Shown piece after piece: positions 1 to 64,000 of a stretch of 64,000 bases of DNA. Numbering within the stretch: position 1 is the stretch's first letter; every line of letters begins with the position of its first letter. The position numbers were made by a program, and so were the translations under genes. A model generated the notes under the pieces. That model saw only the letters and a program-made list of their open reading frames with translations. It searched no databases and was not told where the DNA came from. Location of the stretch: NCBI GenBank assembly GCA_029210625.1, contig JARGFU010000001.1:261806-325805 (forward strand), in the 5' to 3' direction. Origin of the DNA: Deltaproteobacteria bacterium (GTDB taxonomy: Bacteria > Myxococcota > Myxococcia > SLRQ01).

Positions 1-2
1 TC

Positions 3-281
3 CTGGGGATCGACCGCTCCCTCGCGGCGCGCTTCTCCTTCCTGCTCTCCATCCCCGCCATCCTGGGCGCGCTGGTGCTGCACCTGAAGGACGGCGTGGG
101 CGCGCTCGAGGCCGGGGCCGGCGTCTTCCTGGCGGGCTTCCTCGCCGCCGCGATCAGCGGCTACCTCGCCCTGCGGCTCCTGCTGGTCCTGGTCGACCGG
201 GGCCGCTTCGGCGTCTTCGCCTACTACCTCTGGCCCCTGGGCCTGGCGGTGCTGGGATGGGCACTCGCGGGCGGGTAGGCG
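3..281 (+). CDS. uppP: undecaprenyl-diphosphatase (UppP/BacA), C-terminal fragment; the gene starts upstream of the window
   Basis: Frame-3 translation from base 3 reads LGIDRSLAARFSFLLSIPAILGALVLHLKDG...YYLWPLGLAVLGWALAGG. This is a hydrophobic multi-TM C-terminus typical of UppP. Stop TAG at 279-281. Confidence 0.65.
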
Positions 282-1831
282 AGCGGCGCTCGCCACCGGC
301 GGAGCGGGGACCTCGACCCCCTCGCCCGCTGCAGCCCGGCCCGGACAGCCGGAAGAACCAGGTCAGCAGCGCCATCGGCGCCGCCAAGCTCAACGGGAGG
401 TTCTACACTCCCCTCGAGGTCGCCGACGCGATGCTGGAGCGGGTGCGCTGGCCGGCCGGCGGTGGCTCCCTCCTGGACCCGGCCTGCGGCGAGGGCGTCT
501 TCCTCGAGGCGGCCCTGCGCAAGATCGCCCGCCTGCGGCTCTCCCGGGAGGATCTGGACCAGGTCTCCCTGGCGGGCTGGGATCTCGACCCGGAGGCGCT
601 GCGCGAGGCGCGGCGCGGGCTCGCGGCCACCATCGCCGGCTACGGCCTGCCCATGCTGCTGATGCCGCGCCTCCACCACCGCGACGCCCTCGAGACCCCG
701 ATCCTCCAGCCCGCCTGCGTGGTGGGGAACCCCCCCTACCTCGAGTCGAAGCGGATGCCCGAGGCGCTCAAGGCCCGGATCCGCGAGCGCTTCCCGGCCG
801 CGGCCACCGGGGCCTTCGATCTCTACGGGGCCTTCGTCGCCCTGACCCTGGAGGCCGAGCCCGAGGAGCTCTCCCTCCTCCTGCCCAACCGCTTCCTGGT
901 GACCGCCAACGCCGCGGCCCTGCGGCGGGAGCTGCAGGCCCGCTACGAGCTCGAGATCACCGACCTCTCCCGGGAGCGGGTCTTCGGGGACGCCGCGGTC
1001 TACCCGGTGGTGATCCACGGCCGGCGACGGAAGGCCCGCGCGCGCGCGGCGCCCGAGGCGCGCTCTCGCGATCGGCGCGAGGCGGTGCTGCCGATCCTCC
1101 CTCCCCCGGGCCCGGCCCGCGAGCTCTTCCGGCGCCTGCGCGACGACGAGACGCTGCCGCGCCTCGCCGACGCCCTCGAGATCCGCTGGACGGTCTCCTT
1201 TCACCGCGCGGGCCTGCGCGACGCCTTCGTCTCCCCGCCCGAGGCCGGCCACCCCGCGAGCCCCCACGCCCGCCCCTTCCTCGGGGGCCAGCGCTTCTCC
1301 GGGAACCGCGAGGTGGAGCCCTGCCGGATCGCCTGGCGCGGCGCCCACATCGACTACGACGAGGCGCGGGCCCGGGCGGCGAAGAACCCCCTGCCCCCGC
1401 TCGGCCTCTTCGAGGGGCCCGCCCTGGTGATCTGTCAGAACGCCCGCCGCCTGCGCTGCGCGGTCGACACCGAGGGCCACGTGCTGAAGGACACCTTCCT
1501 CCACGGGCGCCCGCGCGGCGGCGGCGTGCGCGGGTTGAAGTGGCTGGCCCTCGTGCTGCAATCGGACCTGATGCACTTCTTCTACGAGCACCTCTGGGGC
1601 GGAACCCGGAAGGCGGGCGGCCACCTCCACTTCCTCGGCCGCACCCTCGAGGGCCTGCCCCTGCCCCCCGGGAAGCCCCCCGCCGGGGTCGAGGCGCTCT
1701 ACCGGCGCATCGGAGAGGGCGACCAGGCGGCCAGGGCTCGGGCCGAGGCGCTGGTGCGCGCCGCCTACGGCGTGACCGCCACCGAGGAGGCCGCCCTGGC
1801 CGCCTACCCCTTCCCTCCCCCGGGGGCGTGA
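257..1831 (+). CDS. gamma-class N6-adenine DNA methyltransferase (TaqI/Eco57I-like) with a C-terminal target-recognition region; no restriction partner seen, so apparently orphan. Start codon uncertain.
   Basis: Motif X GRFYTPLEVADAM, motif I LLDPACGEGVFL and motif IV VVGNPPYLES occur in the order X-I-IV, which defines the gamma class. A ~270-aa C-terminal TRD-like region follows. Only ATG 257 lies upstream of motif X. Confidence 0.7.
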   Translation: MGTRGRVGERRSPPAERGPRPPRPLQPGPDSRKNQVSSAIGAAKLNGRFYTPLEVADAMLERVRWPAGGGSLLDPACGEGVFLEAALRKIARLRLSREDLDQVSLAGWDLDPEALREARRGLAATIAGYGLPMLLMPRLHHRDALETPILQPACVVGNPPYLESKRMPEALKARIRERFPAAATGAFDLYGAFVALTLEAEPEELSLLLPNRFLVTANAAALRRELQARYELEITDLSRERVFGDAAVYPVVIHGRRRKARARAAPEARSRDRREAVLPILPPPGPARELFRRLRDDETLPRLADALEIRWTVSFHRAGLRDAFVSPPEAGHPASPHARPFLGGQRFSGNREVEPCRIAWRGAHIDYDEARARAAKNPLPPLGLFEGPALVICQNARRLRCAVDTEGHVLKDTFLHGRPRGGGVRGLKWLALVLQSDLMHFFYEHLWGGTRKAGGHLHFLGRTLEGLPLPPGKPPAGVEALYRRIGEGDQAARARAEALVRAAYGVTATEEAALAAYPFPPPGA

Positions 1832-1928
1832 TTCGTCGCTCGGCGCCCCTCCCGGCGTAGAGGCTGATGGGAACTGCATCCTCCCCGGGCTTGCGGTACG
1901 ATCCCCTGCTCGACGGGGACGCTTCAGG

Positions 1929-2897
1929 ATGAGCGACGAGAAGACAAGCGAGGACGCGGGGCGCGGCGCCGACGACACGATCGTCCAGCCGACGATCCCC
2001 GAGCCCGGCGACGGGGAAGGCCACACCGAGGAGGTGGGGCTGGTCTCGGTGGAGGCCGAGCACATCGGCACCCGGGACTCGGAGGCCCCCACCAAGATGG
2101 TGGCCCTCCTCGATCCCGAGGGCCCAGAGGACACCCTGCGGGAGGTGCCCCCTCCCCTGCGGCCCTCCACCCCCGGCGCCCGCACGCACCGCAGGGCGGA
2201 CCCGCCCCTCGGGGCCGGCGATCGGGACGCCGAGGCCGGCAGCGGACGCTGGACCGGCACGAAGACCGTGCTCCACGTGACCCTCACGGGCCTCGGCCTC
2301 CACGCCGCGGGCGATCCCGCCGCGGCCGAGGCCGCCTACCTCGAGGGCCTCGATCAGCTCCTGGGCGGCCATCCCCTGCGCGCCACCGGCGGCCGGGTCT
2401 ACGCCGCCGGCTCCACCGTGAAGGCCGCCCGCGCCGCCTTCGAGCTCCTCGAGCAGCTCGAGGCCGAGGGCCGGAGCCTCTCTCCCGAGCGGAGGATCTC
2501 GGCTCGCTTCGGCCTGGCCCGGGGCCCCCTCGGGAGCGACGCCGAGGGGAGCGAGGCCGCCGAGGCCAGCGCCGCCTTCCGCACCGCGGTCACCCTCGGC
2601 GCCAGCGCCGGGGCCGGAGAGGTCCTCGCCTCGTCCGAGGTGGTCGAGGACCTGGGCACCTCGGGGGTGCGAGCCGAGCGCGTGGGCAAGCGCTCGGTGG
2701 AGGGCCTCGACGAGCTGATCGTGGCGCACCGCCTCCTCCACGTCGATCCCACCCTCGCCCTCCCCTCCGTGCGCCCCGAGGCGCCTCGCCCGGCCCCCCC
2801 CGCCCCGCCCCTCCTCCCCGGGCGCGGCGTGCTGCTCGTCGCCGGCGCGGCGCTGCTCCTCGGCCTGGGCATCCTGATCGGGTACCTGCTGCGATGA
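1929..2897 (+). CDS. hypothetical membrane-anchored protein with a degenerate class III cyclase-homology-like core; translationally coupled to the downstream Ser/Thr kinase
   Basis: A core resembling a nucleotidyl-cyclase fold (VLHVTLTGLG...GGRVYAAGSTVKAARAAFELL...ISARFGLARGPL...AFRTAVTLGASAGAGEVLAS) lacks the canonical metal and base residues. Acidic N-terminus, C-terminal TM (VLLVAGAALLLGLGILIGYLL). Its stop overlaps the kinase start as ATGA at 2894-2897. Confidence 0.45.
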   Translation: MSDEKTSEDAGRGADDTIVQPTIPEPGDGEGHTEEVGLVSVEAEHIGTRDSEAPTKMVALLDPEGPEDTLREVPPPLRPSTPGARTHRRADPPLGAGDRDAEAGSGRWTGTKTVLHVTLTGLGLHAAGDPAAAEAAYLEGLDQLLGGHPLRATGGRVYAAGSTVKAARAAFELLEQLEAEGRSLSPERRISARFGLARGPLGSDAEGSEAAEASAAFRTAVTLGASAGAGEVLASSEVVEDLGTSGVRAERVGKRSVEGLDELIVAHRLLHVDPTLALPSVRPEAPRPAPPAPPLLPGRGVLLVAGAALLLGLGILIGYLLR

Positions 2898-4696
2898 GTC
2901 GGACGGATCTCGAGGGCACCGAGCTCGACGGCCGCTACCGCCTCGAGAGCCTCCTGGGCGACGGCGGGATGGGCCAGGTCTTCCGGGCCACCCAGCTCTC
3001 CCTCGAGCGCACGGTCGCGGTGAAGCTCCTGCGGGAGGAGGTCTCGACCGACGATCAGATGCGGCAGCGCTTCGACCGGGAGGCGAAGATCCTCTCGGGG
3101 CTGGACCACCCCGGCATCGTGCGGGTGCACGACTACGGCGTGCACGAGGGCTGCCCCTACCTGGTGATGGACCTCGTCCAGGGTCGCACCCTCGAGGCGC
3201 ACCTGCGCGAGCGGGGCCAGCTCGCGCCGGCCGAGGTGAAGGCGATCCTCGTGCAGATCTGCGATGCCCTGAGCCACGCCCACGAGGCGGGCATCGTCCA
3301 CCGCGACCTGAAGCCCGAGAACATCGTCCTCGAGGAGGGCGGGCGGGTGCGCATCCTCGACTTCGGCATCGCCCGGATGGTGATCGGAGACGACGCCCAG
3401 TCCCAGCCCGAGCTCACCTCCGCCGGGATGATGGTCGGCACCCCCCAGTACGTCTCGCCCGAGCAGGCCACCGGCAAGCCGATCGACGGGCGGACCGACC
3501 TCTACTCCCTGGGCCTGATCGCCTACCGGATGCTGGCCGGGCGGCCGCCCTTCCGGAAGCAGTCGGCGGGCGAGTACCTCGTCGCGCACGTCACCGAGAC
3601 CCCCCCCACCCTGGAGGAGCTCGGCGTGGACAGCGCGGGGCTCTCCCTCCTGGTGCGCCGGGCGATGGAGAAGGAGCCCGGGGCGCGCTTCGCGAGCGCC
3701 GCCGAGCTCCAGGCGGCCCTCGAGGGGCTCGGCGAGCTGCCCACCTCGCTTCGCTCTCGCGAGGACGCGCCGGCCGCGACCGGCGAGCTGCCCGCCGCCG
3801 GAAGCACCCGGCCGATGTTCCAGGCGGGGGAGCAGAAGTTCCAGACCGCCCCGACCGTGGCCAGCCAGCAGCAGCCGGTGGCCCCCGCCGCGACCACCCC
3901 CGACGCTCCCGCGCCCCTCGCGGCCGCCGCGAGCGCGAGCGCGAGCGCTGCCCCGGCGCCGGCCCCCGGGCGGGATCGCTGGCCCCTCCGGCAGGTGATC
4001 CCCATCGCCGCGGGCGGCGCCCTGGTCTTCGTCCTCGGCCTCGGGCTGGCGCTGACCCTCGGCGGCGGCGAGCCGGCGGCGGTCGCCGAGAGCAACACCC
4101 TGCTGGCCGCCGGCAAGATCCCGGCCGCGCGGCAGCGCCTGGAGGAGGCCATCGCCGCCGAGTCCGAGCCCGAGGCCGTCGCCCGGCTGCGGGCCACCCT
4201 CGGCCGGGCGCTGGTCGCCGCCGAGGCCCCCCTGCCGGCCCTCGAGCAGTTCCGGCTGGCGATCGGCTTCGACCCTGACGCCCTCGCCGACGAGGACCTC
4301 GCCGCCCTGGCCGCCCTCCTCGAGCGGAGGGGCCCCGCGAGCGACCAGGCGGAGACCCTCCTCCTGAGGCTCGAGGGCCGGGCGGGCGACCACCTGAAGG
4401 ACCTGAGCGAGGACGAGCGGCAGCCCCTCGCCCTGCGCCTGAGAGCGGCGGCGCTGGCCGAGCGCCTGGGGGAATCCCTCGATCGGGTACCCCTCCTCAT
4501 CGAGGCGCTGGAGGCGGAGGCCTGCGAGGTCCGCCGCACGGCGATCAAGGAGCTGGGGACCCTGGGCGACGCTCGGGCCCTGGAGCCCCTGCAGGCCTAC
4601 GTGGCCGAGCGCGGCGACGGCCTGCTGGCCCGCTTCGCCTGCGGCCAGGCCGCCGCCCAGAGCGCGATCGAGCAGATCCAGGCCGCAGGAGACTGA
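2894..4696 (+). CDS. eukaryotic-like Ser/Thr protein kinase with a TM segment and C-terminal HEAT/TPR-like repeats
   Basis: Hanks motifs GDGGMGQVF, VAVKLL, HRDLKPENIVL, DFGIAR and GTPQYVSPEQ. A Pro/Ala-rich linker is followed by a TM helix (IPIAAGGALVFVLGLGLALTL) and repeat units (ALEAEACEVRRTAIKELGTLGDARALEPL). Confidence 0.9.
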   Translation: MSRTDLEGTELDGRYRLESLLGDGGMGQVFRATQLSLERTVAVKLLREEVSTDDQMRQRFDREAKILSGLDHPGIVRVHDYGVHEGCPYLVMDLVQGRTLEAHLRERGQLAPAEVKAILVQICDALSHAHEAGIVHRDLKPENIVLEEGGRVRILDFGIARMVIGDDAQSQPELTSAGMMVGTPQYVSPEQATGKPIDGRTDLYSLGLIAYRMLAGRPPFRKQSAGEYLVAHVTETPPTLEELGVDSAGLSLLVRRAMEKEPGARFASAAELQAALEGLGELPTSLRSREDAPAATGELPAAGSTRPMFQAGEQKFQTAPTVASQQQPVAPAATTPDAPAPLAAAASASASAAPAPAPGRDRWPLRQVIPIAAGGALVFVLGLGLALTLGGGEPAAVAESNTLLAAGKIPAARQRLEEAIAAESEPEAVARLRATLGRALVAAEAPLPALEQFRLAIGFDPDALADEDLAALAALLERRGPASDQAETLLLRLEGRAGDHLKDLSEDERQPLALRLRAAALAERLGESLDRVPLLIEALEAEACEVRRTAIKELGTLGDARALEPLQAYVAERGDGLLARFACGQAAAQSAIEQIQAAGD

Positions 4697-4771
4697 TCTC
4701 GGCCTCCCCGGGCCTGAAGACCGAAACATTGGTCGTTTCCCGCAGAGGCCTCGTAATCAGAGAATGAAGCC

Positions 4772-5362
4772 GTGAGCGTGCCCGAGGCGACCTACCGAGC
4801 CTTCCGCGAAGGTGATTCCGCGGCCTTCCAAGAGGTCGTCCTCGGCCATGCCGGAGTCGTGAGGTCCGTCGTGAGCCGATTCTGGAAGAGCGAGTTCGAA
4901 AGAGAGGACGCCGCTCAGGAGATCTGGCTTCACCTCTTCCGCCAGCGTGAGCAGCTCGATCCCGAGCGCCTGGAGCAGGTCGGCGGCTGGATCCGCACCC
5001 TCGCCCGCAGCAAGTGCATCGACCTCTTGCGCCGGCAGGGCCGCCAGGTGCCGGTGAAGCCCGAGGAGGAGCTCAAGGTCCCCGCCCCCGCCGGCCCCGA
5101 GAGTGACCCCGAGGTGGGGGCCCGCAAGCTGGCCCTCGGCGAGGCCGTCCAGACCTTCCTCGAGGGGCTCGGTCCCGACTTCAGTGACTTCTTCCGGCAT
5201 CACTTCGTGGAGGGTCTCACGCAGGAGGAGACCGCCGCCCGGCTCTCGGTCCCGGTCCACCGGACCAAATACATGAAGCGCGTGCTCCTCTCGCGCGCCC
5301 GGAGCTCCGCCTCGCTACGGACAGCCCTGGGCCGCTACCAGGAGGTCCTCCATGCATCCTGA
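4772..5362 (+). CDS. ECF-family RNA polymerase sigma-70 factor
   Basis: Region 2-like EDAAQEIWLHLFRQ and a region 4 helix-turn-helix (GLTQEETAARLSVPVHRTKYMKRVL). It is ~196 aa and sits immediately upstream of, and overlaps, an anti-sigma gene. Confidence 0.8.
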   Translation: MSVPEATYRAFREGDSAAFQEVVLGHAGVVRSVVSRFWKSEFEREDAAQEIWLHLFRQREQLDPERLEQVGGWIRTLARSKCIDLLRRQGRQVPVKPEEELKVPAPAGPESDPEVGARKLALGEAVQTFLEGLGPDFSDFFRHHFVEGLTQEETAARLSVPVHRTKYMKRVLLSRARSSASLRTALGRYQEVLHAS

Positions 5363-6284
5363 CCTCCGGATGATCGCCCGCTACCTCGAGGGAGAGCTCG
5401 GCGAGCGCGCCACCGCGGCCCTGCGCCGTCACCTGCGCCTCTGCGAGCGCTGCCGGACCCGCCACGACGAGGAGATCCTGCGGCGCCGGGCGCTGACCGG
5501 CGACCCCGAGTCCGCCACCGCCGAGGACGACCGGCGGATGGCCCGCCTCGCCCTGGCGGCCGTGCGCCGCGAGGAGCCGAGCTCGGCCAGCCTCGTCGCC
5601 CTCGAGCCCGTGCCGCTCACGGACCCGCTCGTCCTCCTCCCCCGCCGGGCCTTCCTGGGCGGGGGCGCCGCCCTCGCGCTGGCGGCCTCGCTCCTCCTCG
5701 TCTGGGGCCTGCGGGCGCCGGCCCCGATCGTCGCGATGATGAAGGCGGGCAGCCACCTCTCCGTGAACGGCGAGGCGGTCGACCGGACCCGGCCGCTCGC
5801 GCTGCGCGCCGGCGATCGGCTGGAGACCGCCGGCAAGGGCGCGGGAGAGCTCGAGCTGCGCGCCGGCGGCGCCAGCGGCAGCCTCCGGATCTACCCGGGC
5901 ACGACCCTCGTGCTGACCGACGCCTCGGAGGTCCAGCTGGAGCGAGGCCGGGTCTGGAGCCGGGTCGAGCCCGGCCCCGCCGGCTTCAAGGTGAAGACCC
6001 CCGAGGGGGAGGCCCGGGTGGTGGGCACCTCCTTCGTCGTCGAGCACGAGGAGGAGAGCGGCACCGAGGTCCGGGTGATGAAGGGCGTGGTCGACGTCCA
6101 CGCGAAGGGCAAGGCCGTGAAGGTGCAGGCCCTCGAGCGCACCCGCATCGCCCGGGGTGCCGCCCCCGAGCCCCCGACCCGCTACGATCCCCGCAGCGAT
6201 CGCATGGACTGGTCCCGGATCTGGCAGTCCATCGTCGACGGCTTCAACGAGCTGCTGCAGAGCGTGCAGGAGCTGATGCGCTAG
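5352..6284 (+). CDS. anti-sigma factor with a zinc-finger N-terminus, one TM helix and a periplasmic FecR-like domain
   Basis: N-terminal HLRLCERCRTRHDEE zinc-binding motif, TM (FLGGGAALALAASLLLVWGL), and a FecR-like beta domain (TPEGEARVVGTSFVVEHEEESGTEVRVMKGVVDV). Overlaps the ECF sigma gene by 11 nt. Confidence 0.7.
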   Translation: MHPDLRMIARYLEGELGERATAALRRHLRLCERCRTRHDEEILRRRALTGDPESATAEDDRRMARLALAAVRREEPSSASLVALEPVPLTDPLVLLPRRAFLGGGAALALAASLLLVWGLRAPAPIVAMMKAGSHLSVNGEAVDRTRPLALRAGDRLETAGKGAGELELRAGGASGSLRIYPGTTLVLTDASEVQLERGRVWSRVEPGPAGFKVKTPEGEARVVGTSFVVEHEEESGTEVRVMKGVVDVHAKGKAVKVQALERTRIARGAAPEPPTRYDPRSDRMDWSRIWQSIVDGFNELLQSVQELMR

Positions 6285-6333
6285 CCGCTCCCCTCCGGCG
6301 CGGTCGAGGGTAGGCTGGGCTCACGGAGGGTTC

Positions 6334-6786
6334 GTGAGCAAGCATCGCTGCAACAACTGCGGAGCGAAGGTGTCGCTCTCCCGGCACCGGCGCTGCCCCT
6401 ACTGCTCGGTCTACCTCCGGGAGGCCGACAGCCCGGAGACGAAGGCGGTCTTCGCGGCCTTCTTCCGCACCCAGCAGAAGCGCCTGGCCCAGCGCTGGGG
6501 CCCCGGCTTCACCGCCAGCCTGGTCGGGGGATCCCTCCTCACCCTGGGCTTCTTCCTGGCCCAGCTCGTCTTCCTCTCCATCGCCTCGGCGGTGGTCTTC
6601 GTCCTGCTCGCCGGCTTCCTCGCCACCTCCGAGGACGAGGGCTACGCCGAGAAGAGGGTGATGCCGAAGCTGCGGAAGCTGATGGAGAAGGAGGAGGTCC
6701 CCCTCTCTCTGGTGAAGGGGTGGGCCGGCGAGGTGCTGCCGACGACGAGCGAGATCCTCGGCGCGGTCACCGACCTCCAGGATTAG
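6334..6786 (+). CDS. small zinc-ribbon membrane protein, hypothetical
   Basis: CNNCG...CPYC zinc ribbon followed by two TM helices (LVGGSLLTLGFFLAQLVFLSIASAVVFVLLAGFLA). No family recognised. Confidence 0.4.
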   Translation: MSKHRCNNCGAKVSLSRHRRCPYCSVYLREADSPETKAVFAAFFRTQQKRLAQRWGPGFTASLVGGSLLTLGFFLAQLVFLSIASAVVFVLLAGFLATSEDEGYAEKRVMPKLRKLMEKEEVPLSLVKGWAGEVLPTTSEILGAVTDLQD

Positions 6787-7664
6787 AAGGGCAGCGCGGC
6801 GACCGTGGCGGCCTGCTCGCCCGCCGCGCCGCGCACCACGAGCGGCGTGCCGGGGGTCGCGTGCTCGCCGCGCAGGCGCGCCAGGGCCACGGGACGCCCA
6901 GTGGCCGGCAGGAGGGCGGCGCTGGTGATCGCGCCGACCTCCTTGCCCTCGTGCGCGAGCGCGTCGCCGGCCGCGGCGGGCGACGCCAGCTCGAGGCCTA
7001 CGAGCTGCCAGCGCACCTGACCCTGGGTGGCGATGCGGGTCATGGTCTCCTGGCCGAGGTAGCAGCCCTTGGTGGCGTGCAGCGCGCCCCCGAGCCCGAC
7101 CTCCTGAGGGAAGACCGAGGGGCCGAGCTCGTGGCCCCAGGCCGGCACCCCCGCCGCGACGCGGAGGGCCTCCAGCGCTGCTGGCTCCCCTCGAGGCAGG
7201 GCGGCCAGCTCGAACGGCGGCGAACCCTCGAAGAGGACGAGCAGGCCGGGCGTGGCGCCCAGGTCGTGGTGGACGACGATCGCCTCGCCGATCCGGTGGT
7301 GGGCGAGCGGGCGCTCCGGCGCTGCGAGCGAGGCCGGCGCCTGGCCCAGGATCCACTCGGTCGAGAGGTCCAGGGCGCGAAGCTCGACGTCGTCGGCGAC
7401 GAGGTAGTGGTCGAGGCCCGCGAGCAGCCCCTCCCGCGCCTCGCGGTGAGCGCCGAGGAGGATCCGCTCCTCCTCGACCAGCAGCAGGCAGGCCGCCTGG
7501 AGCTTGCCCTTGTCGGTGAGCAGGAGGTTCTGGTTCCCCTCCCCCGCCGCGAGGCCCAGCACGTCGTTGGTCATCAGGGCGTGGAGGAAGCGGACGCGGT
7601 CGGCGCCGCGGACCTCGGTCCAGGCCAGTTCGCTCTCGTGACGGCGGGGCTCGGGGTCGCTCAT
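6783..7664 (-). CDS. ygfZ: YgfZ/GcvT-like folate-binding protein (tRNA-modifying / Fe-S cluster repair family)
   Basis: The segment RVRFLHALMTNDV matches the conserved YgfZ N-terminus, and KGCYLGQETMTRI matches the GcvT/YgfZ signature. Start taken at the internal MSDPEP Met at 7664. Confidence 0.65.
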   Translation of the reverse strand: MSDPEPRRHESELAWTEVRGADRVRFLHALMTNDVLGLAAGEGNQNLLLTDKGKLQAACLLLVEEERILLGAHREAREGLLAGLDHYLVADDVELRALDLSTEWILGQAPASLAAPERPLAHHRIGEAIVVHHDLGATPGLLVLFEGSPPFELAALPRGEPAALEALRVAAGVPAWGHELGPSVFPQEVGLGGALHATKGCYLGQETMTRIATQGQVRWQLVGLELASPAAAGDALAHEGKEVGAITSAALLPATGRPVALARLRGEHATPGTPLVVRGAAGEQAATVAALPF

Positions 7665-7741
7665 GCCCCTGATCCTGCGCCGGTGGCGGCCGAGATCAAG
7701 CCGTGTCCCCTCGTGTCGCACCCCCGAGGCATACTCCACCC

Positions 7742-8509
7742 ATGCTTGGCGCCATCGCTGGAGACGTCGTCGGCTCGATCCACGAGCACGCCCGGACCAA
7801 GACCCGAGACTTCCCCCTCTTCGTCGAGGCCTGCACCTTCACCGACGACACGGTGCTGACGGTCGCCGTCGCCCGGGCGATCCTCGAGGGCACTGCCTAT
7901 CGGGACGAGGTGCTCCGGCTCGGGCGGGAGCACCCCGGCGCGGGCTACGGGGGCAGCTTCCGCCGCTGGCTCCGGGAAGAGGACCCGCAGCCCTACGGCT
8001 CCTGGGGCAATGGCTCGGCGATGCGGGTGAGCCCGGTGGGGCTGGCCTTCACCGACGAGGCGAGCGTGCTGCGCGAGGCCGAGAAGAGCGCGGCGATCAC
8101 CCACGACCACCCCGAGGGGATCAAGGGCGCCCAGGCGGTGGCGCTCGCCGTCTTCCTCGCCCGGCAGGGCGCGTCGAAGGAGGAGATCCGGCTGCGGATC
8201 TCCGGGGACTTCGGCCACGACCTCACGCGCAGCGTCGACGAGATCCGGCCGGGCTACCGCTTCGACGTCAGCTGCCAGGGGAGCGTCCCCGAGGCGATCC
8301 TCTCCTTCCTCGAGGCCGACGACCTCGAGGGCACCCTGCGCAACGCCATCTCCCTGGGCGGCGACGCCGACACCCTCGCGGCCATCGCCGGCGGCATCGC
8401 CGAGGCCTTCTGGGGCGGCCTGCCCCGGGCGGATCACCACCAGTTGAGGACGTCCTCGGCGAAGCCGAGGCGGCCCTCGGCGTCGTGGAGGCGCCAGGGT
8501 CTCAGGTAG
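7742..8509 (+). CDS. ADP-ribosylglycohydrolase family protein; the C-terminus looks atypical or truncated
   Basis: The ARH N-terminus MLGAIAGDVVGS and the metal-site motifs TFTDDTVLT, GNGSAMRVSPV and SLGGDADTLAAIAGGIAEAFWG are present. The usual last ~35 aa are replaced by a low-complexity tail that overlaps the converging minus-strand gene. Confidence 0.7.
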   Translation: MLGAIAGDVVGSIHEHARTKTRDFPLFVEACTFTDDTVLTVAVARAILEGTAYRDEVLRLGREHPGAGYGGSFRRWLREEDPQPYGSWGNGSAMRVSPVGLAFTDEASVLREAEKSAAITHDHPEGIKGAQAVALAVFLARQGASKEEIRLRISGDFGHDLTRSVDEIRPGYRFDVSCQGSVPEAILSFLEADDLEGTLRNAISLGGDADTLAAIAGGIAEAFWGGLPRADHHQLRTSSAKPRRPSASWRRQGLR

Positions 8510-8878
8510 TCGTCACGATCGAAGTCGAAGACCACCTCGCCCAGCTTGTGCGCCCGCCCCTCGAAGAGGAGCAGGTTCTCGCTGGCCGGGCCGCGATCGC
8601 TGAAGCCGTAGCCGAGGTTCCAGCCGATGGGGCGCCCCTCGTGGAGGCCCGAGGCCGAGGCCCAGGTAGCCCAGATCCGCCACGGTGAGGGTGAGGCCGA
8701 TCCCGCCCTCCTGGGAGAGGACGGCGTAGTAGTCCCACTCCTTGATCCGGTGCCAGCCGGCCCGGATCGCGGCGCGCCCGTAGCGCCAGAAGGGGCGGGT
8801 GGCCCACCCCGCGCGGGTGAGGGTGCCGTCGGGCTGCAGCAGGTCGAGGGGCTCGGTGATCCGGAGCTGCCCGGTCAT
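8441..8878 (-). pseudogene. frameshifted remnant of a conserved hypothetical (DUF2804-like) gene
   Basis: The first ~75 codons read cleanly (MTGQLRITEPLDLLQPDGTLTRAGWATRPFWRYG...IKEWDYYAVLSQEGGIGLTLTVADLGYLG). The sensible continuation (LHEGRPIGWNLGYGFSDRGPASENLLLFEGRAHKLGEVVFDFDRDDYLRPWRLHDAEGRLGFAEDVLNWW, stop ~8441) lies in another frame, so there is a 1-nt frameshift near 8660-8680. The family call is tentative. Confidence 0.4.
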
Positions 8879-10515
8879 CGGCGCGCCTGGCGGGGGCGCA
8901 GGAAGATCAGGCCGAGGGCGAGGGCGAAGAGCGCGACGTTCGCGGGATCGAGGCCCCGCTGCGTCGCGCAGCCGCAGCCGCCCTGGGCGCCGAAGGTGGT
9001 GCCGCCGTCACCGGTCGGGATGCCGCCGCCCCCGCCGGTGCAGAGGCCGTCGGCCCCGCAGGAGGCGGTCTGCCCCCAGCAGTCGAGATCGTCCCGGCAG
9101 GGAGGCTGACAGGCCTTGCCGGTGGGAGCGTCGACGCAGAGGTAGTCGGCGCGACACTCGGTCCCCATCGGGCAGGCGGAGAAACACCAGGACTGCCCGA
9201 AGGCCTGCACGCAGCGGCCCGGGGCGCAGTCGGCGTCGGAGGTGCAGCCCACCTGCGTGCAGTAGCCGCCGGGGAAGAGCCCGCCCTCGGTGGCGCAGTA
9301 GAGGCCCGCCCCGCACTCGGCGTCCGTGGTGCAGGCCGAGCCCAGGGGCGGCGCGCTGCACTCACCCCAGGGGGTCCAGGTGCAGTCGCTCTGGCAGGTG
9401 CGGCTCTGGCTGCCGCCGCCGGTGCAGGCCTGGTCCTCGGTGACGTTCGGGACGCAGGGCCCCTCGTCGGTGCAGGTGGGATCGGTCACCCAGGTGCAGC
9501 TGTCGTCGCAGCGGGTCGTGGTGTTGCCGCAGTTCCCGCAGGCCTCGCTGACGGTCTCGCCCGGGGAGCAGACCCCCTGGCCGGTGCAGGTTCCATAGGG
9601 ATCCCACTCGCCGGAGCCGTTGCAACTGCGGGTCTCGGTGCCGCAACGCCCGCAGTCCCGGGAGGACTGGTCGCCGGGGGTGCAGGTGGTCGTCAGGTCG
9701 GTGAGGGTCGACTCGAGATCGTAGAAGGCGAAGTCGGTGGCGGTGCGCGGCAGGACGCGCAGGTACCAGGTCCCCAGGGAGAGGTTGGCCACCTGCAGCC
9801 GGCTGCGGTCGGCGCCGTCCACGCCGGCGTCACCGGTGGGGTTGCCGAAGGAGTCGTGGAGGGTGAAGTCGATGGGGCCCTCGCCGGGGCGGTGGAGCGC
9901 GCTCACGTCGATGCTCATCGGCCCGGTGGCGTCGATGACGTACCAGTCGGCGTCCCTCGCGATCCGCGAGGGGAGCGCGCCGTTGGGCAGGGTCTTGGCG
10001 GCCCCGAAGTTGTCGTTCTCCTCCATGCCGTCGTCGTCGAGCTCGGCCACGTCGATCGCGCTGGTCGAGGGACGATCCTGCAGGCAGAAGGTCCCGCAGC
10101 CGTCCTTGAGCACCTCGGCCTCGGCGTAGATCTCGGAGGTCGAGCCGGTGTCGTCGAGGAAGTCGGTGGTGCAGTCGAAGGTCTGATCCACGCCGCCGGA
10201 GACCTGCGCCGCGCTCACGTTGAAGATGGTGCGCCAGAGCTGGTCGTCGCCGACCCCACCGGCGCCCTCCGACTCCATGACCTTCACCTCGACGGTGTCT
10301 CCGCTGGTGAAGGCGACGTCGGAGTTGCCCACCTGGATCCGCACCTCGCAGAAGGAGCGCGCGTCCCCGAGGATGAAGGCATCCCGGATGGTGAGGGTGA
10401 TGATGGCGTCGTCGACGGTGTCCGAGCGGCTGACGGTGCCCGGGAGCGCCAGGGCCGCCTCCCCCCAGAGCAGACAGAAGAGCGCGAGCGAGAGGCTGAT
10501 CCGGCCGGTCCGCAT
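8875..10515 (-). CDS. secreted Cys-rich repeat protein with a C-terminal MYXO-CTERM sorting domain
   Basis: Signal peptide (LALFCLLWGEAALALPG). The N-terminal half is a beta-rich domain. The C-terminal half holds many Cys-rich modules (CTPGDQSSRDCGRCGTETRSCNGSGEWDPYGTC...). The extreme C-terminus, GGCGCATQRGLDPANVALFALALGLIFLRPRQARR, matches the MYXO-CTERM pattern of a GC-rich motif, a hydrophobic helix and a basic tail. Confidence 0.75.
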   Translation of the reverse strand: MRTGRISLSLALFCLLWGEAALALPGTVSRSDTVDDAIITLTIRDAFILGDARSFCEVRIQVGNSDVAFTSGDTVEVKVMESEGAGGVGDDQLWRTIFNVSAAQVSGGVDQTFDCTTDFLDDTGSTSEIYAEAEVLKDGCGTFCLQDRPSTSAIDVAELDDDGMEENDNFGAAKTLPNGALPSRIARDADWYVIDATGPMSIDVSALHRPGEGPIDFTLHDSFGNPTGDAGVDGADRSRLQVANLSLGTWYLRVLPRTATDFAFYDLESTLTDLTTTCTPGDQSSRDCGRCGTETRSCNGSGEWDPYGTCTGQGVCSPGETVSEACGNCGNTTTRCDDSCTWVTDPTCTDEGPCVPNVTEDQACTGGGSQSRTCQSDCTWTPWGECSAPPLGSACTTDAECGAGLYCATEGGLFPGGYCTQVGCTSDADCAPGRCVQAFGQSWCFSACPMGTECRADYLCVDAPTGKACQPPCRDDLDCWGQTASCGADGLCTGGGGGIPTGDGGTTFGAQGGCGCATQRGLDPANVALFALALGLIFLRPRQARR

Positions 10516-10606
10516 GCCCGCATGCTAGCACGCCGCCCCTCTCGTGAACCGATCCTGGCCCGGGCTGGCTCCCACCCCCCGAAGCGACTCAACGAGGGAG
10601 AACCCC

Positions 10607-11029
10607 ATGGGATTCATGAAGAAGCTGCTGGGCCTTTCGGACCTGCCCCCCCCGAACGTGGTCCACGTCACCGACGCCAACTTCAAGACCGAGGTGCTCA
10701 AGTCGAAGCTGCCGGTCCTGCTGGATGTCTGGGGCCCCAACTGCATGCCCTGCAAGCACCTCGAGCCCGTGATCTCCCGGCTCTCGCAGGAGTACGACGG
10801 CCGGGTGAAGGTGGCCGAGCTCAACGCCGCCACCGCCGCCAAGACCGCCAAGAAGCTGCGGGTGAGGGGCACCCCCACCGTGATCTACTTCTACAAGGGA
10901 CAAGTGAGGGAAAGGGTCGTAGGGTTCCGGGCGGGTCACTACCACAAGGACTACCTCGACAACGAGCTGCTGCCGCTGATCGAGCCCAAGACCCCCTCTT
11001 CGAGTGAGGCCGACGCGCCGGCAGCCTGA
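10607..11029 (+). CDS. thioredoxin-family protein
   Basis: CxxC active site in a Trx fold (LLDVWGPNCMPCKHLEPVI...GTPTVIYFYKGQ). A good Shine-Dalgarno (GAGGGAGAA) precedes the MGFMKK start. Confidence 0.7.
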   Translation: MGFMKKLLGLSDLPPPNVVHVTDANFKTEVLKSKLPVLLDVWGPNCMPCKHLEPVISRLSQEYDGRVKVAELNAATAAKTAKKLRVRGTPTVIYFYKGQVRERVVGFRAGHYHKDYLDNELLPLIEPKTPSSSEADAPAA

Positions 11030-11049
11030 ACAACGCCTCAGGACCGGAC

Positions 11050-11667
11050 ATGCGCACTCGATCGCTCCCCTCGCTCCTCGCTGTCTCCTTCCTCCTCCTC
11101 CCGGCCTGCGCCGGCCCGCAGAAGCCCTCCACCGAGGAGGCGAAGCCCTCGGTCGAGGAGGCCGTCCCCTCCCTCGAGGCCGAGGCGGGCGCCGCGGCCT
11201 CCGCCGAGCCCACCGAGCTGCTCCCGAACGGCAAGCAGATCGGTGACGATCTCCTGATCGGCGGCCAGCCCACCCCCGAGCAGCTCGAAGCCCTGAAGGC
11301 GGCCGGCTACCGTACGGTGATCAGCCTCCAGAGCGAGAGCGAGGAGGGGGCCGAGACCGTCCTCGCCGTCGCCCGGAACACCTTCGGCGCGGGCGCGGTC
11401 CACCTGCCGGTCCCCGGGGTCCTGGGGGTCGACGAGGACAACGCCGCCAAGCTGCACGAGGCCCTGAAGACCGCCCGGGAGCGGGGCGGCAAGATCGTCA
11501 TCCACTGCCGTACCGGCGGGCGCGCCTCGGCCCTCTATGCCCTCGCCCGCTACCGGCACGAGGGCGTCTCCGCCGAGGCCGCCATGGCGGAGGCCAAGGC
11601 CGCCGGCCTGACCAAGGAGGCGCTGATCGAGCACCTCGGCGAGCTCCTCCAGGAGCCGGTGAGCTAG
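11050..11667 (+). CDS. lipoprotein with a protein-tyrosine/dual-specificity phosphatase-like (CX5R) domain
   Basis: Lipobox LLLPAC, an Ala/Glu-rich linker, then a phosphatase-like domain whose P-loop HCRTGGRAS fits the HCxxGxxR(S/T) signature. Confidence 0.55.
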   Translation: MRTRSLPSLLAVSFLLLPACAGPQKPSTEEAKPSVEEAVPSLEAEAGAAASAEPTELLPNGKQIGDDLLIGGQPTPEQLEALKAAGYRTVISLQSESEEGAETVLAVARNTFGAGAVHLPVPGVLGVDEDNAAKLHEALKTARERGGKIVIHCRTGGRASALYALARYRHEGVSAEAAMAEAKAAGLTKEALIEHLGELLQEPVS

Positions 11668-11741
11668 GCCCCCGGCACCAGCGCTTTGCACCAGCGCTTT
11701 CCCCCCTTGACCGGCGGGCAGGCCTGACCGATCCAGGTGCC

Positions 11742-12815
11742 ATGAGCAGCCACCTCCACGCCGTGATCCTGGCCGGCGGCTCGGGCGTCCGCTTCTGGCC
11801 GCTGTCCCGCCGCGCCCGGCCCAAGCAGTTCCTCCGCCTCTTCGGCGATCGCTCCCTGATCCAGTCCACGGTGGATCGGGTGGAGGAGCTGATCCCGGCC
11901 GAGCGGACCTGGGTGGTCTGCGGCGAGCCGCACGCCGCCGCGGTCCGCGAGGAGCTGCCCGCGATCCCCGGCGACCAGATCCTCGTCGAGCCCGCCGCGA
12001 GGAACACCGCCGCGGCCATCGCCCTGGCCTGCCACCACGTCTCGGCGCGGGATCCCGAGGCGATCCTCGCCGTCCTGCCGGCCGATCACCACGTCGAGGA
12101 CGAGGAGACCTTCCGCCTCGGCCTGGAGTACGCCACCGGCGCGGCGAGCGCCGGCTACATCGTCACCCTCGGCATCCAGCCGACGCGGCCGGCGACCGGC
12201 TATGGCTGGGTGAAGCGCGGCGAGACCCTGGCCTCCGCGGACTCGCTGCCCACCTACGAGGTGGCGGCCTTCGAGGAGAAGCCCGACGAGGCGCGGGCCC
12301 TCGCGCTCTTGAGCTCCGGCAACTACCTCTGGAACGCGGGGATCTTCGTCTTCCAGGCCGGCACCCTGCTCTCCGAGCTGGACAAGCACCTCCCCGGCGT
12401 CGCCGCGCCCCTGCGCTCGCTGGCCGGGAGGCTCGACGATCGCGAGGCCCTCGCCGCCGCCTGGGGCGAGGTCGAGTCGATCTCCATCGACAAGGGTGTG
12501 ATGGAGCGCACCCGCCGCGCCGCCTGCGTGCCGGTGGACTGCGGCTGGTCGGACGTGGGCTCCCTGCCGGCGGCCCTCTCCCTCTCGTCGGGGGACGAGG
12601 CCCACAACCACCTCCTGGGTGACGCCTTCGCCCCGGAGTCGAAGCACTGCCTGATCCACGCCCAGGGTGGGCGGCCGGTCGTGGTGCTCGGCGGCGAGTA
12701 CCTGGTGGTGGTCGACACGCCGGACGCGGTGCTGGTGGCGCCCCGGGATCGGGTCGAGGAGATCCGGGACGTGGTCGAGATCCTCGAGGCCGCCGGCCGG
12801 GAGGAGCTCCTGTGA
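11742..12815 (+). CDS. manC: mannose-1-phosphate guanylyltransferase
   Basis: Nucleotidyltransferase N-terminus AVILAGGSGVRFWPLSR..PKQF and the general fold pattern (EPAARNTAAAIALA, WNAGIFVF). Translationally coupled to the downstream phosphomannomutase (GTGA/ATGA overlap at 12812). Confidence 0.75.
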   Translation: MSSHLHAVILAGGSGVRFWPLSRRARPKQFLRLFGDRSLIQSTVDRVEELIPAERTWVVCGEPHAAAVREELPAIPGDQILVEPAARNTAAAIALACHHVSARDPEAILAVLPADHHVEDEETFRLGLEYATGAASAGYIVTLGIQPTRPATGYGWVKRGETLASADSLPTYEVAAFEEKPDEARALALLSSGNYLWNAGIFVFQAGTLLSELDKHLPGVAAPLRSLAGRLDDREALAAAWGEVESISIDKGVMERTRRAACVPVDCGWSDVGSLPAALSLSSGDEAHNHLLGDAFAPESKHCLIHAQGGRPVVVLGGEYLVVVDTPDAVLVAPRDRVEEIRDVVEILEAAGREELL

Positions 12816-14215
12816 AGCCCGAGATCTTTCGCAGCTACGACATCCGCGGCATCGCCGACACGGACCTCACCGACGAGGTCGTCACCGACATCGGCCGCGC
12901 CTTCGGCAGCGCCCTGATGGAGGCCGGCGGTGCGCCGGTCGTCGTCGGCCGGGACGCCCGCCTCTCGGGTCCCCGGATCCACGCGGCCCTCCTCGCGGGG
13001 CTCACCGAGGTCGGCGCGAGCGTGATCGACCTCGGGGTGGTGCCCACGCCCCTGTGCTACTTCGCCGCCAACTTCCGCGAGGCCGTCGGCGGCCTGGTGA
13101 TGATCACCGGCTCCCACAACCCGCCCGACCACAACGGCCTGAAGCTGGGCCTGGGGCGGCGGACCATGGGGGGCGAGAAGATCCAGGCGCTACGCCAGCG
13201 GATCGAGGCGAGCGACTTCTTCCAGCCCGACGGGCCCGGCGAGGTCGAGAGCTGGGACCCCCTCCCCGCCTACCTCTCCTATCTGGAGAACAACCTCGAG
13301 CTCGGACCCTACCGCCCGAAGGTGGTCGTCGACGCCGGCAACGGCGTGGGCGGGCTGACGGCGGCCCCGATCCTCGAGCGCCTCGGCTTCCAGATGGAGG
13401 CCCTCTACCTCGAGCCCGACGGCACCTTCCCCAACCACGAGGCCGATCCCACGGTGGTCGCCAACCTGGAGGAGCTGTGCGCCCGGGTCATCTCCTCGGA
13501 CGCCGATCTCGGCGTGGCCTACGACGGTGACGCCGACCGGGTCGGGGTCATCGACGAGCGCGGGGAGATCCTCTGGGGCGACCAGCTCATGGTGATCTTC
13601 GCCCGGTCGATCCTCGAGCGGCGGCCCGGGGCGACCTTCGTCGCCGAGGTGAAGTGCTCCCAGGTGCTCTACGACGAGATCGATCGCCTCGGCGGCAACG
13701 GCATCATGTGGAAGGCCGGGCACACCCACATCAAGGACAAGATGAAGGAGACCGGCGCCGTCGCGGCCGGCGAGATGAGCGGCCACATCTTCTTCGCCGA
13801 TCGCTACTACGGCTTCGACGACGCCTGCTACGCCACCCTGCGGCTGCTGGAGATCCTCTCCCACACCCGCGCGCCCCTCTCCGAGCTCCTCGAGGGCCTG
13901 CCCGAGACCTTCACCACCCCCGAGCTGCGGGTGCCCTGCCCGGAGGAGGTGAAGTTCCGGGTGGTCGAGCTGGTGCGCGACCTGCTCGCCAGCCACCGCC
14001 AGGTGGTGGACGTGGACGGCGTGCGGGTGATCCACCCCGACGGCTGGGGGCTGCTGCGCGCCTCCAACACCCAGCCCCTGCTGGTCCTGCGCTTCGAGGC
14101 CGAGAGCGAGGCCCGGCGCGACGCGATCCAGGCGGAGGTGACCCAGGCCCTGCAGGAGGCCCTGACCGCCGTCGCCAAGATCGAGTCGGATCGCCTCGGG
14201 GCCGGCGGCGAGTAG
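12812..14215 (+). CDS. manB: phosphomannomutase/phosphoglucomutase
   Basis: Active-site loop ITGSHNPPDHNGLK, metal-binding loop DGDADRVGVID, and the usual N-terminus FRSYDIRGIADTDLT. Confidence 0.85.
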   Translation: MKPEIFRSYDIRGIADTDLTDEVVTDIGRAFGSALMEAGGAPVVVGRDARLSGPRIHAALLAGLTEVGASVIDLGVVPTPLCYFAANFREAVGGLVMITGSHNPPDHNGLKLGLGRRTMGGEKIQALRQRIEASDFFQPDGPGEVESWDPLPAYLSYLENNLELGPYRPKVVVDAGNGVGGLTAAPILERLGFQMEALYLEPDGTFPNHEADPTVVANLEELCARVISSDADLGVAYDGDADRVGVIDERGEILWGDQLMVIFARSILERRPGATFVAEVKCSQVLYDEIDRLGGNGIMWKAGHTHIKDKMKETGAVAAGEMSGHIFFADRYYGFDDACYATLRLLEILSHTRAPLSELLEGLPETFTTPELRVPCPEEVKFRVVELVRDLLASHRQVVDVDGVRVIHPDGWGLLRASNTQPLLVLRFEAESEARRDAIQAEVTQALQEALTAVAKIESDRLGAGGE

Positions 14216-14219
14216 CGCG

Positions 14220-15158
14220 ATGACGACCCAGCCCGCGGCCATCGCCGCCGACATCGGAGGCACGAACCTCCGCGTGGCCCTGGTGGGCGCCGGGGGCGAG
14301 CTGCTCCACACCCACCGTGAGCGCCTCGCCTCCAGTGAGCTGCCGGCGGTCGCCGAGCACCTGCGGCGGGCGCTGCTCTACCTGGAGACGCCCCCCGAGT
14401 CGCTGCCCATCGGCGTCGCCATCGCCGCCATGCTCCGGCGCGACGGCTTCGTGCGGGTCGCCCCCAACCTGGGCTGGCAGGACGTCGACCTGCGCGGCGC
14501 GCTGGAGCGGGCCCTGGGCGCCCCGGTGCAGGTTCACAACGATCTGGACGCAGCGGTCCTCGCCGAGGCGCGCGTCGGCGCCGGGGTCGACTGCGACACC
14601 GTCTTCCTCTGCTCGGTCGGCTCGGGCGTGGGCGGCGGCCTCTACGTCGGCGGCCGCCTCCACACCGGCGCGGGCGGGGTCGCCGGGGAGATCGGGCACG
14701 TGAAGGTGATCCCCGGCGGGCGGAGCTGCGGCTGCGGGGAGGAGGGCTGCCTGGAGGCCTACGCCGGCGGTCACGCGCTGGCCCGGCGCGCCCGGGAGCT
14801 GCTCGAGGCCGGCGCGGCCCCTGGCCTGCGGGCGCGGATCGGCGAGGACGACGAGGTCCTCGATGCCCGCCGGATCGTCGAGGCGGCCGCGGAGGGAGAC
14901 GCCGACTGCCAGCGGCTGCTGGACGAGGCCGCCGGACACCTCGGGCTGGCGCTGGCGAACCTCGCCACCGTCCTCGCGCCCGGGCGGCTCCTCCTGGGCG
15001 GCAGCGTCCTGCGCGGCGCCCCGGCCCTGCGCCAGCAGGTGAGCGAGCTGGTGCTGGCGCGGGTGGCCCGCAGCGTGGGGAAGACCCTCGAGGTCCACCC
15101 GGCGCGCCTGGGCGACGACGCCGGCCTGATCGGCGCCGGGCTCCTCGCCCTGGAGTGA
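14220..15158 (+). CDS. ROK-family sugar kinase (glucokinase/mannokinase-like)
   Basis: N-terminal ATPase motif AADIGGTNLRVALV, the ROK zinc motif GHVKVIPGGRSCGCGEEGCLEAYA, and GVGGGLYVGG. Confidence 0.8.
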   Translation: MTTQPAAIAADIGGTNLRVALVGAGGELLHTHRERLASSELPAVAEHLRRALLYLETPPESLPIGVAIAAMLRRDGFVRVAPNLGWQDVDLRGALERALGAPVQVHNDLDAAVLAEARVGAGVDCDTVFLCSVGSGVGGGLYVGGRLHTGAGGVAGEIGHVKVIPGGRSCGCGEEGCLEAYAGGHALARRARELLEAGAAPGLRARIGEDDEVLDARRIVEAAAEGDADCQRLLDEAAGHLGLALANLATVLAPGRLLLGGSVLRGAPALRQQVSELVLARVARSVGKTLEVHPARLGDDAGLIGAGLLALE

Positions 15159-15174
15159 GCCCGAGGGCCGGCCG

Positions 15175-15834
15175 CTACGCGCCGCTCATCAGCTTGCGGA
15201 GGAAGTCCTCGATCGCCTGCTTCTCGCTGGCCGAGTGCGAGCCGAGGCGCAGCCCCACGTGGTGGCGATCGCCGCCGACGGCGCGGGTGTGGACCACCTT
15301 GCCGGTGACGACGAGGGGGTCGTCCACCGCCTCGACGCGGATCTCCAGGGTGACCTGCTCGTCGATGAGCAGGGGCTGGTCGCACTCGAGGCCCAGGCCG
15401 CTGCGGGAGATGTCCCGCATCACCGCCCGGAACTCCTGCTTCGAGCGGCAGAGGATCTCCAGCCGGCGGGCGATCCGCGGGCTGTCCCGGAAGCCGACGC
15501 CCGCACCGGCGAGGAGGTACTCGATGAAGCTGGTGAGGCTCTCCCGCTGCGCGGGCTCCACCTGCGAGAAGCGCAGGCCGTAGGCCACGCGCCCCGGGTC
15601 GACCTCGGTCACCAGCCGGACCTCGCCCAGGACGGTGACCGACTCCGCGTCCATGGGCAGCTTCATCGCCACCCGCATGAGGTCGCCGACCTCCGCGATC
15701 CCCGGCGGGCCGAGGACCCGGGCGCCGCCGTAGGAGAGATCGACGACCTGCCCCGGCCAGAGGTTCCGGTCGGTGATCAGCTCGCAGTCGAAGGCGGTCT
15801 CGACCCGCGCGTGGACTCTTCGCTCGCGACCCAT
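15175..15834 (-). CDS. tandem PilZ-domain protein; likely c-di-GMP receptor
   Basis: Two PilZ-like halves: R..HARVETAFDCEL...DLSYGGARV (RxxxR...D.SxxG) and a second beta-barrel half. It is the last gene of the minus-strand block containing the histidine kinase and NtrC regulator. Confidence 0.6.
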   Translation of the reverse strand: MGRERRVHARVETAFDCELITDRNLWPGQVVDLSYGGARVLGPPGIAEVGDLMRVAMKLPMDAESVTVLGEVRLVTEVDPGRVAYGLRFSQVEPAQRESLTSFIEYLLAGAGVGFRDSPRIARRLEILCRSKQEFRAVMRDISRSGLGLECDQPLLIDEQVTLEIRVEAVDDPLVVTGKVVHTRAVGGDRHHVGLRLGSHSASEKQAIEDFLRKLMSGA

Positions 15835-15849
15835 CGGCCCGAGTATACG

Positions 15850-17244
15850 TCACAGCTGGCGATAGTCCTCTGCCTTGAGCCCGTGCTTCTTCAGCAGGCG
15901 GTGGAGGCTCTCGCGCTCGATGTCGGCGGCCCGGGCGGCCTTGCTGACGTTGCCCTCGTGGCGGCGCAGGAGGGCGTCGAGGTAGGCGCGCACCCCCTGC
16001 ACCTTCGCGATCCGCATGGCCTCCTTGTAGGGGAGGGCCGCGAGGGCCTCGAGGGGGCCGAGGCCGGGCCGGGCCTCGCGCAGCCCGCTGGGGAGATCGT
16101 CCACCCCGATGGTGTCGCCCTCGCAGGTGGCGACGGTGCGCTCGATGACGTTCCGCAGCTCCCGGACGTTGCCGGGGAAGGGCCAGGCCGCCAGGAGGCC
16201 GAGGGCCTCGGGGGTCAGCCCCCGGAGGGTCCTCCCCTGGACCTTCGCCTGGGTGGCGACGAAGTGGGCCGCGAGCAGGGGCAGATCCTCGCGCCGCTCG
16301 CGCAGGGGCGGCAGGGCGATGGGGAAGACGTTGAGGCGGTAGAAGAGATCCTCCCGGAAGGCGCCGGCCGCGACCTCCTCCGGCAGCGATCTCAAGGTCG
16401 CGGCGATCACCCGCACGTCCACCGCCGCCTCCCGGGTCGCCCCGACCGGGCGCACCTTGCGCTCCTCGAGCACCCGGTTCAGCTTCACCTGCATCGAGAG
16501 GGGCAGCTCGCCGATCTCGTCGAGGAAGAGGGTGCCGCCGTCGGCCTCCCGGAAGAGCCCGGGACGGTCGCGGTCGGCGCCGCTGAAGGAGCCCTTGAGG
16601 TGACCGAAGAGCTCGGACTCGACCAGCTCGGCCGGCAGGGCGCCGCAGTTCACCGCCACGAAGGGGCGGCCCTTCCGATCCGAGGCCTCGTGGATGGCCC
16701 TGGCGACCAGCTCCTTGCCGGTGCCCGACTCGCCGGTGACCAGCACGGTGAGGTCCAGGCCGCCCGCGCGCTCGATGAGGGCGAAGACCTCCTGCATGGC
16801 CTCGCTGCGGCCGATCATCCCGGCCGGGGCGGAAGGATCGATCAGGCGGCCCAACCCGCGACCGGCGTCCTCGCGCTGCTGTCTTCGCTCGAGGGCGGCC
16901 TCGATCACCTCCCGCGCGCGGTCGGGGTCGAAGGGCTTCTGCAGGTAGTCGAAGGCGCCCTGCTTCATCGCCGCCACCGCGCGATCCACCGTGGCGTAGG
17001 CGGTCATCATCACCACCTCGGGGCGGGGGCTGGCCGCGACCGCGGCCTCCAGGACGGCGAAGCCGTCGGCGCCGGGCATCCGGACATCGGTGACGACCAG
17101 CTCGAAGGGCTCGCCGGCCAGGCGGGCGATGGCCTCGGAGCCGGTGGCGGCCTCGACCACCTCGCCCAGCTCGCCGATCACCCGGGCGACCAGGCGGCGC
17201 AGGTTGGCGTTGTCGTCCGCCACGAGGATCCGGGGCCGGCTCAC
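15850..17244 (-). CDS. sigma-54-dependent (NtrC-family) response regulator
   Basis: REC domain ([10 protein letters not shown]...DVRMPGADG), AAA+ sigma-54 activator domain with Walker A GESGTGKE and the GAFTGA-equivalent [15 protein letters not shown], and a C-terminal Fis-type helix-turn-helix. A GTG start overlaps the kinase stop (GTGA). Confidence 0.9.
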
Positions 17245-18719
17245 GGGGTCTCCTCCCCGCCCTCTTTCGATCGATCCTGCATCGGCAGCCGCACCGTGGC
17301 ACAGGCGCCGCCCCCGGGCGAGGCGCCGAGGTGGAGGCTGCCGCCGTGGGCCTCGACGATCGCCCGGCTCACCGCCAGCCCCAGACCGGTGCCTCCCTCC
17401 CGGCGGGTGGCGAAGGGCTCGAAGAGCTGCCCCTCGATCTCGGGGTCGAGGCCCGGACCCTCGTCGGTGATCTCGAGCTCGGTGTGACCCCCCGCGCTCT
17501 GCACGCGGGCGCGGACCCTCCGGGCGCCGGGCGCGTCCCGGCTCGCCTCGGCGGCGTTCTTGAGCAGGTTGTGGATCACCTGCTCGAGGCCCAGGGCGTT
17601 GCCCCGCACCGTCGCCTCGCCCTCCACCTCGATCGTCAGGCCCCCCACCTGCCCGCTCTCCGCGAGGCGCTGCCAGGCCTTCCGGGCGGCCGCGCCGAGG
17701 GCCAAGGCCTCGTCGCCGACCGGCCAGGGGCGGGAGAGGTCGAGGAGCCCCTGCACGATGGCCTGGGCCCTCCCCGCCTCCTCGACGATCGCCTCGAGGT
17801 CGGCGCGCTGCTCCCCTTCGGCCTCCTTCGCCAGGAGCTTCGCGTAGCCGAGGATGACCCCGAGGGGGTTGTTGATCTCGTGGGCGACGCCGGCGGCCAA
17901 TCGGCCCACCGCCGCCAGGCGCTCGCGGGCCAGCCGCTCCTGCTGGTGGCGGACGAGGGCGCCGGCCATCTCGTCGAGCTGCGCGGCGAGGGTGCCCAGC
18001 TCGTCGGGCCGATCCAGGGCGATGCGCGCGTCGAGCTCTCCCCGGGACCAGCGGGAGACCGCCGCCCGCACCCGCTCCAGCGGCGCGGTGAGGGCCGAGA
18101 CCGCGAAGCGGCCCAGCCCCAGGGCGAGGATCACCGCCAGGCCCAGGAGCGAGCCGATGGCCCAGGTGGTGCGGCGGCGCACTCGGGCCGCCTCGACCTC
18201 CCGCTCGGCGATGTCCTCGGTGAGGTGCGCGGCGAGGCGATCGGCGCGGGCCTGCACCTGCAGCACCAGCTGCAGGCTCGCGGAGTGGGCGTCGAGGGTG
18301 TGCGTGCCGTCGCCCCGCCGGATCGCGGGCAGGACCTTCTCGCGGAAGAGGCCGTCGAGCTCCCGGGAGCTCGCCAGGATCGAGTCGAGGGTGTGAGCGA
18401 CCTCCGGGCTCGTGCCGGCCGCCTCCAGCTCCTGGTGGAGCATCCCCAGGCGCTTGAGCGCCATCTCGTACATGTGGAGGTGGGAGTCGTCTCCCAGGAT
18501 CACCATGTGCGCCTCGTGGGCGTACTGATCGCGCAGGGTGGTGGCGACCTCCAGGACCGCCCGCACCTGCCGCTCCTCGTCCCGGATCCGCCGCAGGGAC
18601 TCCCTCCCCTCGAGCAGGCCGAAGAGGGCCGCCGCCGTCCCGCCGGCGAAGAGCACCAGCAGGAGGGCGTAGCCCAGCACCAGCCGGCGGATCGTCGACC
18701 TCTGGGGAGGGGCTCCCAT
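17241..18719 (-). CDS. sensor histidine kinase (TM, HAMP, HisKA, HATPase_c)
   Basis: N-terminal TM helix, H-box AAGVAHEINNPLGVILGYAKLL, N box NLLKNAAEA and G boxes DEGPGL and GGTGLGL. Confidence 0.85.
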   Translation of the reverse strand: MGAPPQRSTIRRLVLGYALLLVLFAGGTAAALFGLLEGRESLRRIRDEERQVRAVLEVATTLRDQYAHEAHMVILGDDSHLHMYEMALKRLGMLHQELEAAGTSPEVAHTLDSILASSRELDGLFREKVLPAIRRGDGTHTLDAHSASLQLVLQVQARADRLAAHLTEDIAEREVEAARVRRRTTWAIGSLLGLAVILALGLGRFAVSALTAPLERVRAAVSRWSRGELDARIALDRPDELGTLAAQLDEMAGALVRHQQERLARERLAAVGRLAAGVAHEINNPLGVILGYAKLLAKEAEGEQRADLEAIVEEAGRAQAIVQGLLDLSRPWPVGDEALALGAAARKAWQRLAESGQVGGLTIEVEGEATVRGNALGLEQVIHNLLKNAAEASRDAPGARRVRARVQSAGGHTELEITDEGPGLDPEIEGQLFEPFATRREGGTGLGLAVSRAIVEAHGGSLHLGASPGGGACATVRLPMQDRSKEGGEETP

Positions 18720-18737
18720 CCCCCCCAGGGTAACCGG

Positions 18738-19883
18738 CTAGACGAAGGCCAGCGAGATATCGTCGTGGAAGCGCAGGCCCCGCGCGGTCGGGCGGATCCG
18801 CCTGCCCTCCCGCTCGACGAGCCCCCGCAGCTCCAGCTTCTCCAGGGTCCGCCCGTGGAGGGCCTGGGCGTCGAGACCCGACCAGGACGAGAGCTCGTCG
18901 AGGTCGACGCCCTGGTGGAGCCGCAGCCCGCAGAAGAAGCGCTCGCCCAGGAGGGTCCCCCGCTCGAGCCGCTCCCGGCTCGCCTCGGGGAGGCGGCCCG
19001 CCTCGAGGTGCTCGAGGTAGCGATCGGCGGTCCGGGCGTTGGTGGTGCGCTCGCCGCTGCCGTCGGGCAGGCGCCGGAAACCCGAGGCCGAGACCCCGAG
19101 GCCGAGGTAGGGGTGGCCGGTCCAGTAGAGGGTGTTGTGGACCGCCTCCCGCCCGGGGAGGGCGTGGTTGGAGATCTCGTAGCGCCAGTAGCCGGCTTCG
19201 GCGAGGGCCCCGAGCAGGGCGTCCTCGATCGCGATCGCGAGCTCCTCCCGGGGGAGGACGACCTCGCCGGCCGCGACGGCCCGCGCCATGGGCACCTTCG
19301 CCTCGAGGGTCAGGGCGTAGGCGCTGATGTGATCGGGCCCGGCCGCGGCGGCCCGGCGCACGTCCTCCACCGTCTCCTCGGGCGTGGCGCCGGCGGCGGC
19401 GTAGATCAGATCGATGCTGACGTTCTCGATCCCGGCGCCGCGGGCCCGCGCGACGGCCGAGGCGCTCTCCTCGGCGCTGTGCCACCGGCCCAGGGCCTCG
19501 AGGACCCGCGGCTGGAAGGACTGGGTGCCGAAGGAGACCCGGTTGACGCCCTGCTCCCGGAAGGCCGCGAGGCGCTCGCTCTCGCTGGCGCCGGGGTTGG
19601 CCTCCAGGGTGATCTCCGCGTCGTCGAGGATCCTGCGCCGCTCGCGCACCGCCCGGATCACCCGGCCGAGCTCGGCGGGCTCCCAGAGCGAGGGGGTGCC
19701 GCCCCCGAAGTAGATGCTCGTGACCGGCACCTCGGGCCAGCCCTGCGCCAGGCGCAGGTCGAGCTCCGCGATCACGGCGTCGGCGTAGAGGCGGTGAGGG
19801 ATCACCTCGGCCACCTGCGAGGCGAAGTCGCAGTAGGGGCAGCGCGCCAGGCAGAAGGGGAAGTGGACGTAGACCCCGAGCAT
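18738..19883 (-). CDS. hemW: radical SAM heme chaperone HemW / oxygen-independent coproporphyrinogen III oxidase-like protein
   Basis: Radical SAM CxxxCxxC motif (CLARCPYCDF) at the N-terminus, the GGGTPS motif and a HemN C-terminal domain. Confidence 0.85.
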   Translation of the reverse strand: MLGVYVHFPFCLARCPYCDFASQVAEVIPHRLYADAVIAELDLRLAQGWPEVPVTSIYFGGGTPSLWEPAELGRVIRAVRERRRILDDAEITLEANPGASESERLAAFREQGVNRVSFGTQSFQPRVLEALGRWHSAEESASAVARARGAGIENVSIDLIYAAAGATPEETVEDVRRAAAAGPDHISAYALTLEAKVPMARAVAAGEVVLPREELAIAIEDALLGALAEAGYWRYEISNHALPGREAVHNTLYWTGHPYLGLGVSASGFRRLPDGSGERTTNARTADRYLEHLEAGRLPEASRERLERGTLLGERFFCGLRLHQGVDLDELSSWSGLDAQALHGRTLEKLELRGLVEREGRRIRPTARGLRFHDDISLAFV

Positions 19884-19900
19884 CCCCCGATTCTAGATCA

Positions 19901-20845
19901 TCAGATCGACCTCGGCCTGCGCGGCCGGGGCCAGTCGATGGCGGCGTAGTCGGCCAGGGCGGCGGCCACCGCGGCGTGGAAGGCCTCGCGGGTGGCGCCC
20001 TCCTGGAAGCGCTCGGACTCCAGGCGGTTGCGGGCGTTGAAGGTCTCGATGATCACCGAGGCCATGGGCGGGTGGCGCAGCATGTAGATCCGGCTGCCCG
20101 GGAGGTGCCGGTCGATGAAGGTCCCGCGCACCGTCTCGTCGGCCTCGTAGAGGCCCTCGTAGTCCCAGCCGTCGTAGGGGTGGAAGCCGGCGTCCGCCAG
20201 CCGGGCGGAGAGCAGGCGGGCCAGCTGCTCCCGCCGCGAGAGGCGGTCGGCCGGCCCGTTGTCGGCGTAGAGGAGCGCGAAGCCCGGGGCGAGGTCCCGG
20301 AAGAGGCAGCGCTCGCCGCCGGCCTCCCGGGGCCTCCACCCGAGCGGCCAGCCGCGGATGTCGGAGTGGAGGGAGATCAGGACCTCCCCGCCCCAGGCCT
20401 GCCCCTCGCGCACCCGCTCCTGGTAGCGCGGGAGCTCCCCGGCGAAGGTCCGGGTCAGCCGCACCTCGTAGCCGCGCCGGGCGAGGTGGCGGCCGAGCTC
20501 GAGGCCCAGCTCGAGCATGGTGTCCTGCTCCAGGCGGCAGAAGCTCGAGATGTTCCCCACGTTCCCCGGCGCCCCGTGGCCCGGATCGATGATCACCCTC
20601 AGAGGCCGCGAGGGCCCGGGGCCCAGCAGGCGGCGGGGCCGGGCCGCGCGGGCCGGCCAGACCGGGACCACCGAGGCGAGGTCGGGCAGGGGCAGGGGGG
20701 TCCCCCGCAGGTAGGGGTTCTGCTCGGCGGACGCCTCGCTCGCCGCGTCCCCGGAGAGGTGGGCGCCGCAGCCCACGAAGAGGGTCAGGAAGAGGAGGCG
20801 CAGGAGCGCAACCTCTCTCGGAGTTCCACCCGCCGTCTGTCTCAT
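19901..20845 (-). CDS. N-acetylmuramoyl-L-alanine amidase (Amidase_3 family), secreted or lipoprotein
   Basis: Signal/lipobox LTLFVGCGA and the zinc-site motifs IIDPGHG and ISLHSD. Confidence 0.7.
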   Translation of the reverse strand: MRQTAGGTPREVALLRLLFLTLFVGCGAHLSGDAASEASAEQNPYLRGTPLPLPDLASVVPVWPARAARPRRLLGPGPSRPLRVIIDPGHGAPGNVGNISSFCRLEQDTMLELGLELGRHLARRGYEVRLTRTFAGELPRYQERVREGQAWGGEVLISLHSDIRGWPLGWRPREAGGERCLFRDLAPGFALLYADNGPADRLSRREQLARLLSARLADAGFHPYDGWDYEGLYEADETVRGTFIDRHLPGSRIYMLRHPPMASVIIETFNARNRLESERFQEGATREAFHAAVAAALADYAAIDWPRPRRPRSI

Positions 20846-20944
20846 GCCCCCCAGGGTGGAGGAAGCGGGGCGCCGGCGGGGTAACGCGCGCGTAACGGCG
20901 CCTCGCTCGCCGCGACCCGGCGACCGGGGTTAGGCTTATGCCTC

Positions 20945-23704
20945 GTGAAGCGCGCACTCCAGCTCGGCGTCGCACTCCTCCTGCCGGTGGTCCTCGGGGC
21001 CCCGCAGGCGAGCCGCGCTGCCCGGCCGAAGGCCGAGGGGCCGGTGGCGGTCCTGCCCTTCAAGAACCTCAACCGGGATCCGGAGCAGGAGTGGATGGCC
21101 CGGGGCATCGCCGAGACCCTGGTCTCGGACCTGAAGCGCACCAGCAAGCTGGTCGTCGTCGAGCGCGATCAGATCGAGCGGGCGATGTCGGAGATCGCGC
21201 TGCAGCAGGACGGCGAGGTGAGCACCAGCAACGCGGTGAAGGTGGGCAAGCTGGTCGGCGCCCGCACCATCGTCCTGGGCAGCTATCAGCGCGCCGGGAG
21301 CCAGCTGCGCCTCAACGCCCGCTTCGTCCAGACCGAGACCGGCCTCGTCCTGGACACCGCCAAGGTCACCGGCCAGGCGAAGCAGGTCTTCGCCCTCCAG
21401 GACCGGCTGGTGAACCAGCTCCTCGACCTCTCCTCCGGCCGCAACAAGCAGGCCCGGGCGCGCAAGCCGCCCCCGGCCACCGAGAAGACCCTCAAGGCCT
21501 ACCGCCTCTACGCGATGGCGATGACCACCGCCACCGACGCGGGGCAGGCGAAGCTGCTGCGCGAGGCCGTCGCCGAGGAGCCGGACTTCTCCTACGCCCT
21601 CGACGAGCTCGACGCCCTCGAGCAGCGCCTGAAGGCGCTGGACGCCCGGGCCGAGGCGGCGATGGACGCCCGGGCGCGGGAGTACCGGGCCATCCTGAGT
21701 GACCCCGAGGCCGATCCCGCGCTGCGCTGGCAGGCCGCCACCGAGCTGCAGCGCTACTTCCAGACCAACGGTCACCCGCGGGCGCTCCTCGGCCTGGGGC
21801 GCGAGGTCCACGAGATGTCCTGGCCGGCGGGCATGCTCCCGGACCCGAAGGTCAAGGGGCTCCTCCTGGTCTTCTTCGCGCACCAGCAGCTGCGCCAGAC
21901 CGACCGGGCCCTCGCGGTGGGTGAGGAGTTCCTCCGTCAGTACCCCCAGGAGCTCGATCGGGCGCAGGTCTCGGCGACCATGGCCCGCCTCCTCCAGCAG
22001 CGCCGGGAGGAGGAGGCCCTGAAGGCCTCCATCGACGAGGCGCTCCGCGCCATCGACGTCAAGGAGGCGAAGCTCGACGCGGAGGCCTGCGAGGAGCACG
22101 CCGAGTACGAGGCCTGGGCCGAAGCCCTCGAGCGCTGCGGCCGCTTCGTGGAGGCCTGGGAGGGTGAGCCGGCGCTGGTCCATCAGCTGAACCGGGCCCG
22201 CTGGCTCCACCTCGAGGCCCACCTCGAGCTCGGCCGCTTCGACGAGGCCCGCCGGCTGGCGGCGATCTTCCGGGAGAAGCAGCCGGAGGAGGCCGAGCGC
22301 CGGGCGCTGACCCACCGGATGCGCCGGTGGCCGGGGGCCGCCCTCCTCGAGCCGGGTGACGACCCCCGGCGGCCGCCGGCGGGGGGCGGGCGGGCCCTGC
22401 TCCTGCCCTTCGTGCGCAAGAGCGACGGCAGGGAGACCCTGCGCCTGGGCCTGATGCTGCCCCGGGCCATGGCCTTCGATCTCGAGCGGGGCGGGCGGCA
22501 GGCCGTCGTCGACTGGGATCGCCTGCAGGATCACCTCGAGCGCACGCCCCGGCGCGGCCGCGAGATCGAGACGATCGACGAGGCCGCGGCGATCGGGGAG
22601 GCCCTCGAGGCCGAGGTGGTGGTGATCGGGACCTACTCGGTCGCCAACGAGCAGGAGCTCGAGGTGCACGCCCGCAAGATCGACGTACGCAAGAAGACGG
22701 TGGTGGGCGAGGTGAAGGTGGAGGGCCGGAGCGACGACGTGCTCCCCCTGCAGGATCGCATCCTGAAGCGCCTCTTCGGCGATCGCTTCCTGCCGCCGAA
22801 GCGCGCGGCCGCGACCCAGGCGCTCCGGGGAGGCAAGAAGCCCGACCCGAAGGCCGCCTACCGCCTCTACAACCTCAGCATCACCGGCTCGGACACCACC
22901 CGCTTCGGCCTCCTGGACAAGGCCCTGGAGGAGGACCCGGGCTTCGCCTACGCCCGCAACGACTTCGCGGCCCTGGTCTTCAAGGCCGCCCGGAACGCGG
23001 CCCTCGCCCACCTCCCCCGGGCCGAGCAGGAGCAGGCGCTGCGCGAGCGCTTCGGTAGCGGGGAGAACCCCTCCCGGCGCCGCAGCGACATGATGGAGTT
23101 CTTCGGCCTGCTCGAGCGCACCTCCCACCAGGCCGAGCTCCTCACCCTGGCCCGGCGGATCGACGAGATGACCTGGCCCGAGGAGTACCGGGACACCCTG
23201 CGCGCCAACGCGGTCTACTGGATGCAGAAGGCCTACGAGGATCTGAAGCAGCCCGACCAGGTGATCGCGATGGGCAAGCGCTACGCCGCAGAGTTCCCCA
23301 AGGGGCACTTCCATGCCGTGGTCGTCCGCAACGCGGAGCGCCTCGAGGAGAAGCTGGCCAAGGAGAAGGCCAAGCAGGAGGAGCGCCTCCCGCCCTTCCT
23401 GGCCCGGCAGGAGGGCGCCCGCATCGCCCTGGAGGGCGAGCGCTGCGCGGAGCTCATCAAGCACCGGCTCCACCTGCGGGGCCGCCGCTACTGCCAGGAC
23501 TTCCTCGAGCGGCACCGGAGCCTCGAGGGCTCGGAGGACTACCGGGTCTCCGGCGCCCTCAAGACGGCCAGCTGGAAGATCGTCGAGTCCCACTTCGAGC
23601 TCGGCGAGTTCCAGGAGGCGCGCGCCCTGGGTGAGGCGCACCTCCAGCGCTACCCGGACGATCCCGGCCGGGCGGTGATGATGAGCTACTGGCCCCGGGA
23701 CTGA
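20945..23704 (+). CDS. secreted protein with two CsgG/TolB_N-like periplasmic modules flanking a long TPR/alpha-helical repeat region
   Basis: Signal peptide (GTG start; LGVALLLPVVLGAPQASRA). The first module contains VAVLPFKNLN...LVVVER...IVLGSYQRAGSQLRLNARFVQTETG. A helical repeat region follows. A second similar module appears at ALLLPFVRKSDGRE...VVVIGTYSVANEQELEVHARKID. Confidence 0.6.
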   Translation: MKRALQLGVALLLPVVLGAPQASRAARPKAEGPVAVLPFKNLNRDPEQEWMARGIAETLVSDLKRTSKLVVVERDQIERAMSEIALQQDGEVSTSNAVKVGKLVGARTIVLGSYQRAGSQLRLNARFVQTETGLVLDTAKVTGQAKQVFALQDRLVNQLLDLSSGRNKQARARKPPPATEKTLKAYRLYAMAMTTATDAGQAKLLREAVAEEPDFSYALDELDALEQRLKALDARAEAAMDARAREYRAILSDPEADPALRWQAATELQRYFQTNGHPRALLGLGREVHEMSWPAGMLPDPKVKGLLLVFFAHQQLRQTDRALAVGEEFLRQYPQELDRAQVSATMARLLQQRREEEALKASIDEALRAIDVKEAKLDAEACEEHAEYEAWAEALERCGRFVEAWEGEPALVHQLNRARWLHLEAHLELGRFDEARRLAAIFREKQPEEAERRALTHRMRRWPGAALLEPGDDPRRPPAGGGRALLLPFVRKSDGRETLRLGLMLPRAMAFDLERGGRQAVVDWDRLQDHLERTPRRGREIETIDEAAAIGEALEAEVVVIGTYSVANEQELEVHARKIDVRKKTVVGEVKVEGRSDDVLPLQDRILKRLFGDRFLPPKRAAATQALRGGKKPDPKAAYRLYNLSITGSDTTRFGLLDKALEEDPGFAYARNDFAALVFKAARNAALAHLPRAEQEQALRERFGSGENPSRRRSDMMEFFGLLERTSHQAELLTLARRIDEMTWPEEYRDTLRANAVYWMQKAYEDLKQPDQVIAMGKRYAAEFPKGHFHAVVVRNAERLEEKLAKEKAKQEERLPPFLARQEGARIALEGERCAELIKHRLHLRGRRYCQDFLERHRSLEGSEDYRVSGALKTASWKIVESHFELGEFQEARALGEAHLQRYPDDPGRAVMMSYWPRD

Positions 23705-24366
23705 AGGGGCGCGGCGAAGCCCTCGAGCCGGAGCCAGGGGGCCAGCGCCTTCGCGCAGGCGTCGCAGTAGCGGTTGGTGGAGAGCCGCGCCGCCCGGATC
23801 GCGTTGCCCTTGGCGTCGGCCATGATGCAGCTCTCCCGGGGGCAGTGGTCGAGGCCCAGGTTGTGACCCAGCTCGTGGAGGACGAGGTTCTCGACGTAGC
23901 GCCGGAAGCGCTCCGGCGCCTTCGCGCGGAAGCGGCGAAAGAGGAAGGAGGTCAGCACGCCGGCGCGGCCGTCGAGGGAGGCCAGGCCCGCGATGCCCCA
24001 GTCGTAGCGATCACCCTTGGTGGTGGAGATGGGCCGGGTGGTCATGCCCAGGACCTTCCAGGCCGGGCCCACGTCGAGGGCCGCGAGGTAGGTGAGGAGC
24101 TTCTCGGCCCGCCAGCGCTTGCGGGGCTCGTACCAGGCCGTCTTCGGCAGGGGCACCGGCGCGGTGATCGCGACTTCCAGGTCGAAGGCCTTCTCGATCG
24201 CCTCGGCGGTGATCCGCGCCAGCGCGTCGTCCCCCTTGCCCAGGGGCACGACCACCACCCTGCGGCTCGGCTGGGTGGGATCGACGAGCGCCCTCCCCTC
24301 GGCCCGGGCGACGCCGGGGGAGAGGAGCAGGGCGAGCAGGAGCAGCGCGCAGAGCCGGTGCCTCAT
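23686..24366 (-). CDS. archaemetzincin-type zinc metallopeptidase (M54) with a signal peptide
   Basis: The complete archaemetzincin signature HELGHNLGLDHCPRESCIMADAKGN...RYCDAC (HExxHxxGx3Cx4CxMx17CxxC) is present. N-terminal signal peptide LLLALLLSPGVARAEG. Confidence 0.75.
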   Translation of the reverse strand: MRHRLCALLLLALLLSPGVARAEGRALVDPTQPSRRVVVVPLGKGDDALARITAEAIEKAFDLEVAITAPVPLPKTAWYEPRKRWRAEKLLTYLAALDVGPAWKVLGMTTRPISTTKGDRYDWGIAGLASLDGRAGVLTSFLFRRFRAKAPERFRRYVENLVLHELGHNLGLDHCPRESCIMADAKGNAIRAARLSTNRYCDACAKALAPWLRLEGFAAPLQSRGQ

Positions 24367-24429
24367 GTCGGGATCGACACCCGGGGCGCCCCGCCTGTTC
24401 CCGCCGGCCGCCGGGGCCGGGGCCGCTGG

Positions 24430-24870
24430 CTACTCGTCCTCGTCGCCCTCGACGATGTCGGCGCCGCTGTCCACGTCGATGGCGCCCACGGAGTCATCGG
24501 GCTGATCTTCGTAGGAGCCGCCACCCCCGTCGTCCCCGGCGTCGAGCTCGCCCTCGGACGAGGCCTCCTCGTCGTCGCCGCCCTCGCGCTCGACCGGCGG
24601 CAGCACCACCAGTCCGCCTCCGGACTTCTTCGGCGCTTCGGTCTTCTCGGCGGCCTTGCCCTCGTCGGACTCGGCCCACTCGCGCGCCGCACGCTCGGAC
24701 TCGCTGATCGCCTCTTCGGCCGGCGCCTCGCCGGCCTCATCCAGCGCGGCCTCGGCGGCCGTCTCGGAGTCGGGCACCTGAGAGGCGGCGCAACCCGAGA
24801 GCAGCATCGGGACGGTCAACACGAGGCACAGCGGAAGGAAGGAGCAGCCCTTCATGATCGATCTCCTCAC
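24430..24870 (-). CDS. highly acidic lipoprotein, hypothetical
   Basis: Lipobox LLSGC followed by a low-complexity Glu/Asp/Ala-rich sequence. Confidence 0.45.
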   Translation of the reverse strand: MRRSIMKGCSFLPLCLVLTVPMLLSGCAASQVPDSETAAEAALDEAGEAPAEEAISESERAAREWAESDEGKAAEKTEAPKKSGGGLVVLPPVEREGGDDEEASSEGELDAGDDGGGGSYEDQPDDSVGAIDVDSGADIVEGDEDE

Positions 24871-24960
24871 CGAGTGTGGGGGAACATCATTCTAGACGGC
24901 AGGTCGGGCCTCGGCCAGTCCGAACGGGGCCCGGCTGCCAAGCCTGGAAATCTGGCCTCT

Positions 24961-25632
24961 TCAGCCTTCCTTCACGTGGCAGTCGGGGCACTTGGTCGGG
25001 CCCGAGCCCTGCTCGGCGTGGCAGGCCTTGCAGCTCTTGTGGGCCGCGTCCTTCATGGCGGGCGCGTCGGCGGCCTTGCCATGGCAGGAGCGGCAGGCGG
25101 CGGGCGTCGCCCGGGCCTCGGCCGTGTGGTGGCACTTGTTGCAGCCCAGGCCGGCCTTCTGGTGATCGCGGTGGGGGAAGGTCACCTTGCCCTTGGTGCC
25201 GGCGGCGAAGGTGAGGCTCGCCGGGCCCGGCGAGCGCTTGGCGGGCTTGGTGGTCTCCTTGCCCTCCTCGCCCTTGGGCTGCTCCTCGACCTTCGGGGCC
25301 TCGGCCGCAGGCTTCTCAGCCTCCGCCTCGGCCTCGACCGCAGGCTTCTCAGCCTCAACCTCGGCCTCCGCCTCGGCCTCAGCCTCGGCCGCAGGCGCCT
25401 CCGCCTCCGCCTCCGCCTCAGCCTCCGCCTCGACCGCAGGCTTCTCGGCCTCCGCCTCGGCGGCCTCAGCCGCGGGCGCCTCGGCGGCGGGAGCCTCGGC
25501 CTCGGCCACCGCCTCCTCGGCCTTCACCCCCTCGGCGGCGGGCTCAGTGGGCTGGTCGGCGCTGCAGCCGACGATCAGCAGGAAAGCCAGCGTCATCCCC
25601 ATCGTCCCGAACATCGTCCTCATCGATCGCAA
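24961..25632 (-). CDS. lipoprotein multiheme cytochrome c of the c7/c3 (PpcA-like) family, with a long Ala/Glu-rich repetitive linker
   Basis: Lipobox LIVGC, an ~110-aa (AEAEAE/KPAVEAEAE)n linker, then VTFPHRDHQKAGLGCNKCHH...CRSCHG...KSCKACHAEQGSGPTKCPDCHVK. That is four CxxCH heme sites laid out in the PpcA/c3 pattern. Confidence 0.8.
   Translation of the reverse strand: MRSMRTMFGTMGMTLAFLLIVGCSADQPTEPAAEGVKAEEAVAEAEAPAAEAPAAEAAEAEAEKPAVEAEAEAEAEAEAPAAEAEAEAEAEVEAEKPAVEAEAEAEKPAAEAPKVEEQPKGEEGKETTKPAKRSPGPASLTFAAGTKGKVTFPHRDHQKAGLGCNKCHHTAEARATPAACRSCHGKAADAPAMKDAAHKSCKACHAEQGSGPTKCPDCHVKEG
25290..25500. repeat. imperfect tandem 9-18-bp coding repeats (gcctcggcc/gcctccgcc units) that encode the Ala/Glu linker of the cytochrome
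   Basis: Direct inspection shows repeated gcctcggcctc / gcctccgcctc units across about 200 bp inside CDS 24961..25632. Confidence 0.6.
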
Positions 25633-25745
25633 ACCATCCTTTCGGTGCTAGGAGCCTCGCGAGGGAGCCTCGACTCACGCCCGTCATGACGCGTGGACGC
25701 GGGAGAGATTCTACCCTCGCCCCGGGAGTCGATGCGAACCGACCC

Positions 25746-27119
25746 TCAGGCGCCGGCCGCCGCGAGGCTCGCTCGCCGCGCGGCACAGGCGCGGCGCATG
25801 GCCCAGATCGCCGTGGCGCCGGCCGCCACGTTCGCGACGCCGAGGCCGGCGAAGACGCCATCGATCCCGAGCGCCCAGCCGCCCAGGAGAGTGCCCGCGG
25901 CGACCAGGAGGGGCGCCCGGAAGAGGGTGAGGGCGCTGGCCACGAGCTGGCGCCCCATGGCGTTGAAGCTCGAGACCGCCACCTGCACCATGCCGAAGAG
26001 GCCGTAGCCGATCGGCGCGATCCACAGGTAGTGGGTGAACTCGCGGAAGAACCCGGGGGTGTCGGGGAAGAGCCAGGCCAGGGGCACGGCCAGGACCGAG
26101 AGCCCTCCCCAGGCGATGAGGCCCCACCAGAAGGAGAAGCGGCGGGAGAGGGCGATGGACTCGTCGATCCGGTCGATCTGTCCGGCGCCCCAGTTCTGAC
26201 CGACGAAGGGGGCGAGGCCGGCCCCCAGGGAGAAGAGGGGCAGGAGGGCCAGGCCCTCGATCCGGCTCGCGGCGCCGAAGGCCGCCACCGCCTCCTCGCC
26301 GTGCTCGGCGACCAGCCGGGTCACGAAGCCGGTGGTCAGGGGCACGGCGATGTTCGAGCCCGCGATGGGCAGCCCCATCGCCAGGGCCGCGCCCCAGGAG
26401 CGCAGGACGCGGGCCGGGTGGACCGGCCTCAGATCGAGGAGGTGCTCCCGGCCGACGAGGATCCAGAGGGCGACGACCAGGGTGCAGGCCCGCCCGATCA
26501 CGGTGGCGATGGCCGCCCCCTTCAGGCCGAAGGCCGGCAGGGGCCCGAGGCCGAAGATGAAGAGGGGATCGAGGACCGCGTTGATCAGCCCGGCGAAGAC
26601 CATCACCTTGGCCGGCGTCTTCGTGTCGCCGGTGGCGCGGATCACCGAGTTGCCCACCATCGGCACGACCAGGAAGACCATCCCGAGGTACCAGACCTCC
26701 ATGTAGTCGCGGATGTGGGGCAGCACCGCGTCGGTGGCCCCCAGCAGGCGGAAGACCGGATCGATGGTGAGGTAGCCGACGACGGAGAAGGCGGCGACCA
26801 GGACGAGGGCCAGCAACAGGGCGTCGGTGGTGAGGCGGCGGACCTGCTCGGTCTGCGCCGAGCCGATGGCCCGGGAGACCAGGCTCATCACCCCGACCCC
26901 CAGGCCGATCGTGAAGCTCCCGAAGGAGAAGACCACCGGGAAGGTGAAGCTCATCGCCGCGAGCTCGGTCGTGCCGAGCAGCCCCACGAAGTAGGTGTCG
27001 ACGAGGTTGAAGGTGATGACCGAGACCATCCCGACCATCATCGGGACGACGAGGCGCACGAGGTGCTCGCGGACCGGGCCCTCGGTGAGCTTGCCTTGGC
27101 TCGGAGCGGAGCTGGACAT
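25746..27119 (-). CDS. MATE-family multidrug/oligosaccharide efflux transporter
   Basis: Twelve predicted TM helices. The N-terminus reads LVRLVVPMMVGMVSVITFNLVDTYFVGLLGTTELAAMSFTFPV, typical of NorM/MATE. Confidence 0.8.
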   Translation of the reverse strand: MSSSAPSQGKLTEGPVREHLVRLVVPMMVGMVSVITFNLVDTYFVGLLGTTELAAMSFTFPVVFSFGSFTIGLGVGVMSLVSRAIGSAQTEQVRRLTTDALLLALVLVAAFSVVGYLTIDPVFRLLGATDAVLPHIRDYMEVWYLGMVFLVVPMVGNSVIRATGDTKTPAKVMVFAGLINAVLDPLFIFGLGPLPAFGLKGAAIATVIGRACTLVVALWILVGREHLLDLRPVHPARVLRSWGAALAMGLPIAGSNIAVPLTTGFVTRLVAEHGEEAVAAFGAASRIEGLALLPLFSLGAGLAPFVGQNWGAGQIDRIDESIALSRRFSFWWGLIAWGGLSVLAVPLAWLFPDTPGFFREFTHYLWIAPIGYGLFGMVQVAVSSFNAMGRQLVASALTLFRAPLLVAAGTLLGGWALGIDGVFAGLGVANVAAGATAIWAMRRACAARRASLAAAGA

Positions 27120-27180
27120 CGGGGAGACCGGGGCAGCGGGCGCCTGCGGGCGCGGGCCCGGGCCCGCGCGCGGTGGGCGC

Positions 27181-28008
27181 TCAGGCCTCGACGGCGAACT
27201 CCCGCAGCACCTCGTTCAACGAGGTCTTCTCGTCGGTCTTCGCCGAGCGCTCCCCGATGATGAGGGCGCAGGGCATGTGGTAGGTGCCCGCCGGGAAGTC
27301 CTTGGGGCGCGAGCCGGGGACGACCACCGCTCGCGGCGGGACCCTCCCCTTCGTGACGACCTCCTGCTCGCCCCGCACGTCGATGATGGGGGTCGAGGCG
27401 GTCAGGACCGTGCCGGCCCCCAGCACCGCCCCCTCTCCGACGATCACGCCCTCGACCACGATCGAGCGCGAGCCGATGAAGGCGCCGTCCTCGATGATCA
27501 CCGGCCGGGCGCCCGGAGGCTCGAGGACCCCACCGATGCCGACCCCGCCGGAGAGGTGCACGCCCTGGCCTACTTGCGCGCAGCTCCCGACGGTGGCCCA
27601 GGTGTCGACCATCGAGCCGGTGGCGACGTAGGCGCCGATGTTCACGTAGCCGGGCATGACCACCACCCCGCGCTCGCAGTGGGCGCCGAAGCGGATGGTC
27701 CCGGGCGGCACCAGGCGAACGCCCTGCGCCGCCAGGTCGGTCTTCAGGGGGATCTTGTCGTGGAACTCGAAGGGCCCGACCTCCAGGGTCCGCATCTCGG
27801 CGATGGAGAAGTAGAGGAGGATGGCCTTCTTGAGCCACTCGTGGACCGTCCACTCCCCGTCCTCTCCCCGGGTCGCGACCCGCAGCGCGCCCCGATCCAG
27901 CGCGGCGATCGTGGACTTCACCGCCGTCTCCACCTCCGGCTCGTGGACCAGGCTGCGGTCGTCGAAGGCGCGCTCGATGATCTCCCGGGGCTCGCGTGTC
28001 TCGCTCAT
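27181..28008 (-). CDS. dapD: 2,3,4,5-tetrahydropyridine-2,6-dicarboxylate N-succinyltransferase
   Basis: Left-handed beta-helix hexapeptide repeats (GAYVATGSMVDTWATVGSCAQVGQGVHLSGGVGIGGVLEP) with DapD-like N- and C-terminal regions. Confidence 0.8.
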   Translation of the reverse strand: MSETREPREIIERAFDDRSLVHEPEVETAVKSTIAALDRGALRVATRGEDGEWTVHEWLKKAILLYFSIAEMRTLEVGPFEFHDKIPLKTDLAAQGVRLVPPGTIRFGAHCERGVVVMPGYVNIGAYVATGSMVDTWATVGSCAQVGQGVHLSGGVGIGGVLEPPGARPVIIEDGAFIGSRSIVVEGVIVGEGAVLGAGTVLTASTPIIDVRGEQEVVTKGRVPPRAVVVPGSRPKDFPAGTYHMPCALIIGERSAKTDEKTSLNEVLREFAVEA

Positions 28009-28046
28009 GGCGGCGGAACCTAGCCCCTTTGGGCCACCGCGGCCAG

Positions 28047-30470
28047 CTAGCGCAGCTTCTCCACCAGGCGCGGCGCGATCTTCGAGACCTCGGCCGCGAA
28101 GGTGTCCTGGAGCGTGAAGGGATCGTCACCGGCGCCGTCGACCTTCACGGTCTCCAGGATCTCTCCGGTCTCGACGTGCACGAAGCGGGAGAGCACCCGC
28201 AGCTTGCCGCCGAAGCTCTGGAAGCTGCCGACCACCACCACCTCCGAGGAGAAGAACTTCCCGATGGGCACCCGGTGCTCGGGGTCGTACCAGGAGGTCT
28301 GGTAGTCCTGCAGCACCTCCTTGGGCGCGTCGAGCTGAGGCTTCTCGTAGAGGTGGAGCTCCTCGTGGGCCCCGAAGTCGGTCATCACCTGCTCTGCGAG
28401 CGCGTCGGCGAGGAAGGCGAAGTCTCCCGTCCCCCCGAGATCCTTGAAGGGGACGACGATGACGCTGATCGGGCCGGTGCGGGGGACCTCCGCCTCGGGC
28501 TCCTTCTTCGGCGCCCCTCCGGCGGCGCCTCCTTCGGAGGAAGGGGGCGTGGCCGCGGCGGTGGCGGCGACCCCGGGATCGATGGGCTCCTCCCAGCTGC
28601 GCCAGGCCTGGCGAACCCAGAACTGGAGGGTGGCGACCAGCACCGCGCCGAGGCCCGCCAGGAGCCACTTCTGCCGGTACCAGGGCACCTCGGGGGCGGC
28701 GAAGTCGGGGTGCGCCGCGGGCAGAGAGGTCGAGGTCCCCCCGGCGGTGCGGGTGGCCCCCTCTCCCTTGCGGGCGAGCGCCGGCGGCAGGGCCGAGCGG
28801 GGCTCGCCGTAGAGCTGGTAGCGGGCGAAGGAGAGGCTCTTCGGATCGGCCTCGACCAGGCGCAGCTTCGCCAGGCGCACCGCCTCGCCGTAGCGCTCGC
28901 CGGCGAGCATGGCCTCCCAGAAGCGCAGGGCGAAGCGCAGCGCGTCGGCGTCGCGCACCGGCCCGGTCGGGCCGAGGTAGTGGCGCACCCCCGAGAGGAG
29001 GAGCGCCGAGGCCAGGCCCCGCTCGCGCTCCACCCCGCCCCGCCACTCGCCCTGGCCGCCGCTGTGGCAGCTGTTGGCGAAGACCAGGCTCGGGGGGCGC
29101 TCGCCGCAGGCCTCGACGATCTCCCGGGCGCCGACCACTCCGTCGGCCATGGCGAGGCCCCGGGCGCCCTCCTGCCAGCGCACGTGGCCGGCGAAGTGCA
29201 TCACCCGCACCCCGGAGAGCGCGCCGAGGAGATCGGCGCGGGTGACGGGCCCCGTGAGGTGGACCACCTCTCCGCCGAAGCCCTCGTGGAGCAGCCCGGC
29301 GACGGCGCCTCCCTCCTCCCGGGCGGAGGGGAGATCGCCGCAGGGATCGGCGACGATCAGGGCGGCGCCCTCCGCCTCGGCCGCGGTCCCCGGGCCGGCG
29401 CTGCCGGTCGCCGAGGTGGCGATCACCCGGCCGACGGCGAAGCGCAGCCCGAGGAAGGTGCGGCCGTCGTGGAGGAGCTCCCAGGGGACGTCGGCGAAGG
29501 CCTCGTCCACCTGCAGGCGCAGGAAGCCGCGCTCGGTGGTCTCCAGCCGCGCCCGCACGCTCGCCGGCAGGGCCCCGTTCCAGAGCAGCTCCCCCAGGGT
29601 GCGGACCTTGGAGGCGTAGCTCGAGGCGTTGCCGCCGAGGAAGGCGTCGAAGCGGCGCAGGATCTTGTCGGCGTCGGCCCGGCCCCAGCTGCCCTCGGCG
29701 AAGGTGCGCACCGGCCCCTTGTCCTGCTCCCCGTCCATCACCGCGGCCTTCAGGCCCCTGCCCCCCTCCATCAGGTCGAGGACGAGCAGGGGCGGCAGCG
29801 CCTGGGTGCTCCCGGTGATCTCGGGGGTGGCGGGGGCGGCCTCGCGAGGCCCGGGGTCGAGGCGCCGGGCCGCCGGCGTGCCCTCCCCCCAGTGCAGGGC
29901 CATCACCGGCACCAGCTCGGCCTTGCCCTTGAGGGGGACCCCCCCGCAGGGCTCGGCCTGCACGCTGCCCGCCGGGAGCGCCTCGAAGAGCTTCGCCGAG
30001 ATCAGCACCTCGTCCGCCTGCCCCTTGGCCTCGATCCGCGCGGCGGTGTTCACCGCGTCCCCGAAGACGTCTCCGTCGGCGAGCATCACCGCCCCCAGGT
30101 GAACGCCGATGCGGATGTGGATCGCGTCGGCCTCGGGGTGAGCCGCGCGATCCTCGCGCAGGACCTGCTGCATGCGGGCCGCGCAGGCCACGCCCATCGC
30201 GGGCGCCTCGAAGACCGCCATGATGGCGTCGCCGATCGTCTTCACGATCCGGCCCTGGTGCTCCTCGACCAGGGGGAAGAGCAGGTCGTTGTGGCGCTGC
30301 ACGAAGGCCAGGCCCTCGATGTCCCCCTTGCGCTCGAAGAGCTCGGTGGAGCCGACGATGTCGGTGAAGAGGATGACCCGCTCCCCCCGGTGCCGCGCCT
30401 CGAGGGCGCGATCGATGCGTTGCCGCTCCTCGAGCAGCGCCTGCAGGTCGTCGTCCTTCTTCCCCGTCAT
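28047..30470 (-). CDS. one-component transmembrane signalling protein: class III adenylate/guanylate cyclase, CHAT (caspase-like) protease domain, TM helix, periplasmic CsgG/TolB_N-like domain
   Basis: Cyclase motifs ILFTDIVGSTELF, KTIGDAIMAVF, GVHLGAVM and NTAARIE. CHAT domain with the His/Cys dyad (VMHFAGHV...VFANSCHSG). TM helix WLLAGLGAVLVATLQFWV. C-terminal VIVVPFKDLGG...VVVGSFQSFGGKLRVLSRFVHVETG. Start placed at MTGKKDDD (30470); the upstream part of the long ORF is overlapped by glgP. Confidence 0.8.
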   Translation of the reverse strand: MTGKKDDDLQALLEERQRIDRALEARHRGERVILFTDIVGSTELFERKGDIEGLAFVQRHNDLLFPLVEEHQGRIVKTIGDAIMAVFEAPAMGVACAARMQQVLREDRAAHPEADAIHIRIGVHLGAVMLADGDVFGDAVNTAARIEAKGQADEVLISAKLFEALPAGSVQAEPCGGVPLKGKAELVPVMALHWGEGTPAARRLDPGPREAAPATPEITGSTQALPPLLVLDLMEGGRGLKAAVMDGEQDKGPVRTFAEGSWGRADADKILRRFDAFLGGNASSYASKVRTLGELLWNGALPASVRARLETTERGFLRLQVDEAFADVPWELLHDGRTFLGLRFAVGRVIATSATGSAGPGTAAEAEGAALIVADPCGDLPSAREEGGAVAGLLHEGFGGEVVHLTGPVTRADLLGALSGVRVMHFAGHVRWQEGARGLAMADGVVGAREIVEACGERPPSLVFANSCHSGGQGEWRGGVERERGLASALLLSGVRHYLGPTGPVRDADALRFALRFWEAMLAGERYGEAVRLAKLRLVEADPKSLSFARYQLYGEPRSALPPALARKGEGATRTAGGTSTSLPAAHPDFAAPEVPWYRQKWLLAGLGAVLVATLQFWVRQAWRSWEEPIDPGVAATAAATPPSSEGGAAGGAPKKEPEAEVPRTGPISVIVVPFKDLGGTGDFAFLADALAEQVMTDFGAHEELHLYEKPQLDAPKEVLQDYQTSWYDPEHRVPIGKFFSSEVVVVGSFQSFGGKLRVLSRFVHVETGEILETVKVDGAGDDPFTLQDTFAAEVSKIAPRLVEKLR

Positions 30471-30593
30471 GTCAGCTCTCGCAGCATAGCGCAGTGCGCC
30501 ACGGCAGGGCCCCTTTCGTTCCCGTCCGAGTGGGTGTACTTCCCGGCCCTCGAAGTCGCCGAACGACCCCTCCTCTTCCAAGGGAGCCTCGCC

Positions 30594-32684
30594 ATGACCG
30601 GCAGCACGACCGAGATCGTCCAGCGGATGCACGAGCTGGCCCGCAACTTCTGGTGGGCCTGGGAGCCGGAGATCTCCGATCTCTTCCGGGACCTCGACCC
30701 CGAGCTCTGGTCGGAGGTGAACCACAACCCGATCCTGCTGCTCAAGCGCCTCGCCCCCGAGGTCATCGCCGACCGGGCCCAGCGGCGCACCATCGAGAGC
30801 CGCGTGGTCTACGCCCTGCGGCGCCTCGAGGAGTACCTCTCCGGTGAGGGCTCCTACGGGCACGAGCACGCCGCCTCCATCCTCGGCCGCCCGGTGGCCT
30901 ACTTCTCGGCCGAGTTCGGCATCCACGAGTCCCTGCCGGTCTACGCCGGCGGCCTCGGCGTGCTGGCGGGCGACCACCTCAAGGCCTCCTCCGACCTGGG
31001 GATCCCCATCGTCGGCGTCGGCCTCTTCTACGCGGAAGGCTACTTCCGTCAGCACCTCGACGAGACCGGCTACCAGCAGGAGGCCTACGGCGAGATCGAC
31101 GTGGAGAGCCTGCCGATCCACCGGGCCCAGACCCCCGACGGCGAGAACCTGCGGGTGACCGTCGACACCGCCCAGGGGCCACTCCACGCCGAGATCTGGA
31201 AGGCCCCGGTCGGGCGCAACACGCTCCTGCTCCTAGACTCGAACGTCGAGGGCAACACGCCCGAGAACCGCTCGCTGACCGCCCGCCTCTACTCGGGCGA
31301 TCAGTCCCTGCGCCTGCGCCAGGAGATCCTCCTGGGCATCGGGGGGCACCGCGCCCTGGTGGCCCTGGGCATCCACCCCAGCGTCATCCACATGAACGAG
31401 GGCCACAGCGCCCTGGCGACCCTCGAGGCCATGCGGGTGCGGGTGAAGGAGGACGGCTGCTCCTTCGCCGAGGCCCTGCGCGAGGTCTCGCAGATGTCGG
31501 TCTTCACCACCCACACCCCGGTGCCCGCCGGCCACGATCGCTTCAGCCCCGAGCTGGTCGAGCAGCACCTGGGCAAGTTCCGGGAGGGGTGCGGCTGCAG
31601 CCTGCAGGACTTCCTCGCCCTCGGCCGGGTGAACCCCGCCGACCCCAGCGAGTCCTTCTGCATGACCGTGGTGGGCCTGAAGACCACCCGGCAGGCCAAC
31701 GGCGTCTCGTCGCTCCACGGCCACGTCTCCCGCCAGATGTGGCAGGAGCTCTGGCCCGACCGCCCGGAGCAGGAGATCCCCATCGGCCACGTCACCAACG
31801 GCGTGCACGTCTCGACCTGGATCGCCCCTCAGCTCCTGCGGATCTACCAGCGCCACCTGCCCCAGGACTTCGAGCATCGCCTCTGGCAGCGCGAGGCCTG
31901 GGCCCCGGTCGCGCAGATCGACGACGGGGAGCTCTGGGAAGGCCACCAGATCATGCGCAACCGGCTGGTCGACTTCGCCCGCAACCGGACCGGCCGGCCG
32001 GGCATCCTCGACCCCTCCGCCCTGACCCTCGGCTTCGCCCGGCGCTTCGCCACCTACAAGCGCGCGGTGCTCATGCTCTCGGACATCGAGCGCCTCGAGC
32101 GCCTGCTCTGCGACCCCGAGCGCCCGGTGCAGATCGTCTTCGCCGGCAAGGCCCACCCCCACGACGAGCCGGGCAAGGCCTTCATCCGCCGCATCCACGA
32201 GCTCTCCCACGACCCCCGCTTCGACGGGAAGATCGTCTTCCTCGAGAACTACGATCTGCGGGTCGGCCGCGCGCTGGTGCGGGGCGTCGACGCCTGGGTG
32301 AACAACCCCCGCCGCCCCCTGGAGGCCTGCGGCACCAGCGGCCAGAAGGTGGTCCTCAACGGCGGCCTCAACATCTCGGTGCTCGACGGCTGGTGGGCCG
32401 AGGCCTACGACGGCACCAACGGCTTCGCCATCGGCGGGACGCGGGTGCACCGCGACGTCGACGTCCAGGACGAGCGGGACGCCGAGAGCCTCTACCGGGT
32501 CCTCGAGGAGGAGGTCGTCCCCCTCTTCTACGATCGCGGCTCCGACGGCGTGCCCCACGCCTGGGTCTCCCGGATGAAGCGCGGCCTGACCACCTGCGCC
32601 TGGCGCTTCTCCGCCAGCCGGATGGTCCGGGACTACCTGCACCAGGCCTACCTCCCGGCGGCCGGCGCGGACTGGGTCGGCTAG
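30594..32684 (+). CDS. glgP: alpha-glucan (glycogen/maltodextrin) phosphorylase, GT35
   Basis: The N-terminus ELARNFWWAWEPE is typical of the bacterial GlgP type. It carries GLGVLAGDHLKASSDLGIP, the PLP-site region and EACGTSGQKVVLNGGLNISVLDGWW. Confidence 0.9.
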   Translation: MTGSTTEIVQRMHELARNFWWAWEPEISDLFRDLDPELWSEVNHNPILLLKRLAPEVIADRAQRRTIESRVVYALRRLEEYLSGEGSYGHEHAASILGRPVAYFSAEFGIHESLPVYAGGLGVLAGDHLKASSDLGIPIVGVGLFYAEGYFRQHLDETGYQQEAYGEIDVESLPIHRAQTPDGENLRVTVDTAQGPLHAEIWKAPVGRNTLLLLDSNVEGNTPENRSLTARLYSGDQSLRLRQEILLGIGGHRALVALGIHPSVIHMNEGHSALATLEAMRVRVKEDGCSFAEALREVSQMSVFTTHTPVPAGHDRFSPELVEQHLGKFREGCGCSLQDFLALGRVNPADPSESFCMTVVGLKTTRQANGVSSLHGHVSRQMWQELWPDRPEQEIPIGHVTNGVHVSTWIAPQLLRIYQRHLPQDFEHRLWQREAWAPVAQIDDGELWEGHQIMRNRLVDFARNRTGRPGILDPSALTLGFARRFATYKRAVLMLSDIERLERLLCDPERPVQIVFAGKAHPHDEPGKAFIRRIHELSHDPRFDGKIVFLENYDLRVGRALVRGVDAWVNNPRRPLEACGTSGQKVVLNGGLNISVLDGWWAEAYDGTNGFAIGGTRVHRDVDVQDERDAESLYRVLEEEVVPLFYDRGSDGVPHAWVSRMKRGLTTCAWRFSASRMVRDYLHQAYLPAAGADWVG

Positions 32685-34117
32685 TCGGCCGTCCCCTCGA
32701 GGGTCTCGAGGACGGTGGCCCGGAGGTTGTCCAGCAGCCCCCGGGCGTTCATCACCCGCATCCGATCGCCCCGCCGCCCGTAGATCCAGACGGTCGGCAG
32801 GCCCTCGGCGTCGGCGAGGTGCTCGAGGGCCACCGGCGCGTCGAAGTCGGGGACCTCGACCCGCAGGACGACCAGCTCCTCGGGGTGCGCCGCGGCCAGC
32901 TCCCGCAGGATCCCGTCGACCTTCTTGCAGGGGGCGCACCACTCGGCCCAGAAGTCGACCACCACGATCTTGCCGGGCACCCCGACGGCGCGGGCGTCGA
33001 AGCTCTCGCCGCCGGTGGCGAGATCGCGGACGTTGCCCGCGGCCGGCGCGGCGGCGGCCGGCGCCGGGGCCAGCTCGACGGCCGGCGCGGGCGCCTCCGC
33101 CGGGGGCTCCCGCTTCGCCGCCGGCGCCTCGTGCGCCTCGTGCTCCTCGTGCTCGCCGTGGTCGTGACCCTCGTGATCGTCCTCGTCTCCGCCGAAGCGC
33201 ACCGAGACGAGGCTCATCACGCTGAAGGACTCGGTGAGCTGGCGGCCGTTCACCTTCGTGTAGATCGGCACCCGGGCCCCGACCCCGAGCGTGACCCGAT
33301 CGCTGATCGAGCGGCCGAGGAAGAGCTCTCCGGCCAGCCAGAAGCCGCCGGAGTTGCCGATCTCCTCGCCGTGGCCGTCGTCGGAGCCCGGCATGGGCAT
33401 CTCATCGTGCCCGGCGACCGAGGGCAGCTCGTGGGAGGGAGCCCGCCCCAACGCATCGAGGTTGCCGATCACCACCCACCCCGCGGCGGGGACCACCGCC
33501 ACGCCGAGGCTGCCGCCGCCGACGGGGCCGAAGCGCACGCCGCCCTCGGTGGCGTCGAGGGGCTGGCGGTAGACCGCCGTGGCGCGCAGCGCCACCCGCC
33601 GGTGGAGGTACTGCGAGAGCTCGAGGCGGGTGTTCAGGGTGTAGGAGGCCATGCCCAGGGAGAGGAGGTTCGGGGGGAAGGCCGTGCCCTCCTCGCCGAA
33701 GCCCGCCTGCTCGCCGGTGGGGAGGGAGAGGCCCGCGCTCAGGGTCACGGAGGGCCGGTAGCCCCCGGCGCTCCAGAGCCGGCCCAGATCGTAGCGCAGG
33801 CCCAGCCCCAGATCGCCGGCGCCGGAGAGCCGCTGGGTGGGCCGCTCGACGCCGTCGACGTAGTGGATGGTGCCCACCGGCAGCTCCAGCTCGGCGCCCA
33901 GGCCCTCGCCGAAGAAGTGGCGCAGGGCCAGCACCGAGAGGACGGAGGAGAGCGAGCGCCCGGTGAGCTCGCCCACGGGGGTCGAGCCCTCCAGCTCCCG
34001 GTCGTAGCGCCCCAGCCGCAGGCTGAAGCCGAAGAGGGTGAGGTTCTCGGGCGCCGCGCTCTGCAGACCCGACTCGAGTTCGAAGGCTGACCCCCCGACC
34101 GGGAGGTTGGGATTCAC
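32681..34117 (-). CDS. fusion of an outer-membrane beta-barrel-like domain, a His-rich linker and a C-terminal thioredoxin domain. As annotated it starts at GTG directly after in-frame stops that cut off a signal-peptide ORFlet (possible pseudogene).
   Basis: The N-terminal ~330 aa are beta-strand rich, resembling MetA-pathway/OMP-like proteins. A HEGHDHGEHEEHEAHE linker follows. The Trx domain reads VVVDFWAEWCAPCKK...LPTVWIYGRRG. Upstream in the same frame lies MKLISRPLARWLAALVAAAWMAPAPAT-TGA-CCCGGC-TGA-GTG. Confidence 0.55.
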   Translation of the reverse strand: MNPNLPVGGSAFELESGLQSAAPENLTLFGFSLRLGRYDRELEGSTPVGELTGRSLSSVLSVLALRHFFGEGLGAELELPVGTIHYVDGVERPTQRLSGAGDLGLGLRYDLGRLWSAGGYRPSVTLSAGLSLPTGEQAGFGEEGTAFPPNLLSLGMASYTLNTRLELSQYLHRRVALRATAVYRQPLDATEGGVRFGPVGGGSLGVAVVPAAGWVVIGNLDALGRAPSHELPSVAGHDEMPMPGSDDGHGEEIGNSGGFWLAGELFLGRSISDRVTLGVGARVPIYTKVNGRQLTESFSVMSLVSVRFGGDEDDHEGHDHGEHEEHEAHEAPAAKREPPAEAPAPAVELAPAPAAAAPAAGNVRDLATGGESFDARAVGVPGKIVVVDFWAEWCAPCKKVDGILRELAAAHPEELVVLRVEVPDFDAPVALEHLADAEGLPTVWIYGRRGDRMRVMNARGLLDNLRATVLETLEGTAD

Positions 34118-34254
34118 TCAGCCGGGTCAGGTCGCCGGGGCGGGGGCCATCCAGGCGGCCGCCACCAGGGCGGCGAGCCAGCGGGCGAGGGGACGCGAAA
34201 TGAGCTTCATTCGTTCTTCTTTCACCCGGGTGCCCGCCTCGAGGCAAGCCTCCA

Positions 34255-34737
34255 TCAGAGCTCGTTGGCCGCCCGGCGGCGGCGAAGGCGCAAGGCCAGG
34301 GCCTCCTGGAGCATCTCGGCGTGCCTCGCGTCCTCGCGCTCCAGCGCCCCGAGGGTGCGGGCCAGCTCGGGGACGGCCTCGGCCAGCAGCGCGCGGCCGA
34401 GCTGCTCCCCCGATCTCGACTCGAGATCCAGGGTGAAGCCGAGCGCCTCGATGGAGCCCGGCGGCTCGGGCCTCGCCATGAAGCCGTCCATCGCCTTCAC
34501 GCTGATCTCCACGGCCTGGGAGACGTCCGGGTGCACCTCGAGCTCCCGCTCGTCCTCCACCAGAATCCGCTCCTCCATCCGGAGCCGCTCGGCGTGACCT
34601 TGCTCCTGCGCCGCGAGGGTGATGAAGAGCTGGGCGGCCTCCGAGTCCTCGATGAGCTCCGCCGAGAGCCAGACGTAGAACGAGGAGACCCGCTCCTCGA
34701 AGCGAATCAGGGCCTCCAGCGCCTCATGCAAGCTCAA
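34255..34737 (-). CDS. ferritin-like/rubrerythrin-like protein, hypothetical; start uncertain (TTG)
   Basis: Helical ferritin-like pattern LHEALEALIRFEERVSSFYVWLSAEL...AQLFITLAAQEQGHAERL with EExxH-like pairs. No ATG is present; a TTG near 34737 was chosen. Confidence 0.4.
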   Translation of the reverse strand: MSLHEALEALIRFEERVSSFYVWLSAELIEDSEAAQLFITLAAQEQGHAERLRMEERILVEDERELEVHPDVSQAVEISVKAMDGFMARPEPPGSIEALGFTLDLESRSGEQLGRALLAEAVPELARTLGALEREDARHAEMLQEALALRLRRRRAANEL

Positions 34738-34932
34738 GCTGCTCAATCCGGGGTCTCTCGATGGGGGTCGAGAGGAGAGTATGGATCTCCCGGTGAGGCT
34801 CGCCACCTCGCGGCCATCGGCTATGCTGCCGCGACGCCCCGCGAGAGGACCCCCGATGCCCATCCTGAAGCTCGAGATCGTCGGTGCGCTGCCCCCCGGG
34901 CGGCGCCAGGGCCTGGCCCGGGAGGTGGTCGC

Positions 34933-36180
34933 GTGAGCGGCGCGAGGCTCGGCGACGCCCTCACCCTGCCCTGCGGGCAGGAGGTGAAGAACCGCCTGCT
35001 GAAGTCCGCCATGAGCGAGGGCCTCGGCGCCCGCGGGCACCTCCCCGACGGGCGGCTCGGCCGCCTCTACCGCCGATGGGCCGAGGGCGGCACCGGGGTG
35101 CTGGTCACCGGCAACGTGATGATCGATCCGCGGGCGCTGGGTGAGCCGGGCAACGTGGTGCTGGAGGCGGGCGCGCCGCTGGAGGCCTTCGCGGCCTGGG
35201 CCGAGGCGGCGAGCGCGGATGAGACGAAGGTCTGGATGCAGCTCAACCATCCGGGCAAGCAGGCCTTCCCCCTGCGCAACCCCGATCCGGTCGCGCCCTC
35301 GGCCATCGGCTTCGAGGGGCCGCTGAAGAAGGCCTTCCCGGTGCCCCGGGCGCTCGAGGCCTCGGAGATCCGCGAGCAGATCGAGCGCTTCGCCACCGCC
35401 GCGGCGCTGGCCGAGGAGGCAGGCTTCCACGGCGCGCAGATCCACGGCGCCCACGGCTACCTCGTCAGTCAGTTCCTCTCGCCCCGCCACAACCGGCGGG
35501 AGGACGAGTGGGGCGGCTCGCTCGAGAACCGGATGCGCTTCGCGCTGGAGATCTTCCGCGCGATCCGCGCGCGGGTGCGGCGCGGCTTCGCCGTGACCAT
35601 CAAGCTGAACTCGGCCGACTTCCAGCGCGGCGGCTTCAGCGAGGAAGAGGCCCTGGAGGTCGTCGCCCGCCTGGGCGAGGAGGGCATCGATCTCATCGAG
35701 ATCTCCGGCGGCACCTACGAGGCGCCGGCGATGACCGGCTCCCGCCGCAAGGAGCCGATCGCCGAGAGCACGCGGGCCCGGGAGGCCTACTTCCTCGACT
35801 TCGCCCGGAAGGCCCGCGAGGCCACCGCCGCGCCGCTCGCCCTCACGGGGGGCTTTCGCACCGCGGCGGTGATGGAGGAGGCCCTCGCCTCGGGAGCCAT
35901 CGATCTCGTCGGCCTGGCGCGCCCCCTGGCCATGGATCCCGACGCCTCGAGGAAGCTCCTCGCGGGGGAGGCGACCGTGCCGGTCCCGGCCCGGGTCGGC
36001 ACCGGCCTGCGCGCCCTCGACACCCTCCTGATGTTCTCCGTCACCTACTACGAGGCGCAGCTCTCCCGGATGGCCGCGGGCAAGGAGCCCGACCCCGGGC
36101 TCTCCCCCTGGCGGGTCGCCGCCGGCCTGCTCGGCCACCACGGCCTCCACGCCCTGCGCCCCCGCCGCGCCCGCGGATGA
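34933..36180 (+). CDS. NADH:flavin oxidoreductase / Old Yellow Enzyme family (2,4-dienoyl-CoA reductase-like)
   Basis: OYE N-terminus LTLPCGQEVKNRLLKSAMSEGL, and GTGVLVTGNVMID, WMQLNHPGKQ, HGAHGYLVSQFLSPRHNRREDEWGGSLENRMRF (the active-site His/Tyr region) and LIEISGGTYE. Confidence 0.8.
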   Translation: MSGARLGDALTLPCGQEVKNRLLKSAMSEGLGARGHLPDGRLGRLYRRWAEGGTGVLVTGNVMIDPRALGEPGNVVLEAGAPLEAFAAWAEAASADETKVWMQLNHPGKQAFPLRNPDPVAPSAIGFEGPLKKAFPVPRALEASEIREQIERFATAAALAEEAGFHGAQIHGAHGYLVSQFLSPRHNRREDEWGGSLENRMRFALEIFRAIRARVRRGFAVTIKLNSADFQRGGFSEEEALEVVARLGEEGIDLIEISGGTYEAPAMTGSRRKEPIAESTRAREAYFLDFARKAREATAAPLALTGGFRTAAVMEEALASGAIDLVGLARPLAMDPDASRKLLAGEATVPVPARVGTGLRALDTLLMFSVTYYEAQLSRMAAGKEPDPGLSPWRVAAGLLGHHGLHALRPRRARG

Positions 36181-36193
36181 GAGGAGGGCCGCG

Positions 36194-36715
36194 ATGAGGT
36201 GTGAGACCTGCGGCGAGGAGCACGCCCTGCTGGACCCCGCCTTCCGGCGTCCCGACGCGGTGGTGCTGATGCCCCCCGGCGAGCGCGCCGAGCGGGTGAA
36301 GGAGGACGACGACCTCTGCGCCATCCGGGCCGCCGAGAAGGGGAAGCGGCACTGGTACTACGTGCGCTGCGTCCTGCCGGTGCGGATCCACGACCGGGAC
36401 GAGGTCCTGATGTGGGGGATCTGGGCGGAGGTCTCGGAGGAGGACTTCGAGCGCGTGGTGGATCACTGGGAGGACCCGGCGCAGGAGCGGCTGCCGGCGA
36501 TGGAGGCGAAGCTCGCCAACACCATCCCCGGCTACCCCCCCACGGTGGGGCTGCCGGTGCACCTGCGGCTGACCGGGCCGGCCACCCGGCCCGAGCTCGT
36601 CATCGCCCCGGAGGCCGATCACCCCTTCGCCACCCTCCTGCGGGAGGGGGTCGACGCCCACACCGTCGCCGGCTGGATGGCGACGATGGGCGGCGAGGGG
36701 AGGGGCGGCGGCTGA
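36194..36715 (+). CDS. DUF2199-like hypothetical protein
   Basis: N-terminal CETCGEEH zinc-ribbon-like motif and a conserved WYYVRCVLPVRIHDRDEVLMWGIWAEVSEEDF block. Confidence 0.45.
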   Translation: MRCETCGEEHALLDPAFRRPDAVVLMPPGERAERVKEDDDLCAIRAAEKGKRHWYYVRCVLPVRIHDRDEVLMWGIWAEVSEEDFERVVDHWEDPAQERLPAMEAKLANTIPGYPPTVGLPVHLRLTGPATRPELVIAPEADHPFATLLREGVDAHTVAGWMATMGGEGRGGG

Positions 36716-37299
36716 TGGGCCTCTTCGACTGGTTCAAGAAGAGGAAGGCGCCCCCCGCGGCGGCGCCGGCCCCCTGGCCCGGCCCCGACCCGCGGCCCAC
36801 CGGCGCCCTGCCGGCGCAGGAGCAGCTGGCCTTCGGCCACGAGGTGGAGGGTGAGCGGCGCGTCCACTGGGTCTCGATCGAACACGAGCTGACCCGGGAC
36901 GCGCTCGAGGCCCGGCTCGCCGAGGTCCCGGGGCTGACCCTGCCCCCCGAGGAGGAGCCCCCCTCCTTCGACCTGAGCCCCGGCGCCGGGCCGGACGCCC
37001 TGCGCCTCTTCACCGAGCACCACGCTGCCCTCATGCGGGCCATCGAGGCCCACGACCGGGAGCGGGGCGAGCCCGGGGACGATCTGCTCGCGCCGCCCCC
37101 CGGCGGGCCGCGCCGGATGTGGCTGGTGAACGGCGAGGGGCGCGAGCTGGAGGTGGTCTACCGGAGTGAGGGGGCCACCCTCACCGTGATCTTCACCCTC
37201 GGCGAACCCGGCTACCGCTTCGAGTGGGAGGACGGCTTCTGCTTCGAGCTGCCCGGCGATCCTCCCCGCGTGCACCGCTGGTCGCTACGCGAGGGCTGA
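36716..37299 (+). CDS. hypothetical protein
   Basis: ATG overlaps the upstream stop (TGATG). No recognisable family. The C-terminal beta-rich part (RMWLVNGEGRELEVVYRSEGATLTVIFTLGEPGYRFEWEDGFCFELPG) looks globular. Confidence 0.4.
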
Positions 37300-38245
37300 C
37301 CGCTCCTCCTCGGTGCGGTGGAAGAGGGCGTAGTCGATCATCAGGCGGCCGTCGGGCAGCTCGCTGATCACGTCCACGAAGCGGTGACCGGCCTTGAGGT
37401 CCTCCAGCCGGTAGATGTGGCGGACGTAGGTGGTCTGCCCGTAGGTGCCGTCGTGGCCCTTGAGCGTCGCGATGAAGCCCATCACCCCGCTGGCGGGATC
37501 CTCGAGGTCGATCCCGAAGAGGGGGCTCGCCTCGTCGATCTCGTGCATCACCGACCAGGTCATCGTGAAGAGGGGCGAGCGCGAGCGCGAGAGCTCGAGG
37601 GGGTGGATGCGCCGGAAGTGGTGGCCCTCGGGGGAGAGCTCGTCCCGCAGGAGCGAGACGCTCACGCTGGCGTCGACGACCTCGTTGCCCCGGGCGTTGC
37701 CCACCCGGAACATCAGCACGTCCTTCCCGTTCATCCGGGTGAGGACGATCGGCTCGGAGAAGAGCCAGCCAGAGGCCGGCGCCCAGGGTGAAGACCCCAC
37801 CCCAGTAACGGGCGAAGTCCCGGGAGTCGGGGGTCTGCTTCCAGGCCCGCCCGTACATCACGGCCACCAGCCCCCAGGCCGCGGCCGCGGCGAGGGCGAA
37901 GGGGGCGTGCCGGCCGGCCATGGCCGCAGGGGCGGAGATCGCCATCCCGCCCACCGCGAACATCTGGAGGAGGACCAGGGTGCGGTGGAGGAAGTCCTCG
38001 ATGTTGAAGCGGTTCCCGTAGAAGGTGAAGCCGGTCCAGGAGACCCAGAGGGGCACGAAGGCCCCGACGAAGGCCACGAAGCCCCCGACCGAGACGTCGG
38101 CCGAGAGGCCGTTGCCCAGCTGGATGAAGGCGGCGACGAAGATCAGGTCGTAGAAGAGCTCGAGCCAGGTCGGCTTCTTCTCCAGGCCGAGGGCCGGGGA
38201 GTGCAGGAGAGGAGCGTGGAACCAGCGGCTGCGCATGAGGGGCAA
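37285..38245 (-). pseudogene. frameshifted chimeric gene: LtrA-like (low temperature requirement A) membrane N-terminal domain (~170 aa, 38245..~37770), then an inward-rectifier K+ channel cytoplasmic (Kir C-terminal, IRK_C-like) domain in the adjacent frame (~37800..37285)
   Basis: The N-terminus, KKPTWLELFYDLIFVAAFIQL...PLWVSWTGFTFYGNRFNIEDFLHRTLVLLQMFAVGGM, matches LtrA (compare Listeria LtrA WFELFYDLVFVAAI...IWWAWVGQTLFVNRFGEDTFHHRLLMLVQMGFVL). After about 37770 this frame becomes low-complexity. The neighbouring frame encodes FSEPIVLTRMNGKDVLMFRVGNARGNEVVDASVSV...FTMTWSVMHEIDEASPLFG...GHRFVDV...IDYALFHRTEE, collinear with the Kir2.1/KirBac cytoplasmic domain (LVFS..AVI..RDGKLCLMWRVGNLR...IVHEIDEDSPLY...GHRF...VDYSRFHKT). 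Confidence 0.55.
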
Positions 38246-38301
38246 GGTACTCCGGGGCCGCCATCGAGCCAGCGCGGCCCTTCGGCTAGAATGGTGGAGG
38301 C

Positions 38302-38697
38302 ATGGAGGACTTCCCCGAGCCGATCGAGGCGCGCGACGTGGAGACCCTGCGGGAGGCGCTCGCCGGGGGCGCCCGAGCGCAGTACCTCCTCTTCTGGGGC
38401 CACACCCCCCGCCAGGCGGGCGTGGCCGACAAGGCCTGCCTCTCCCAGTGGTACCCCTCCCCCTTCGTCGTCGATGGCCTGACCTACGCCACCGCCGAGC
38501 ACTTCATGATGGCCGAGAAGGCCCGGCTCTTCGACGACGGGATCACCCTGGCGAAGATCCACGAGGCCAGCAGCCCGGCGGAGGCCAGGGCCCTCGGCCT
38601 GGCGGCCGACGACCCCGACGCCCAGCGGCCCGAGGCCTGGCCGGGCCAGAACCTCCTGGGCTTCGCGCTGATGGAAGTCCGGGCCAGGCTCACATGA
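38302..38697 (+). CDS. NADAR-domain protein (YbiA/DUF1768 family N-glycosidase / ADP-ribose-processing hydrolase)
   Basis: NADAR signature FWGHTPRQAGVADKACLSQWYPSPFVVDGLTYATAEHFMMAEKARLFDD. Its stop overlaps the start of the downstream ARH gene (ATGA at 38694). Confidence 0.7.
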   Translation: MEDFPEPIEARDVETLREALAGGARAQYLLFWGHTPRQAGVADKACLSQWYPSPFVVDGLTYATAEHFMMAEKARLFDDGITLAKIHEASSPAEARALGLAADDPDAQRPEAWPGQNLLGFALMEVRARLT

Positions 38698-39611
38698 GCG
38701 CCGAACGCACCGACCGGATCAAGGGTGGCCTCCTCGGCCTGGCCCTGGGGGACGCCTTCGGGGCTCCCCACGAGGGCGGCCCCATCGAGCGCCTGCTCTG
38801 GCGGGCCATCGGCCGCAGCGAGGGAAAGCAGCGCTTCACCGACGACACCACGATGTCCCTCGACCTCGCCGAGTCCCTCGTCGAGCGCGGCGCGCTCGAT
38901 CTCGACGACCTCGCCCGGCGCTTCGGAGCGAGCTACCGCTGGTCGCGGGGCTACGGCCCGGGGGCGGCGAAGCTGCTCAAGCGGGTGCGCGGCGGAATGG
39001 ACTGGCGGGAGGCCAGCCGCTCGGTCTACCCGGAGGGCTCCTTCGGCAACGGCGGCGCGATGCGGGCGCCGGTGATCGGGCTGGCCTTCGCCGCCCGGCC
39101 CGAGGCGCTCGCCGACGCCGCCAGCGAGCAGGCCAGCATCACCCACGCCCACCCCCTGGCGAGGGAGGGCGCGGTGATGATCGCCGCCGCCACCGCCGCC
39201 GCGCTCGAGGGCGTCGATGCCGAGGCCCTCCTGGACGCCGCGACGGCGCCCTGCGAGCAGGCCCCCTTCACGATGCGGCTGGAGATCGCCCGCGGCTGGC
39301 TGCGGCTGTCGCAGGGGAACGAGCCCTCGCCGCGGGAGGTGCGGGAGAGCCTGGGCAACGGCATCGCGGCGGTGGACTCCTGCGTCACCGCCCTCTACCT
39401 GGCCGGCCGCTTCCTGCACCTCGACTTCGCCGACCTCCTTCGCTTCGCGGCCCTCCTCGGCGGCGACGTCGACACCATCGGCGCCATGGCCGGCGCCCTC
39501 TGGGGCGCCCACAACGGAGCGGGGGAGCTGCCGGGGGAGCTGCTCGGCCTGCTCGAGCAGCGCGAGCGCCTCGAGGCCGCCGCCGCCGGCCTCGCCGCCA
39601 CCTTCGCCTGA
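38694..39611 (+). CDS. ADP-ribosylglycohydrolase (DraG/ARH3-like), full length
   Basis: ARH N-terminus IKGGLLGLALGDAFGAPHEG, metal-site motifs DDTTMSL and GNGGAMRAPVIGLAF, and C-terminal GGDVDTIGAMAGALWGAHNG. Confidence 0.8.
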   Translation: MSAERTDRIKGGLLGLALGDAFGAPHEGGPIERLLWRAIGRSEGKQRFTDDTTMSLDLAESLVERGALDLDDLARRFGASYRWSRGYGPGAAKLLKRVRGGMDWREASRSVYPEGSFGNGGAMRAPVIGLAFAARPEALADAASEQASITHAHPLAREGAVMIAAATAAALEGVDAEALLDAATAPCEQAPFTMRLEIARGWLRLSQGNEPSPREVRESLGNGIAAVDSCVTALYLAGRFLHLDFADLLRFAALLGGDVDTIGAMAGALWGAHNGAGELPGELLGLLEQRERLEAAAAGLAATFA

Positions 39612-39649
39612 AGACCCGGCCGCGCGGTGGACGCGAGGCGCGAGGTGCG

Positions 39650-41388
39650 GGATGCTCCCACGCACCTTGTCCGCTCTGCTCCACGCCCCGCTGCCTCGCC
39701 TGACGGTCCTCGCCCTGGCCCTGCTGCCAGCGCTCCCGGCGCTGGCCTCCGCCGCGGGCGCGCCCGCGGAGCCGCCCTTCCCCCTGCCCGAGGGGCGGGT
39801 CGTGGAGACCCAGATGAACGTCTGGGAGGACCGCACCTACACGGTGGAGCTCTTCCTCAAGCGCAAGCTCTGCCCGGCCCTCAAGGAGCACGGCGCGGCG
39901 GCCGCGGCGCTCTTCGACGAGGAAGCCTCGCTAGTCCTGCCCACGGAGACCGAGCAGCCCCTGAAGGTGCACCTCCTGGGGCTCGAGGGTGGAACGCTGG
40001 CGCCCGGCCCCGAGCAGACCCTGGGGCGGGAGGGCGTGGGCGCGGCCCTCGAGGGTTGGCTCGGGCCCCACGCCGAGCGCAGCCGCTGCTCGGTGGGCTT
40101 CCACACCTCGATCATCGTCCGGGGAGAGCCCTTCCTGGCCCAGGGTCGCTTCCACCTCACCTTCGGCAGCCGGGACGCCCGGGGCAGGCCGATCATGGAC
40201 AGCGTCGAGGCCAGCTACGAGCTGCGCGGTAGCCGCAAGTCCCCCCGGATCTCCCGGCTCCACCTCGAGCAGGTCTACCGGATCCGGGCCGAGGCGCCGC
40301 GCTTCGTGGACGTCACCGAGGCGGCCGGGCTTCCGCCGGTCTTCTCCGAGCGGAAGAGCAACTTCTCCCTCGACGGCCCCGACCGCGGCAGCATCGCCAT
40401 CGACGACGTGAACGGCGACGGCTGGCTGGACCTCTACATCGGCCGCGCCGACGCGAACCTGCTCTTCCTCGCGAAGGGCGACGGGACCTACGAGGAGAAG
40501 GCGAAGAGCTACGGCCTGGGCGACACCGGCGCCGCGCGCTCGATGCACTTCGTCGATCTCGACGGTGACGGGGACGAGGACCTGGTGATCGCCAACGCGG
40601 TCCATCGCAAGGGCCGCGGGGGCATCATGGTCTACCAGCGTGAGGGCGAGCGCTTCACCCTGGTGCAGAAGATCGACCTCGGCCAGTCCAACCACTTCCG
40701 CACCATGGCGACGGGTGACGTCGACGGAGACGGTGATCTCGATCTGCACGTCTCCAACTACGGGCGCTCCGACGTCCGCGGCTCCGAGAGCCTCCTCTTC
40801 GATCCCACCGGGCTTCCCGACCTCCTCCTGATCAACGAGACGAAGGACGGAAAGATCCAGCTCGTGAACCGCGCGAAGGAGTGGGGGGTCGCCGACCGCT
40901 TCTGGACCTACGGCACGGCCCTGGCCGACCTGGACGACGATGGCCGCCTCGACCTCGCCATCGCCGACGACTTCGGCCCCAAGCGCCTCTACCGGAACAC
41001 CGGCGAGGGCCGCTTCGAGGATCTCTCCGAGGCCTCCGGCGTCGGCTTCGAGCGCGCCTCGGGCATGGGCGTGGACGTGGCCGACATCAACGGAGACGGC
41101 CACCTCGACCTCTACTTCGCCAACATGCACTCCAACGCCGGCACTCGCCTCGGCAACTTCCTCCCCCGGAAGGACGACGTCTCCGGCCGCATCCACCGCG
41201 CGGCCGCGGGCAACACCCTCTGGCTGGGGAAGGGCGACATGAAGTTCCAGGAGGTCGGCGTGCCCTGGGGCGTCGCCGACGGGGGATGGGCCTGGGGCAT
41301 CCGCTTCGTCGACCTCGATCTCCACGGGGGCTCCGAGCTCGCCTCCCCCTGCGGCTTCCTGACGGGACCCGAGCTCGACGACGGGTGA
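39650..41388 (+). CDS. secreted FG-GAP/VCBS repeat protein (CRTAC1/ASPIC-like, N-terminal part), ending at a TGA that lies in frame with the next ORF
   Basis: Signal peptide LTVLALALLPALPALASA. Multiple FG-GAP/integrin-like calcium-binding repeats follow (IDDVNGDGWLDLYIG, VDLDGDGDEDLVIAN, GDVDGDGDLDLHVSN, LADLDDDGRLDLAIADDFG, ADINGDGHLDLYFAN). Confidence 0.75.
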
Positions 41389-42456
41389 GTGCCCTACTGG
41401 CGCCTGGTCCTGGCGTCCGAGCCCGACACCCCCGGGAAGCTCAAGCGGGTGGCCCAGACCCCGATGATCCGCAAGGACACCCGGACGACGACCCTCTCCG
41501 GGCGTGAGCGCGATCGCTACTTCGTGCGGGTGGGCGAGGGGGAGCCCTTCTACCTGGACGTCGGCTTCGTGCTGGGCACCGACTCGGTCACCGACTCACG
41601 CAGCCTGGCCAAGGCCGACCTCGATGGAGACGGCGACCTCGACCTGATCCTGCGCACCGAGGGCCCGAACCGGAAGCTGCGGGTCTACCGCAATGAGGGG
41701 CCCTCGGGCCCCTCCGCCGAGGTCCGCTTCGCCACCAGCCGGGACGCCGCCTCGGCCACGATCCTCGTCACGAGCGGCGACGCCACCACCAAGATCCCCA
41801 TGCTCATCGGCCAGGGCTTCCTGGCCCAGGACCCCTACCGGCAGCTCGTCCCGCTGGGCGAGGACGGGAAGACCGAGCTGAAGGTCCGCTGGCCCGGCGG
41901 AGAGCAGGTGAAGCTCGACGCCCTCGTGCCCGGGGCGATCGTCGAGGTCCGGCGCTACCCCGAGGCGAAGCTCAGCGTGCTCACCCGCCCTGCCCCCCTC
42001 GTGCTGGGGGGGAGCGCCGTCGAGACCGCGCCGGCCACCTGCGACCTGGCGGCCCTGAAGGAGGATCTGCCCGAGGAGGAGGCGGAGCTGGTCGAGGCCG
42101 GCGAGGAGCGCCGACCCCTGCTGCTCAACCTCTGGGCGCCCTGGTGCCAGCCCTGCCGCAAGGAGCTGCCGCTGCTCGCTCGCTTCGCGAAGCAGCACCC
42201 CGAGGTCGAGGTGCGGCTGCTGGCCGTCGACGGCACGCCCCCCGCCATCGCGAAGATGGCCGGCAAGCTCGCGCCCGGGGTGAAGGTCACCCGCCTGAAG
42301 AGCGGCGCCGTCGAGCGGCGCGGCGAGGCCCTGCGGATCCCCACCACCTGCTTCTACGACACCGCGCGGACGCTGCAGCGGGGCTGGGCCATGCCCGTGG
42401 GCAAGGCGACCCTCGACGCCCTCGCCCCCCGGCCCGCCGCCTCCGAGACCCCATGA
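41389..42456 (+). CDS. UnbV/ASPIC C-terminal domain fused to a TlpA-like thioredoxin domain; GTG start immediately after the upstream TGA in the same frame (likely once part of the FG-GAP gene)
   Basis: One more FG-GAP repeat (ADLDGDGDLDLILRTEGPNRKLRVYRNEG), the UnbV_ASPIC-like block (ATILVTSGDATTKIPMLIGQGFLAQDPYRQLVPLGEDGKTELKVRWPGGEQ), then a Trx fold with CxxC (LLLNLWAPWCQPCRKELPLLARF). Confidence 0.6.
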   Translation: MPYWRLVLASEPDTPGKLKRVAQTPMIRKDTRTTTLSGRERDRYFVRVGEGEPFYLDVGFVLGTDSVTDSRSLAKADLDGDGDLDLILRTEGPNRKLRVYRNEGPSGPSAEVRFATSRDAASATILVTSGDATTKIPMLIGQGFLAQDPYRQLVPLGEDGKTELKVRWPGGEQVKLDALVPGAIVEVRRYPEAKLSVLTRPAPLVLGGSAVETAPATCDLAALKEDLPEEEAELVEAGEERRPLLLNLWAPWCQPCRKELPLLARFAKQHPEVEVRLLAVDGTPPAIAKMAGKLAPGVKVTRLKSGAVERRGEALRIPTTCFYDTARTLQRGWAMPVGKATLDALAPRPAASETP

Positions 42457-43271
42457 ACGAGCTCGTCGTCTTCGAGAGCCGGGACGGCGTCACCGTCCTG
42501 CGGATGAACCTCCCGCGTCGCCTCAACGGCTGGACGATGGAGATGATGGAGGCGCTGCGCGCCGCGCTCGAGCGCGCCGCCGGGGACGCCGCGACGAAGG
42601 TCGTCATCCTCACCGGCACCGACCCCTACTACAGCGCCGGGGTGAACCTCGGCGGCACCCTGAAGCTGGGTCACCCCCGCGAGCTACACGCGCAGATCGT
42701 GAAGCACAACCAGGCCCTCTTCGACGGCTTCATCGAGTTCGGAAAGCCGATCCTGGTGGCGGCGAACGGGCCGGCCATCGGCGCCAGCGTCACCTCGGCC
42801 ACCCTCTGCGACGGGATCATCGCCTCGGAGGAGGCGACCTTCTCCACCCCCTTCGCCGCCCTGGGCGTCCCCCCGGAGGGCTGCTCCAGCGTGCTCTTCG
42901 AGAAGCTGATGGGCGCGGCGACCGCCGAGCGCATCCTGGGGAAGGAGGGCTGGAAGCCCACCGGCACCGAGGCGAAGGAGATCGGCCTGGTGCAGTGGGT
43001 GGTGCCCCACGGCGAGCTGCTGGCCGAGGCGCGGAAGATCGCCGAGGGGTGGATCGAAGAGGGCCGCGAGCGCGGCTACCGCGGCGGGACGAGCCGGGAG
43101 GAGCTGCTGGCGGTGAACGCCCGGGAGTCGGTGCAGGTGGCCGACTCCTTCCTCTCCGCGCCCTTCCTGAAGGGTCAGTACCGCTTCCTCAAGAGCAAGA
43201 AGAAGTGGGCGCCGGCGGCGACCTTCTTCCTGCTCTGGCGCACGCGGCCCCTCTGGTCGCGCCTGATGTAG
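42453..43271 (+). CDS. enoyl-CoA hydratase/isomerase (crotonase) family protein
   Basis: Crotonase fold motifs VVILTGTDPYYSAGVNLGG and ILVAANGPAIGASVTSATLCDGIIASEEATFSTPFAALGVPPEGCSS. ATGA overlap with the upstream gene. Confidence 0.8.
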   Translation: MNELVVFESRDGVTVLRMNLPRRLNGWTMEMMEALRAALERAAGDAATKVVILTGTDPYYSAGVNLGGTLKLGHPRELHAQIVKHNQALFDGFIEFGKPILVAANGPAIGASVTSATLCDGIIASEEATFSTPFAALGVPPEGCSSVLFEKLMGAATAERILGKEGWKPTGTEAKEIGLVQWVVPHGELLAEARKIAEGWIEEGRERGYRGGTSREELLAVNARESVQVADSFLSAPFLKGQYRFLKSKKKWAPAATFFLLWRTRPLWSRLM

Positions 43272-43439
43272 CTAAACCAGAAATCACGATTCCCGATCAC
43301 GCCTGGCTTGCAGGCCGCACCCGCCTGCGGCGTCAGGCCTCGGTCACCTAGCTAAGGCTAGGCTCCCTCACCCTTCCTTGCATCCGGGCACGTCCGCGGC
43401 GCCATCCGCTGTTCGGGAATCATGATCTCTGGTTTAGCT
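43270..43439. mobile_element. MITE-like small element (~170 bp) with 28-bp imperfect terminal inverted repeats and lower GC than its surroundings
   Basis: Left end AGCTAAACCAGAAATCACGATTCCCGAT (43270-43297). The reverse complement of the right end, AGCTAAACCAGAGATCATGATTCCCGAA (43412-43439), matches at 25/28 positions. Internal palindrome CCTAGCTAAGGCTAGG. It is the only clearly non-coding, AT-richer stretch in the window. The stop codons of both flanking convergent genes (TAG 43269-71; TAA on the minus strand at 43434-36) lie at or inside the TIRs. Confidence 0.45.
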
Positions 43440-44855
43440 TCCGCTCTGGAGGTGGACGCCGAGGGAGAGCCAGGGCAGCGGGAGGATCTTGCCGCCCTCG
43501 CCGGTGTCCGCGTCCTGGGCCCAGACCCAGAGCAGGGCGAAGCCCAGGCGCAGGCGGAAGGCCTCGGGGCCCATCAGGCCCTTGCCGCTGCCCGGGCCGA
43601 TCTGCAGGCGCAAGCCCGTGGTGAGCATCGTGTCCCGAAACGGGGCGCGGGGCAGCAGCTCGGTCGCGAAGCTCCAGCGCTGCCCGACCCGCTGCTCGGC
43701 CGCGAAGAAGGGGAGCAGCTGCACGGGGATGCGCTCGATCACCCGGTCGTCCCCGGCGCAGACGTCCACGCCGCCCCCCACGCCCGGCGCGCCCAGCCCC
43801 CCCGCGCCGCAGGCGGAGCGGAAGGAGAAGGACTGGGGCAGGAGGTGGTGGTTGTCGAGGAGGTAGGCGCCCGCCACCAGGTGGGTGCGCCGGCGGGGGC
43901 CGAAGTGCTTGCCCACCGTCAGGGTGAAGAGGTTGAACTGCATGTTCGCGCCGCCCACGGCCACGAAGCCCGCGCCCGCGACCCCGTTGCCGAGGAAGGC
44001 CACGCCCCCGCCGCCGATGCCGGCGCCGAAGAGGTCGAGGAGGTCGTAGGCCAGCGCCACGCCCGGGAGCTTCGCCTGCTCGTCGAGGATCTTTACCTTC
44101 AGACCCAGATCGAAGAAGCCGAAGATCGCCAGCCCGCCGGCGCCGCCGGCGATGAGCCCGCCCGCCGGCACCGCCCCGCCGATGGCGCCGGGCACGGGGA
44201 AGCCGCCGAGCCAGAGCTGGAGCTGAACCCGATCCGAGAGGCCCATCGCCATCCGGAAGAGGAGGAGCTCGTCGTTGGAGACGAGCAGGTGGCCGGGGCG
44301 CAGGGTGAGCTCCGAGGGCGAGAGGAGGATCCGCTCGTCGCCGGTGTCGCGGGCGACAAAGCGGGTCCGGGCGTGACCGACCCGCAGGCCGAGCTGCCTT
44401 CCGAGCTCCCGGCCGGCGCGCTCGTGGAGCGCCGCCTCCTGGCCGGGGGGCGCGCCCGGCGCACCCCAGCGGCTGCGGCCGACCAGGGTGCCGTCGGGGA
44501 GCGCGAGGAGGCCCTCGACGATGAGGCGGCCGGAGCGCGAGTGATCCACCATCCGGCCGACGAGGTCCACGGTGTCGGAGCGCGAGCCGGTGAGGACCGA
44601 GCGCGCCTCCAGGATCCGGATCTCCAGCCGGAAGGCCGGCTCCCCTGCCTCGCTCGTGAGGCCGGCGGCCTCGGCGAGCGCCGGCCCGGCCGCCGCGGCG
44701 ATCGGCCCGGCCACCGGGCCCTCCCCGGTCGCCCGGACGTTGCGGATCCCGGCGTGGCGTCCCAGGGGGGCGACCCGCCCGCGCCCGGGGAGCGTGCCGC
44801 AGGCCGAGGCGAGCAGGAGCGCGAGGAGCAGGGAGCCTCTCGTCGGCGATCGCAT
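43434..44855 (-). CDS. lipoprotein / outer-membrane protein with a Gly-rich beta-barrel-like C-terminal half, hypothetical
   Basis: Lipobox LLLASAC. The C-terminal half is Gly/Ala-rich with an amphipathic beta-strand pattern. Last gene of a three-gene minus-strand operon. Confidence 0.45.
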   Translation of the reverse strand: MRSPTRGSLLLALLLASACGTLPGRGRVAPLGRHAGIRNVRATGEGPVAGPIAAAAGPALAEAAGLTSEAGEPAFRLEIRILEARSVLTGSRSDTVDLVGRMVDHSRSGRLIVEGLLALPDGTLVGRSRWGAPGAPPGQEAALHERAGRELGRQLGLRVGHARTRFVARDTGDERILLSPSELTLRPGHLLVSNDELLLFRMAMGLSDRVQLQLWLGGFPVPGAIGGAVPAGGLIAGGAGGLAIFGFFDLGLKVKILDEQAKLPGVALAYDLLDLFGAGIGGGGVAFLGNGVAGAGFVAVGGANMQFNLFTLTVGKHFGPRRRTHLVAGAYLLDNHHLLPQSFSFRSACGAGGLGAPGVGGGVDVCAGDDRVIERIPVQLLPFFAAEQRVGQRWSFATELLPRAPFRDTMLTTGLRLQIGPGSGKGLMGPEAFRLRLGFALLWVWAQDADTGEGGKILPLPWLSLGVHLQSGS

Positions 44856-44862
44856 CGGCTGG

Positions 44863-46104
44863 CTAGAGGGCGAGCTGGTAGCCCACGGTCAGGCCGAGGC
44901 CGCCGAGGAGGGAGCTCGCGGAGAGCGCACCGGTGTCGTCCTCGGGGCCGCCGAAGAGGATCGTCGTCTGCGCCTCGAGGGTGACGGCCCCCGGCCCCAG
45001 CGCGAAGGAGGGGCCGAGGGAGACGCCGAGCGCCGGCGTGATGCCCGAGGCCGAGCGCCCCGCCGTGCTCGCCGAGAGGAAGGCGGCGCCGCCGATCAGC
45101 TGCGCCTGCCAGCGCAGGCCGCGCAGGGAGGGGGTCTGGAGGCGGAGGGCGAGCCCGAAGGAGAGCCCCTGCCAGTCCAGGCGGCGCGGCTCGCCGGCGG
45201 CGTCGGTGCCCGCGCTGGAGGCGGGCAGGTAGTCGACCGCCAGGCCCAGGTCGAGGCCGTCCTTCAGGAGGCCGGTGCGGTAGAGCGCGTGGGCGCCACC
45301 CCCGATCGCGGGGGAGCCCACGCCGCTGGCGGCGGCCAGGACCCGCAGCCCGAGCTTCAGGTAGCGGCGGCGGGGGCCGGCGGGCGCGGCGGGCGGCTCG
45401 GGGCGCTTCAGGTGATCGGGCAGGGGGGGGAGGCTGGCGAGGGCGACCTCGCCCCCGCTCTCCGGCTCGGCGGGCTTCACCTCCACCGCCGCGACGACGG
45501 GGGGCGGCGCGACGACGGGGGGCGCCGCGGGCGGCGGCGGGACGGGATCGGTCCTGCTGTCCTCGAAGGCCACCAGCTCGATCGCCGGCTCCTTCGGCGC
45601 GGGCTGCTTCGCGGGCTCCTCTTCGACCAGCCCCACGGCCATCATCGCCTCCAGATCCTCGGAGGCGGCGATCACCGACACGGCGATCGAGCGGCCGCGG
45701 GTGACCAGCTCGAAGCGATAGGCGTGCATGCCCTCGGGCACCTTGATCTTCAGGATCTTCTTCTCGCTGGGCACGTACTCCATGTCGGTGAGGTACATGC
45801 CCCCGTCGGGCTCCTTCAGGGTGATCCGGCGGATCCGGAAGCCGTCCTGGAAGACCATGAACTCGGTCTCGACCTCCCCCGCCTTCTCGTCGCCCTGCAG
45901 GTCCTGGCGCACGGCGATGGAGAGCTCCTCGGGACCCTTCACCACGAAGCCCAGGGACTTGCCCGCGACGACCCGGAAGTAGTTGCGGGTGTCCCCGTCC
46001 ACCATCAGGGTGGCCTCGTGCTTGGAGCGCACGTCGATCTCGACGGCGCTGGCGAGCGCGGGAGCCAGGAGCAGGGCGAAGACGAGCGGGAGGGAGCGGT
46101 TCAT
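44863..46104 (-). CDS. secreted protein with an N-terminal beta-sandwich domain, a Pro-rich linker and a C-terminal outer-membrane beta-barrel-like domain, hypothetical
   Basis: Signal peptide LVFALLLAPALASA, an (AP/PV)-rich linker, and a C-terminal alternating hydrophobic pattern ending TVGYQLAL, reminiscent of an OMP terminal strand (not the canonical terminal aromatic). Overlaps the upstream GMC oxidoreductase gene by 4 nt. Confidence 0.45.
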   Translation of the reverse strand: MNRSLPLVFALLLAPALASAVEIDVRSKHEATLMVDGDTRNYFRVVAGKSLGFVVKGPEELSIAVRQDLQGDEKAGEVETEFMVFQDGFRIRRITLKEPDGGMYLTDMEYVPSEKKILKIKVPEGMHAYRFELVTRGRSIAVSVIAASEDLEAMMAVGLVEEEPAKQPAPKEPAIELVAFEDSRTDPVPPPPAAPPVVAPPPVVAAVEVKPAEPESGGEVALASLPPLPDHLKRPEPPAAPAGPRRRYLKLGLRVLAAASGVGSPAIGGGAHALYRTGLLKDGLDLGLAVDYLPASSAGTDAAGEPRRLDWQGLSFGLALRLQTPSLRGLRWQAQLIGGAAFLSASTAGRSASGITPALGVSLGPSFALGPGAVTLEAQTTILFGGPEDDTGALSASSLLGGLGLTVGYQLAL

Positions 46105-47696
46105 CCTTCGGCCTCGGGGTCGGTGGGTTCGTCCTTCGGGGGGATGAAGGTCATCGCGCGCTCCGCGAGCGCACAGATCGAGAGGGAGGGGTTCACGCCC
46201 GGGTTGGCCGAGATCGCCGACCCGTCGATGACGTACATCCCATCGTAGCCGAAGACCCGGTGCTCGGCATCGATGACCCCCTCGCTGGCGTCCTTGCCGA
46301 TGACGCAGCCGCCGAGGATGTGCGCGGTGGTGGGGATCCCCAGGAGGGTCTCGGTGATCAGAGAGCCGGGGTAGCCGTTCATCCGCTTCGCGATGCGGTA
46401 GGCGAGCTCGGAGGCCTCGGGGATGGCCGCGGTGGGCCTCGGCCCGCCCCCGACCTCGGTGGTGACGCCGCGCCGGAAGAGGGTGAAGGGGTGCCTCCCG
46501 AGCTTCATCCGCAGGTGCCCGTCGAGGGTGCGCATGTAGAGGAGGATCATCGTGTAGCGCGCCCAGTCCGGGACGAGGTAGGCCCGCAGCGTCCGCCAGG
46601 GGTGGCGCAGGGCGTAGAGGAAGCCCCGCGCCAGCCGGGAGAGTGGATTTCCGCCCGGGCTGTGGGGCGACATCAGGGTGCGGAAGGCCCCGGAGCCGTG
46701 GGGGTAGCGCACCGGCTCGAGGTGGGAGTGCTCGTCGGTGTGCAGGATCGAGGTGATCGCCACGCCCTCGGAGAGGTTCACGTCCCGATCCTGGGTCGTG
46801 ACGCCCATCAACACCTCGGAGTTCGTCCGCACGAAGTGCCCGAGACGATCCGAGAGCCGCGGCAGGCTGCTCTCCTTGAGCTTCAGGAGCAGGTTCACCG
46901 TACCGAGGACGCCGCCGGCGAGGATCACCTTCGGCGCCCGCACCCGCTGGGTCTTGCGGCCGAAGAGGCTGGCCCCGCGCTTCACCACGAGCTCGTAGCC
47001 CCCCTCCTCGAGGGGCAGGAGGTCGACCACCTCGCTGTCGGGCTGGATGGTCAGCCCCTTCTTCTCGGCCAGGTAGAGGTAGTTCTTGTCGAGGGTGTTC
47101 TTGGCGTTCTCCTTGCAGCCGATCATGCAGCCGCCGCAGAGGATGCAGCCGGTGCGGTCGGGACCCTCACCCCCGTGGTAGGGGTCGGGCACCGTCTGAC
47201 CCGGCTCGCCGAAGTAGACGGCCACCGTGGTGGGGTGGTGGTGATCCTCGCGGCCGATCTCCTTCGCCACGTCGGCCAGCACCCGATCGGCGTGGGTCCA
47301 GGCCGGGTTCTCGGTCGCCCCGAGCATCTCCCGCGCCCGCTGGTAGTGGGGCATCAGCTCGGCCTTCCAGTCGGCCAGGTGCCCCCAGGAGTCGGCGGTG
47401 AAGTACTCGTCCTTCGGGATCGGCAGGGTGTTGGCGTAGACCAGGGAGCCCCCGCCCACCCCCACCCCGGAGAGGGCGGTGACGTTGGGCAGGAAGGTCA
47501 TCTTGAAGAGCCCGCGGAAGCCCAGCTGCGGCAGCCAGAGCCAGCGCTTCAGGTTCCAGTTGGAGCTCGGGAAGTCCCGCGCCTCCAGGCGGCGCCCCTT
47601 CTCGAGCACCAGCACCTTGTAACCCTTCTCGACGAGGCGCAGGGCGCTGACGCTACCCCCGAAGCCCGACCCGATGATGACGTAATCCCAGCTCAT
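46101..47696 (-). CDS. GMC-family FAD-dependent oxidoreductase (cholesterol oxidase-like)
   Basis: N-terminal FAD-binding fold YDYVIIGSGFGGSVSALRLVEKGYKVLVLEKG, plus the GMC N- and C-terminal signature regions (GGGSLVYANT, HPLGGCVIG-like GGCVIGKD). Confidence 0.8.
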   Translation of the reverse strand: MSWDYVIIGSGFGGSVSALRLVEKGYKVLVLEKGRRLEARDFPSSNWNLKRWLWLPQLGFRGLFKMTFLPNVTALSGVGVGGGSLVYANTLPIPKDEYFTADSWGHLADWKAELMPHYQRAREMLGATENPAWTHADRVLADVAKEIGREDHHHPTTVAVYFGEPGQTVPDPYHGGEGPDRTGCILCGGCMIGCKENAKNTLDKNYLYLAEKKGLTIQPDSEVVDLLPLEEGGYELVVKRGASLFGRKTQRVRAPKVILAGGVLGTVNLLLKLKESSLPRLSDRLGHFVRTNSEVLMGVTTQDRDVNLSEGVAITSILHTDEHSHLEPVRYPHGSGAFRTLMSPHSPGGNPLSRLARGFLYALRHPWRTLRAYLVPDWARYTMILLYMRTLDGHLRMKLGRHPFTLFRRGVTTEVGGGPRPTAAIPEASELAYRIAKRMNGYPGSLITETLLGIPTTAHILGGCVIGKDASEGVIDAEHRVFGYDGMYVIDGSAISANPGVNPSLSICALAERAMTFIPPKDEPTDPEAEG

Positions 47697-47748
47697 GGCG
47701 ACCCCGCTTGTCGATTCGAGAGTACCCCATCTGTGCTAAGACCGCCGC

Positions 47749-48372
47749 ATGCTCGACGCCCACCTGCGGCACCTCGCCCTCCTCGCCCTCCCGGCGCTCC
47801 TCCTCGTCACCGCCTGCCCCCGGCGGGTGCCGATCCCCGACCCCACGCCGGCCACGGGCGAGTGGTACGAGACGCAGGCGGACGAGGGCTTCTCCTTCTC
47901 CATGCCCGATCCGCCCGAGGTGCAGCGCCAGAACGTCCCCACCGAGGCCGGGCCGCTGCCGATCGTGATGTACCTGCTGGCCGACGACGCCCGGGGCGCC
48001 GCCTACAACGTCACCAGCGCCCGCTACCCGGAGGGGTTCATGGACACCCGGGATCCCGCCGAGGTCCTGGCTGGCGCCCGGGACGGAGCCGCCTCCAACA
48101 TCTCGGGCGAGATCCTCGAGCAGCGCGACCTGCAGCTCTTCGCCCCCGACGGCTCCATCGCCCCGGGCCTCGAGCTGGTGATGCGCACGCCCCAGGAGAT
48201 GCTCTACCGGGGGCGGATCTTCGTGGTGGGCCCGCAGCTGATCCAGCTCTCCTACGTCACCACCGAGAAGGGCGGCTCGGAGGAGGCCTACCGGCACTTC
48301 GTCGAGTCCTTCATCCTGACCCCCTCGAGCCCCGCCGCGCCCTCGCCGGACGACGGGCCCACCGAGGAGTGA
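47749..48372 (+). CDS. lipoprotein, hypothetical
   Basis: Signal peptide plus lipobox LLLVTAC. No recognisable family. Confidence 0.45.
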   Translation: MLDAHLRHLALLALPALLLVTACPRRVPIPDPTPATGEWYETQADEGFSFSMPDPPEVQRQNVPTEAGPLPIVMYLLADDARGAAYNVTSARYPEGFMDTRDPAEVLAGARDGAASNISGEILEQRDLQLFAPDGSIAPGLELVMRTPQEMLYRGRIFVVGPQLIQLSYVTTEKGGSEEAYRHFVESFILTPSSPAAPSPDDGPTEE

Positions 48373-49649
48373 GCGCCACGCCTCCCGCGCCGAAGGACCG
48401 CGGCGTCCTGGGCTGGGCCCTCTACGACTGGGCCAACTCGGCCTACGCCACCGTGGTGGTGGCCGGCTTCTTCCCCGTCTTCCTGAAGACCTACTGGGCC
48501 GCCGAGCTCCCGGTCACCCGGTCGACCTTCTACCTGGGGCTGGCCACCTCGGCGGCCTCCCTGGCGGTCGCGATCCTGGCGCCGCTGGTGGGCGCGCTGG
48601 CCGACCGCGCGGGCTGGCACAAGCGCGCCCTCATCGTCTACGCGGCGACCGGCGTCGTCTGCACCCTGGGGCTGGCGCTGGCCGGACGCGGGCAGTGGGA
48701 GCTGGCCCTCCTCCTCTACGCCCTCGGCACCCTGGGCTGGTCCGGCGCCAACGCGCTCTACGACGCCCTGCTCACCTCCGTCGCGGACGAGCCGGACTTC
48801 GATCGGGTCTCGGCCCTGGGCTTCTCCCTGGGCTACCTCGGCGGCGGGATCCTCTTCGCCGGCTGCATCAGCCTGACCCTCTACCCCGGGCTCCTCGGCC
48901 TGCCCGGCAAGGCCGAGGCGGTGCGGGTGGGCTTCGCCGCCTGCGCGATCTGGTGGGCGATCTTCTCGATCCCCCTCCTGCGCTGGGTGCGGCAGCCGGC
49001 GCCCACGGCCGAGGCGGGGGAGGCCTCCCTGCGCGCCGCCCTCGCCCGCCTGCTGCAGACCCTGAAGACCCTGCGCAGCCTGAAGACCGCGGCCCTCTTC
49101 CTCGTCGCCTACTGGCTCTACATCGACGGGGTCGACACCATCATCCGGATGGCGGTCGACTACGGCCTGGCCATCGGCCTGCCGGACACCGCGCTGATCA
49201 CCGCGCTCCTGCTCACCCAGTTCGTGGGCTTCCCGGCGGCCATCGCCTTCGGCGCCCTGGGCAAGCGGATCGGCGCCAAGGGCGGGGTGCTCCTGGCCCT
49301 GCTCGTCTACCTCGGGGTCTGCGCCTTCGCCCACGGCATGGAGACCGCCACCGAGTTCTACGTGCTCGCGGCCACCGTCGGCCTGGTGCAGGGTGGCGTC
49401 CAGGCCCTCTCCCGCTCCCTCTTCGCCCGGCTGATCCCCGCCGAGCAGAGCGCCGAGCTCTTCGGCTTCTACAACATGGTCGGCAAGTACGCGGCCGTCA
49501 TCGGCCCCACCCTGATGGGCTGGGTGGCGGTGGCCACCGGCGACCCCCGGGCCGGGATCCTGGCGGTGGCGGGACTGATCGTCCTCGGCGGCGGTATGCT
49601 CGTCCTCATCCGCATCCCGAGGACCCCCACCGCCGAGGCCACACCATGA
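48369..49649 (+). CDS. MFS transporter, UMF1 family; GTG start
   Basis: UMF1-type N-terminus GWALYDWANSAY followed by ~12 TM helices. The GTG start overlaps the upstream stop (GTGA). Confidence 0.75.
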   Translation: MSATPPAPKDRGVLGWALYDWANSAYATVVVAGFFPVFLKTYWAAELPVTRSTFYLGLATSAASLAVAILAPLVGALADRAGWHKRALIVYAATGVVCTLGLALAGRGQWELALLLYALGTLGWSGANALYDALLTSVADEPDFDRVSALGFSLGYLGGGILFAGCISLTLYPGLLGLPGKAEAVRVGFAACAIWWAIFSIPLLRWVRQPAPTAEAGEASLRAALARLLQTLKTLRSLKTAALFLVAYWLYIDGVDTIIRMAVDYGLAIGLPDTALITALLLTQFVGFPAAIAFGALGKRIGAKGGVLLALLVYLGVCAFAHGMETATEFYVLAATVGLVQGGVQALSRSLFARLIPAEQSAELFGFYNMVGKYAAVIGPTLMGWVAVATGDPRAGILAVAGLIVLGGGMLVLIRIPRTPTAEATP

Positions 49650-50116
49650 TCTCTCTCGACCGGCGCCTCCTGAAGCGTGCCTTCTTCCGGCTGGTCAGCG
49701 TCTACCCGCCCTACCTCGGGGCGGGCGTCCGGCTGACCCACGTCGCCGAGGACCTCCTCACCATGGAGGTCGAGATGAAGCTCACGCCCCTCAACCGCAA
49801 CTACGTCGGCACCCACTTCGGTGGCTCCCTCTACAGCATGTGCGATCCCTTCTTCATGCTGATCCTGATGGAGGCGCTCGGAGAGGGCTTCGTCGTCTGG
49901 GATCAGGAGGCGACCATCCGCTTCAAGAAGCCCGGGCGCGGCAAGGTGCGGGCCCGCTTCTCGGTGAGCCCGGCCGAGGTGGAGTCGATCCGGCACGACG
50001 CGATCAAGCACCGCAAGACCTCTCCGGTCTTCCGGACGAAGGTCACCGACGAGCAGGGTGAGGTCGTCGCCGAGATCGAGAAGACCCTCTACGTCCGGCA
50101 GCGCGAGGCGGCCTGA
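49646..50116 (+). CDS. DUF4442/YiiD_C-like hot-dog fold (thioesterase-like) protein
   Basis: Hot-dog fold-like motif NYVGTHFGGSLYSMCDPFFMLILMEALG. ATGA overlap with the MFS transporter gene suggests co-transcription. Confidence 0.55.
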   Translation: MISLDRRLLKRAFFRLVSVYPPYLGAGVRLTHVAEDLLTMEVEMKLTPLNRNYVGTHFGGSLYSMCDPFFMLILMEALGEGFVVWDQEATIRFKKPGRGKVRARFSVSPAEVESIRHDAIKHRKTSPVFRTKVTDEQGEVVAEIEKTLYVRQREAA

Positions 50117-50193
50117 AACGGCTCCTGTTTCCGGGGGGTTGAGCGCCCTGGGGTGGATCCCCGCGGTGTAGGCCCGGGTAGTCCGGTGTCGCA

Positions 50194-50209
50194 TGGCCCC
50201 GAGGCTGCG
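50194..50209 (+). promoter_or_regulatory. candidate sigma-54 (-24/-12) promoter element upstream of the giant adhesin gene
   Basis: TGGCCCCGAGGCTGCG fits the GG-N10-GC spacing and the TGGC...TGC core of sigma-54 promoters. It lies ~70 bp upstream of the ATG at 50280, and a sigma-54 activator (NtrC family) is encoded in the window. Spotted by eye only. Confidence 0.25.
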
Positions 50210-50279
50210 CGGGCGGCTATTCTTTGGGCTTTCCGACTGCGTTCATGCCGGACGCGGTCCGGGAGGCTGGGAGGATCGC

Positions 50280-53200
50280 ATGCAACGCTGGATCGTTGTC
50301 TGCTTCGTGGGCCTGGGCCTGATGACGGCCTGCAACTCGAACGTCGCCGTCGACAACCCCTACGATCCCGACGCCCCTCCGGCGTTGCAGGTCACCAGCC
50401 TGATCACCGGGCGGGTCAGCGCGGAGGCGGCCTTCGACCCCGCGAGCCTGACGATCACCGTCGAGGGGCTCACCCCCCGGGGCAGCCCCGTGCGCGACGT
50501 GGCGGTGGAGCTCGACGACACCACGACGCCCGTCTCCTTCTCGACCTTCCTGCCCGCCGGCACCTACCTCGTCCGCGCGGAGGTCCCCGGCTTCCGCGCC
50601 GACGAGCGCACCGGCGTGCTCGTGGCGACGGGCGAGGATCAGGACATCGGCGAGCTCTATCTCCTGGCCGGCCGAGGCACCCTGGCCGGGCGCGTGGTGA
50701 TCCCGGATCCAGCCGGTGATCGCCCCGCGCCCCTCGAGACCGAGGTCACCCTCCTGCGCCTCGGCTCCCCGGTGGCCACGCCCTCCGACACCTCCTGCAC
50801 CGAGCTCGCCGCCGAGGAGTCCGTCCGCGCCCGCCTCCGCGCGGACGGCACCTTCGAGGAGCGCAACCTCGCCGTCGGCCCCTTCGTGGTCATCGCCTCC
50901 CTCGACGGCTACCTGCCCGCGGTCGTCGCCCAGAGCGTCGAGGTCCTCACCGACGGGGTCACCGACGTGGGCACGCTGCAGCTCACCGACGGGGAGGGCA
51001 TCCTCACCCTCACCGCCCCGGCGAACCCCGACGCCGATCCGGCGGGCCTCGCCACCTCCGCCTCGACGATCACCGCCAACGTGGTCCTCCCGCCGGTCTA
51101 CAACGGCATGCAGCTCTCGCTGATGCCCGACTTCGGCGACGTGGCCGACTGGTCCACGCCGGCCACCTCCACCCTCTTCGACCTGACCGGCGCCAGCGAC
51201 GGGGAGCAGCAGCTCTTCCTGCGCTTCCGGGCGCCCACCTGCGATCTCTCTCCGACCTTCGTCGCCAGCATCATCCTCGACACCACGCCGCCGGTGGCCG
51301 CGGCGCCGGCGCCTGCGAGCGGCTCGAGCTGCTCCAACGACGCCCAGGTCACGATGGACCTCCCGGGCGAGGATCCCTGCGCGGCCGACCAGAGCTGCGC
51401 CGGCCTCTACCAGATGCGGGTCGTCTCCGACGGCACCCTCGATACCGAGACCTTCGTCGACTACCTCCCCCGCGACATCGTCGCCTTCCCCGGCGACGGC
51501 ACCCACGACATCACCCTCGAGCTGCGCGACGCGGCGGGCAACACCTCGGCGCCCACCACCAGCACGGTGACCATCAACTCGGTGGGACCCCAGCCCGGCG
51601 GCGCCATCCTGCGGATCGACGACGGCAGCGGCACGGTGCGCTCGCTCTCGGTCCTGCTCACCTTCGACGTCACCGGCGCCACCGGGGTCGAGGTCGGCAA
51701 CGCGGCGGGCCTCGACGGCAGCGCCTGGGTGGCGCTGCCCCCGAGCCAGCAGCTCTCCTGGCAGCTCGCCGCCGGCGCCGACGGCCTGCGCACGGTCGTC
51801 GCCCGCTTCCGGGACGACTGCGGCAACGTGACCCAGGAGTACCCGGTCGACGTGCTCCTCGATCGCTCGGGGATGATCGCCGGCGCGGCCCGCCTCGAGG
51901 CCGGCGCGGATCACAGCGGCACCGTGGTCTCCTTCTGGCTCTGGGACGCCAGCGCGGCGGGCGGCGCGGGCGACTACGTGGACACGGCCCTGACGGCCAC
52001 CACCTCCGTGAACGGCGCCTTCAGCCTCTCCGGGCTGGCGGCCGGCGACTACCGCCTGGTCTTCTCTCACCCGGGCTTCAGCCAGCGGGTGATGGACGGC
52101 CTCATCCTCACCGAGGGCGCGGTGCGCACCCTGGGCGAGGTGGTCCTCCAGCTGGCCCGCGGTGAGCTCGAGGGCTCCGCCACCCTCCTGGGCGAGGGCA
52201 GCCACGAGGGGATCCGCGTCCAGGCGGCGCCGGGCATCACCACCGTCACCGACTCGGCGGGCAGCTACCTCTTCACCGATCTCCCCGTCGGCGACTACTA
52301 CGTCTCGGCCACCGCCGACGACGCCTTCCAGGGCGCCGCCTCCCCCACCCCGGCCACCGTGCTCGAGGGTCAGCGCGTCACCGCCGACCCCCTCGTGCTC
52401 CAGCCGATCCCCGGCAGCATCGCCGGCACCGCCCTGCGCTCCGGCCAGACCACCCACGGCGGCATCGACGTCCTCCTCGAGGGCGCCACGGTGGGCGACA
52501 CGCCGGTGCAGGACAACACGGTCACCCTCGCCGACGGGACCTACTCCTTCCCCTCGCTCACCGCCGGCACCTACCGCCTCGTCTTCCAGACCGCCCAGTA
52601 CCAGGCCGCGACCGCCGAGGGCGTGGTCGTGCCGCCCAACACGCCGGTGACCGTCACCCCGGTCACCCTCGCCAAGGCCACCGGGGCCCTGCGGGTGGCG
52701 GTGGACATCTCCGACCGCAGCAACGAGTCGGGGGTGGCGATCATCCTCGAGCAGAGCGGCACCTCCGTGCTGACCCAGCTCTCCCCGCCCGACGGCATCG
52801 TCTACTTCGCCTCGGTCCCGGCCGACAGCTACACCCTCGTCGCCCGCCTCGACGGCTACGGGGAGGAGCTGATCACCCCGGTGGTGGTCTCGGCCAACAG
52901 CACGACCGACCTCACCACCACGCCCATCGTCCTCACCCCGCAGATCGGCGACGCCTTCCTGCAGACCCCCGCCGGGGCGGTCCTCGGCGCCGCGACCAAC
53001 CTCACCTCCATCGAGGTGGGCGGCTCCTTCCCCGGCGTGAACCAGGTGCGGATCTGCGAGAGCCCGAACATCCTCCTGGGCGGCGACCCCGACACCTTCT
53101 CCACCGGGAACTGCGCCTGGCGGGCCATCACCCAGCTCCCCGGGGACGCCTTCCAGCCCCTGCCCTTCACCTTCTCCCAGTCGCAGTGCCCCGACCCCGG

Positions 53201-56200
53201 CGATCCGGTGGCCATCTGCGACGGCCAGAAGGTCGTCTGGGTGAAGATGCAGGACACCACCTCCGGGCTCGTCTCCGAGTGGTTCCCCCTCGACATCGTC
53301 CTCGACCGGGTCGCCCCGCAGGGCAACATCGTCATCTCCCCCACGGCCAGCACCACCTCCGGGGATCTGGTCGTCGGCGACGGTGAGGCCTACACCGCCT
53401 CCCTCAACGTCTCGGCGCTGGTCGCGGCCCAGGAGGATCTCTCCGGCGTCGCCGCCGGCGGCGCGGTCGCCGGGGTGGTCAGCGGACGCATCTTCCGCAG
53501 CACCACCGACACCAACCCGGTGCTGGTGAGCCTCAAGGAGGGCCTCACCTCCGTGCCGGTGATCACCCTCACCCCGGGGGCCGACGGCGACCGGCAGCTC
53601 TACCTCGAGGTCTCCGACGCCGCGGGCAACCGCTCGGTCACCGATCTCACCACCGTGACCTGCCCGCCGGCGCGCACCCCCAGCCTGCCCACCGACTGCG
53701 ACGCCATCTTCGTCGATCGCACGCCGCCCCCCTCCCTGGCCTTCAGCATCGAGCCCACCTCCCCGGGCACCGACATGTCCCTGGGGGCGGCCTGGACCGC
53801 CACCACCACCGTCACCCTGGGGATCGACTCCACCATCACCGGCCTCGCGGAGGACGAGGCGGTCTCGGCGATCATCGCCAACGACTCGGGCTTCGTGGCC
53901 AGCCTGGCCATGCCCCTGGCGAACCCGGTCTCGCTGGTGGGCTGGAACCTCACCGTGGGAGACGGCACCAAGAACGTCTACATCCGCGTCCGGGACGCGG
54001 CCGGCAACCTCTCGGGCGTCTTCTCGGACAGCATCGGCCTGGACACCCTGGCCCCACAGATCCCGGTGCTCGACGAGGTCCCGCCGGTCACCGCCGACGC
54101 CTCACCGGCCCTCTCCTTCACCGGCGGCACCGGCGCCACCCGGCACTTCCTCCAGCTCTCGGACAGCGCGTCCTTCGACGGCTCCGGCCCCGGCGCGGTC
54201 TTCGTGGAGGTGGAGCTGACGGACTTCGACTACACCGCGATCGACGACGCCGCGGGCGCCGCCGCCTACCCGCTGGCCGACGGCCTCTACTGGTGGCGGG
54301 TGCAGGCCGCCGACGACGCGGACCTGCGCAGCCCCTTCACCCCGGCGCAGCGCTTCGAGGTCGACACGGTGGCCCCCGGGCCCACGACCCTGGACCTCGT
54401 CGACAGCCCGACCCGGGACACGACCCCGACCCTCACCTGGGCAGCGACCACCGACGCCCGGCTCTACCACCTCCAGATCTCCACGACCTCCGACTTCAGC
54501 GCGGGGATCCAGGTCGACCAGACCACCGCCCAGCTGAGCCTCACCTCCAGCACCCTGGGTGAGGGCACCTGGTACGCCCGGGTGCAGACCATCGACGCCG
54601 CGGGCAACGCGGACGCCGCCGGCTTCTCCAACACCGTCACCTTCGTGGTGGACACCACTGCCCCGGCCGACGCCATCCTCTCCGCCCCGGCGAACGCCTC
54701 GACCTGGAGCACCCAGCCGGTGGCCTTCACCTGGGCCTCGGTGGCGGACGCCGTCGCCTACCGCCTCGAGATCGCGCTCAACGCGGGCTTCACCGGCGCC
54801 ATCGTGGAGGCCGGGCTGACCACCACCGCCCGCTCGCTGGTCCTCGACGAGGGCGCCTACTGGGCGCGGGTGATCACCACCGACGCGGCCGGCAACCGCT
54901 CCCTGGGGACGACCTTCATCACCTTCACCGTGGACACGGTCGCGCCGGACGTCCCGACCCTCAACCGCCTGCCCAGCCTGATCTCCGAGCGCCAGCCGGT
55001 GCTCTCCTGGAGCGACGAGGCCGCCTCCGGCGCCGTGACCTACCTCGTGCAGGTGGACGGCGTGGACCGGCCGGTCTCCGGCACCACCACCTACACCGTG
55101 CCCCTGGCCGAAGCCCTGGCGGACGGCGTCCACACCTGGACGGTCGCCGCCCGGGACGCCGCCGGGAACACCAGCGCCCACGCCACCCTGCAGTCCTTCA
55201 CCGTGGACGCCACCGCGCCGGCCACGCCGGTGCTGGTGCCGGTGAACCCCGACCCCACCTCCCTCACCCAGCCCACCCTCGCCTTCGCGGCGGTGGGGGA
55301 CGCGGTCGAGTACGAGGTCGAGTGGCACGACAACAACCTCTTCACCGGGGGCACCGGGAGCAGCGCCCTGATCACCGGCACCTCCACCAAGCCGAGCGTC
55401 GCGCTGGGCAACGGCACCTGGCACTGGCACGTCCGGGCCCGGGACGCCTCGGGCAACTGGAGCGCCTTCTCCTCCGTGGACGACTTCGTGGTGGACACCA
55501 CGGCCCCGGCCGACCCGACCCTGCTGACCCCCGCCGCGGGGAGCTCGGTGACCTCGACCTCGGTCGACTTCACCTGGGCCGCGGTGGCCGACGCCGTCCG
55601 CTACCAGCTCGAGATCGCCTCCGACGCGGCCTTCACCTCGCCCCAGATCGAGTCCGGCCTGACCACCACCGCCCGCGCCGTCGTCCTCACCGATGGGAGC
55701 TGGTGGGCCCGCGTGCGCGCGATCGACGCCGCCGGCAACGTCTCCGCCGGCGCCGCCGACAACGCCTTCACCGTCGACACCACCGCGCCGGACGTGCCGA
55801 CCCTCACCCGCCTGGCCGACCTGATCTCCGAGACCCAGCCCGTGCTCGGCTGGAGCGACGAGGCCGCCAGCGGCGCCGCGGCCTACCTCCTGCAGATCGA
55901 CGGCGCCACCCGGGTGGTCTCCGGCGCGACCAGCTACACGGTCCCGCTGGCCGAGGCCCTCGCCGACGGCACCCACACCTGGACCGTCGCCGCCCGCGAC
56001 GCCGCCGGCAACGTGAGCGCCTTCGCCACGGCGCAGGCCTTCACCGTGGACGCGACCGCGCCGGGCGTGCCGGGCCTGGTGGCCGTCAGCCCCGATCCCT
56101 CCTCGAACACCCTGCCCACCCTCGCCGTGAAGCCGGTGAGCGACGCCGTCGAGTACGAGCTCGAGTGGCACGACAACAGCCTCTTCACCGGCGGCGTCGG

Positions 56201-59200
56201 CGGGAGCGACACCGTCGCGACGACCTCCACCCAGCCCTCGTCGGCCCTCGGCGGCGGCACCTGGTACTGGCGCGCCCGGGCCCGGGACGCCGTCGGCAAC
56301 TGGAGCGGCTGGTCCACCACCGGCAGCTTCGTGGTCGACGTCACGGCGCCCTCGGATCCGACCCTCCTCACGCCCGTCGCGGCGAGCAGCCTGGCCACCT
56401 CCTCGGTGGCCTTCAGCTGGTCCTCGGTGGCGGACGCGGTGGCCTACCGCCTGGAGATCGCCACCAACGCCGGCTTCACCGCCGCCCAGGTGGAGGCCAA
56501 CCAGACGACGACGGCCCGCTCGGTGGTCCTCACCGACGGAAACTGGTGGGCCCGGGTGCGGGCCATCGACGCCGCCGGCAACGTCTCCGCCGGGGCCTCG
56601 AGCACGGCCTTCACGGTGGACACCACGGCCCCCGCCGTGCCGACCCTCACCCGCCTGGCCAGCCTCATCAACGAGACCCAGCCGGTGCTCTCCTGGAGCA
56701 ACGAGGCCGCCTCCGGCGCCACCGCCTACCTCCTGCAGATCGACGGCGTCGACCGGGTCGTCACCGGCGCCACCTCCTACACCCTGCTCCTGGCCGAGGC
56801 CCTCGCCGACGGCAGCCACGCCTGGACCGTGGCCTCCCGCGACGCCGCGGGCAACGTGAGCGCCTACGCCACCGCCCAGGCCTTCACCGTCGACGCCACG
56901 GCGCCGGCGGTGCCGGTGCTGGTGGCCGTCGCCCCGGATCCCTCCCGCGTCACCCAGCCCACCCTCGCCCTCCAGCCGGTGAACGACGCGGTCCAGTACG
57001 AGGTCCAGTGGCACGACAACAACCTCTTCACCGGCGGTGTGGGCGGGACGAACACGATCACCATCCCCACCACCCAGCCGGCCCCGGCCCTGGGCAACGG
57101 CACCTGGTACTGGCGCGCGCGGGCGCGGGACCAGGCGGGCAACTGGAGCGCCTTCTCCTCCTCCAGCAGCTTCGTGGTCGACATCACCGCCCCGGCCGAC
57201 CCCTCCCTGCTGACCCCCGCCGACGGCAGCGCGGTGACCTCCAACTCGGTCGCCTTCAGCTGGTCCTCGGTGGCCGACGCCGCCACCTATCAGCTCGAGA
57301 TCTCCACCGACGCGGCCTTCACCGCGCCGACGCGCGAGAGCGGCCTGACGGCCACCTCCCGCTCGGTCGTCCTGGGGGACGGCCCCTGGTGGGCCCGGGT
57401 GCGCGCGGTCGACGCTGCGGGCAACCTCTCCGCCGGCGCGGCGGACAACGCCTTCACCGTCGACACGACCCCGCCCGACGTGCCCACGCCGGTGGCCCTG
57501 ACCTCGCCGACCACCGACGCGACGCCGACCTTCAGCTGGAGTGACGAGAGCGCCAGCGGCGCGGTCGGCTATCGCCTCGACCTCGACGGCACGGTGACCT
57601 CCGTGGCCTCGACCTCCCACACCCCGGCCTCGAACCTGGCCGACGGTCCCCACAGCTTCGCCGTGGCCGCGGTGGACGCCGCGGGCAACCGGAGCGCCTA
57701 CTCCTCGGCCCAGGTCTTCGAGGTCGACGCCACCCTCCCGGCGGTGCCGGTCCTGACCCCGGTGAGCCCCGACCCCCGGAACACCACCACCGTCGCCCTC
57801 GCCTGGTCGGCGGTCGCCGACGCCCTGAGCTACACCGTCGAGTGGGACACCGACGTGGGCTTCACCAACGGCGCCGGCGGGCAGGCCACGGTCTCCTCGC
57901 CCGGCCACAGCGTCGGCCCCCTGGCCGAGGGCACCTGGTACTGGCACGTCCGCGCCACCGACGACGCCACCAACCAGAGCGCCTTCTCCAGCCCCGACGC
58001 CTTCGTCATCGATCTGAGCGCGCCCATCAACCCGGCGCCCTCCACCCCCGCCGACGCCAGCTACTCCACCAGCTCGACCGTGGCCTTCACCTGGAGCAGC
58101 GTCGCCGACGCGGCCGCCTACCTCCTGGATCGCTCGACCTCCCCGACCTTCGCCACCTACGACCGCAGCGAGGGCACGAGCACCAGCCAGCTGGTCACCC
58201 TGCCCGACGGCATCTGGTACTGGCGGGTCCTGGCGCGGGACGCGGCGGGCAACGTCTCGCCGACCGCCACGGCCACCGTGCGCAGCGTCGAGGTGGACAC
58301 CGTGGCCCCGGCCGCCCCGGTGCTGACCTCCGTGACCACCCCCACCAACGACACCACGCCGACCCTCGCCTGGTCCGCCGTGACCGGGGCCGCGAGCTAC
58401 GTGGTCACCCTCGACGGCTCGACGACCACCGTCACCTCCCCCACCCTCACCCACACTCCGTCGGCCCTCGGGGACGGCAACCACACCTGGACCGTCGCCG
58501 CCCGCGACGCCGCGGGCAACCTGGGACCGGCGGCCCCCACCGAGGTCTTCGTGGTGGACGCCACCGCGCCGGCGGCGCCCACCCTCATCGCCTACTTCCC
58601 GGATCCCACCACCGACAACACCCCCACGGTGCAGTGGAACACCGTCCCCGACGCGGACACCTACCGGGTGAGCTGGAGCGACGACGGCTTCCTCACCTCC
58701 TCCTTCGCGACCACCTCCGACGTGAGCCTCGAGATCGGGCCGCTGACCGGCAGCCCGGCGACCACCTGGTCGTGGCGGGTGGAGAGCCTGGACGCCCTCG
58801 GCAACGCCTCGGCGCCCTCGTCGCCGGACAGCTTCCTGGTCGACACCGTCACCCCCACCGCGCCCTCGCTGATCGCGCCGGCCGACGGCGCCACCGCGAC
58901 CGGCGTCACCGTCTCCTTCTCCTGGTCCTCGGTGGGCGACGCCGCGAGCTACCGCCTGCAGGTGGGCTCGGACGCCACCCTGGCGACCATCGTCCACGAT
59001 CTCGCGGGCCTCTCCTCCACGTCGACCGATCTGACCCTCACCGACGCCGTCTGGTACTGGCGGGTGCTGGCCACCGACGCCGCGGGCAACCAGACCGCGC
59101 CGGCCTCGGCGACGATCTGGAGCGTCACCGTCGACGCCAACGCCCCGTCGACCCCGACCCTCGCGGCGATCGCCACGCCCACCAACGATGGCACGCCCAC

Positions 59201-62200
59201 CTTCACCTGGAGCGACGAGTCGGGCAGCGGCGCCACCCAGTACCTCCTGCGCATCGACGCGGTGGACACCACCCTGGCCGCCCTCACCTACACCCCGGCC
59301 TCGAACCTGGCCGAGGGCTCGCACACCATCTCGGTCGCCGCCCGGGACGGCGCCGGCAACACCAGCGCCTACAGCGCCTCCCAGACCATCATCGTCGACC
59401 TCAGCGCCCCGAGCGCGCCCGCCAACCCGCTCCCGGCCGGCGGCGCGGCCGACACCGACGGCTCGGTCGACTTCTCCTGGGATGCCTCCACCGACGCGCT
59501 GACCGCGGTGAGCTACCGGCTGCAGGTGGCGCAGGCCAGCGACTTCCTCACCCTCCTGGTGAACGACACGCCGGCGACCGAGAGCGCCACCGTGCTACTG
59601 GCCGACGGCACCTACCGGTGGCGGGTGCGGGCCGAGGACGCGGCGGGCAACGTCTCCGCCTGGGTCTCGGCGGCCAGCGGCCAGAGCCTGACGATCGACA
59701 CGACCGCTCCGACCGCCCCCGACCTGATCCCCGTGGGCGCCACCGTCAGCGCCTCGCCTACCCTGCGCTGGTACTCCCAGGCCGCCTCGGGCGCGACCCT
59801 CTACTCCGTCGAGGTCGACGACGACTCCCTCTTCGGCAGCCCGGACGCGACGGGCAGCACCAGCGGCACCAGCTTCGCCACCACCCTGGGCGACGGCACC
59901 TGGTACTGGCGAGTGCGGGCCCAGGACGCCCACGGGAACTCGAGCGCCTGGTCCTCCACCGACACCTTCGCGCTCGACAGCACCCCGCCGGGCCCGCCCA
60001 CCAACACCAGCCCGGCCGACGGCAGCTCGGGCAACGCCTCGGCGGTCACCTTCTCCTGGACCGCGCCGGCCGGCGGCGCCTCGAGCTATCGGCTGGAGAT
60101 CGCCTACGACTCCAACTTCACCGCCCTGGCCTGGCAGGCCACGACGCTGGACCCCACCGTCTCGGTGACGATCTCCTTCCCCGACGGCACCTACCACTGG
60201 CGGGTCCTCGCCCTCGACGCCGTGGGCAACGAGAGCACCCCGGCGCCGGGCGCCACCGGCGCGAGCTTCACCGTGGACACCACGGCGCCCGACCGGCCGA
60301 CCGTCACCACCACCCCGGGCTGGGTCGGCCTCGCCGACAGCAGCTACACCCTGGGCTGGAGCGACGAGTCGGACAGCGGGGCGGCGACCTACCAGTATCA
60401 GGTCTCCAGCAGCTCGAGCTTCGCCACCCTGGAGACGAGCGGCACCGTCACCTCGCCCTCGACCAGCGTGACGATCAGCACGATCCCGGCGGACGGCACC
60501 TGGTACTGGCGCGTGCGCGCCCTCGACACCCTGGGGAACCCGAGCGTCGCGACCGCCGGCTGGACCAGCGCCACGAGCTTCGGCGTGGACCGGGTGAACC
60601 CGACGGCGCCGGGCTTCGTGGCCCCGCCCGACGAGCCGAACCCGGGCTACATCATCGCCGCCAGCACGGTGACCCCCGAGTGGACCGCCTCCACCGACAC
60701 CAACCTCTCCCACTACCAGCTGCAGATCAGCCAGGCCTCGGACTTCTCCAACCAGGTCGTGGTCGACACGACGGTGACCAACACCCTCTCGAACCAGACC
60801 CTGGGCGACGGCGTCTACTACTGGCGCGTCCGCGCGGTGGACCTGGCCGGGAACGTCTCCGACGACTGGAGCACCGCCGCGAACTCCCGCAGCTTCACCG
60901 TCGACACCACCCAGCCCTCGGCGACCTCGCTCTCGCCCCTCACCAGCCCGACCTCCGACGCCCGCCCCGACCTGGCCTGGTCGGCGGTCAGCGACGCCGA
61001 GATCTACCGGATCGAGTGGTCCCAGGATCCCACCTTCGGGACGGTGCCCATCACCCTCATCCGCAGCGAGGATCCGGCGCCCCGGGCCTACCTCCAGGAC
61101 AGCGACTACGCCGTGCCCGGCGCTCTCACCGACGGCACCTGGTACGCCCGGGTGATCGTGCAGGACGCGGCGGGCCTCCAGAGCGCCCCCTCCGCCTCGC
61201 TCCAGGTCGTGATCGACACCAGCGCCCCGAGCGCTCCGTCCAGCTGCGCCCTGACCACCCTCACCTCCTACGCCAACGCCCTGGCCGATCCGACCCCGGA
61301 GTTCACCTGGGAGGTGGTCGCCGGCGCGGCCTCCTACACTCTCGAGATCGAGCGCTGGGTCACCGGCGCCTGGCAGGCCGACTCCACCATCACCGGCATC
61401 GACGGCGCCGCCACCTTCGGCGTGGTCTTCTCCCTGCCCTCGGCCAGCAGCCTCACCGACGGTGACCTCTACCGCTTCAGCGTCGAGGCGGTGGACTCGG
61501 CGGGTAACGTCTCGGCGCCGGTCTACTGCGTGACCGACGGCCTGGGCGACACCAGCCTGCGCTCGGATCAGTCCGGGCCCATCTCGGGGGTCTCGGGCCT
61601 GGTCTTCGCCGGCGCCAACCCCACCAGCGGCGTCACCGCCACCGTGCAGTGGACCGCCGAGGAGGACGTCACCAACTCCGGCGAGTACGGCTACGACGTC
61701 TCTCTGCTGGCTCAGGACCAGGTCACCGTCATCGCCTCGGCCACGATCCCCTGGGCGAACGGCTTCACCCCCGGGCCGCGCAGCCAGAACTTCGCCGTCC
61801 CCCTCGACGGCACCTACTACGCCAAGGTCGTGGCCTGGGACGCCGCCCTCAACCGCTCGGCGACCTCCACCACCGTCACCCCCCTGGTGATCGACAACAG
61901 CCCCCCCACCGGCACGGTCACGATCACCAACGGTGAGCCCACCAACGCCACCGCCCTCTCCCTGGCCCTCACCTACTCCGGTGACGTCACCCAGATGCGG
62001 ATCGAGGAGACCGTCGCCCTCGACTGCTCGGTGGGAACCTACGAGAGCGTCGCCGCCACCAAGAACTTCGCCATCGCCGGCGTGGGTATGGTGAGCGTCG
62101 GCGTCTGCTTCAAGGACGCCGCCGGCAACACCTACGCCGCCTTCGACACCATCGAGGTCGACCGGACGAGCCCCGACGGAGTCTTCGTCATCTACGCCGA

Positions 62201-64000
62201 GGGCAACCCCACCTACACGATCCGCCGGACCATCCAGCTCGAGATCACGGTCACCTCGACGGACGTCGAGAAGATGGCCGTCAGCCAGACCGGCGCCCTC
62301 CTGTGCAACTCGGCCGTCTACGAGCCCTTCAGCCCCTCGAAGTCCCTGACCCTCACCGGCGGCGACGGTGAGAAGACGATCTCGCTCTGCCTGAAGGACT
62401 ACGCCGGGAACTACACGGCCGCGCCGATCACCGAGACCATCACCCTGGACCTGACTCCCCCGGCCGGAAGCCTGGTCATCCAGGAGACCGGCCGCCAGGA
62501 CTACGCCTGGAGCCAGAGCGTCGACCTGCTCATCTCCGCCTCGGCCGACGTCGCCGCCTACTACGTCGTCAACGAGCAGACCCCCGACTGCGGCGCCCTG
62601 GCCGCCGGCTGGACCGCCGGCAACCCGAACGGCACCCTCCCCTGGACCCTGGGCGGCGAGGACCAGCAGGTGAACTCCGTTGCGATCTGCTTCCAGGACA
62701 ACGCCGGCAACGCGGCGCTGGCCACCGACTTCATCGTCGTCGATCTCCAGCCGCCCCAGGGGTGGATCTGGCTCGACGACGGCGCGCAGTACACCACCGA
62801 CGACGTCGTCGCCATCACCTCCGACGTGCCCTCGGGCGCCACTCAGATGGCCTTCACCGAGGTCGATCCCAACTGCGACATCGACCCCCTCGGCTGGACT
62901 GCCTTCGTCCGCGAGTCCTCCTACGTCCTCGCCAGCCCGGAGGGGAGCTTCCGGATCTACGCCTGCTTCCGGGACGAGTCGGGGCAGACCTCCGAGACCT
63001 ACGCCGACATCATCTACGACCGGACGCCGCCCTCCCTGACCACCTTCTCGCTGCAGGGGCGGACGGGCATCGACTGCTGGGACACCTCCGGCACCGACTG
63101 CAACGCGAACAGCTGCACCTGCGACTCGACCCGGACGAAGTTCTCTGACGTGGTCTTCACCCTCGTCTCCTTCGACGCCTTCTTCTACGGGATCGAGCCG
63201 GGCGACGTGGACTGCGCCAGCGTGGGCCAGATCCCCTACAACGCGGCGAACTTCCCCCAGAGCTACTTCCTCCCCGGCGCCGACGGTGAGCAGACCCTCA
63301 CCCTCTGCATCTGGGACGAGGCGGGGAACAGCACCAAGGCGACCCAGGCCATCACCCTGGACACCATCCCCCCCGATCCGGCGAGCGGCATCACCCTCAC
63401 CCCGGGCAACCACCTGATGCAGGTCGACTGGACCGACTCGGTCACCGCCTCCGACGTGGATCACTACGAGATCCGCTGGAACCAGCAGACCACCGGGATG
63501 CAGGGCATCTCCACCATCGCCAAGGAGGTGGAGACGGTGACGATCCAGCCCGCGGGCCCCTCCCTGGCGAACTGCGAGGAGATGTGGATCGACGTGCTGG
63601 CGGTGGACGCCGTCGGCAACGTCGGCTGGCCCTGGCTGGAGTTCGGCCGGCCGCTCTACGCGCCGGTCGATCTCGAGGAGAACCGGGTGCGGGCCTCCTT
63701 CCGCCGCCTGCAGGCCGACTGGGATCTGGTCGCCTCGGCCGACCTCTACCGCTTCTACTACGCCAACGGCGCCCCCCCGAACCTGGCCAGCACCGACTAC
63801 GCCCAGCTCCCCTCGGCCAACGTGGTGATCGAGGACGGCGAGCCCCTCCCGGGCAACCCCTCCGTGACCGGCAACCTCCAGGAGTCGGTGACCTACGTCA
63901 TGGGCCTGTCGGCCCGGGACAGCGTCACCTTCAGCGAGCACGCGATCGAGTGCTGGTCCGACTTCGGCGCGCTGGCCTCCGACACCACCTTCGGCCTCCA
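50280..64000 (+). CDS. giant surface lipoprotein/adhesin (>4,570 aa, 3' end beyond window): lipoprotein signal peptide, CarboxypepD_reg-like domains, ~30 tandem Ig-like ~90-aa domains, then Cys-pair Ig-like domains and an FN3-like domain
   Basis: A strong Shine-Dalgarno (GGAGGATCGC) precedes ATG 50280. Lipobox LGLMTAC. CarboxypepD_reg-like beta-sandwich signatures (GSYLFTDLPVGDYYVSA, GTYSFPSLTAGTYRLVF, DGIVYFASVPADSYTLVA). Tens of repeats share FTVDTTAPxxPTL...W......Y.L.I......F.......T......L.DGTWYWRVRA.DAAGN.S. Distal repeats carry paired Cys (C....VC.KDAAGN). An FN3-like block ends the visible part (LMQVDWTDSVTASDVDHYEIRWNQ). The single frame stays open for 13.7 kb while every other frame is junk. 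Confidence 0.85.
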   Translation, partial: MQRWIVVCFVGLGLMTACNSNVAVDNPYDPDAPPALQVTSLITGRVSAEAAFDPASLTITVEGLTPRGSPVRDVAVELDDTTTPVSFSTFLPAGTYLVRAEVPGFRADERTGVLVATGEDQDIGELYLLAGRGTLAGRVVIPDPAGDRPAPLETEVTLLRLGSPVATPSDTSCTELAAEESVRARLRADGTFEERNLAVGPFVVIASLDGYLPAVVAQSVEVLTDGVTDVGTLQLTDGEGILTLTAPANPDADPAGLATSASTITANVVLPPVYNGMQLSLMPDFGDVADWSTPATSTLFDLTGASDGEQQLFLRFRAPTCDLSPTFVASIILDTTPPVAAAPAPASGSSCSNDAQVTMDLPGEDPCAADQSCAGLYQMRVVSDGTLDTETFVDYLPRDIVAFPGDGTHDITLELRDAAGNTSAPTTSTVTINSVGPQPGGAILRIDDGSGTVRSLSVLLTFDVTGATGVEVGNAAGLDGSAWVALPPSQQLSWQLAAGADGLRTVVARFRDDCGNVTQEYPVDVLLDRSGMIAGAARLEAGADHSGTVVSFWLWDASAAGGAGDYVDTALTATTSVNGAFSLSGLAAGDYRLVFSHPGFSQRVMDGLILTEGAVRTLGEVVLQLARGELEGSATLLGEGSHEGIRVQAAPGITTVTDSAGSYLFTDLPVGDYYVSATADDAFQGAASPTPATVLEGQRVTADPLVLQPIPGSIAGTALRSGQTTHGGIDVLLEGATVGDTPVQDNTVTLADGTYSFPSLTAGTYRLVFQTAQYQAATAEGVVVPPNTPVTVTPVTLAKATGALRVAVDISDRSNESGVAIILEQSGTSVLTQLSPPDGIVYFASVPADSYTLVARLDGYGEELITPVVVSANSTTDLTTTPIVLTPQIGDAFLQTPAGAVLGAATNLTSIEVGGSFPGVNQVRICESPNILLGGDPDTFSTGNCAWRAITQLPGDAFQPLPFTFSQSQCPDPGDPVAICDGQKVVWVKMQDTTSGLVSEWFPLDIVLDRVAPQGNIVISPTASTTSGDLVVGDGEAYTASLNVSALVAAQEDLSGVAAGGAVAGVVSGRIFRSTTDTNPVLVSLKEGLTSVPVITLTPGADGDRQLYLEVSDAAGNRSVTDLTTVTCPPARTPSLPTDCDAIFVDRTPPPSLAFSIEPTSPGTDMSLGAAWTATTTVTLGIDSTITGLAEDEAVSAIIANDSGFVASLAMPLANPVSLVGWNLTVGDGTKNVYIRVRDAAGNLSGVFSDSIGLDTLAPQIPVLDEVPPVTADASPALSFTGGTGATRHFLQLSDSASFDGSGPGAVFVEVELTDFDYTAIDDAAGAAAYPLADGLYWWRVQAADDADLRSPFTPAQRFEVDTVAPGPTTLDLVDSPTRDTTPTLTWAATTDARLYHLQISTTSDFSAGIQVDQTTAQLSLTSSTLGEGTWYARVQTIDAAGNADAAGFSNTVTFVVDTTAPADAILSAPANASTWSTQPVAFTWASVADAVAYRLEIALNAGFTGAIVEAGLTTTARSLVLDEGAYWARVITTDAAGNRSLGTTFITFTVDTVAPDVPTLNRLPSLISERQPVLSWSDEAASGAVTYLVQVDGVDRPVSGTTTYTVPLAEALADGVHTWTVAARDAAGNTSAHATLQSFTVDATAPATPVLVPVNPDPTSLTQPTLAFAAVGDAVEYEVEWHDNNLFTGGTGSSALITGTSTKPSVALGNGTWHWHVRARDASGNWSAFSSVDDFVVDTTAPADPTLLTPAAGSSVTSTSVDFTWAAVADAVRYQLEIASDAAFTSPQIESGLTTTARAVVLTDGSWWARVRAIDAAGNVSAGAADNAFTVDTTAPDVPTLTRLADLISETQPVLGWSDEAASGAAAYLLQIDGATRVVSGATSYTVPLAEALADGTHTWTVAARDAAGNVSAFATAQAFTVDATAPGVPGLVAVSPDPSSNTLPTLAVKPVSDAVEYELEWHDNSLFTGGVGGSDTVATTSTQPSSALGGGTWYWRARARDAVGNWSGWSTTGSFVVDVTAPSDPTLLTPVAASSLATSSVAFSWSSVADAVAYRLEIATNAGFTAAQVEANQTTTARSVVLTDGNWWARVRAIDAAGNVSAGASSTAFTVDTTAPAVPTLTRLASLINETQPVLSWSNEAASGATAYLLQIDGVDRVVTGATSYTLLLAEALADGSHAWTVASRDAAGNVSAYATAQAFTVDATAPAVPVLVAVAPDPSRVTQPTLALQPVNDAVQYEVQWHDNNLFTGGVGGTNTITIPTTQPAPALGNGTWYWRARARDQAGNWSAFSSSSSFVVDITAPADPSLLTPADGSAVTSNSVAFSWSSVADAATYQLEISTDAAFTAPTRESGLTATSRSVVLGDGPWWARVRAVDAAGNLSAGAADNAFTVDTTPPDVPTPVALTSPTTDATPTFSWSDESASGAVGYRLDLDGTVTSVASTSHTPASNLADGPHSFAVAAVDAAGNRSAYSSAQVFEVDATLPAVPVLTPVSPDPRNTTTVALAWSAVADALSYTVEWDTDVGFTNGAGGQATVSSPGHSVGPLAEGTWYWHVRATDDATNQSAFSSPDAFVIDLSAPINPAPSTPADASYSTSSTVAFTWSSVADAAAYLLDRSTSPTFATYDRSEGTSTSQLVTLPDGIWYWRVLARDAAGNVSPTATATVRSVEVDTVAPAAPVLTSVTTPTNDTTPTLAWSAVTGAASYVVTLDGSTTTVTSPTLTHTPSALGDGNHTWTVAARDAAGNLGPAAPTEVFVVDATAPAAPTLIAYFPDPTTDNTPTVQWNTVPDADTYRVSWSDDGFLTSSFATTSDVSLEIGPLTGSPATTWSWRVESLDALGNASAPSSPDSFLVDTVTPTAPSLIAPADGATATGVTVSFSWSSVGDAASYRLQVGSDATLATIVHDLAGLSSTSTDLTLTDAVWYWRVLATDAAGNQTAPASATIWSVTVDANAPSTPTLAAIATPTNDGTPTFTWSDESGSGATQYLLRIDAVDTTLAALTYTPASNLAEGSHTISVAARDGAGNTSAYSASQTIIVDLSAPSAPANPLPAGGAADTDGSVDFSWDASTDALTAVSYRLQVAQASDFLTLLVNDTPATESATVLLADGTYRWRVRAEDAAGNVSAWVSAASGQSLTIDTTAPTAPDLIPVGATVSASPTLRWYSQAASGATLYSVEVDDDSLFGSPDATGSTSGTSFATTLGDGTWYWRVRAQDAHGNSSAWSSTDTFALDSTPPGPPTNTSPADGSSGNASAVTFSWTAPAGGASSYRLEIAYDSNFTALAWQATTLDPTVSVTISFPDGTYHWRVLALDAVGNESTPAPGATGASFTVDTTAPDRPTVTTTPGWVGLADSSYTLGWSDESDSGAATYQYQVSSSSSFATLETSGTVTSPSTSVTISTIPADGTWYWRVRALDTLGNPSVATAGWTSATSFGVDRVNPTAPGFVAPPDEPNPGYIIAASTVTPEWTASTDTNLSHYQLQISQASDFSNQVVVDTTVTNTLSNQTLGDGVYYWRVRAVDLAGNVSDDWSTAANSRSFTVDTTQPSATSLSPLTSPTSDARPDLAWSAVSDAEIYRIEWSQDPTFGTVPITLIRSEDPAPRAYLQDSDYAVPGALTDGTWYARVIVQDAAGLQSAPSASLQVVIDTSAPSAPSSCALTTLTSYANALADPTPEFTWEVVAGAASYTLEIERWVTGAWQADSTITGIDGAATFGVVFSLPSASSLTDGDLYRFSVEAVDSAGNVSAPVYCVTDGLGDTSLRSDQSGPISGVSGLVFAGANPTSGVTATVQWTAEEDVTNSGEYGYDVSLLAQDQVTVIASATIPWANGFTPGPRSQNFAVPLDGTYYAKVVAWDAALNRSATSTTVTPLVIDNSPPTGTVTITNGEPTNATALSLALTYSGDVTQMRIEETVALDCSVGTYESVAATKNFAIAGVGMVSVGVCFKDAAGNTYAAFDTIEVDRTSPDGVFVIYAEGNPTYTIRRTIQLEITVTSTDVEKMAVSQTGALLCNSAVYEPFSPSKSLTLTGGDGEKTISLCLKDYAGNYTAAPITETITLDLTPPAGSLVIQETGRQDYAWSQSVDLLISASADVAAYYVVNEQTPDCGALAAGWTAGNPNGTLPWTLGGEDQQVNSVAICFQDNAGNAALATDFIVVDLQPPQGWIWLDDGAQYTTDDVVAITSDVPSGATQMAFTEVDPNCDIDPLGWTAFVRESSYVLASPEGSFRIYACFRDESGQTSETYADIIYDRTPPSLTTFSLQGRTGIDCWDTSGTDCNANSCTCDSTRTKFSDVVFTLVSFDAFFYGIEPGDVDCASVGQIPYNAANFPQSYFLPGADGEQTLTLCIWDEAGNSTKATQAITLDTIPPDPASGITLTPGNHLMQVDWTDSVTASDVDHYEIRWNQQTTGMQGISTIAKEVETVTIQPAGPSLANCEEMWIDVLAVDAVGNVGWPWLEFGRPLYAPVDLEENRVRASFRRLQADWDLVASADLYRFYYANGAPPNLASTDYAQLPSANVVIEDGEPLPGNPSVTGNLQESVTYVMGLSARDSVTFSEHAIECWSDFGALASDTTFGL
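54640..57560 (+). repeat. ~840-bp tandem super-repeat (three Ig-like domains per unit), at least 3.5 copies with high nucleotide identity, inside the giant adhesin gene
   Basis: The string ttcaccgtggacgccaccgcgccgg recurs at ~55198, ~56040 and ~56881. ttcaccgtcgacaccaccgcgccggacgtgccgaccctcacccgcctgg recurs at ~55765 and ~56610. The encoded protein blocks (FTVDTTAPDVPTLTRLADLISETQPVLGWSDEAASGA...) are nearly identical between copies. Confidence 0.6.

Follow-up and report, generated by a model that had tools for sequence, protein, structure and literature searches.

A giant predicted lipoprotein with tandem FN3-like and Ig-like domains and an FG-GAP C-terminus encoded by a Deltaproteobacteria bacterium

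Background

The window analysed here is the whole stretch of 64,000 nucleotides, and it closes on a very long reading frame which is still open at the last nucleotide. The question raised by this locus is what kind of protein such a frame encodes, where the protein would act and how the gene is transcribed. The original prediction, made from the letters of the window, described a giant incomplete lipoprotein gene of tandem repeats. It listed a lipobox, CarboxypepD_reg-like domains, about 30 copies of a main Ig-like module, a second family of Cys-pair modules and an FN3-like domain. It also proposed a sigma-54 promoter served by an NtrC-family activator. The features found are summarized in Table 1.

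Table 1. Features of the giant gene and its upstream region, with window positions, strand and the basis of each assignment
Feature	Position	Strand	Basis
Sigma-54 -24/-12-like string TGGCCCCGAGGCTGCG	50194..50209	+	string present; judged no better than chance
Shine-Dalgarno GGAGG, 5-nt spacer to ATG 50280	50270..50274	+	read from sequence
Giant lipoprotein gene, 5' 83.5% (4,573/5,476 codons)	50280..64000	+	no stop; GC3 0.98; identity to MDF1561662.1
Predicted lipoprotein (SPase II type) signal peptide, aa 1-17, and lipid-acceptor Cys18	50280..50333	+	lipobox pattern; homologues
NPYDPD, aa 26-31, within the family post-lipobox motif	50355..50372	+	conservation in homologues
Two CarboxypepD_reg-like (transthyretin-like) domains, ~aa 36-237	50385..50990	+	PF13620; boundaries by sequence reading
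Three Ig-like modules, ~aa 238-528	50991..51863	+	Big_13 match aa 406-432; weak own-HMM matches 334-432, 437-525
Four CarboxypepD_reg domains, ~aa 529-897	51864..52970	+	PF13620, 102.8 bits, 4 stretches
Three Ig-like modules, first Cys-rich, ~aa 898-1254	52971..54041	+	weak Big_13 match; weak own-HMM matches
26 contiguous FN3-fold modules (Pfam Big_13; 87-107 aa each), aa 1255-3752	54042..61535	+	own module HMM
Array core: four tandem three-module super-units A-B-C (843, 843, 843, 831 bp)	54651..58010	+	spacing; identities
Divergent module, aa 3753-3871	61536..61892	+	partial own-HMM match 3770-3870, i-E 1e-6
Five Cys-pair Ig-like modules (pair conserved in each), aa 3872-4360	61893..63359	+	own HMM
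Two FN3-like modules, aa 4361-4573	63360..64000	+	Pfam fn3 18.5 bits; own module HMM 1.2e-4

Results

Reading frame and full-length product

The translation of the frame gave 4,573 codons with zero stops, and the first in-frame stop on the 5' side lies at 50169-50171. The GC content by codon position is 0.63/0.56/0.98 over 13.7 kb, and this GC3 value of 0.98 indicates that the frame is truly coding, as opposed to one left open by chance in a genome of 73% GC. The single frame running from a Shine-Dalgarno and ATG to the window end is thereby as originally described. The hexamer GGGAGG occurs twice before the ATG (50261-50266 and 50269-50274). An alternative in-frame start, ATG 50193, overlaps the proposed sigma-54 motif; it was rejected, as it adds 29 residues ahead of the family-type signal peptide and has no Shine-Dalgarno. 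The ATG at 50280 is supported as the start because homologues share the conserved N-terminus.

The full product was found in public data as MDF1561662.1 (P0069), which has 5,476 aa and whose residues 1-4573 are identical to the window translation. The entry already bears a name in the database, the generic 'Ig-like domain-containing protein'; its source is a "Deltaproteobacteria" MAG and it is encoded on a 530-kb contig according to the NCBI record. The gene, read from P0069, extends 903 codons past the window end, so the 3' end which the original prediction left to be found lies after two FG-GAP blocks, and its reading of a giant gene cut off by the window holds. The window product is acidic (D+E 499 vs K+R 169). 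The ORF contains no exact DNA repeats of >=40 nt, which makes repeat-driven misassembly unlikely. The Rfam search of the leader region gave no match, and PADLOC returned no defence-system match.

Signal peptide and post-lipobox motif

The N-terminus was scanned with a PROSITE-type pattern used as a regular expression, and the lipobox MQRWIVVCFVGLGLMTA followed by Cys18 was matched as predicted. The order Arg3, WIVVCFVGLGLM, L-M-T-A-C18 gives a charged n-region, a hydrophobic h-region and the lipobox, in which the -3 residue is Met; the commonest residue at this place is Leu. An equivalent signal peptide and lipobox are kept in 37 of the 149 top homologues and in at least 25 genome loci. Lipidation of Cys18 and processing by SPase II are predicted from these features.

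The lipobox is followed by a family motif, C-x6-8-N-P-[YF]-D-P-[DE]-[TA]-P-x3-Q, which begins 7-8 residues past the Cys in 35 of 37 homologues and whose N, P and D show no variation across all 37. The literature search for a post-lipobox NP[YF]DP motif found nothing. In E. coli the Lol-avoidance signal is Asp at +2. The giant lipoprotein has Asn at +2, neither Lys nor Asp, and Val at +7; Asp or Glu stands at +2 in 16 of the 37 family members. In M. xanthus, Lys at +2 marks inner-membrane lipoproteins and certain lipoproteins go to the extracellular matrix, the matrix sorting of FibA needing Ala at +7 (PMC3222651). With its Val at +7 the present protein appears to lack this matrix signal, the M. 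xanthus rules being those of another lineage than the host.

The full product ends in ...SPDGRITVRGTVGP without a hydrophobic tail. A C-terminal sorting or anchor signal, for which the original prediction suggested a search, was not found in the C-terminal 903 aa with Pfam and NCBIfam. The same scans, in the parts searched, gave no RTX, T9SS C-terminal domain, PEP-CTERM, MYXO-CTERM, LPXTG or beta-barrel families. Because other export and anchor signals are absent from these scans, the predicted N-terminal lipid is the only anchor seen.

Domain architecture

The CarboxypepD_reg-like domains named in the original prediction were confirmed and number six in total. PF13620 scored 36.5 bits over two stretches in aa 1-333, where the Pfam gathering threshold is 32.3 bits, and 102.8 bits in segment aa 554-905; for the whole window product it reached 90 bits over four stretches. 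The four-domain segment also matched CarbopepD_reg_2, SdrD_B and SpaA. Two of the three Ig-like modules in aa 238-528 end with the ...D.AGN... signature.

The largest part of the protein is the array of 26 modules, each matched end to end or nearly so by our own HMM (i-Evalue 5e-13 to 1e-39). The Big/Ig-like HMM run gave Big_13 (PF19077) at 345 bits against a gathering threshold of 27 bits, with nine stretches passing alone. The predicted array is thus real and contiguous, but its count is 26 full-length modules and a few divergent copies rather than about 30. The profile of the 26 modules against the PDB retrieved titin FN3 (9e-25) and chitinase A1 FN3 (1e-8). An AF2 model of an array module had pLDDT 96.9, and Foldseek matched it to FN3 and SiiE BIg domains with TM 0.7-0.8. 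By profile search and modelling together the main module is assigned to the FN3 fold, though it is filed under Big_13.

The module spacings 96, 94 and 91 aa recur through the array core. The same-type modules are 53-83% identical and the different types ~30-40%; at the DNA level, U1-U3 share 81-82% identity and the super-units overall 75-82%. The array has evidently grown by tandem duplication of a three-module unit of 843 bp. The super-repeat was measured by script; Tandem Repeats Finder reported no repeat, the 843-bp period exceeding its 500-bp limit.

Neither the divergent module (aa 3753-3871) nor the Cys-pair modules that follow it gave a Pfam match. The second family of Cys-pair Ig-like modules was recovered as five modules, scoring 100-109 bits each with our own HMM. 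Their Cys pair stands where the widespread module has W and R/K. The AF2 model of a Cys-pair module had pLDDT 92.6, and Foldseek returned generic PKD/FN3-like sandwiches with TM 0.55-0.69. S-layer-homology proteins carry distant relatives of this module. The predicted FN3-like domain corresponds to the tail at aa 4361-4573, though its best fn3 (PF00041) score of 18.5 bits is below the 25-bit gathering threshold and the family is unlisted for the whole window product.

The remaining part of the protein (aa 4574-5476, 903 aa) lies outside the window. It matched FG-GAP (PF01839) with 160.6 bits over six stretches against a gathering threshold of 22.1. The phmmer search of these 903 aa retrieved the propellers of integrin alpha-V, alpha-IIb and alpha-5 at 1.6e-11 and weaker, and DxDxDG-type loops are visible in the FG-GAP region. 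The two FG-GAP blocks are read as two seven-bladed integrin-alpha-like propellers, the blade count coming from sequence reading. An SprB-repeat match between the two propellers scored 25.3 bits, under its cut-off of 28, and NCBIfam gave a PorU-like match of just 15 bits where the cut-off is 420. Since enzymes and non-adhesive proteins can have FG-GAP propellers as well, the head as such does not prove adhesion.

Family of giant lipoproteins

The search for homologues gave 2,294 cluster representatives at E<=1e-3, many of them 3,000-7,500 aa long. The best 149 homologues include 37 with the signal peptide, lipobox and NP[YF]DP in common. Genome loci were collected through a degenerate DNA pattern for the N-terminus: 95 of the 120 matches listed are chance, and at least 25 loci carry the same N-terminus. 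All the named sources among the matches listed are Myxococcota, Myxococcales or 'Deltaproteobacteria' MAGs. By sequence, the protein belongs to a large uncharacterised family of lipoproteins of 2.5-7.5 kaa. The anchor and stalk are common to the family members and the C-terminal regions differ among the members read, the FG-GAP head recurring in P0101 only. The closest relative among the matches listed, locus L009, is colinear with 42.7% identity over 2,222 aa and shows no synteny upstream of the gene.

The giants MBM4280127.1 (5,604 aa) and NOZ85769.1 (4,698 aa), both named 'hypothetical protein', have a like signal peptide, lipobox and NP[YF]DP[DE]xP. Giants of this type also share the first CarboxypepD_reg-like domain and carry Cys-pair Ig-like arrays that are 30-37% identical to the MDF1561662.1 modules. 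MDF1561662.1 is set apart from these giants by the unusual length of its FN3-type array and by the three-module super-repeat within it. CsgG/DUF5683-like genes flank two of six homologues; the sole such gene in the window lies 27 kb from the giant gene, and it is not claimed as a dedicated exporter. No dedicated exporter or outer-membrane translocator adjoins the giant gene in the window.

The word-indexed searches, run with 923 aa from the C-terminus and 1,254 aa from the N-terminus, gave only distant matches of <=39% identity. These were all ~0.5-1.75x the query length, and giant relatives seem to be missed by this method. The last 403 aa of the window product had no match in the genome-contig and metagenome-contig scans, where the source genome is absent too.

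Proposed sigma-54 promoter

The original prediction read a sigma-54 core in the upstream string TGGCCCCGAGGCTGCG and an NtrC-family activator in the gene at 15850-17244, which together would drive transcription of the giant gene through an enhancer-binding protein of the NtrC type. The string was found in place. Its GG and GC doublets are exactly 10 nt apart, TGGC is present, and it falls within the 163-bp intergenic region, ~60 nt 5' of the ATG when a transcription start is allowed for. This region showed no sigma-70-like site, and by rough arithmetic the chance of an equally good site in this one region is ~4%. At a comparable place L009 has TGTAGGCCCG-N18-TGGCTTGGCCGCCGCG against TGTAGGCCCG-N17-TGGCCCCGAGGCTGCG in the window, TGTAGGCCCG being a 10-mer common to both upstream regions. 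The NtrC-type activator gene itself is present in the window.

The comparison with background, however, argues against a promoter. In a genome of 73% GC a GG-N10-GC match is nearly uninformative: the window has 1,923 of them, of which 31 equal or exceed the score of the proposed one, and TGGC-N8-TGC occurs 13 times against 10.3 expected. The string also departs from the consensus TGGCAC-N5-TTGCW, having TGGCCC for TGGCAC and CTGCG for TTGCW, with mismatches at -22, -15 and -11. The L009 string (TGGC-N8-CCGC) has a -12 region, CCGCG, worse than that of the window, and when the 170 nt upstream of each gene were aligned locally, 84 of 500 shuffles equalled or beat the score. Promoter conservation was checked in this one close relative only, because a stricter DNA pattern for close relatives gave zero matches in metagenomes. 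A comparable sigma-54-like site is absent upstream in 29 of 30 family loci, low-GC ones included. The low-GC loci are informative because such a site would stand out there, and seven of them have no GG-N10-GC within 200 nt upstream. The activator gene is on the minus strand, directly downstream of its own HAMP-HisKA kinase in a two-component operon, 33 kb from the giant gene, and upstream of the giant gene no inverted repeat fit for activator binding stands out. Thus the string and the activator gene stand, but the promoter and the link between activator and giant gene are not supported, and transcription of the giant gene from this site is judged quite unlikely.

Discussion

The giant cell-envelope lipoprotein is best explained as a lipid-anchored surface stalk presenting a binding head, most likely a long-reach adhesin, with a probability of roughly 0.7. 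The protein would be exported by Sec, cleaved by signal peptidase II and lipidated on Cys18. The lipid would then most likely hold it in the outer membrane, with the chain exposed on the cell exterior. The stalk would consist of ~46 small beta-sandwich domains (6 CarboxypepD_reg-like, ~12 Ig-like and ~28 FN3-like) and, at our own estimate of ~3.5-4 nm per domain, could extend ~150-200 nm. The distal C-terminal two-propeller head would be the probable ligand-binding part. The shared anchor and stalk and the differing C-termini of the family fit a modular adhesin or receptor with an anchor, a stalk and an exchangeable binding head. The wording of the original prediction, a surface adhesin of gliding, social bacteria, draws on this architecture, the source being an uncultured MAG. 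It counts against the surface reading that a lipoprotein of ~550 kDa must cross the outer membrane and that no exporter adjoins its gene in the window.

The absence of an adjacent outer-membrane translocator would also suit a lipid-anchored protein on the periplasmic side of the inner or outer membrane, acting as an envelope scaffold. A lipobox by itself does not specify surface exposure, and the Asp or Glu at +2 in the 16 family members points the same way. Such a location is nevertheless unlikely: ~46 domains and 5,476 aa would far exceed the width of the periplasm, combinations of FN3, Ig, CarboxypepD_reg and FG-GAP are typical of extracellular proteins, the conserved Cys pairs point to disulfides that would stabilise an exposed protein, and the protein's own +2 residue is Asn. 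A released component of the extracellular matrix or of an S-layer-like coat, shed or cleaved from its anchor, is also improbable. The highly repetitive and acidic composition, the matrix sorting of some M. xanthus lipoproteins (PMC3222651) and the distant Cys-pair-module relatives held by S-layer-homology proteins would agree with it. Against this, +7 is not the Ala of FibA, the Pfam and NCBIfam scans gave no SLH or self-assembly domain, and a single distal propeller head would favour ligand recognition over lattice formation.

The MAG source, the repetitive sequence and the long spurious ORFs common on other frames here call for one more explanation, in which the gene is an assembly or annotation artefact, whether from a repeat that was collapsed or chimeric or from a frame left open by chance in GC-rich DNA. 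This is extremely improbable in view of the GC3 sustained over 13.7 kb, the recognisable domains in every segment, the super-units which diverge in DNA with no exact repeat of >=40 nt, and the colinear homologues of 3-7.5 kaa in dozens of independent assemblies.

The surface stalk with a binding head can be compared with several known systems. Leptospira LigA and LigB have an N-terminal lipobox anchor and a tandem Ig-like array and are surface-exposed adhesins of a diderm. The present protein resembles this Lig/OmpL47 type in the lipobox and tandem array, and the NCBIfam OmpL47-type domain model matched it with 126 bits. Lig proteins, however, have 12-13 Big_2 domains in ~1,200-1,900 aa; MDF1561662.1 is about three times longer, with ~46 Big_13/FN3-like, CarboxypepD_reg and other non-Big_2 domains together with FG-GAP propellers, and Pfam found no Big_2 in the window product. 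SiiE, LapA, MpIBP and BapA are similar as Ig-like stalks of several thousand residues holding a ligand-binding region off the cell, and the modules of MDF1561662.1 have SiiE BIg domains among their best structural matches. These adhesins are type I secreted C-terminus first, with RTX repeats, a C-terminal signal and an N-terminal plug, whereas MDF1561662.1 has an N-terminal lipobox and no RTX/HemolysinCabind match in Pfam or NCBIfam (window product and C-terminal 903 aa).

The FG-GAP blades and DxDxDG-type loops resemble the integrin alpha propeller, a likeness known from sequence. Unlike integrin alpha, MDF1561662.1 has two tandem propellers at a lipoprotein C-terminus, with no beta-subunit partner, transmembrane segment or thigh/calf domains. 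SprB of Bacteroidota is likewise a giant repetitive cell-surface protein of gliding bacteria, a surface location and a gliding host that for the present protein are presumed from its architecture. SprB is no lipoprotein but a T9SS cargo whose C-terminus bears a sorting domain; the C-terminal 903 aa of MDF1561662.1 gave no match to a T9SS C-terminal domain, and the SprB-repeat match is below cut-off.

Among the huge proteins of bacteria, giant extracellular or surface proteins already form a recognised class (PMC11573180). Giant repetitive surface proteins are well recognised too, and the finding itself is ordinary in this respect. The new elements are a full map of the domains in one of the larger lipoproteins of bacteria, the evidence for growth of its FN3 array through duplication of three modules as a unit, and the placement in a large unnamed family so far seen only in uncultured Myxococcota/'Deltaproteobacteria' MAGs. 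A speculative and rather doubtful extension is that MDF1561662.1 and its relatives make up a class of lipid-anchored giant 'stalk and head' surface proteins which is specific to Myxococcota and so far undescribed. In such a class the motif C-x6-8-NP[YF]DP[DE]xP-x3-Q would act as a surface sorting or tethering signal, a role analogous to that of the Bacteroidota lipoprotein export signal, and interchangeable heads would set the target of each paralogue (prey, polymer or kin). If the NP[YF]DP motif is a surface-sorting signal, it bears on the surface display of very large lipoproteins in diderms outside Bacteroidota and spirochaetes.

Reading frame and full-length protein

Translation of the forward strand gave 4,573 codons without a stop at 50280-64000, which is in accordance with the original prediction of a single frame running to the window end. 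The GC content of the window is 68-76% and therefore long open frames are found on several frames; the GC of the giant gene at codon positions 1, 2 and 3, measured across 13.7 kb, is 0.63, 0.56 and 0.98, a pattern that marks genuine coding sequence in a genome of this kind. The nearest upstream in-frame stop is at 50169-50171. The start had been placed at a Shine-Dalgarno/ATG at 50280, and GGGAGG was indeed found at 50269-50274 with a spacer of 5 nt, a further GGGAGG lying at 50261-50266. The in-frame ATG at 50193 was rejected as start, as it has no ribosome-binding site and adds 29 residues before a signal peptide matching dozens of homologues. The composition of the product in the window is extreme, with 17 Lys in 4,573 residues (0.4%), 499 Asp plus Glu against 169 Lys plus Arg, and Ala, Thr, Ser and Val making up 45% of residues.

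Word-indexed protein searches with both ends of the window product returned distant matches only. When residues 3753-4573 were searched exhaustively with HMMER against 1.84 billion cluster representatives, the top match was P0069, the full-length product (5,476 aa; NCBI MDF1561662.1, 'MAG: Ig-like domain-containing protein [Deltaproteobacteria bacterium]'), in which residues 3753-4573 align with the query end to end. Its residues 1-4573 are identical to the product of the window frame, therefore 83.5% of the gene is inside the window and 903 codons are beyond it; the product had rightly been called incomplete at more than 4,570 aa. The protein is encoded on a 530-kb contig, is a singleton at 90% identity and is already in public data under a generic name.

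Domain architecture

The domain order in the window, about 46 beta-sandwich domains in total, is summarized in the table. For the whole protein, Pfam gave Big_13 (345 bits) and CarboxypepD_reg (90 bits) and NCBIfam an OmpL47-type domain (126 bits), and by its profile matches the protein is assigned to the Pfam Big_13, CarboxypepD_reg and FG-GAP domain families. The predicted lipobox matched the pattern in a layout also found in homologues, and the CarboxypepD_reg-like domains, the second family of Cys-pair modules and the FN3-like domain (here two modules) were all recovered. The main tandem array was confirmed with 26 contiguous modules, close to the ~30 claimed.

Features of the giant protein and of the two-component genes in the window
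Feature	Window position	Residues (aa)	Strand	Evidence or remark
Histidine kinase, HAMP-HisKA-HATPase	17241-18737		-	its end overlaps the activator gene by 4 nt
NtrC-type sigma-54 activator	15850-17244		-	33 kb from giant gene
Signal peptide (Arg3, hydrophobic core) and lipobox L-M-T-A-C		1-17, Cys18	+	lipobox pattern
Post-lipobox motif segment	50331-50396	18-39	+	
NPYDPD		26-31	+	homologue comparison
Two CarboxypepD_reg-like domains		~36-237	+	Pfam
Three Ig-like modules		~238-528	+	module HMMs, Pfam
Four CarboxypepD_reg domains		~529-897	+	102.8 bits, 4 stretches
Three Ig-like modules		~898-1254	+	module HMMs, Pfam, Cys positions
Main array, 26 contiguous modules of 87-107 aa		1255-3752	+	module HMM, alignment
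One divergent module		3753-3871	+	module HMM
Five Cys-pair modules, pair conserved		3872-4360	+	Cys-pair module HMM
Two FN3-like modules		4361-4573	+	module HMM, Pfam

The main modules had been described as Ig-like, which is correct as to a beta-sandwich repeat, the fold being more exactly that of FN3. At the sequence level, the profile of the 26 modules matched FN3 domains of known structure (titin 9e-25, chitinase A1 FN3 1e-8). One module was modelled with AlphaFold2 (pLDDT 96.9), the remaining 25 supplying the input alignment. In Foldseek this model falls with FN3 domains and with BIg domains of SiiE, a giant adhesin (TM 0.7-0.8), and the main-array modules are therefore FN3-fold. Pfam gave no match for the Cys-pair modules; alignment with relatives revealed that their cysteines sit where a widespread module (ending ...GDG.KTV.V.F.D.AGN) has Trp and Arg/Lys. 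Their model (pLDDT 92.6) is a PKD/FN3-like sandwich of generic type (TM 0.55-0.69), to which no solved structure is closely related.

The array modules recur at spacings of 96, 94 and 91 aa as three types in strict A-B-C order, with core identity of 53-83% within a type and ~30-40% between types. The first three copies of the three-module unit (843 bp) are 81-82% identical in DNA, and identity drops outward to 74-77%, the level of all other unit pairs. Such a pattern is what tandem duplication of a three-module unit, with later divergence of the copies, is expected to leave. The array was missed by Tandem Repeats Finder because its period limit is 500 bp.

In residues 4574-5476, Pfam revealed FG-GAP (160.6 bits, 6 stretches) and FG-GAP_3 (59 bits), and the region has sequence matches to the propellers of integrin alpha-V, alpha-IIb and alpha-5, the strongest at 1.6e-11 and the others weaker. 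On reading, it appears to comprise two blocks of seven blades each, with loops such as DLNRDGFAE or DVDGDGYAE in many blades, and the small domain between the blocks matches the SprB repeat below threshold. The 3' end and a possible C-terminal anchor were checked on the full-length protein, which ends in ...RITVRGTVGP; Pfam/NCBIfam scans gave no C-terminal sorting domain (T9SS, PEP-CTERM, MYXO-CTERM, LPXTG), RTX repeat or beta-barrel family. The N-terminal lipid would be the only anchor in evidence.

A family of giant lipoproteins

In the exhaustive search, 2,294 representatives passed E<=1e-3 and 319 passed E<=1e-30, many of them 3,000-7,500 aa long, with the Cys-pair region 30-37% identical. 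Of the 149 top matches, 37 have a signal peptide and lipobox and after these the motif N-P-[YF]-D-P-[DE]-[TA]-P-x3-Q, which begins 7-8 residues past the Cys in 35 of the 37, and the same N-terminus occurs in half (35/70) of the proteins of at least 2,500 aa beginning with Met. The strictly spaced C-x6-8-N-P-[YF]-D-P-[DE]-[TA]-P-x3-Q is shared by the giant product and at least 36 other giant proteins (among homologues P0071-P0200 and loci L009-L126). It may serve as a signal for sorting or tethering; alternatively, it may be no more than the beginning of the first domain.

One genome per species was scanned with a degenerate DNA pattern encoding the motif. Among the 120 matches listed, there are at least 25 loci in which the motif is preceded, at a distance of 5-9 residues, by a signal peptide and lipobox and is followed by a long ORF; every named locus is from a Myxococcota, Myxococcales or 'Deltaproteobacteria' MAG. 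Several MAGs encode two or three paralogues among these matches (loci L016, L042 and L108 in one Myxococcota MAG; L013 and L106 in one MAG; L014 and L089 in one MAG). The closest relative among the matches listed, L009 from a Myxococcales MAG, is colinear with 42.7% identity over 2,222 aa, and its upstream neighbour differs from that in the window. Named members among the top protein matches are each a 'hypothetical protein' of 'Deltaproteobacteria' MAGs, and literature searches gave no paper on the motif or on the family. By sequence, the giant protein belongs to an unnamed family of Myxococcota giant lipoproteins.

In the homologues read, the N-terminal order of parts is alike and the C-terminal regions differ, the FG-GAP head being common to the homologue P0101 only. 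An anchor and stalk that are conserved, combined with C-terminal regions that differ, would be as expected of a modular adhesin or receptor. The conserved motif and the differing heads are perhaps worth further work, and no other features.

Of six homologue loci, two have a CsgG/DUF5683 (FlgO-like) gene immediately next to the giant gene (L003 2922-3986, forward; L006 2580-3869, reverse). The window encodes, 27 kb upstream at 20885-23704 (forward), a protein of 939 aa whose N-terminus is FlgO/CsgG/TolB_N-like and which has a TPR repeat; it matches the L006 protein at 2.5e-16 by tblastn. This protein is a possible, unproven candidate as export partner.

Proposed working and alternatives

The protein has a lipoprotein-type N-terminus, a very long beta-sandwich chain and two distal FG-GAP blocks. 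Cys18 would be lipidated and the protein directed to the outer membrane; its residue at +2 is Asn, whereas in M. xanthus lipoproteins of the inner membrane are marked by Lys at that position (PMC3222651). The chain would form a surface-exposed stalk of the order of 150-200 nm, at whose distal end the propellers may bind ligand. Among huge bacterial proteins, giant extracellular or surface proteins form an established class (PMC11573180).

The scans run gave no anchor or secretion signal other than the lipoprotein N-terminus. Retention of the protein in the periplasm is considered unlikely, and its release into the matrix or coat somewhat less likely still. That the giant gene is an assembly artefact is hardly credible: in the ORF no stretch of at least 40 nt is repeated exactly, and this speaks against a collapsed assembly. 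The preferred reading, a surface lipoprotein with a stalk, resembles the Leptospira Lig lipoproteins in its lipobox and Ig-like array; however, Pfam/NCBIfam scans gave no Big_2 domains and it is not a Lig member. It resembles giant RTX adhesins in the long stalk and distal binding region, but RTX and T1SS features are absent from the same scans and it is not a member. SprB is a T9SS cargo, whereas the giant protein is not.

Upstream region and other genes

The original prediction proposed a sigma-54 promoter at 50194-50209. The GG-N10-GC string TGGCCCCGAGGCTGCG is present there at a plausible geometry relative to the ATG, but a promoter role was not upheld: among 1,923 GG-N10-GC sites on both strands, 31 score at least as high with a weighted consensus, and TGGC-N8-TGC was observed 13 times against 10.3 expected, a count reached by 22 of 100 shuffles. 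The site is off the consensus TGGCAC-N5-TTGCW at -22, -15 and -11. No good sigma-54 site recurs upstream of 30 family loci, and seven loci with 200-nt upstream regions of 30-45% GC have zero GG-N10-GC, though a real site would stand out there. The sole hint came from L009, where TGTAGGCCCG-N18-TGGCTTGGCCGCCGCG parallels TGTAGGCCCG-N17-TGGCCCCGAGGCTGCG of the window; however, L009 departs from the consensus even more at -12, and aligning the 170-nt upstream regions of both gave no significant score (84 of 500 shuffles match or beat it). A search for further close relatives found none. The predicted NtrC-family activator is encoded, with receiver, Sigma54_activat and HTH_8 domains, but its tie to the giant gene failed: it lies far away, directly downstream of its own kinase gene in a two-component operon, and the pair is an ordinary two-component system with no link to the giant gene. 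Dependence of the giant gene on sigma-54 is thus improbable.

The 10-mer TGTAGGCCCG lies at 50170-50179 in the window and ~90 nt upstream of the start on the reverse strand in L009, in both 17-18 nt upstream of TGGC-N8-NNGC, with different flanking genes. The leader matched no Rfam family and showed neither a sigma-70-like site nor a notable inverted repeat. A weak terminator-like hairpin at 50203-50218 with a T-run to 50228 (6 pairs, then ATTCTTTGGG) covers part of the proposed -12 element; the expected number of such sites is 0.4 and the observed number one, and it could be the terminator of the upstream DUF4442 gene (stop 50114-50116).

Two ORFs with strong coding signal, at 43434-44855 (reverse, 473 aa) and 47749-48372 (forward, 207 aa), have no Pfam/NCBIfam match. 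Two adjacent forward genes 8-11 kb upstream of the giant gene, which itself ends in FG-GAP propellers, encode a 723-aa protein of FG-GAP_3 repeats (39217-41388) and a 355-aa protein with FG-GAP, UnbV_ASPIC and a thioredoxin-like domain (41389-42456). A reverse-strand gene at 28047-31232 encodes ~1,060 aa with an adenylate/guanylate cyclase catalytic domain and a CHAT (caspase-like) domain.
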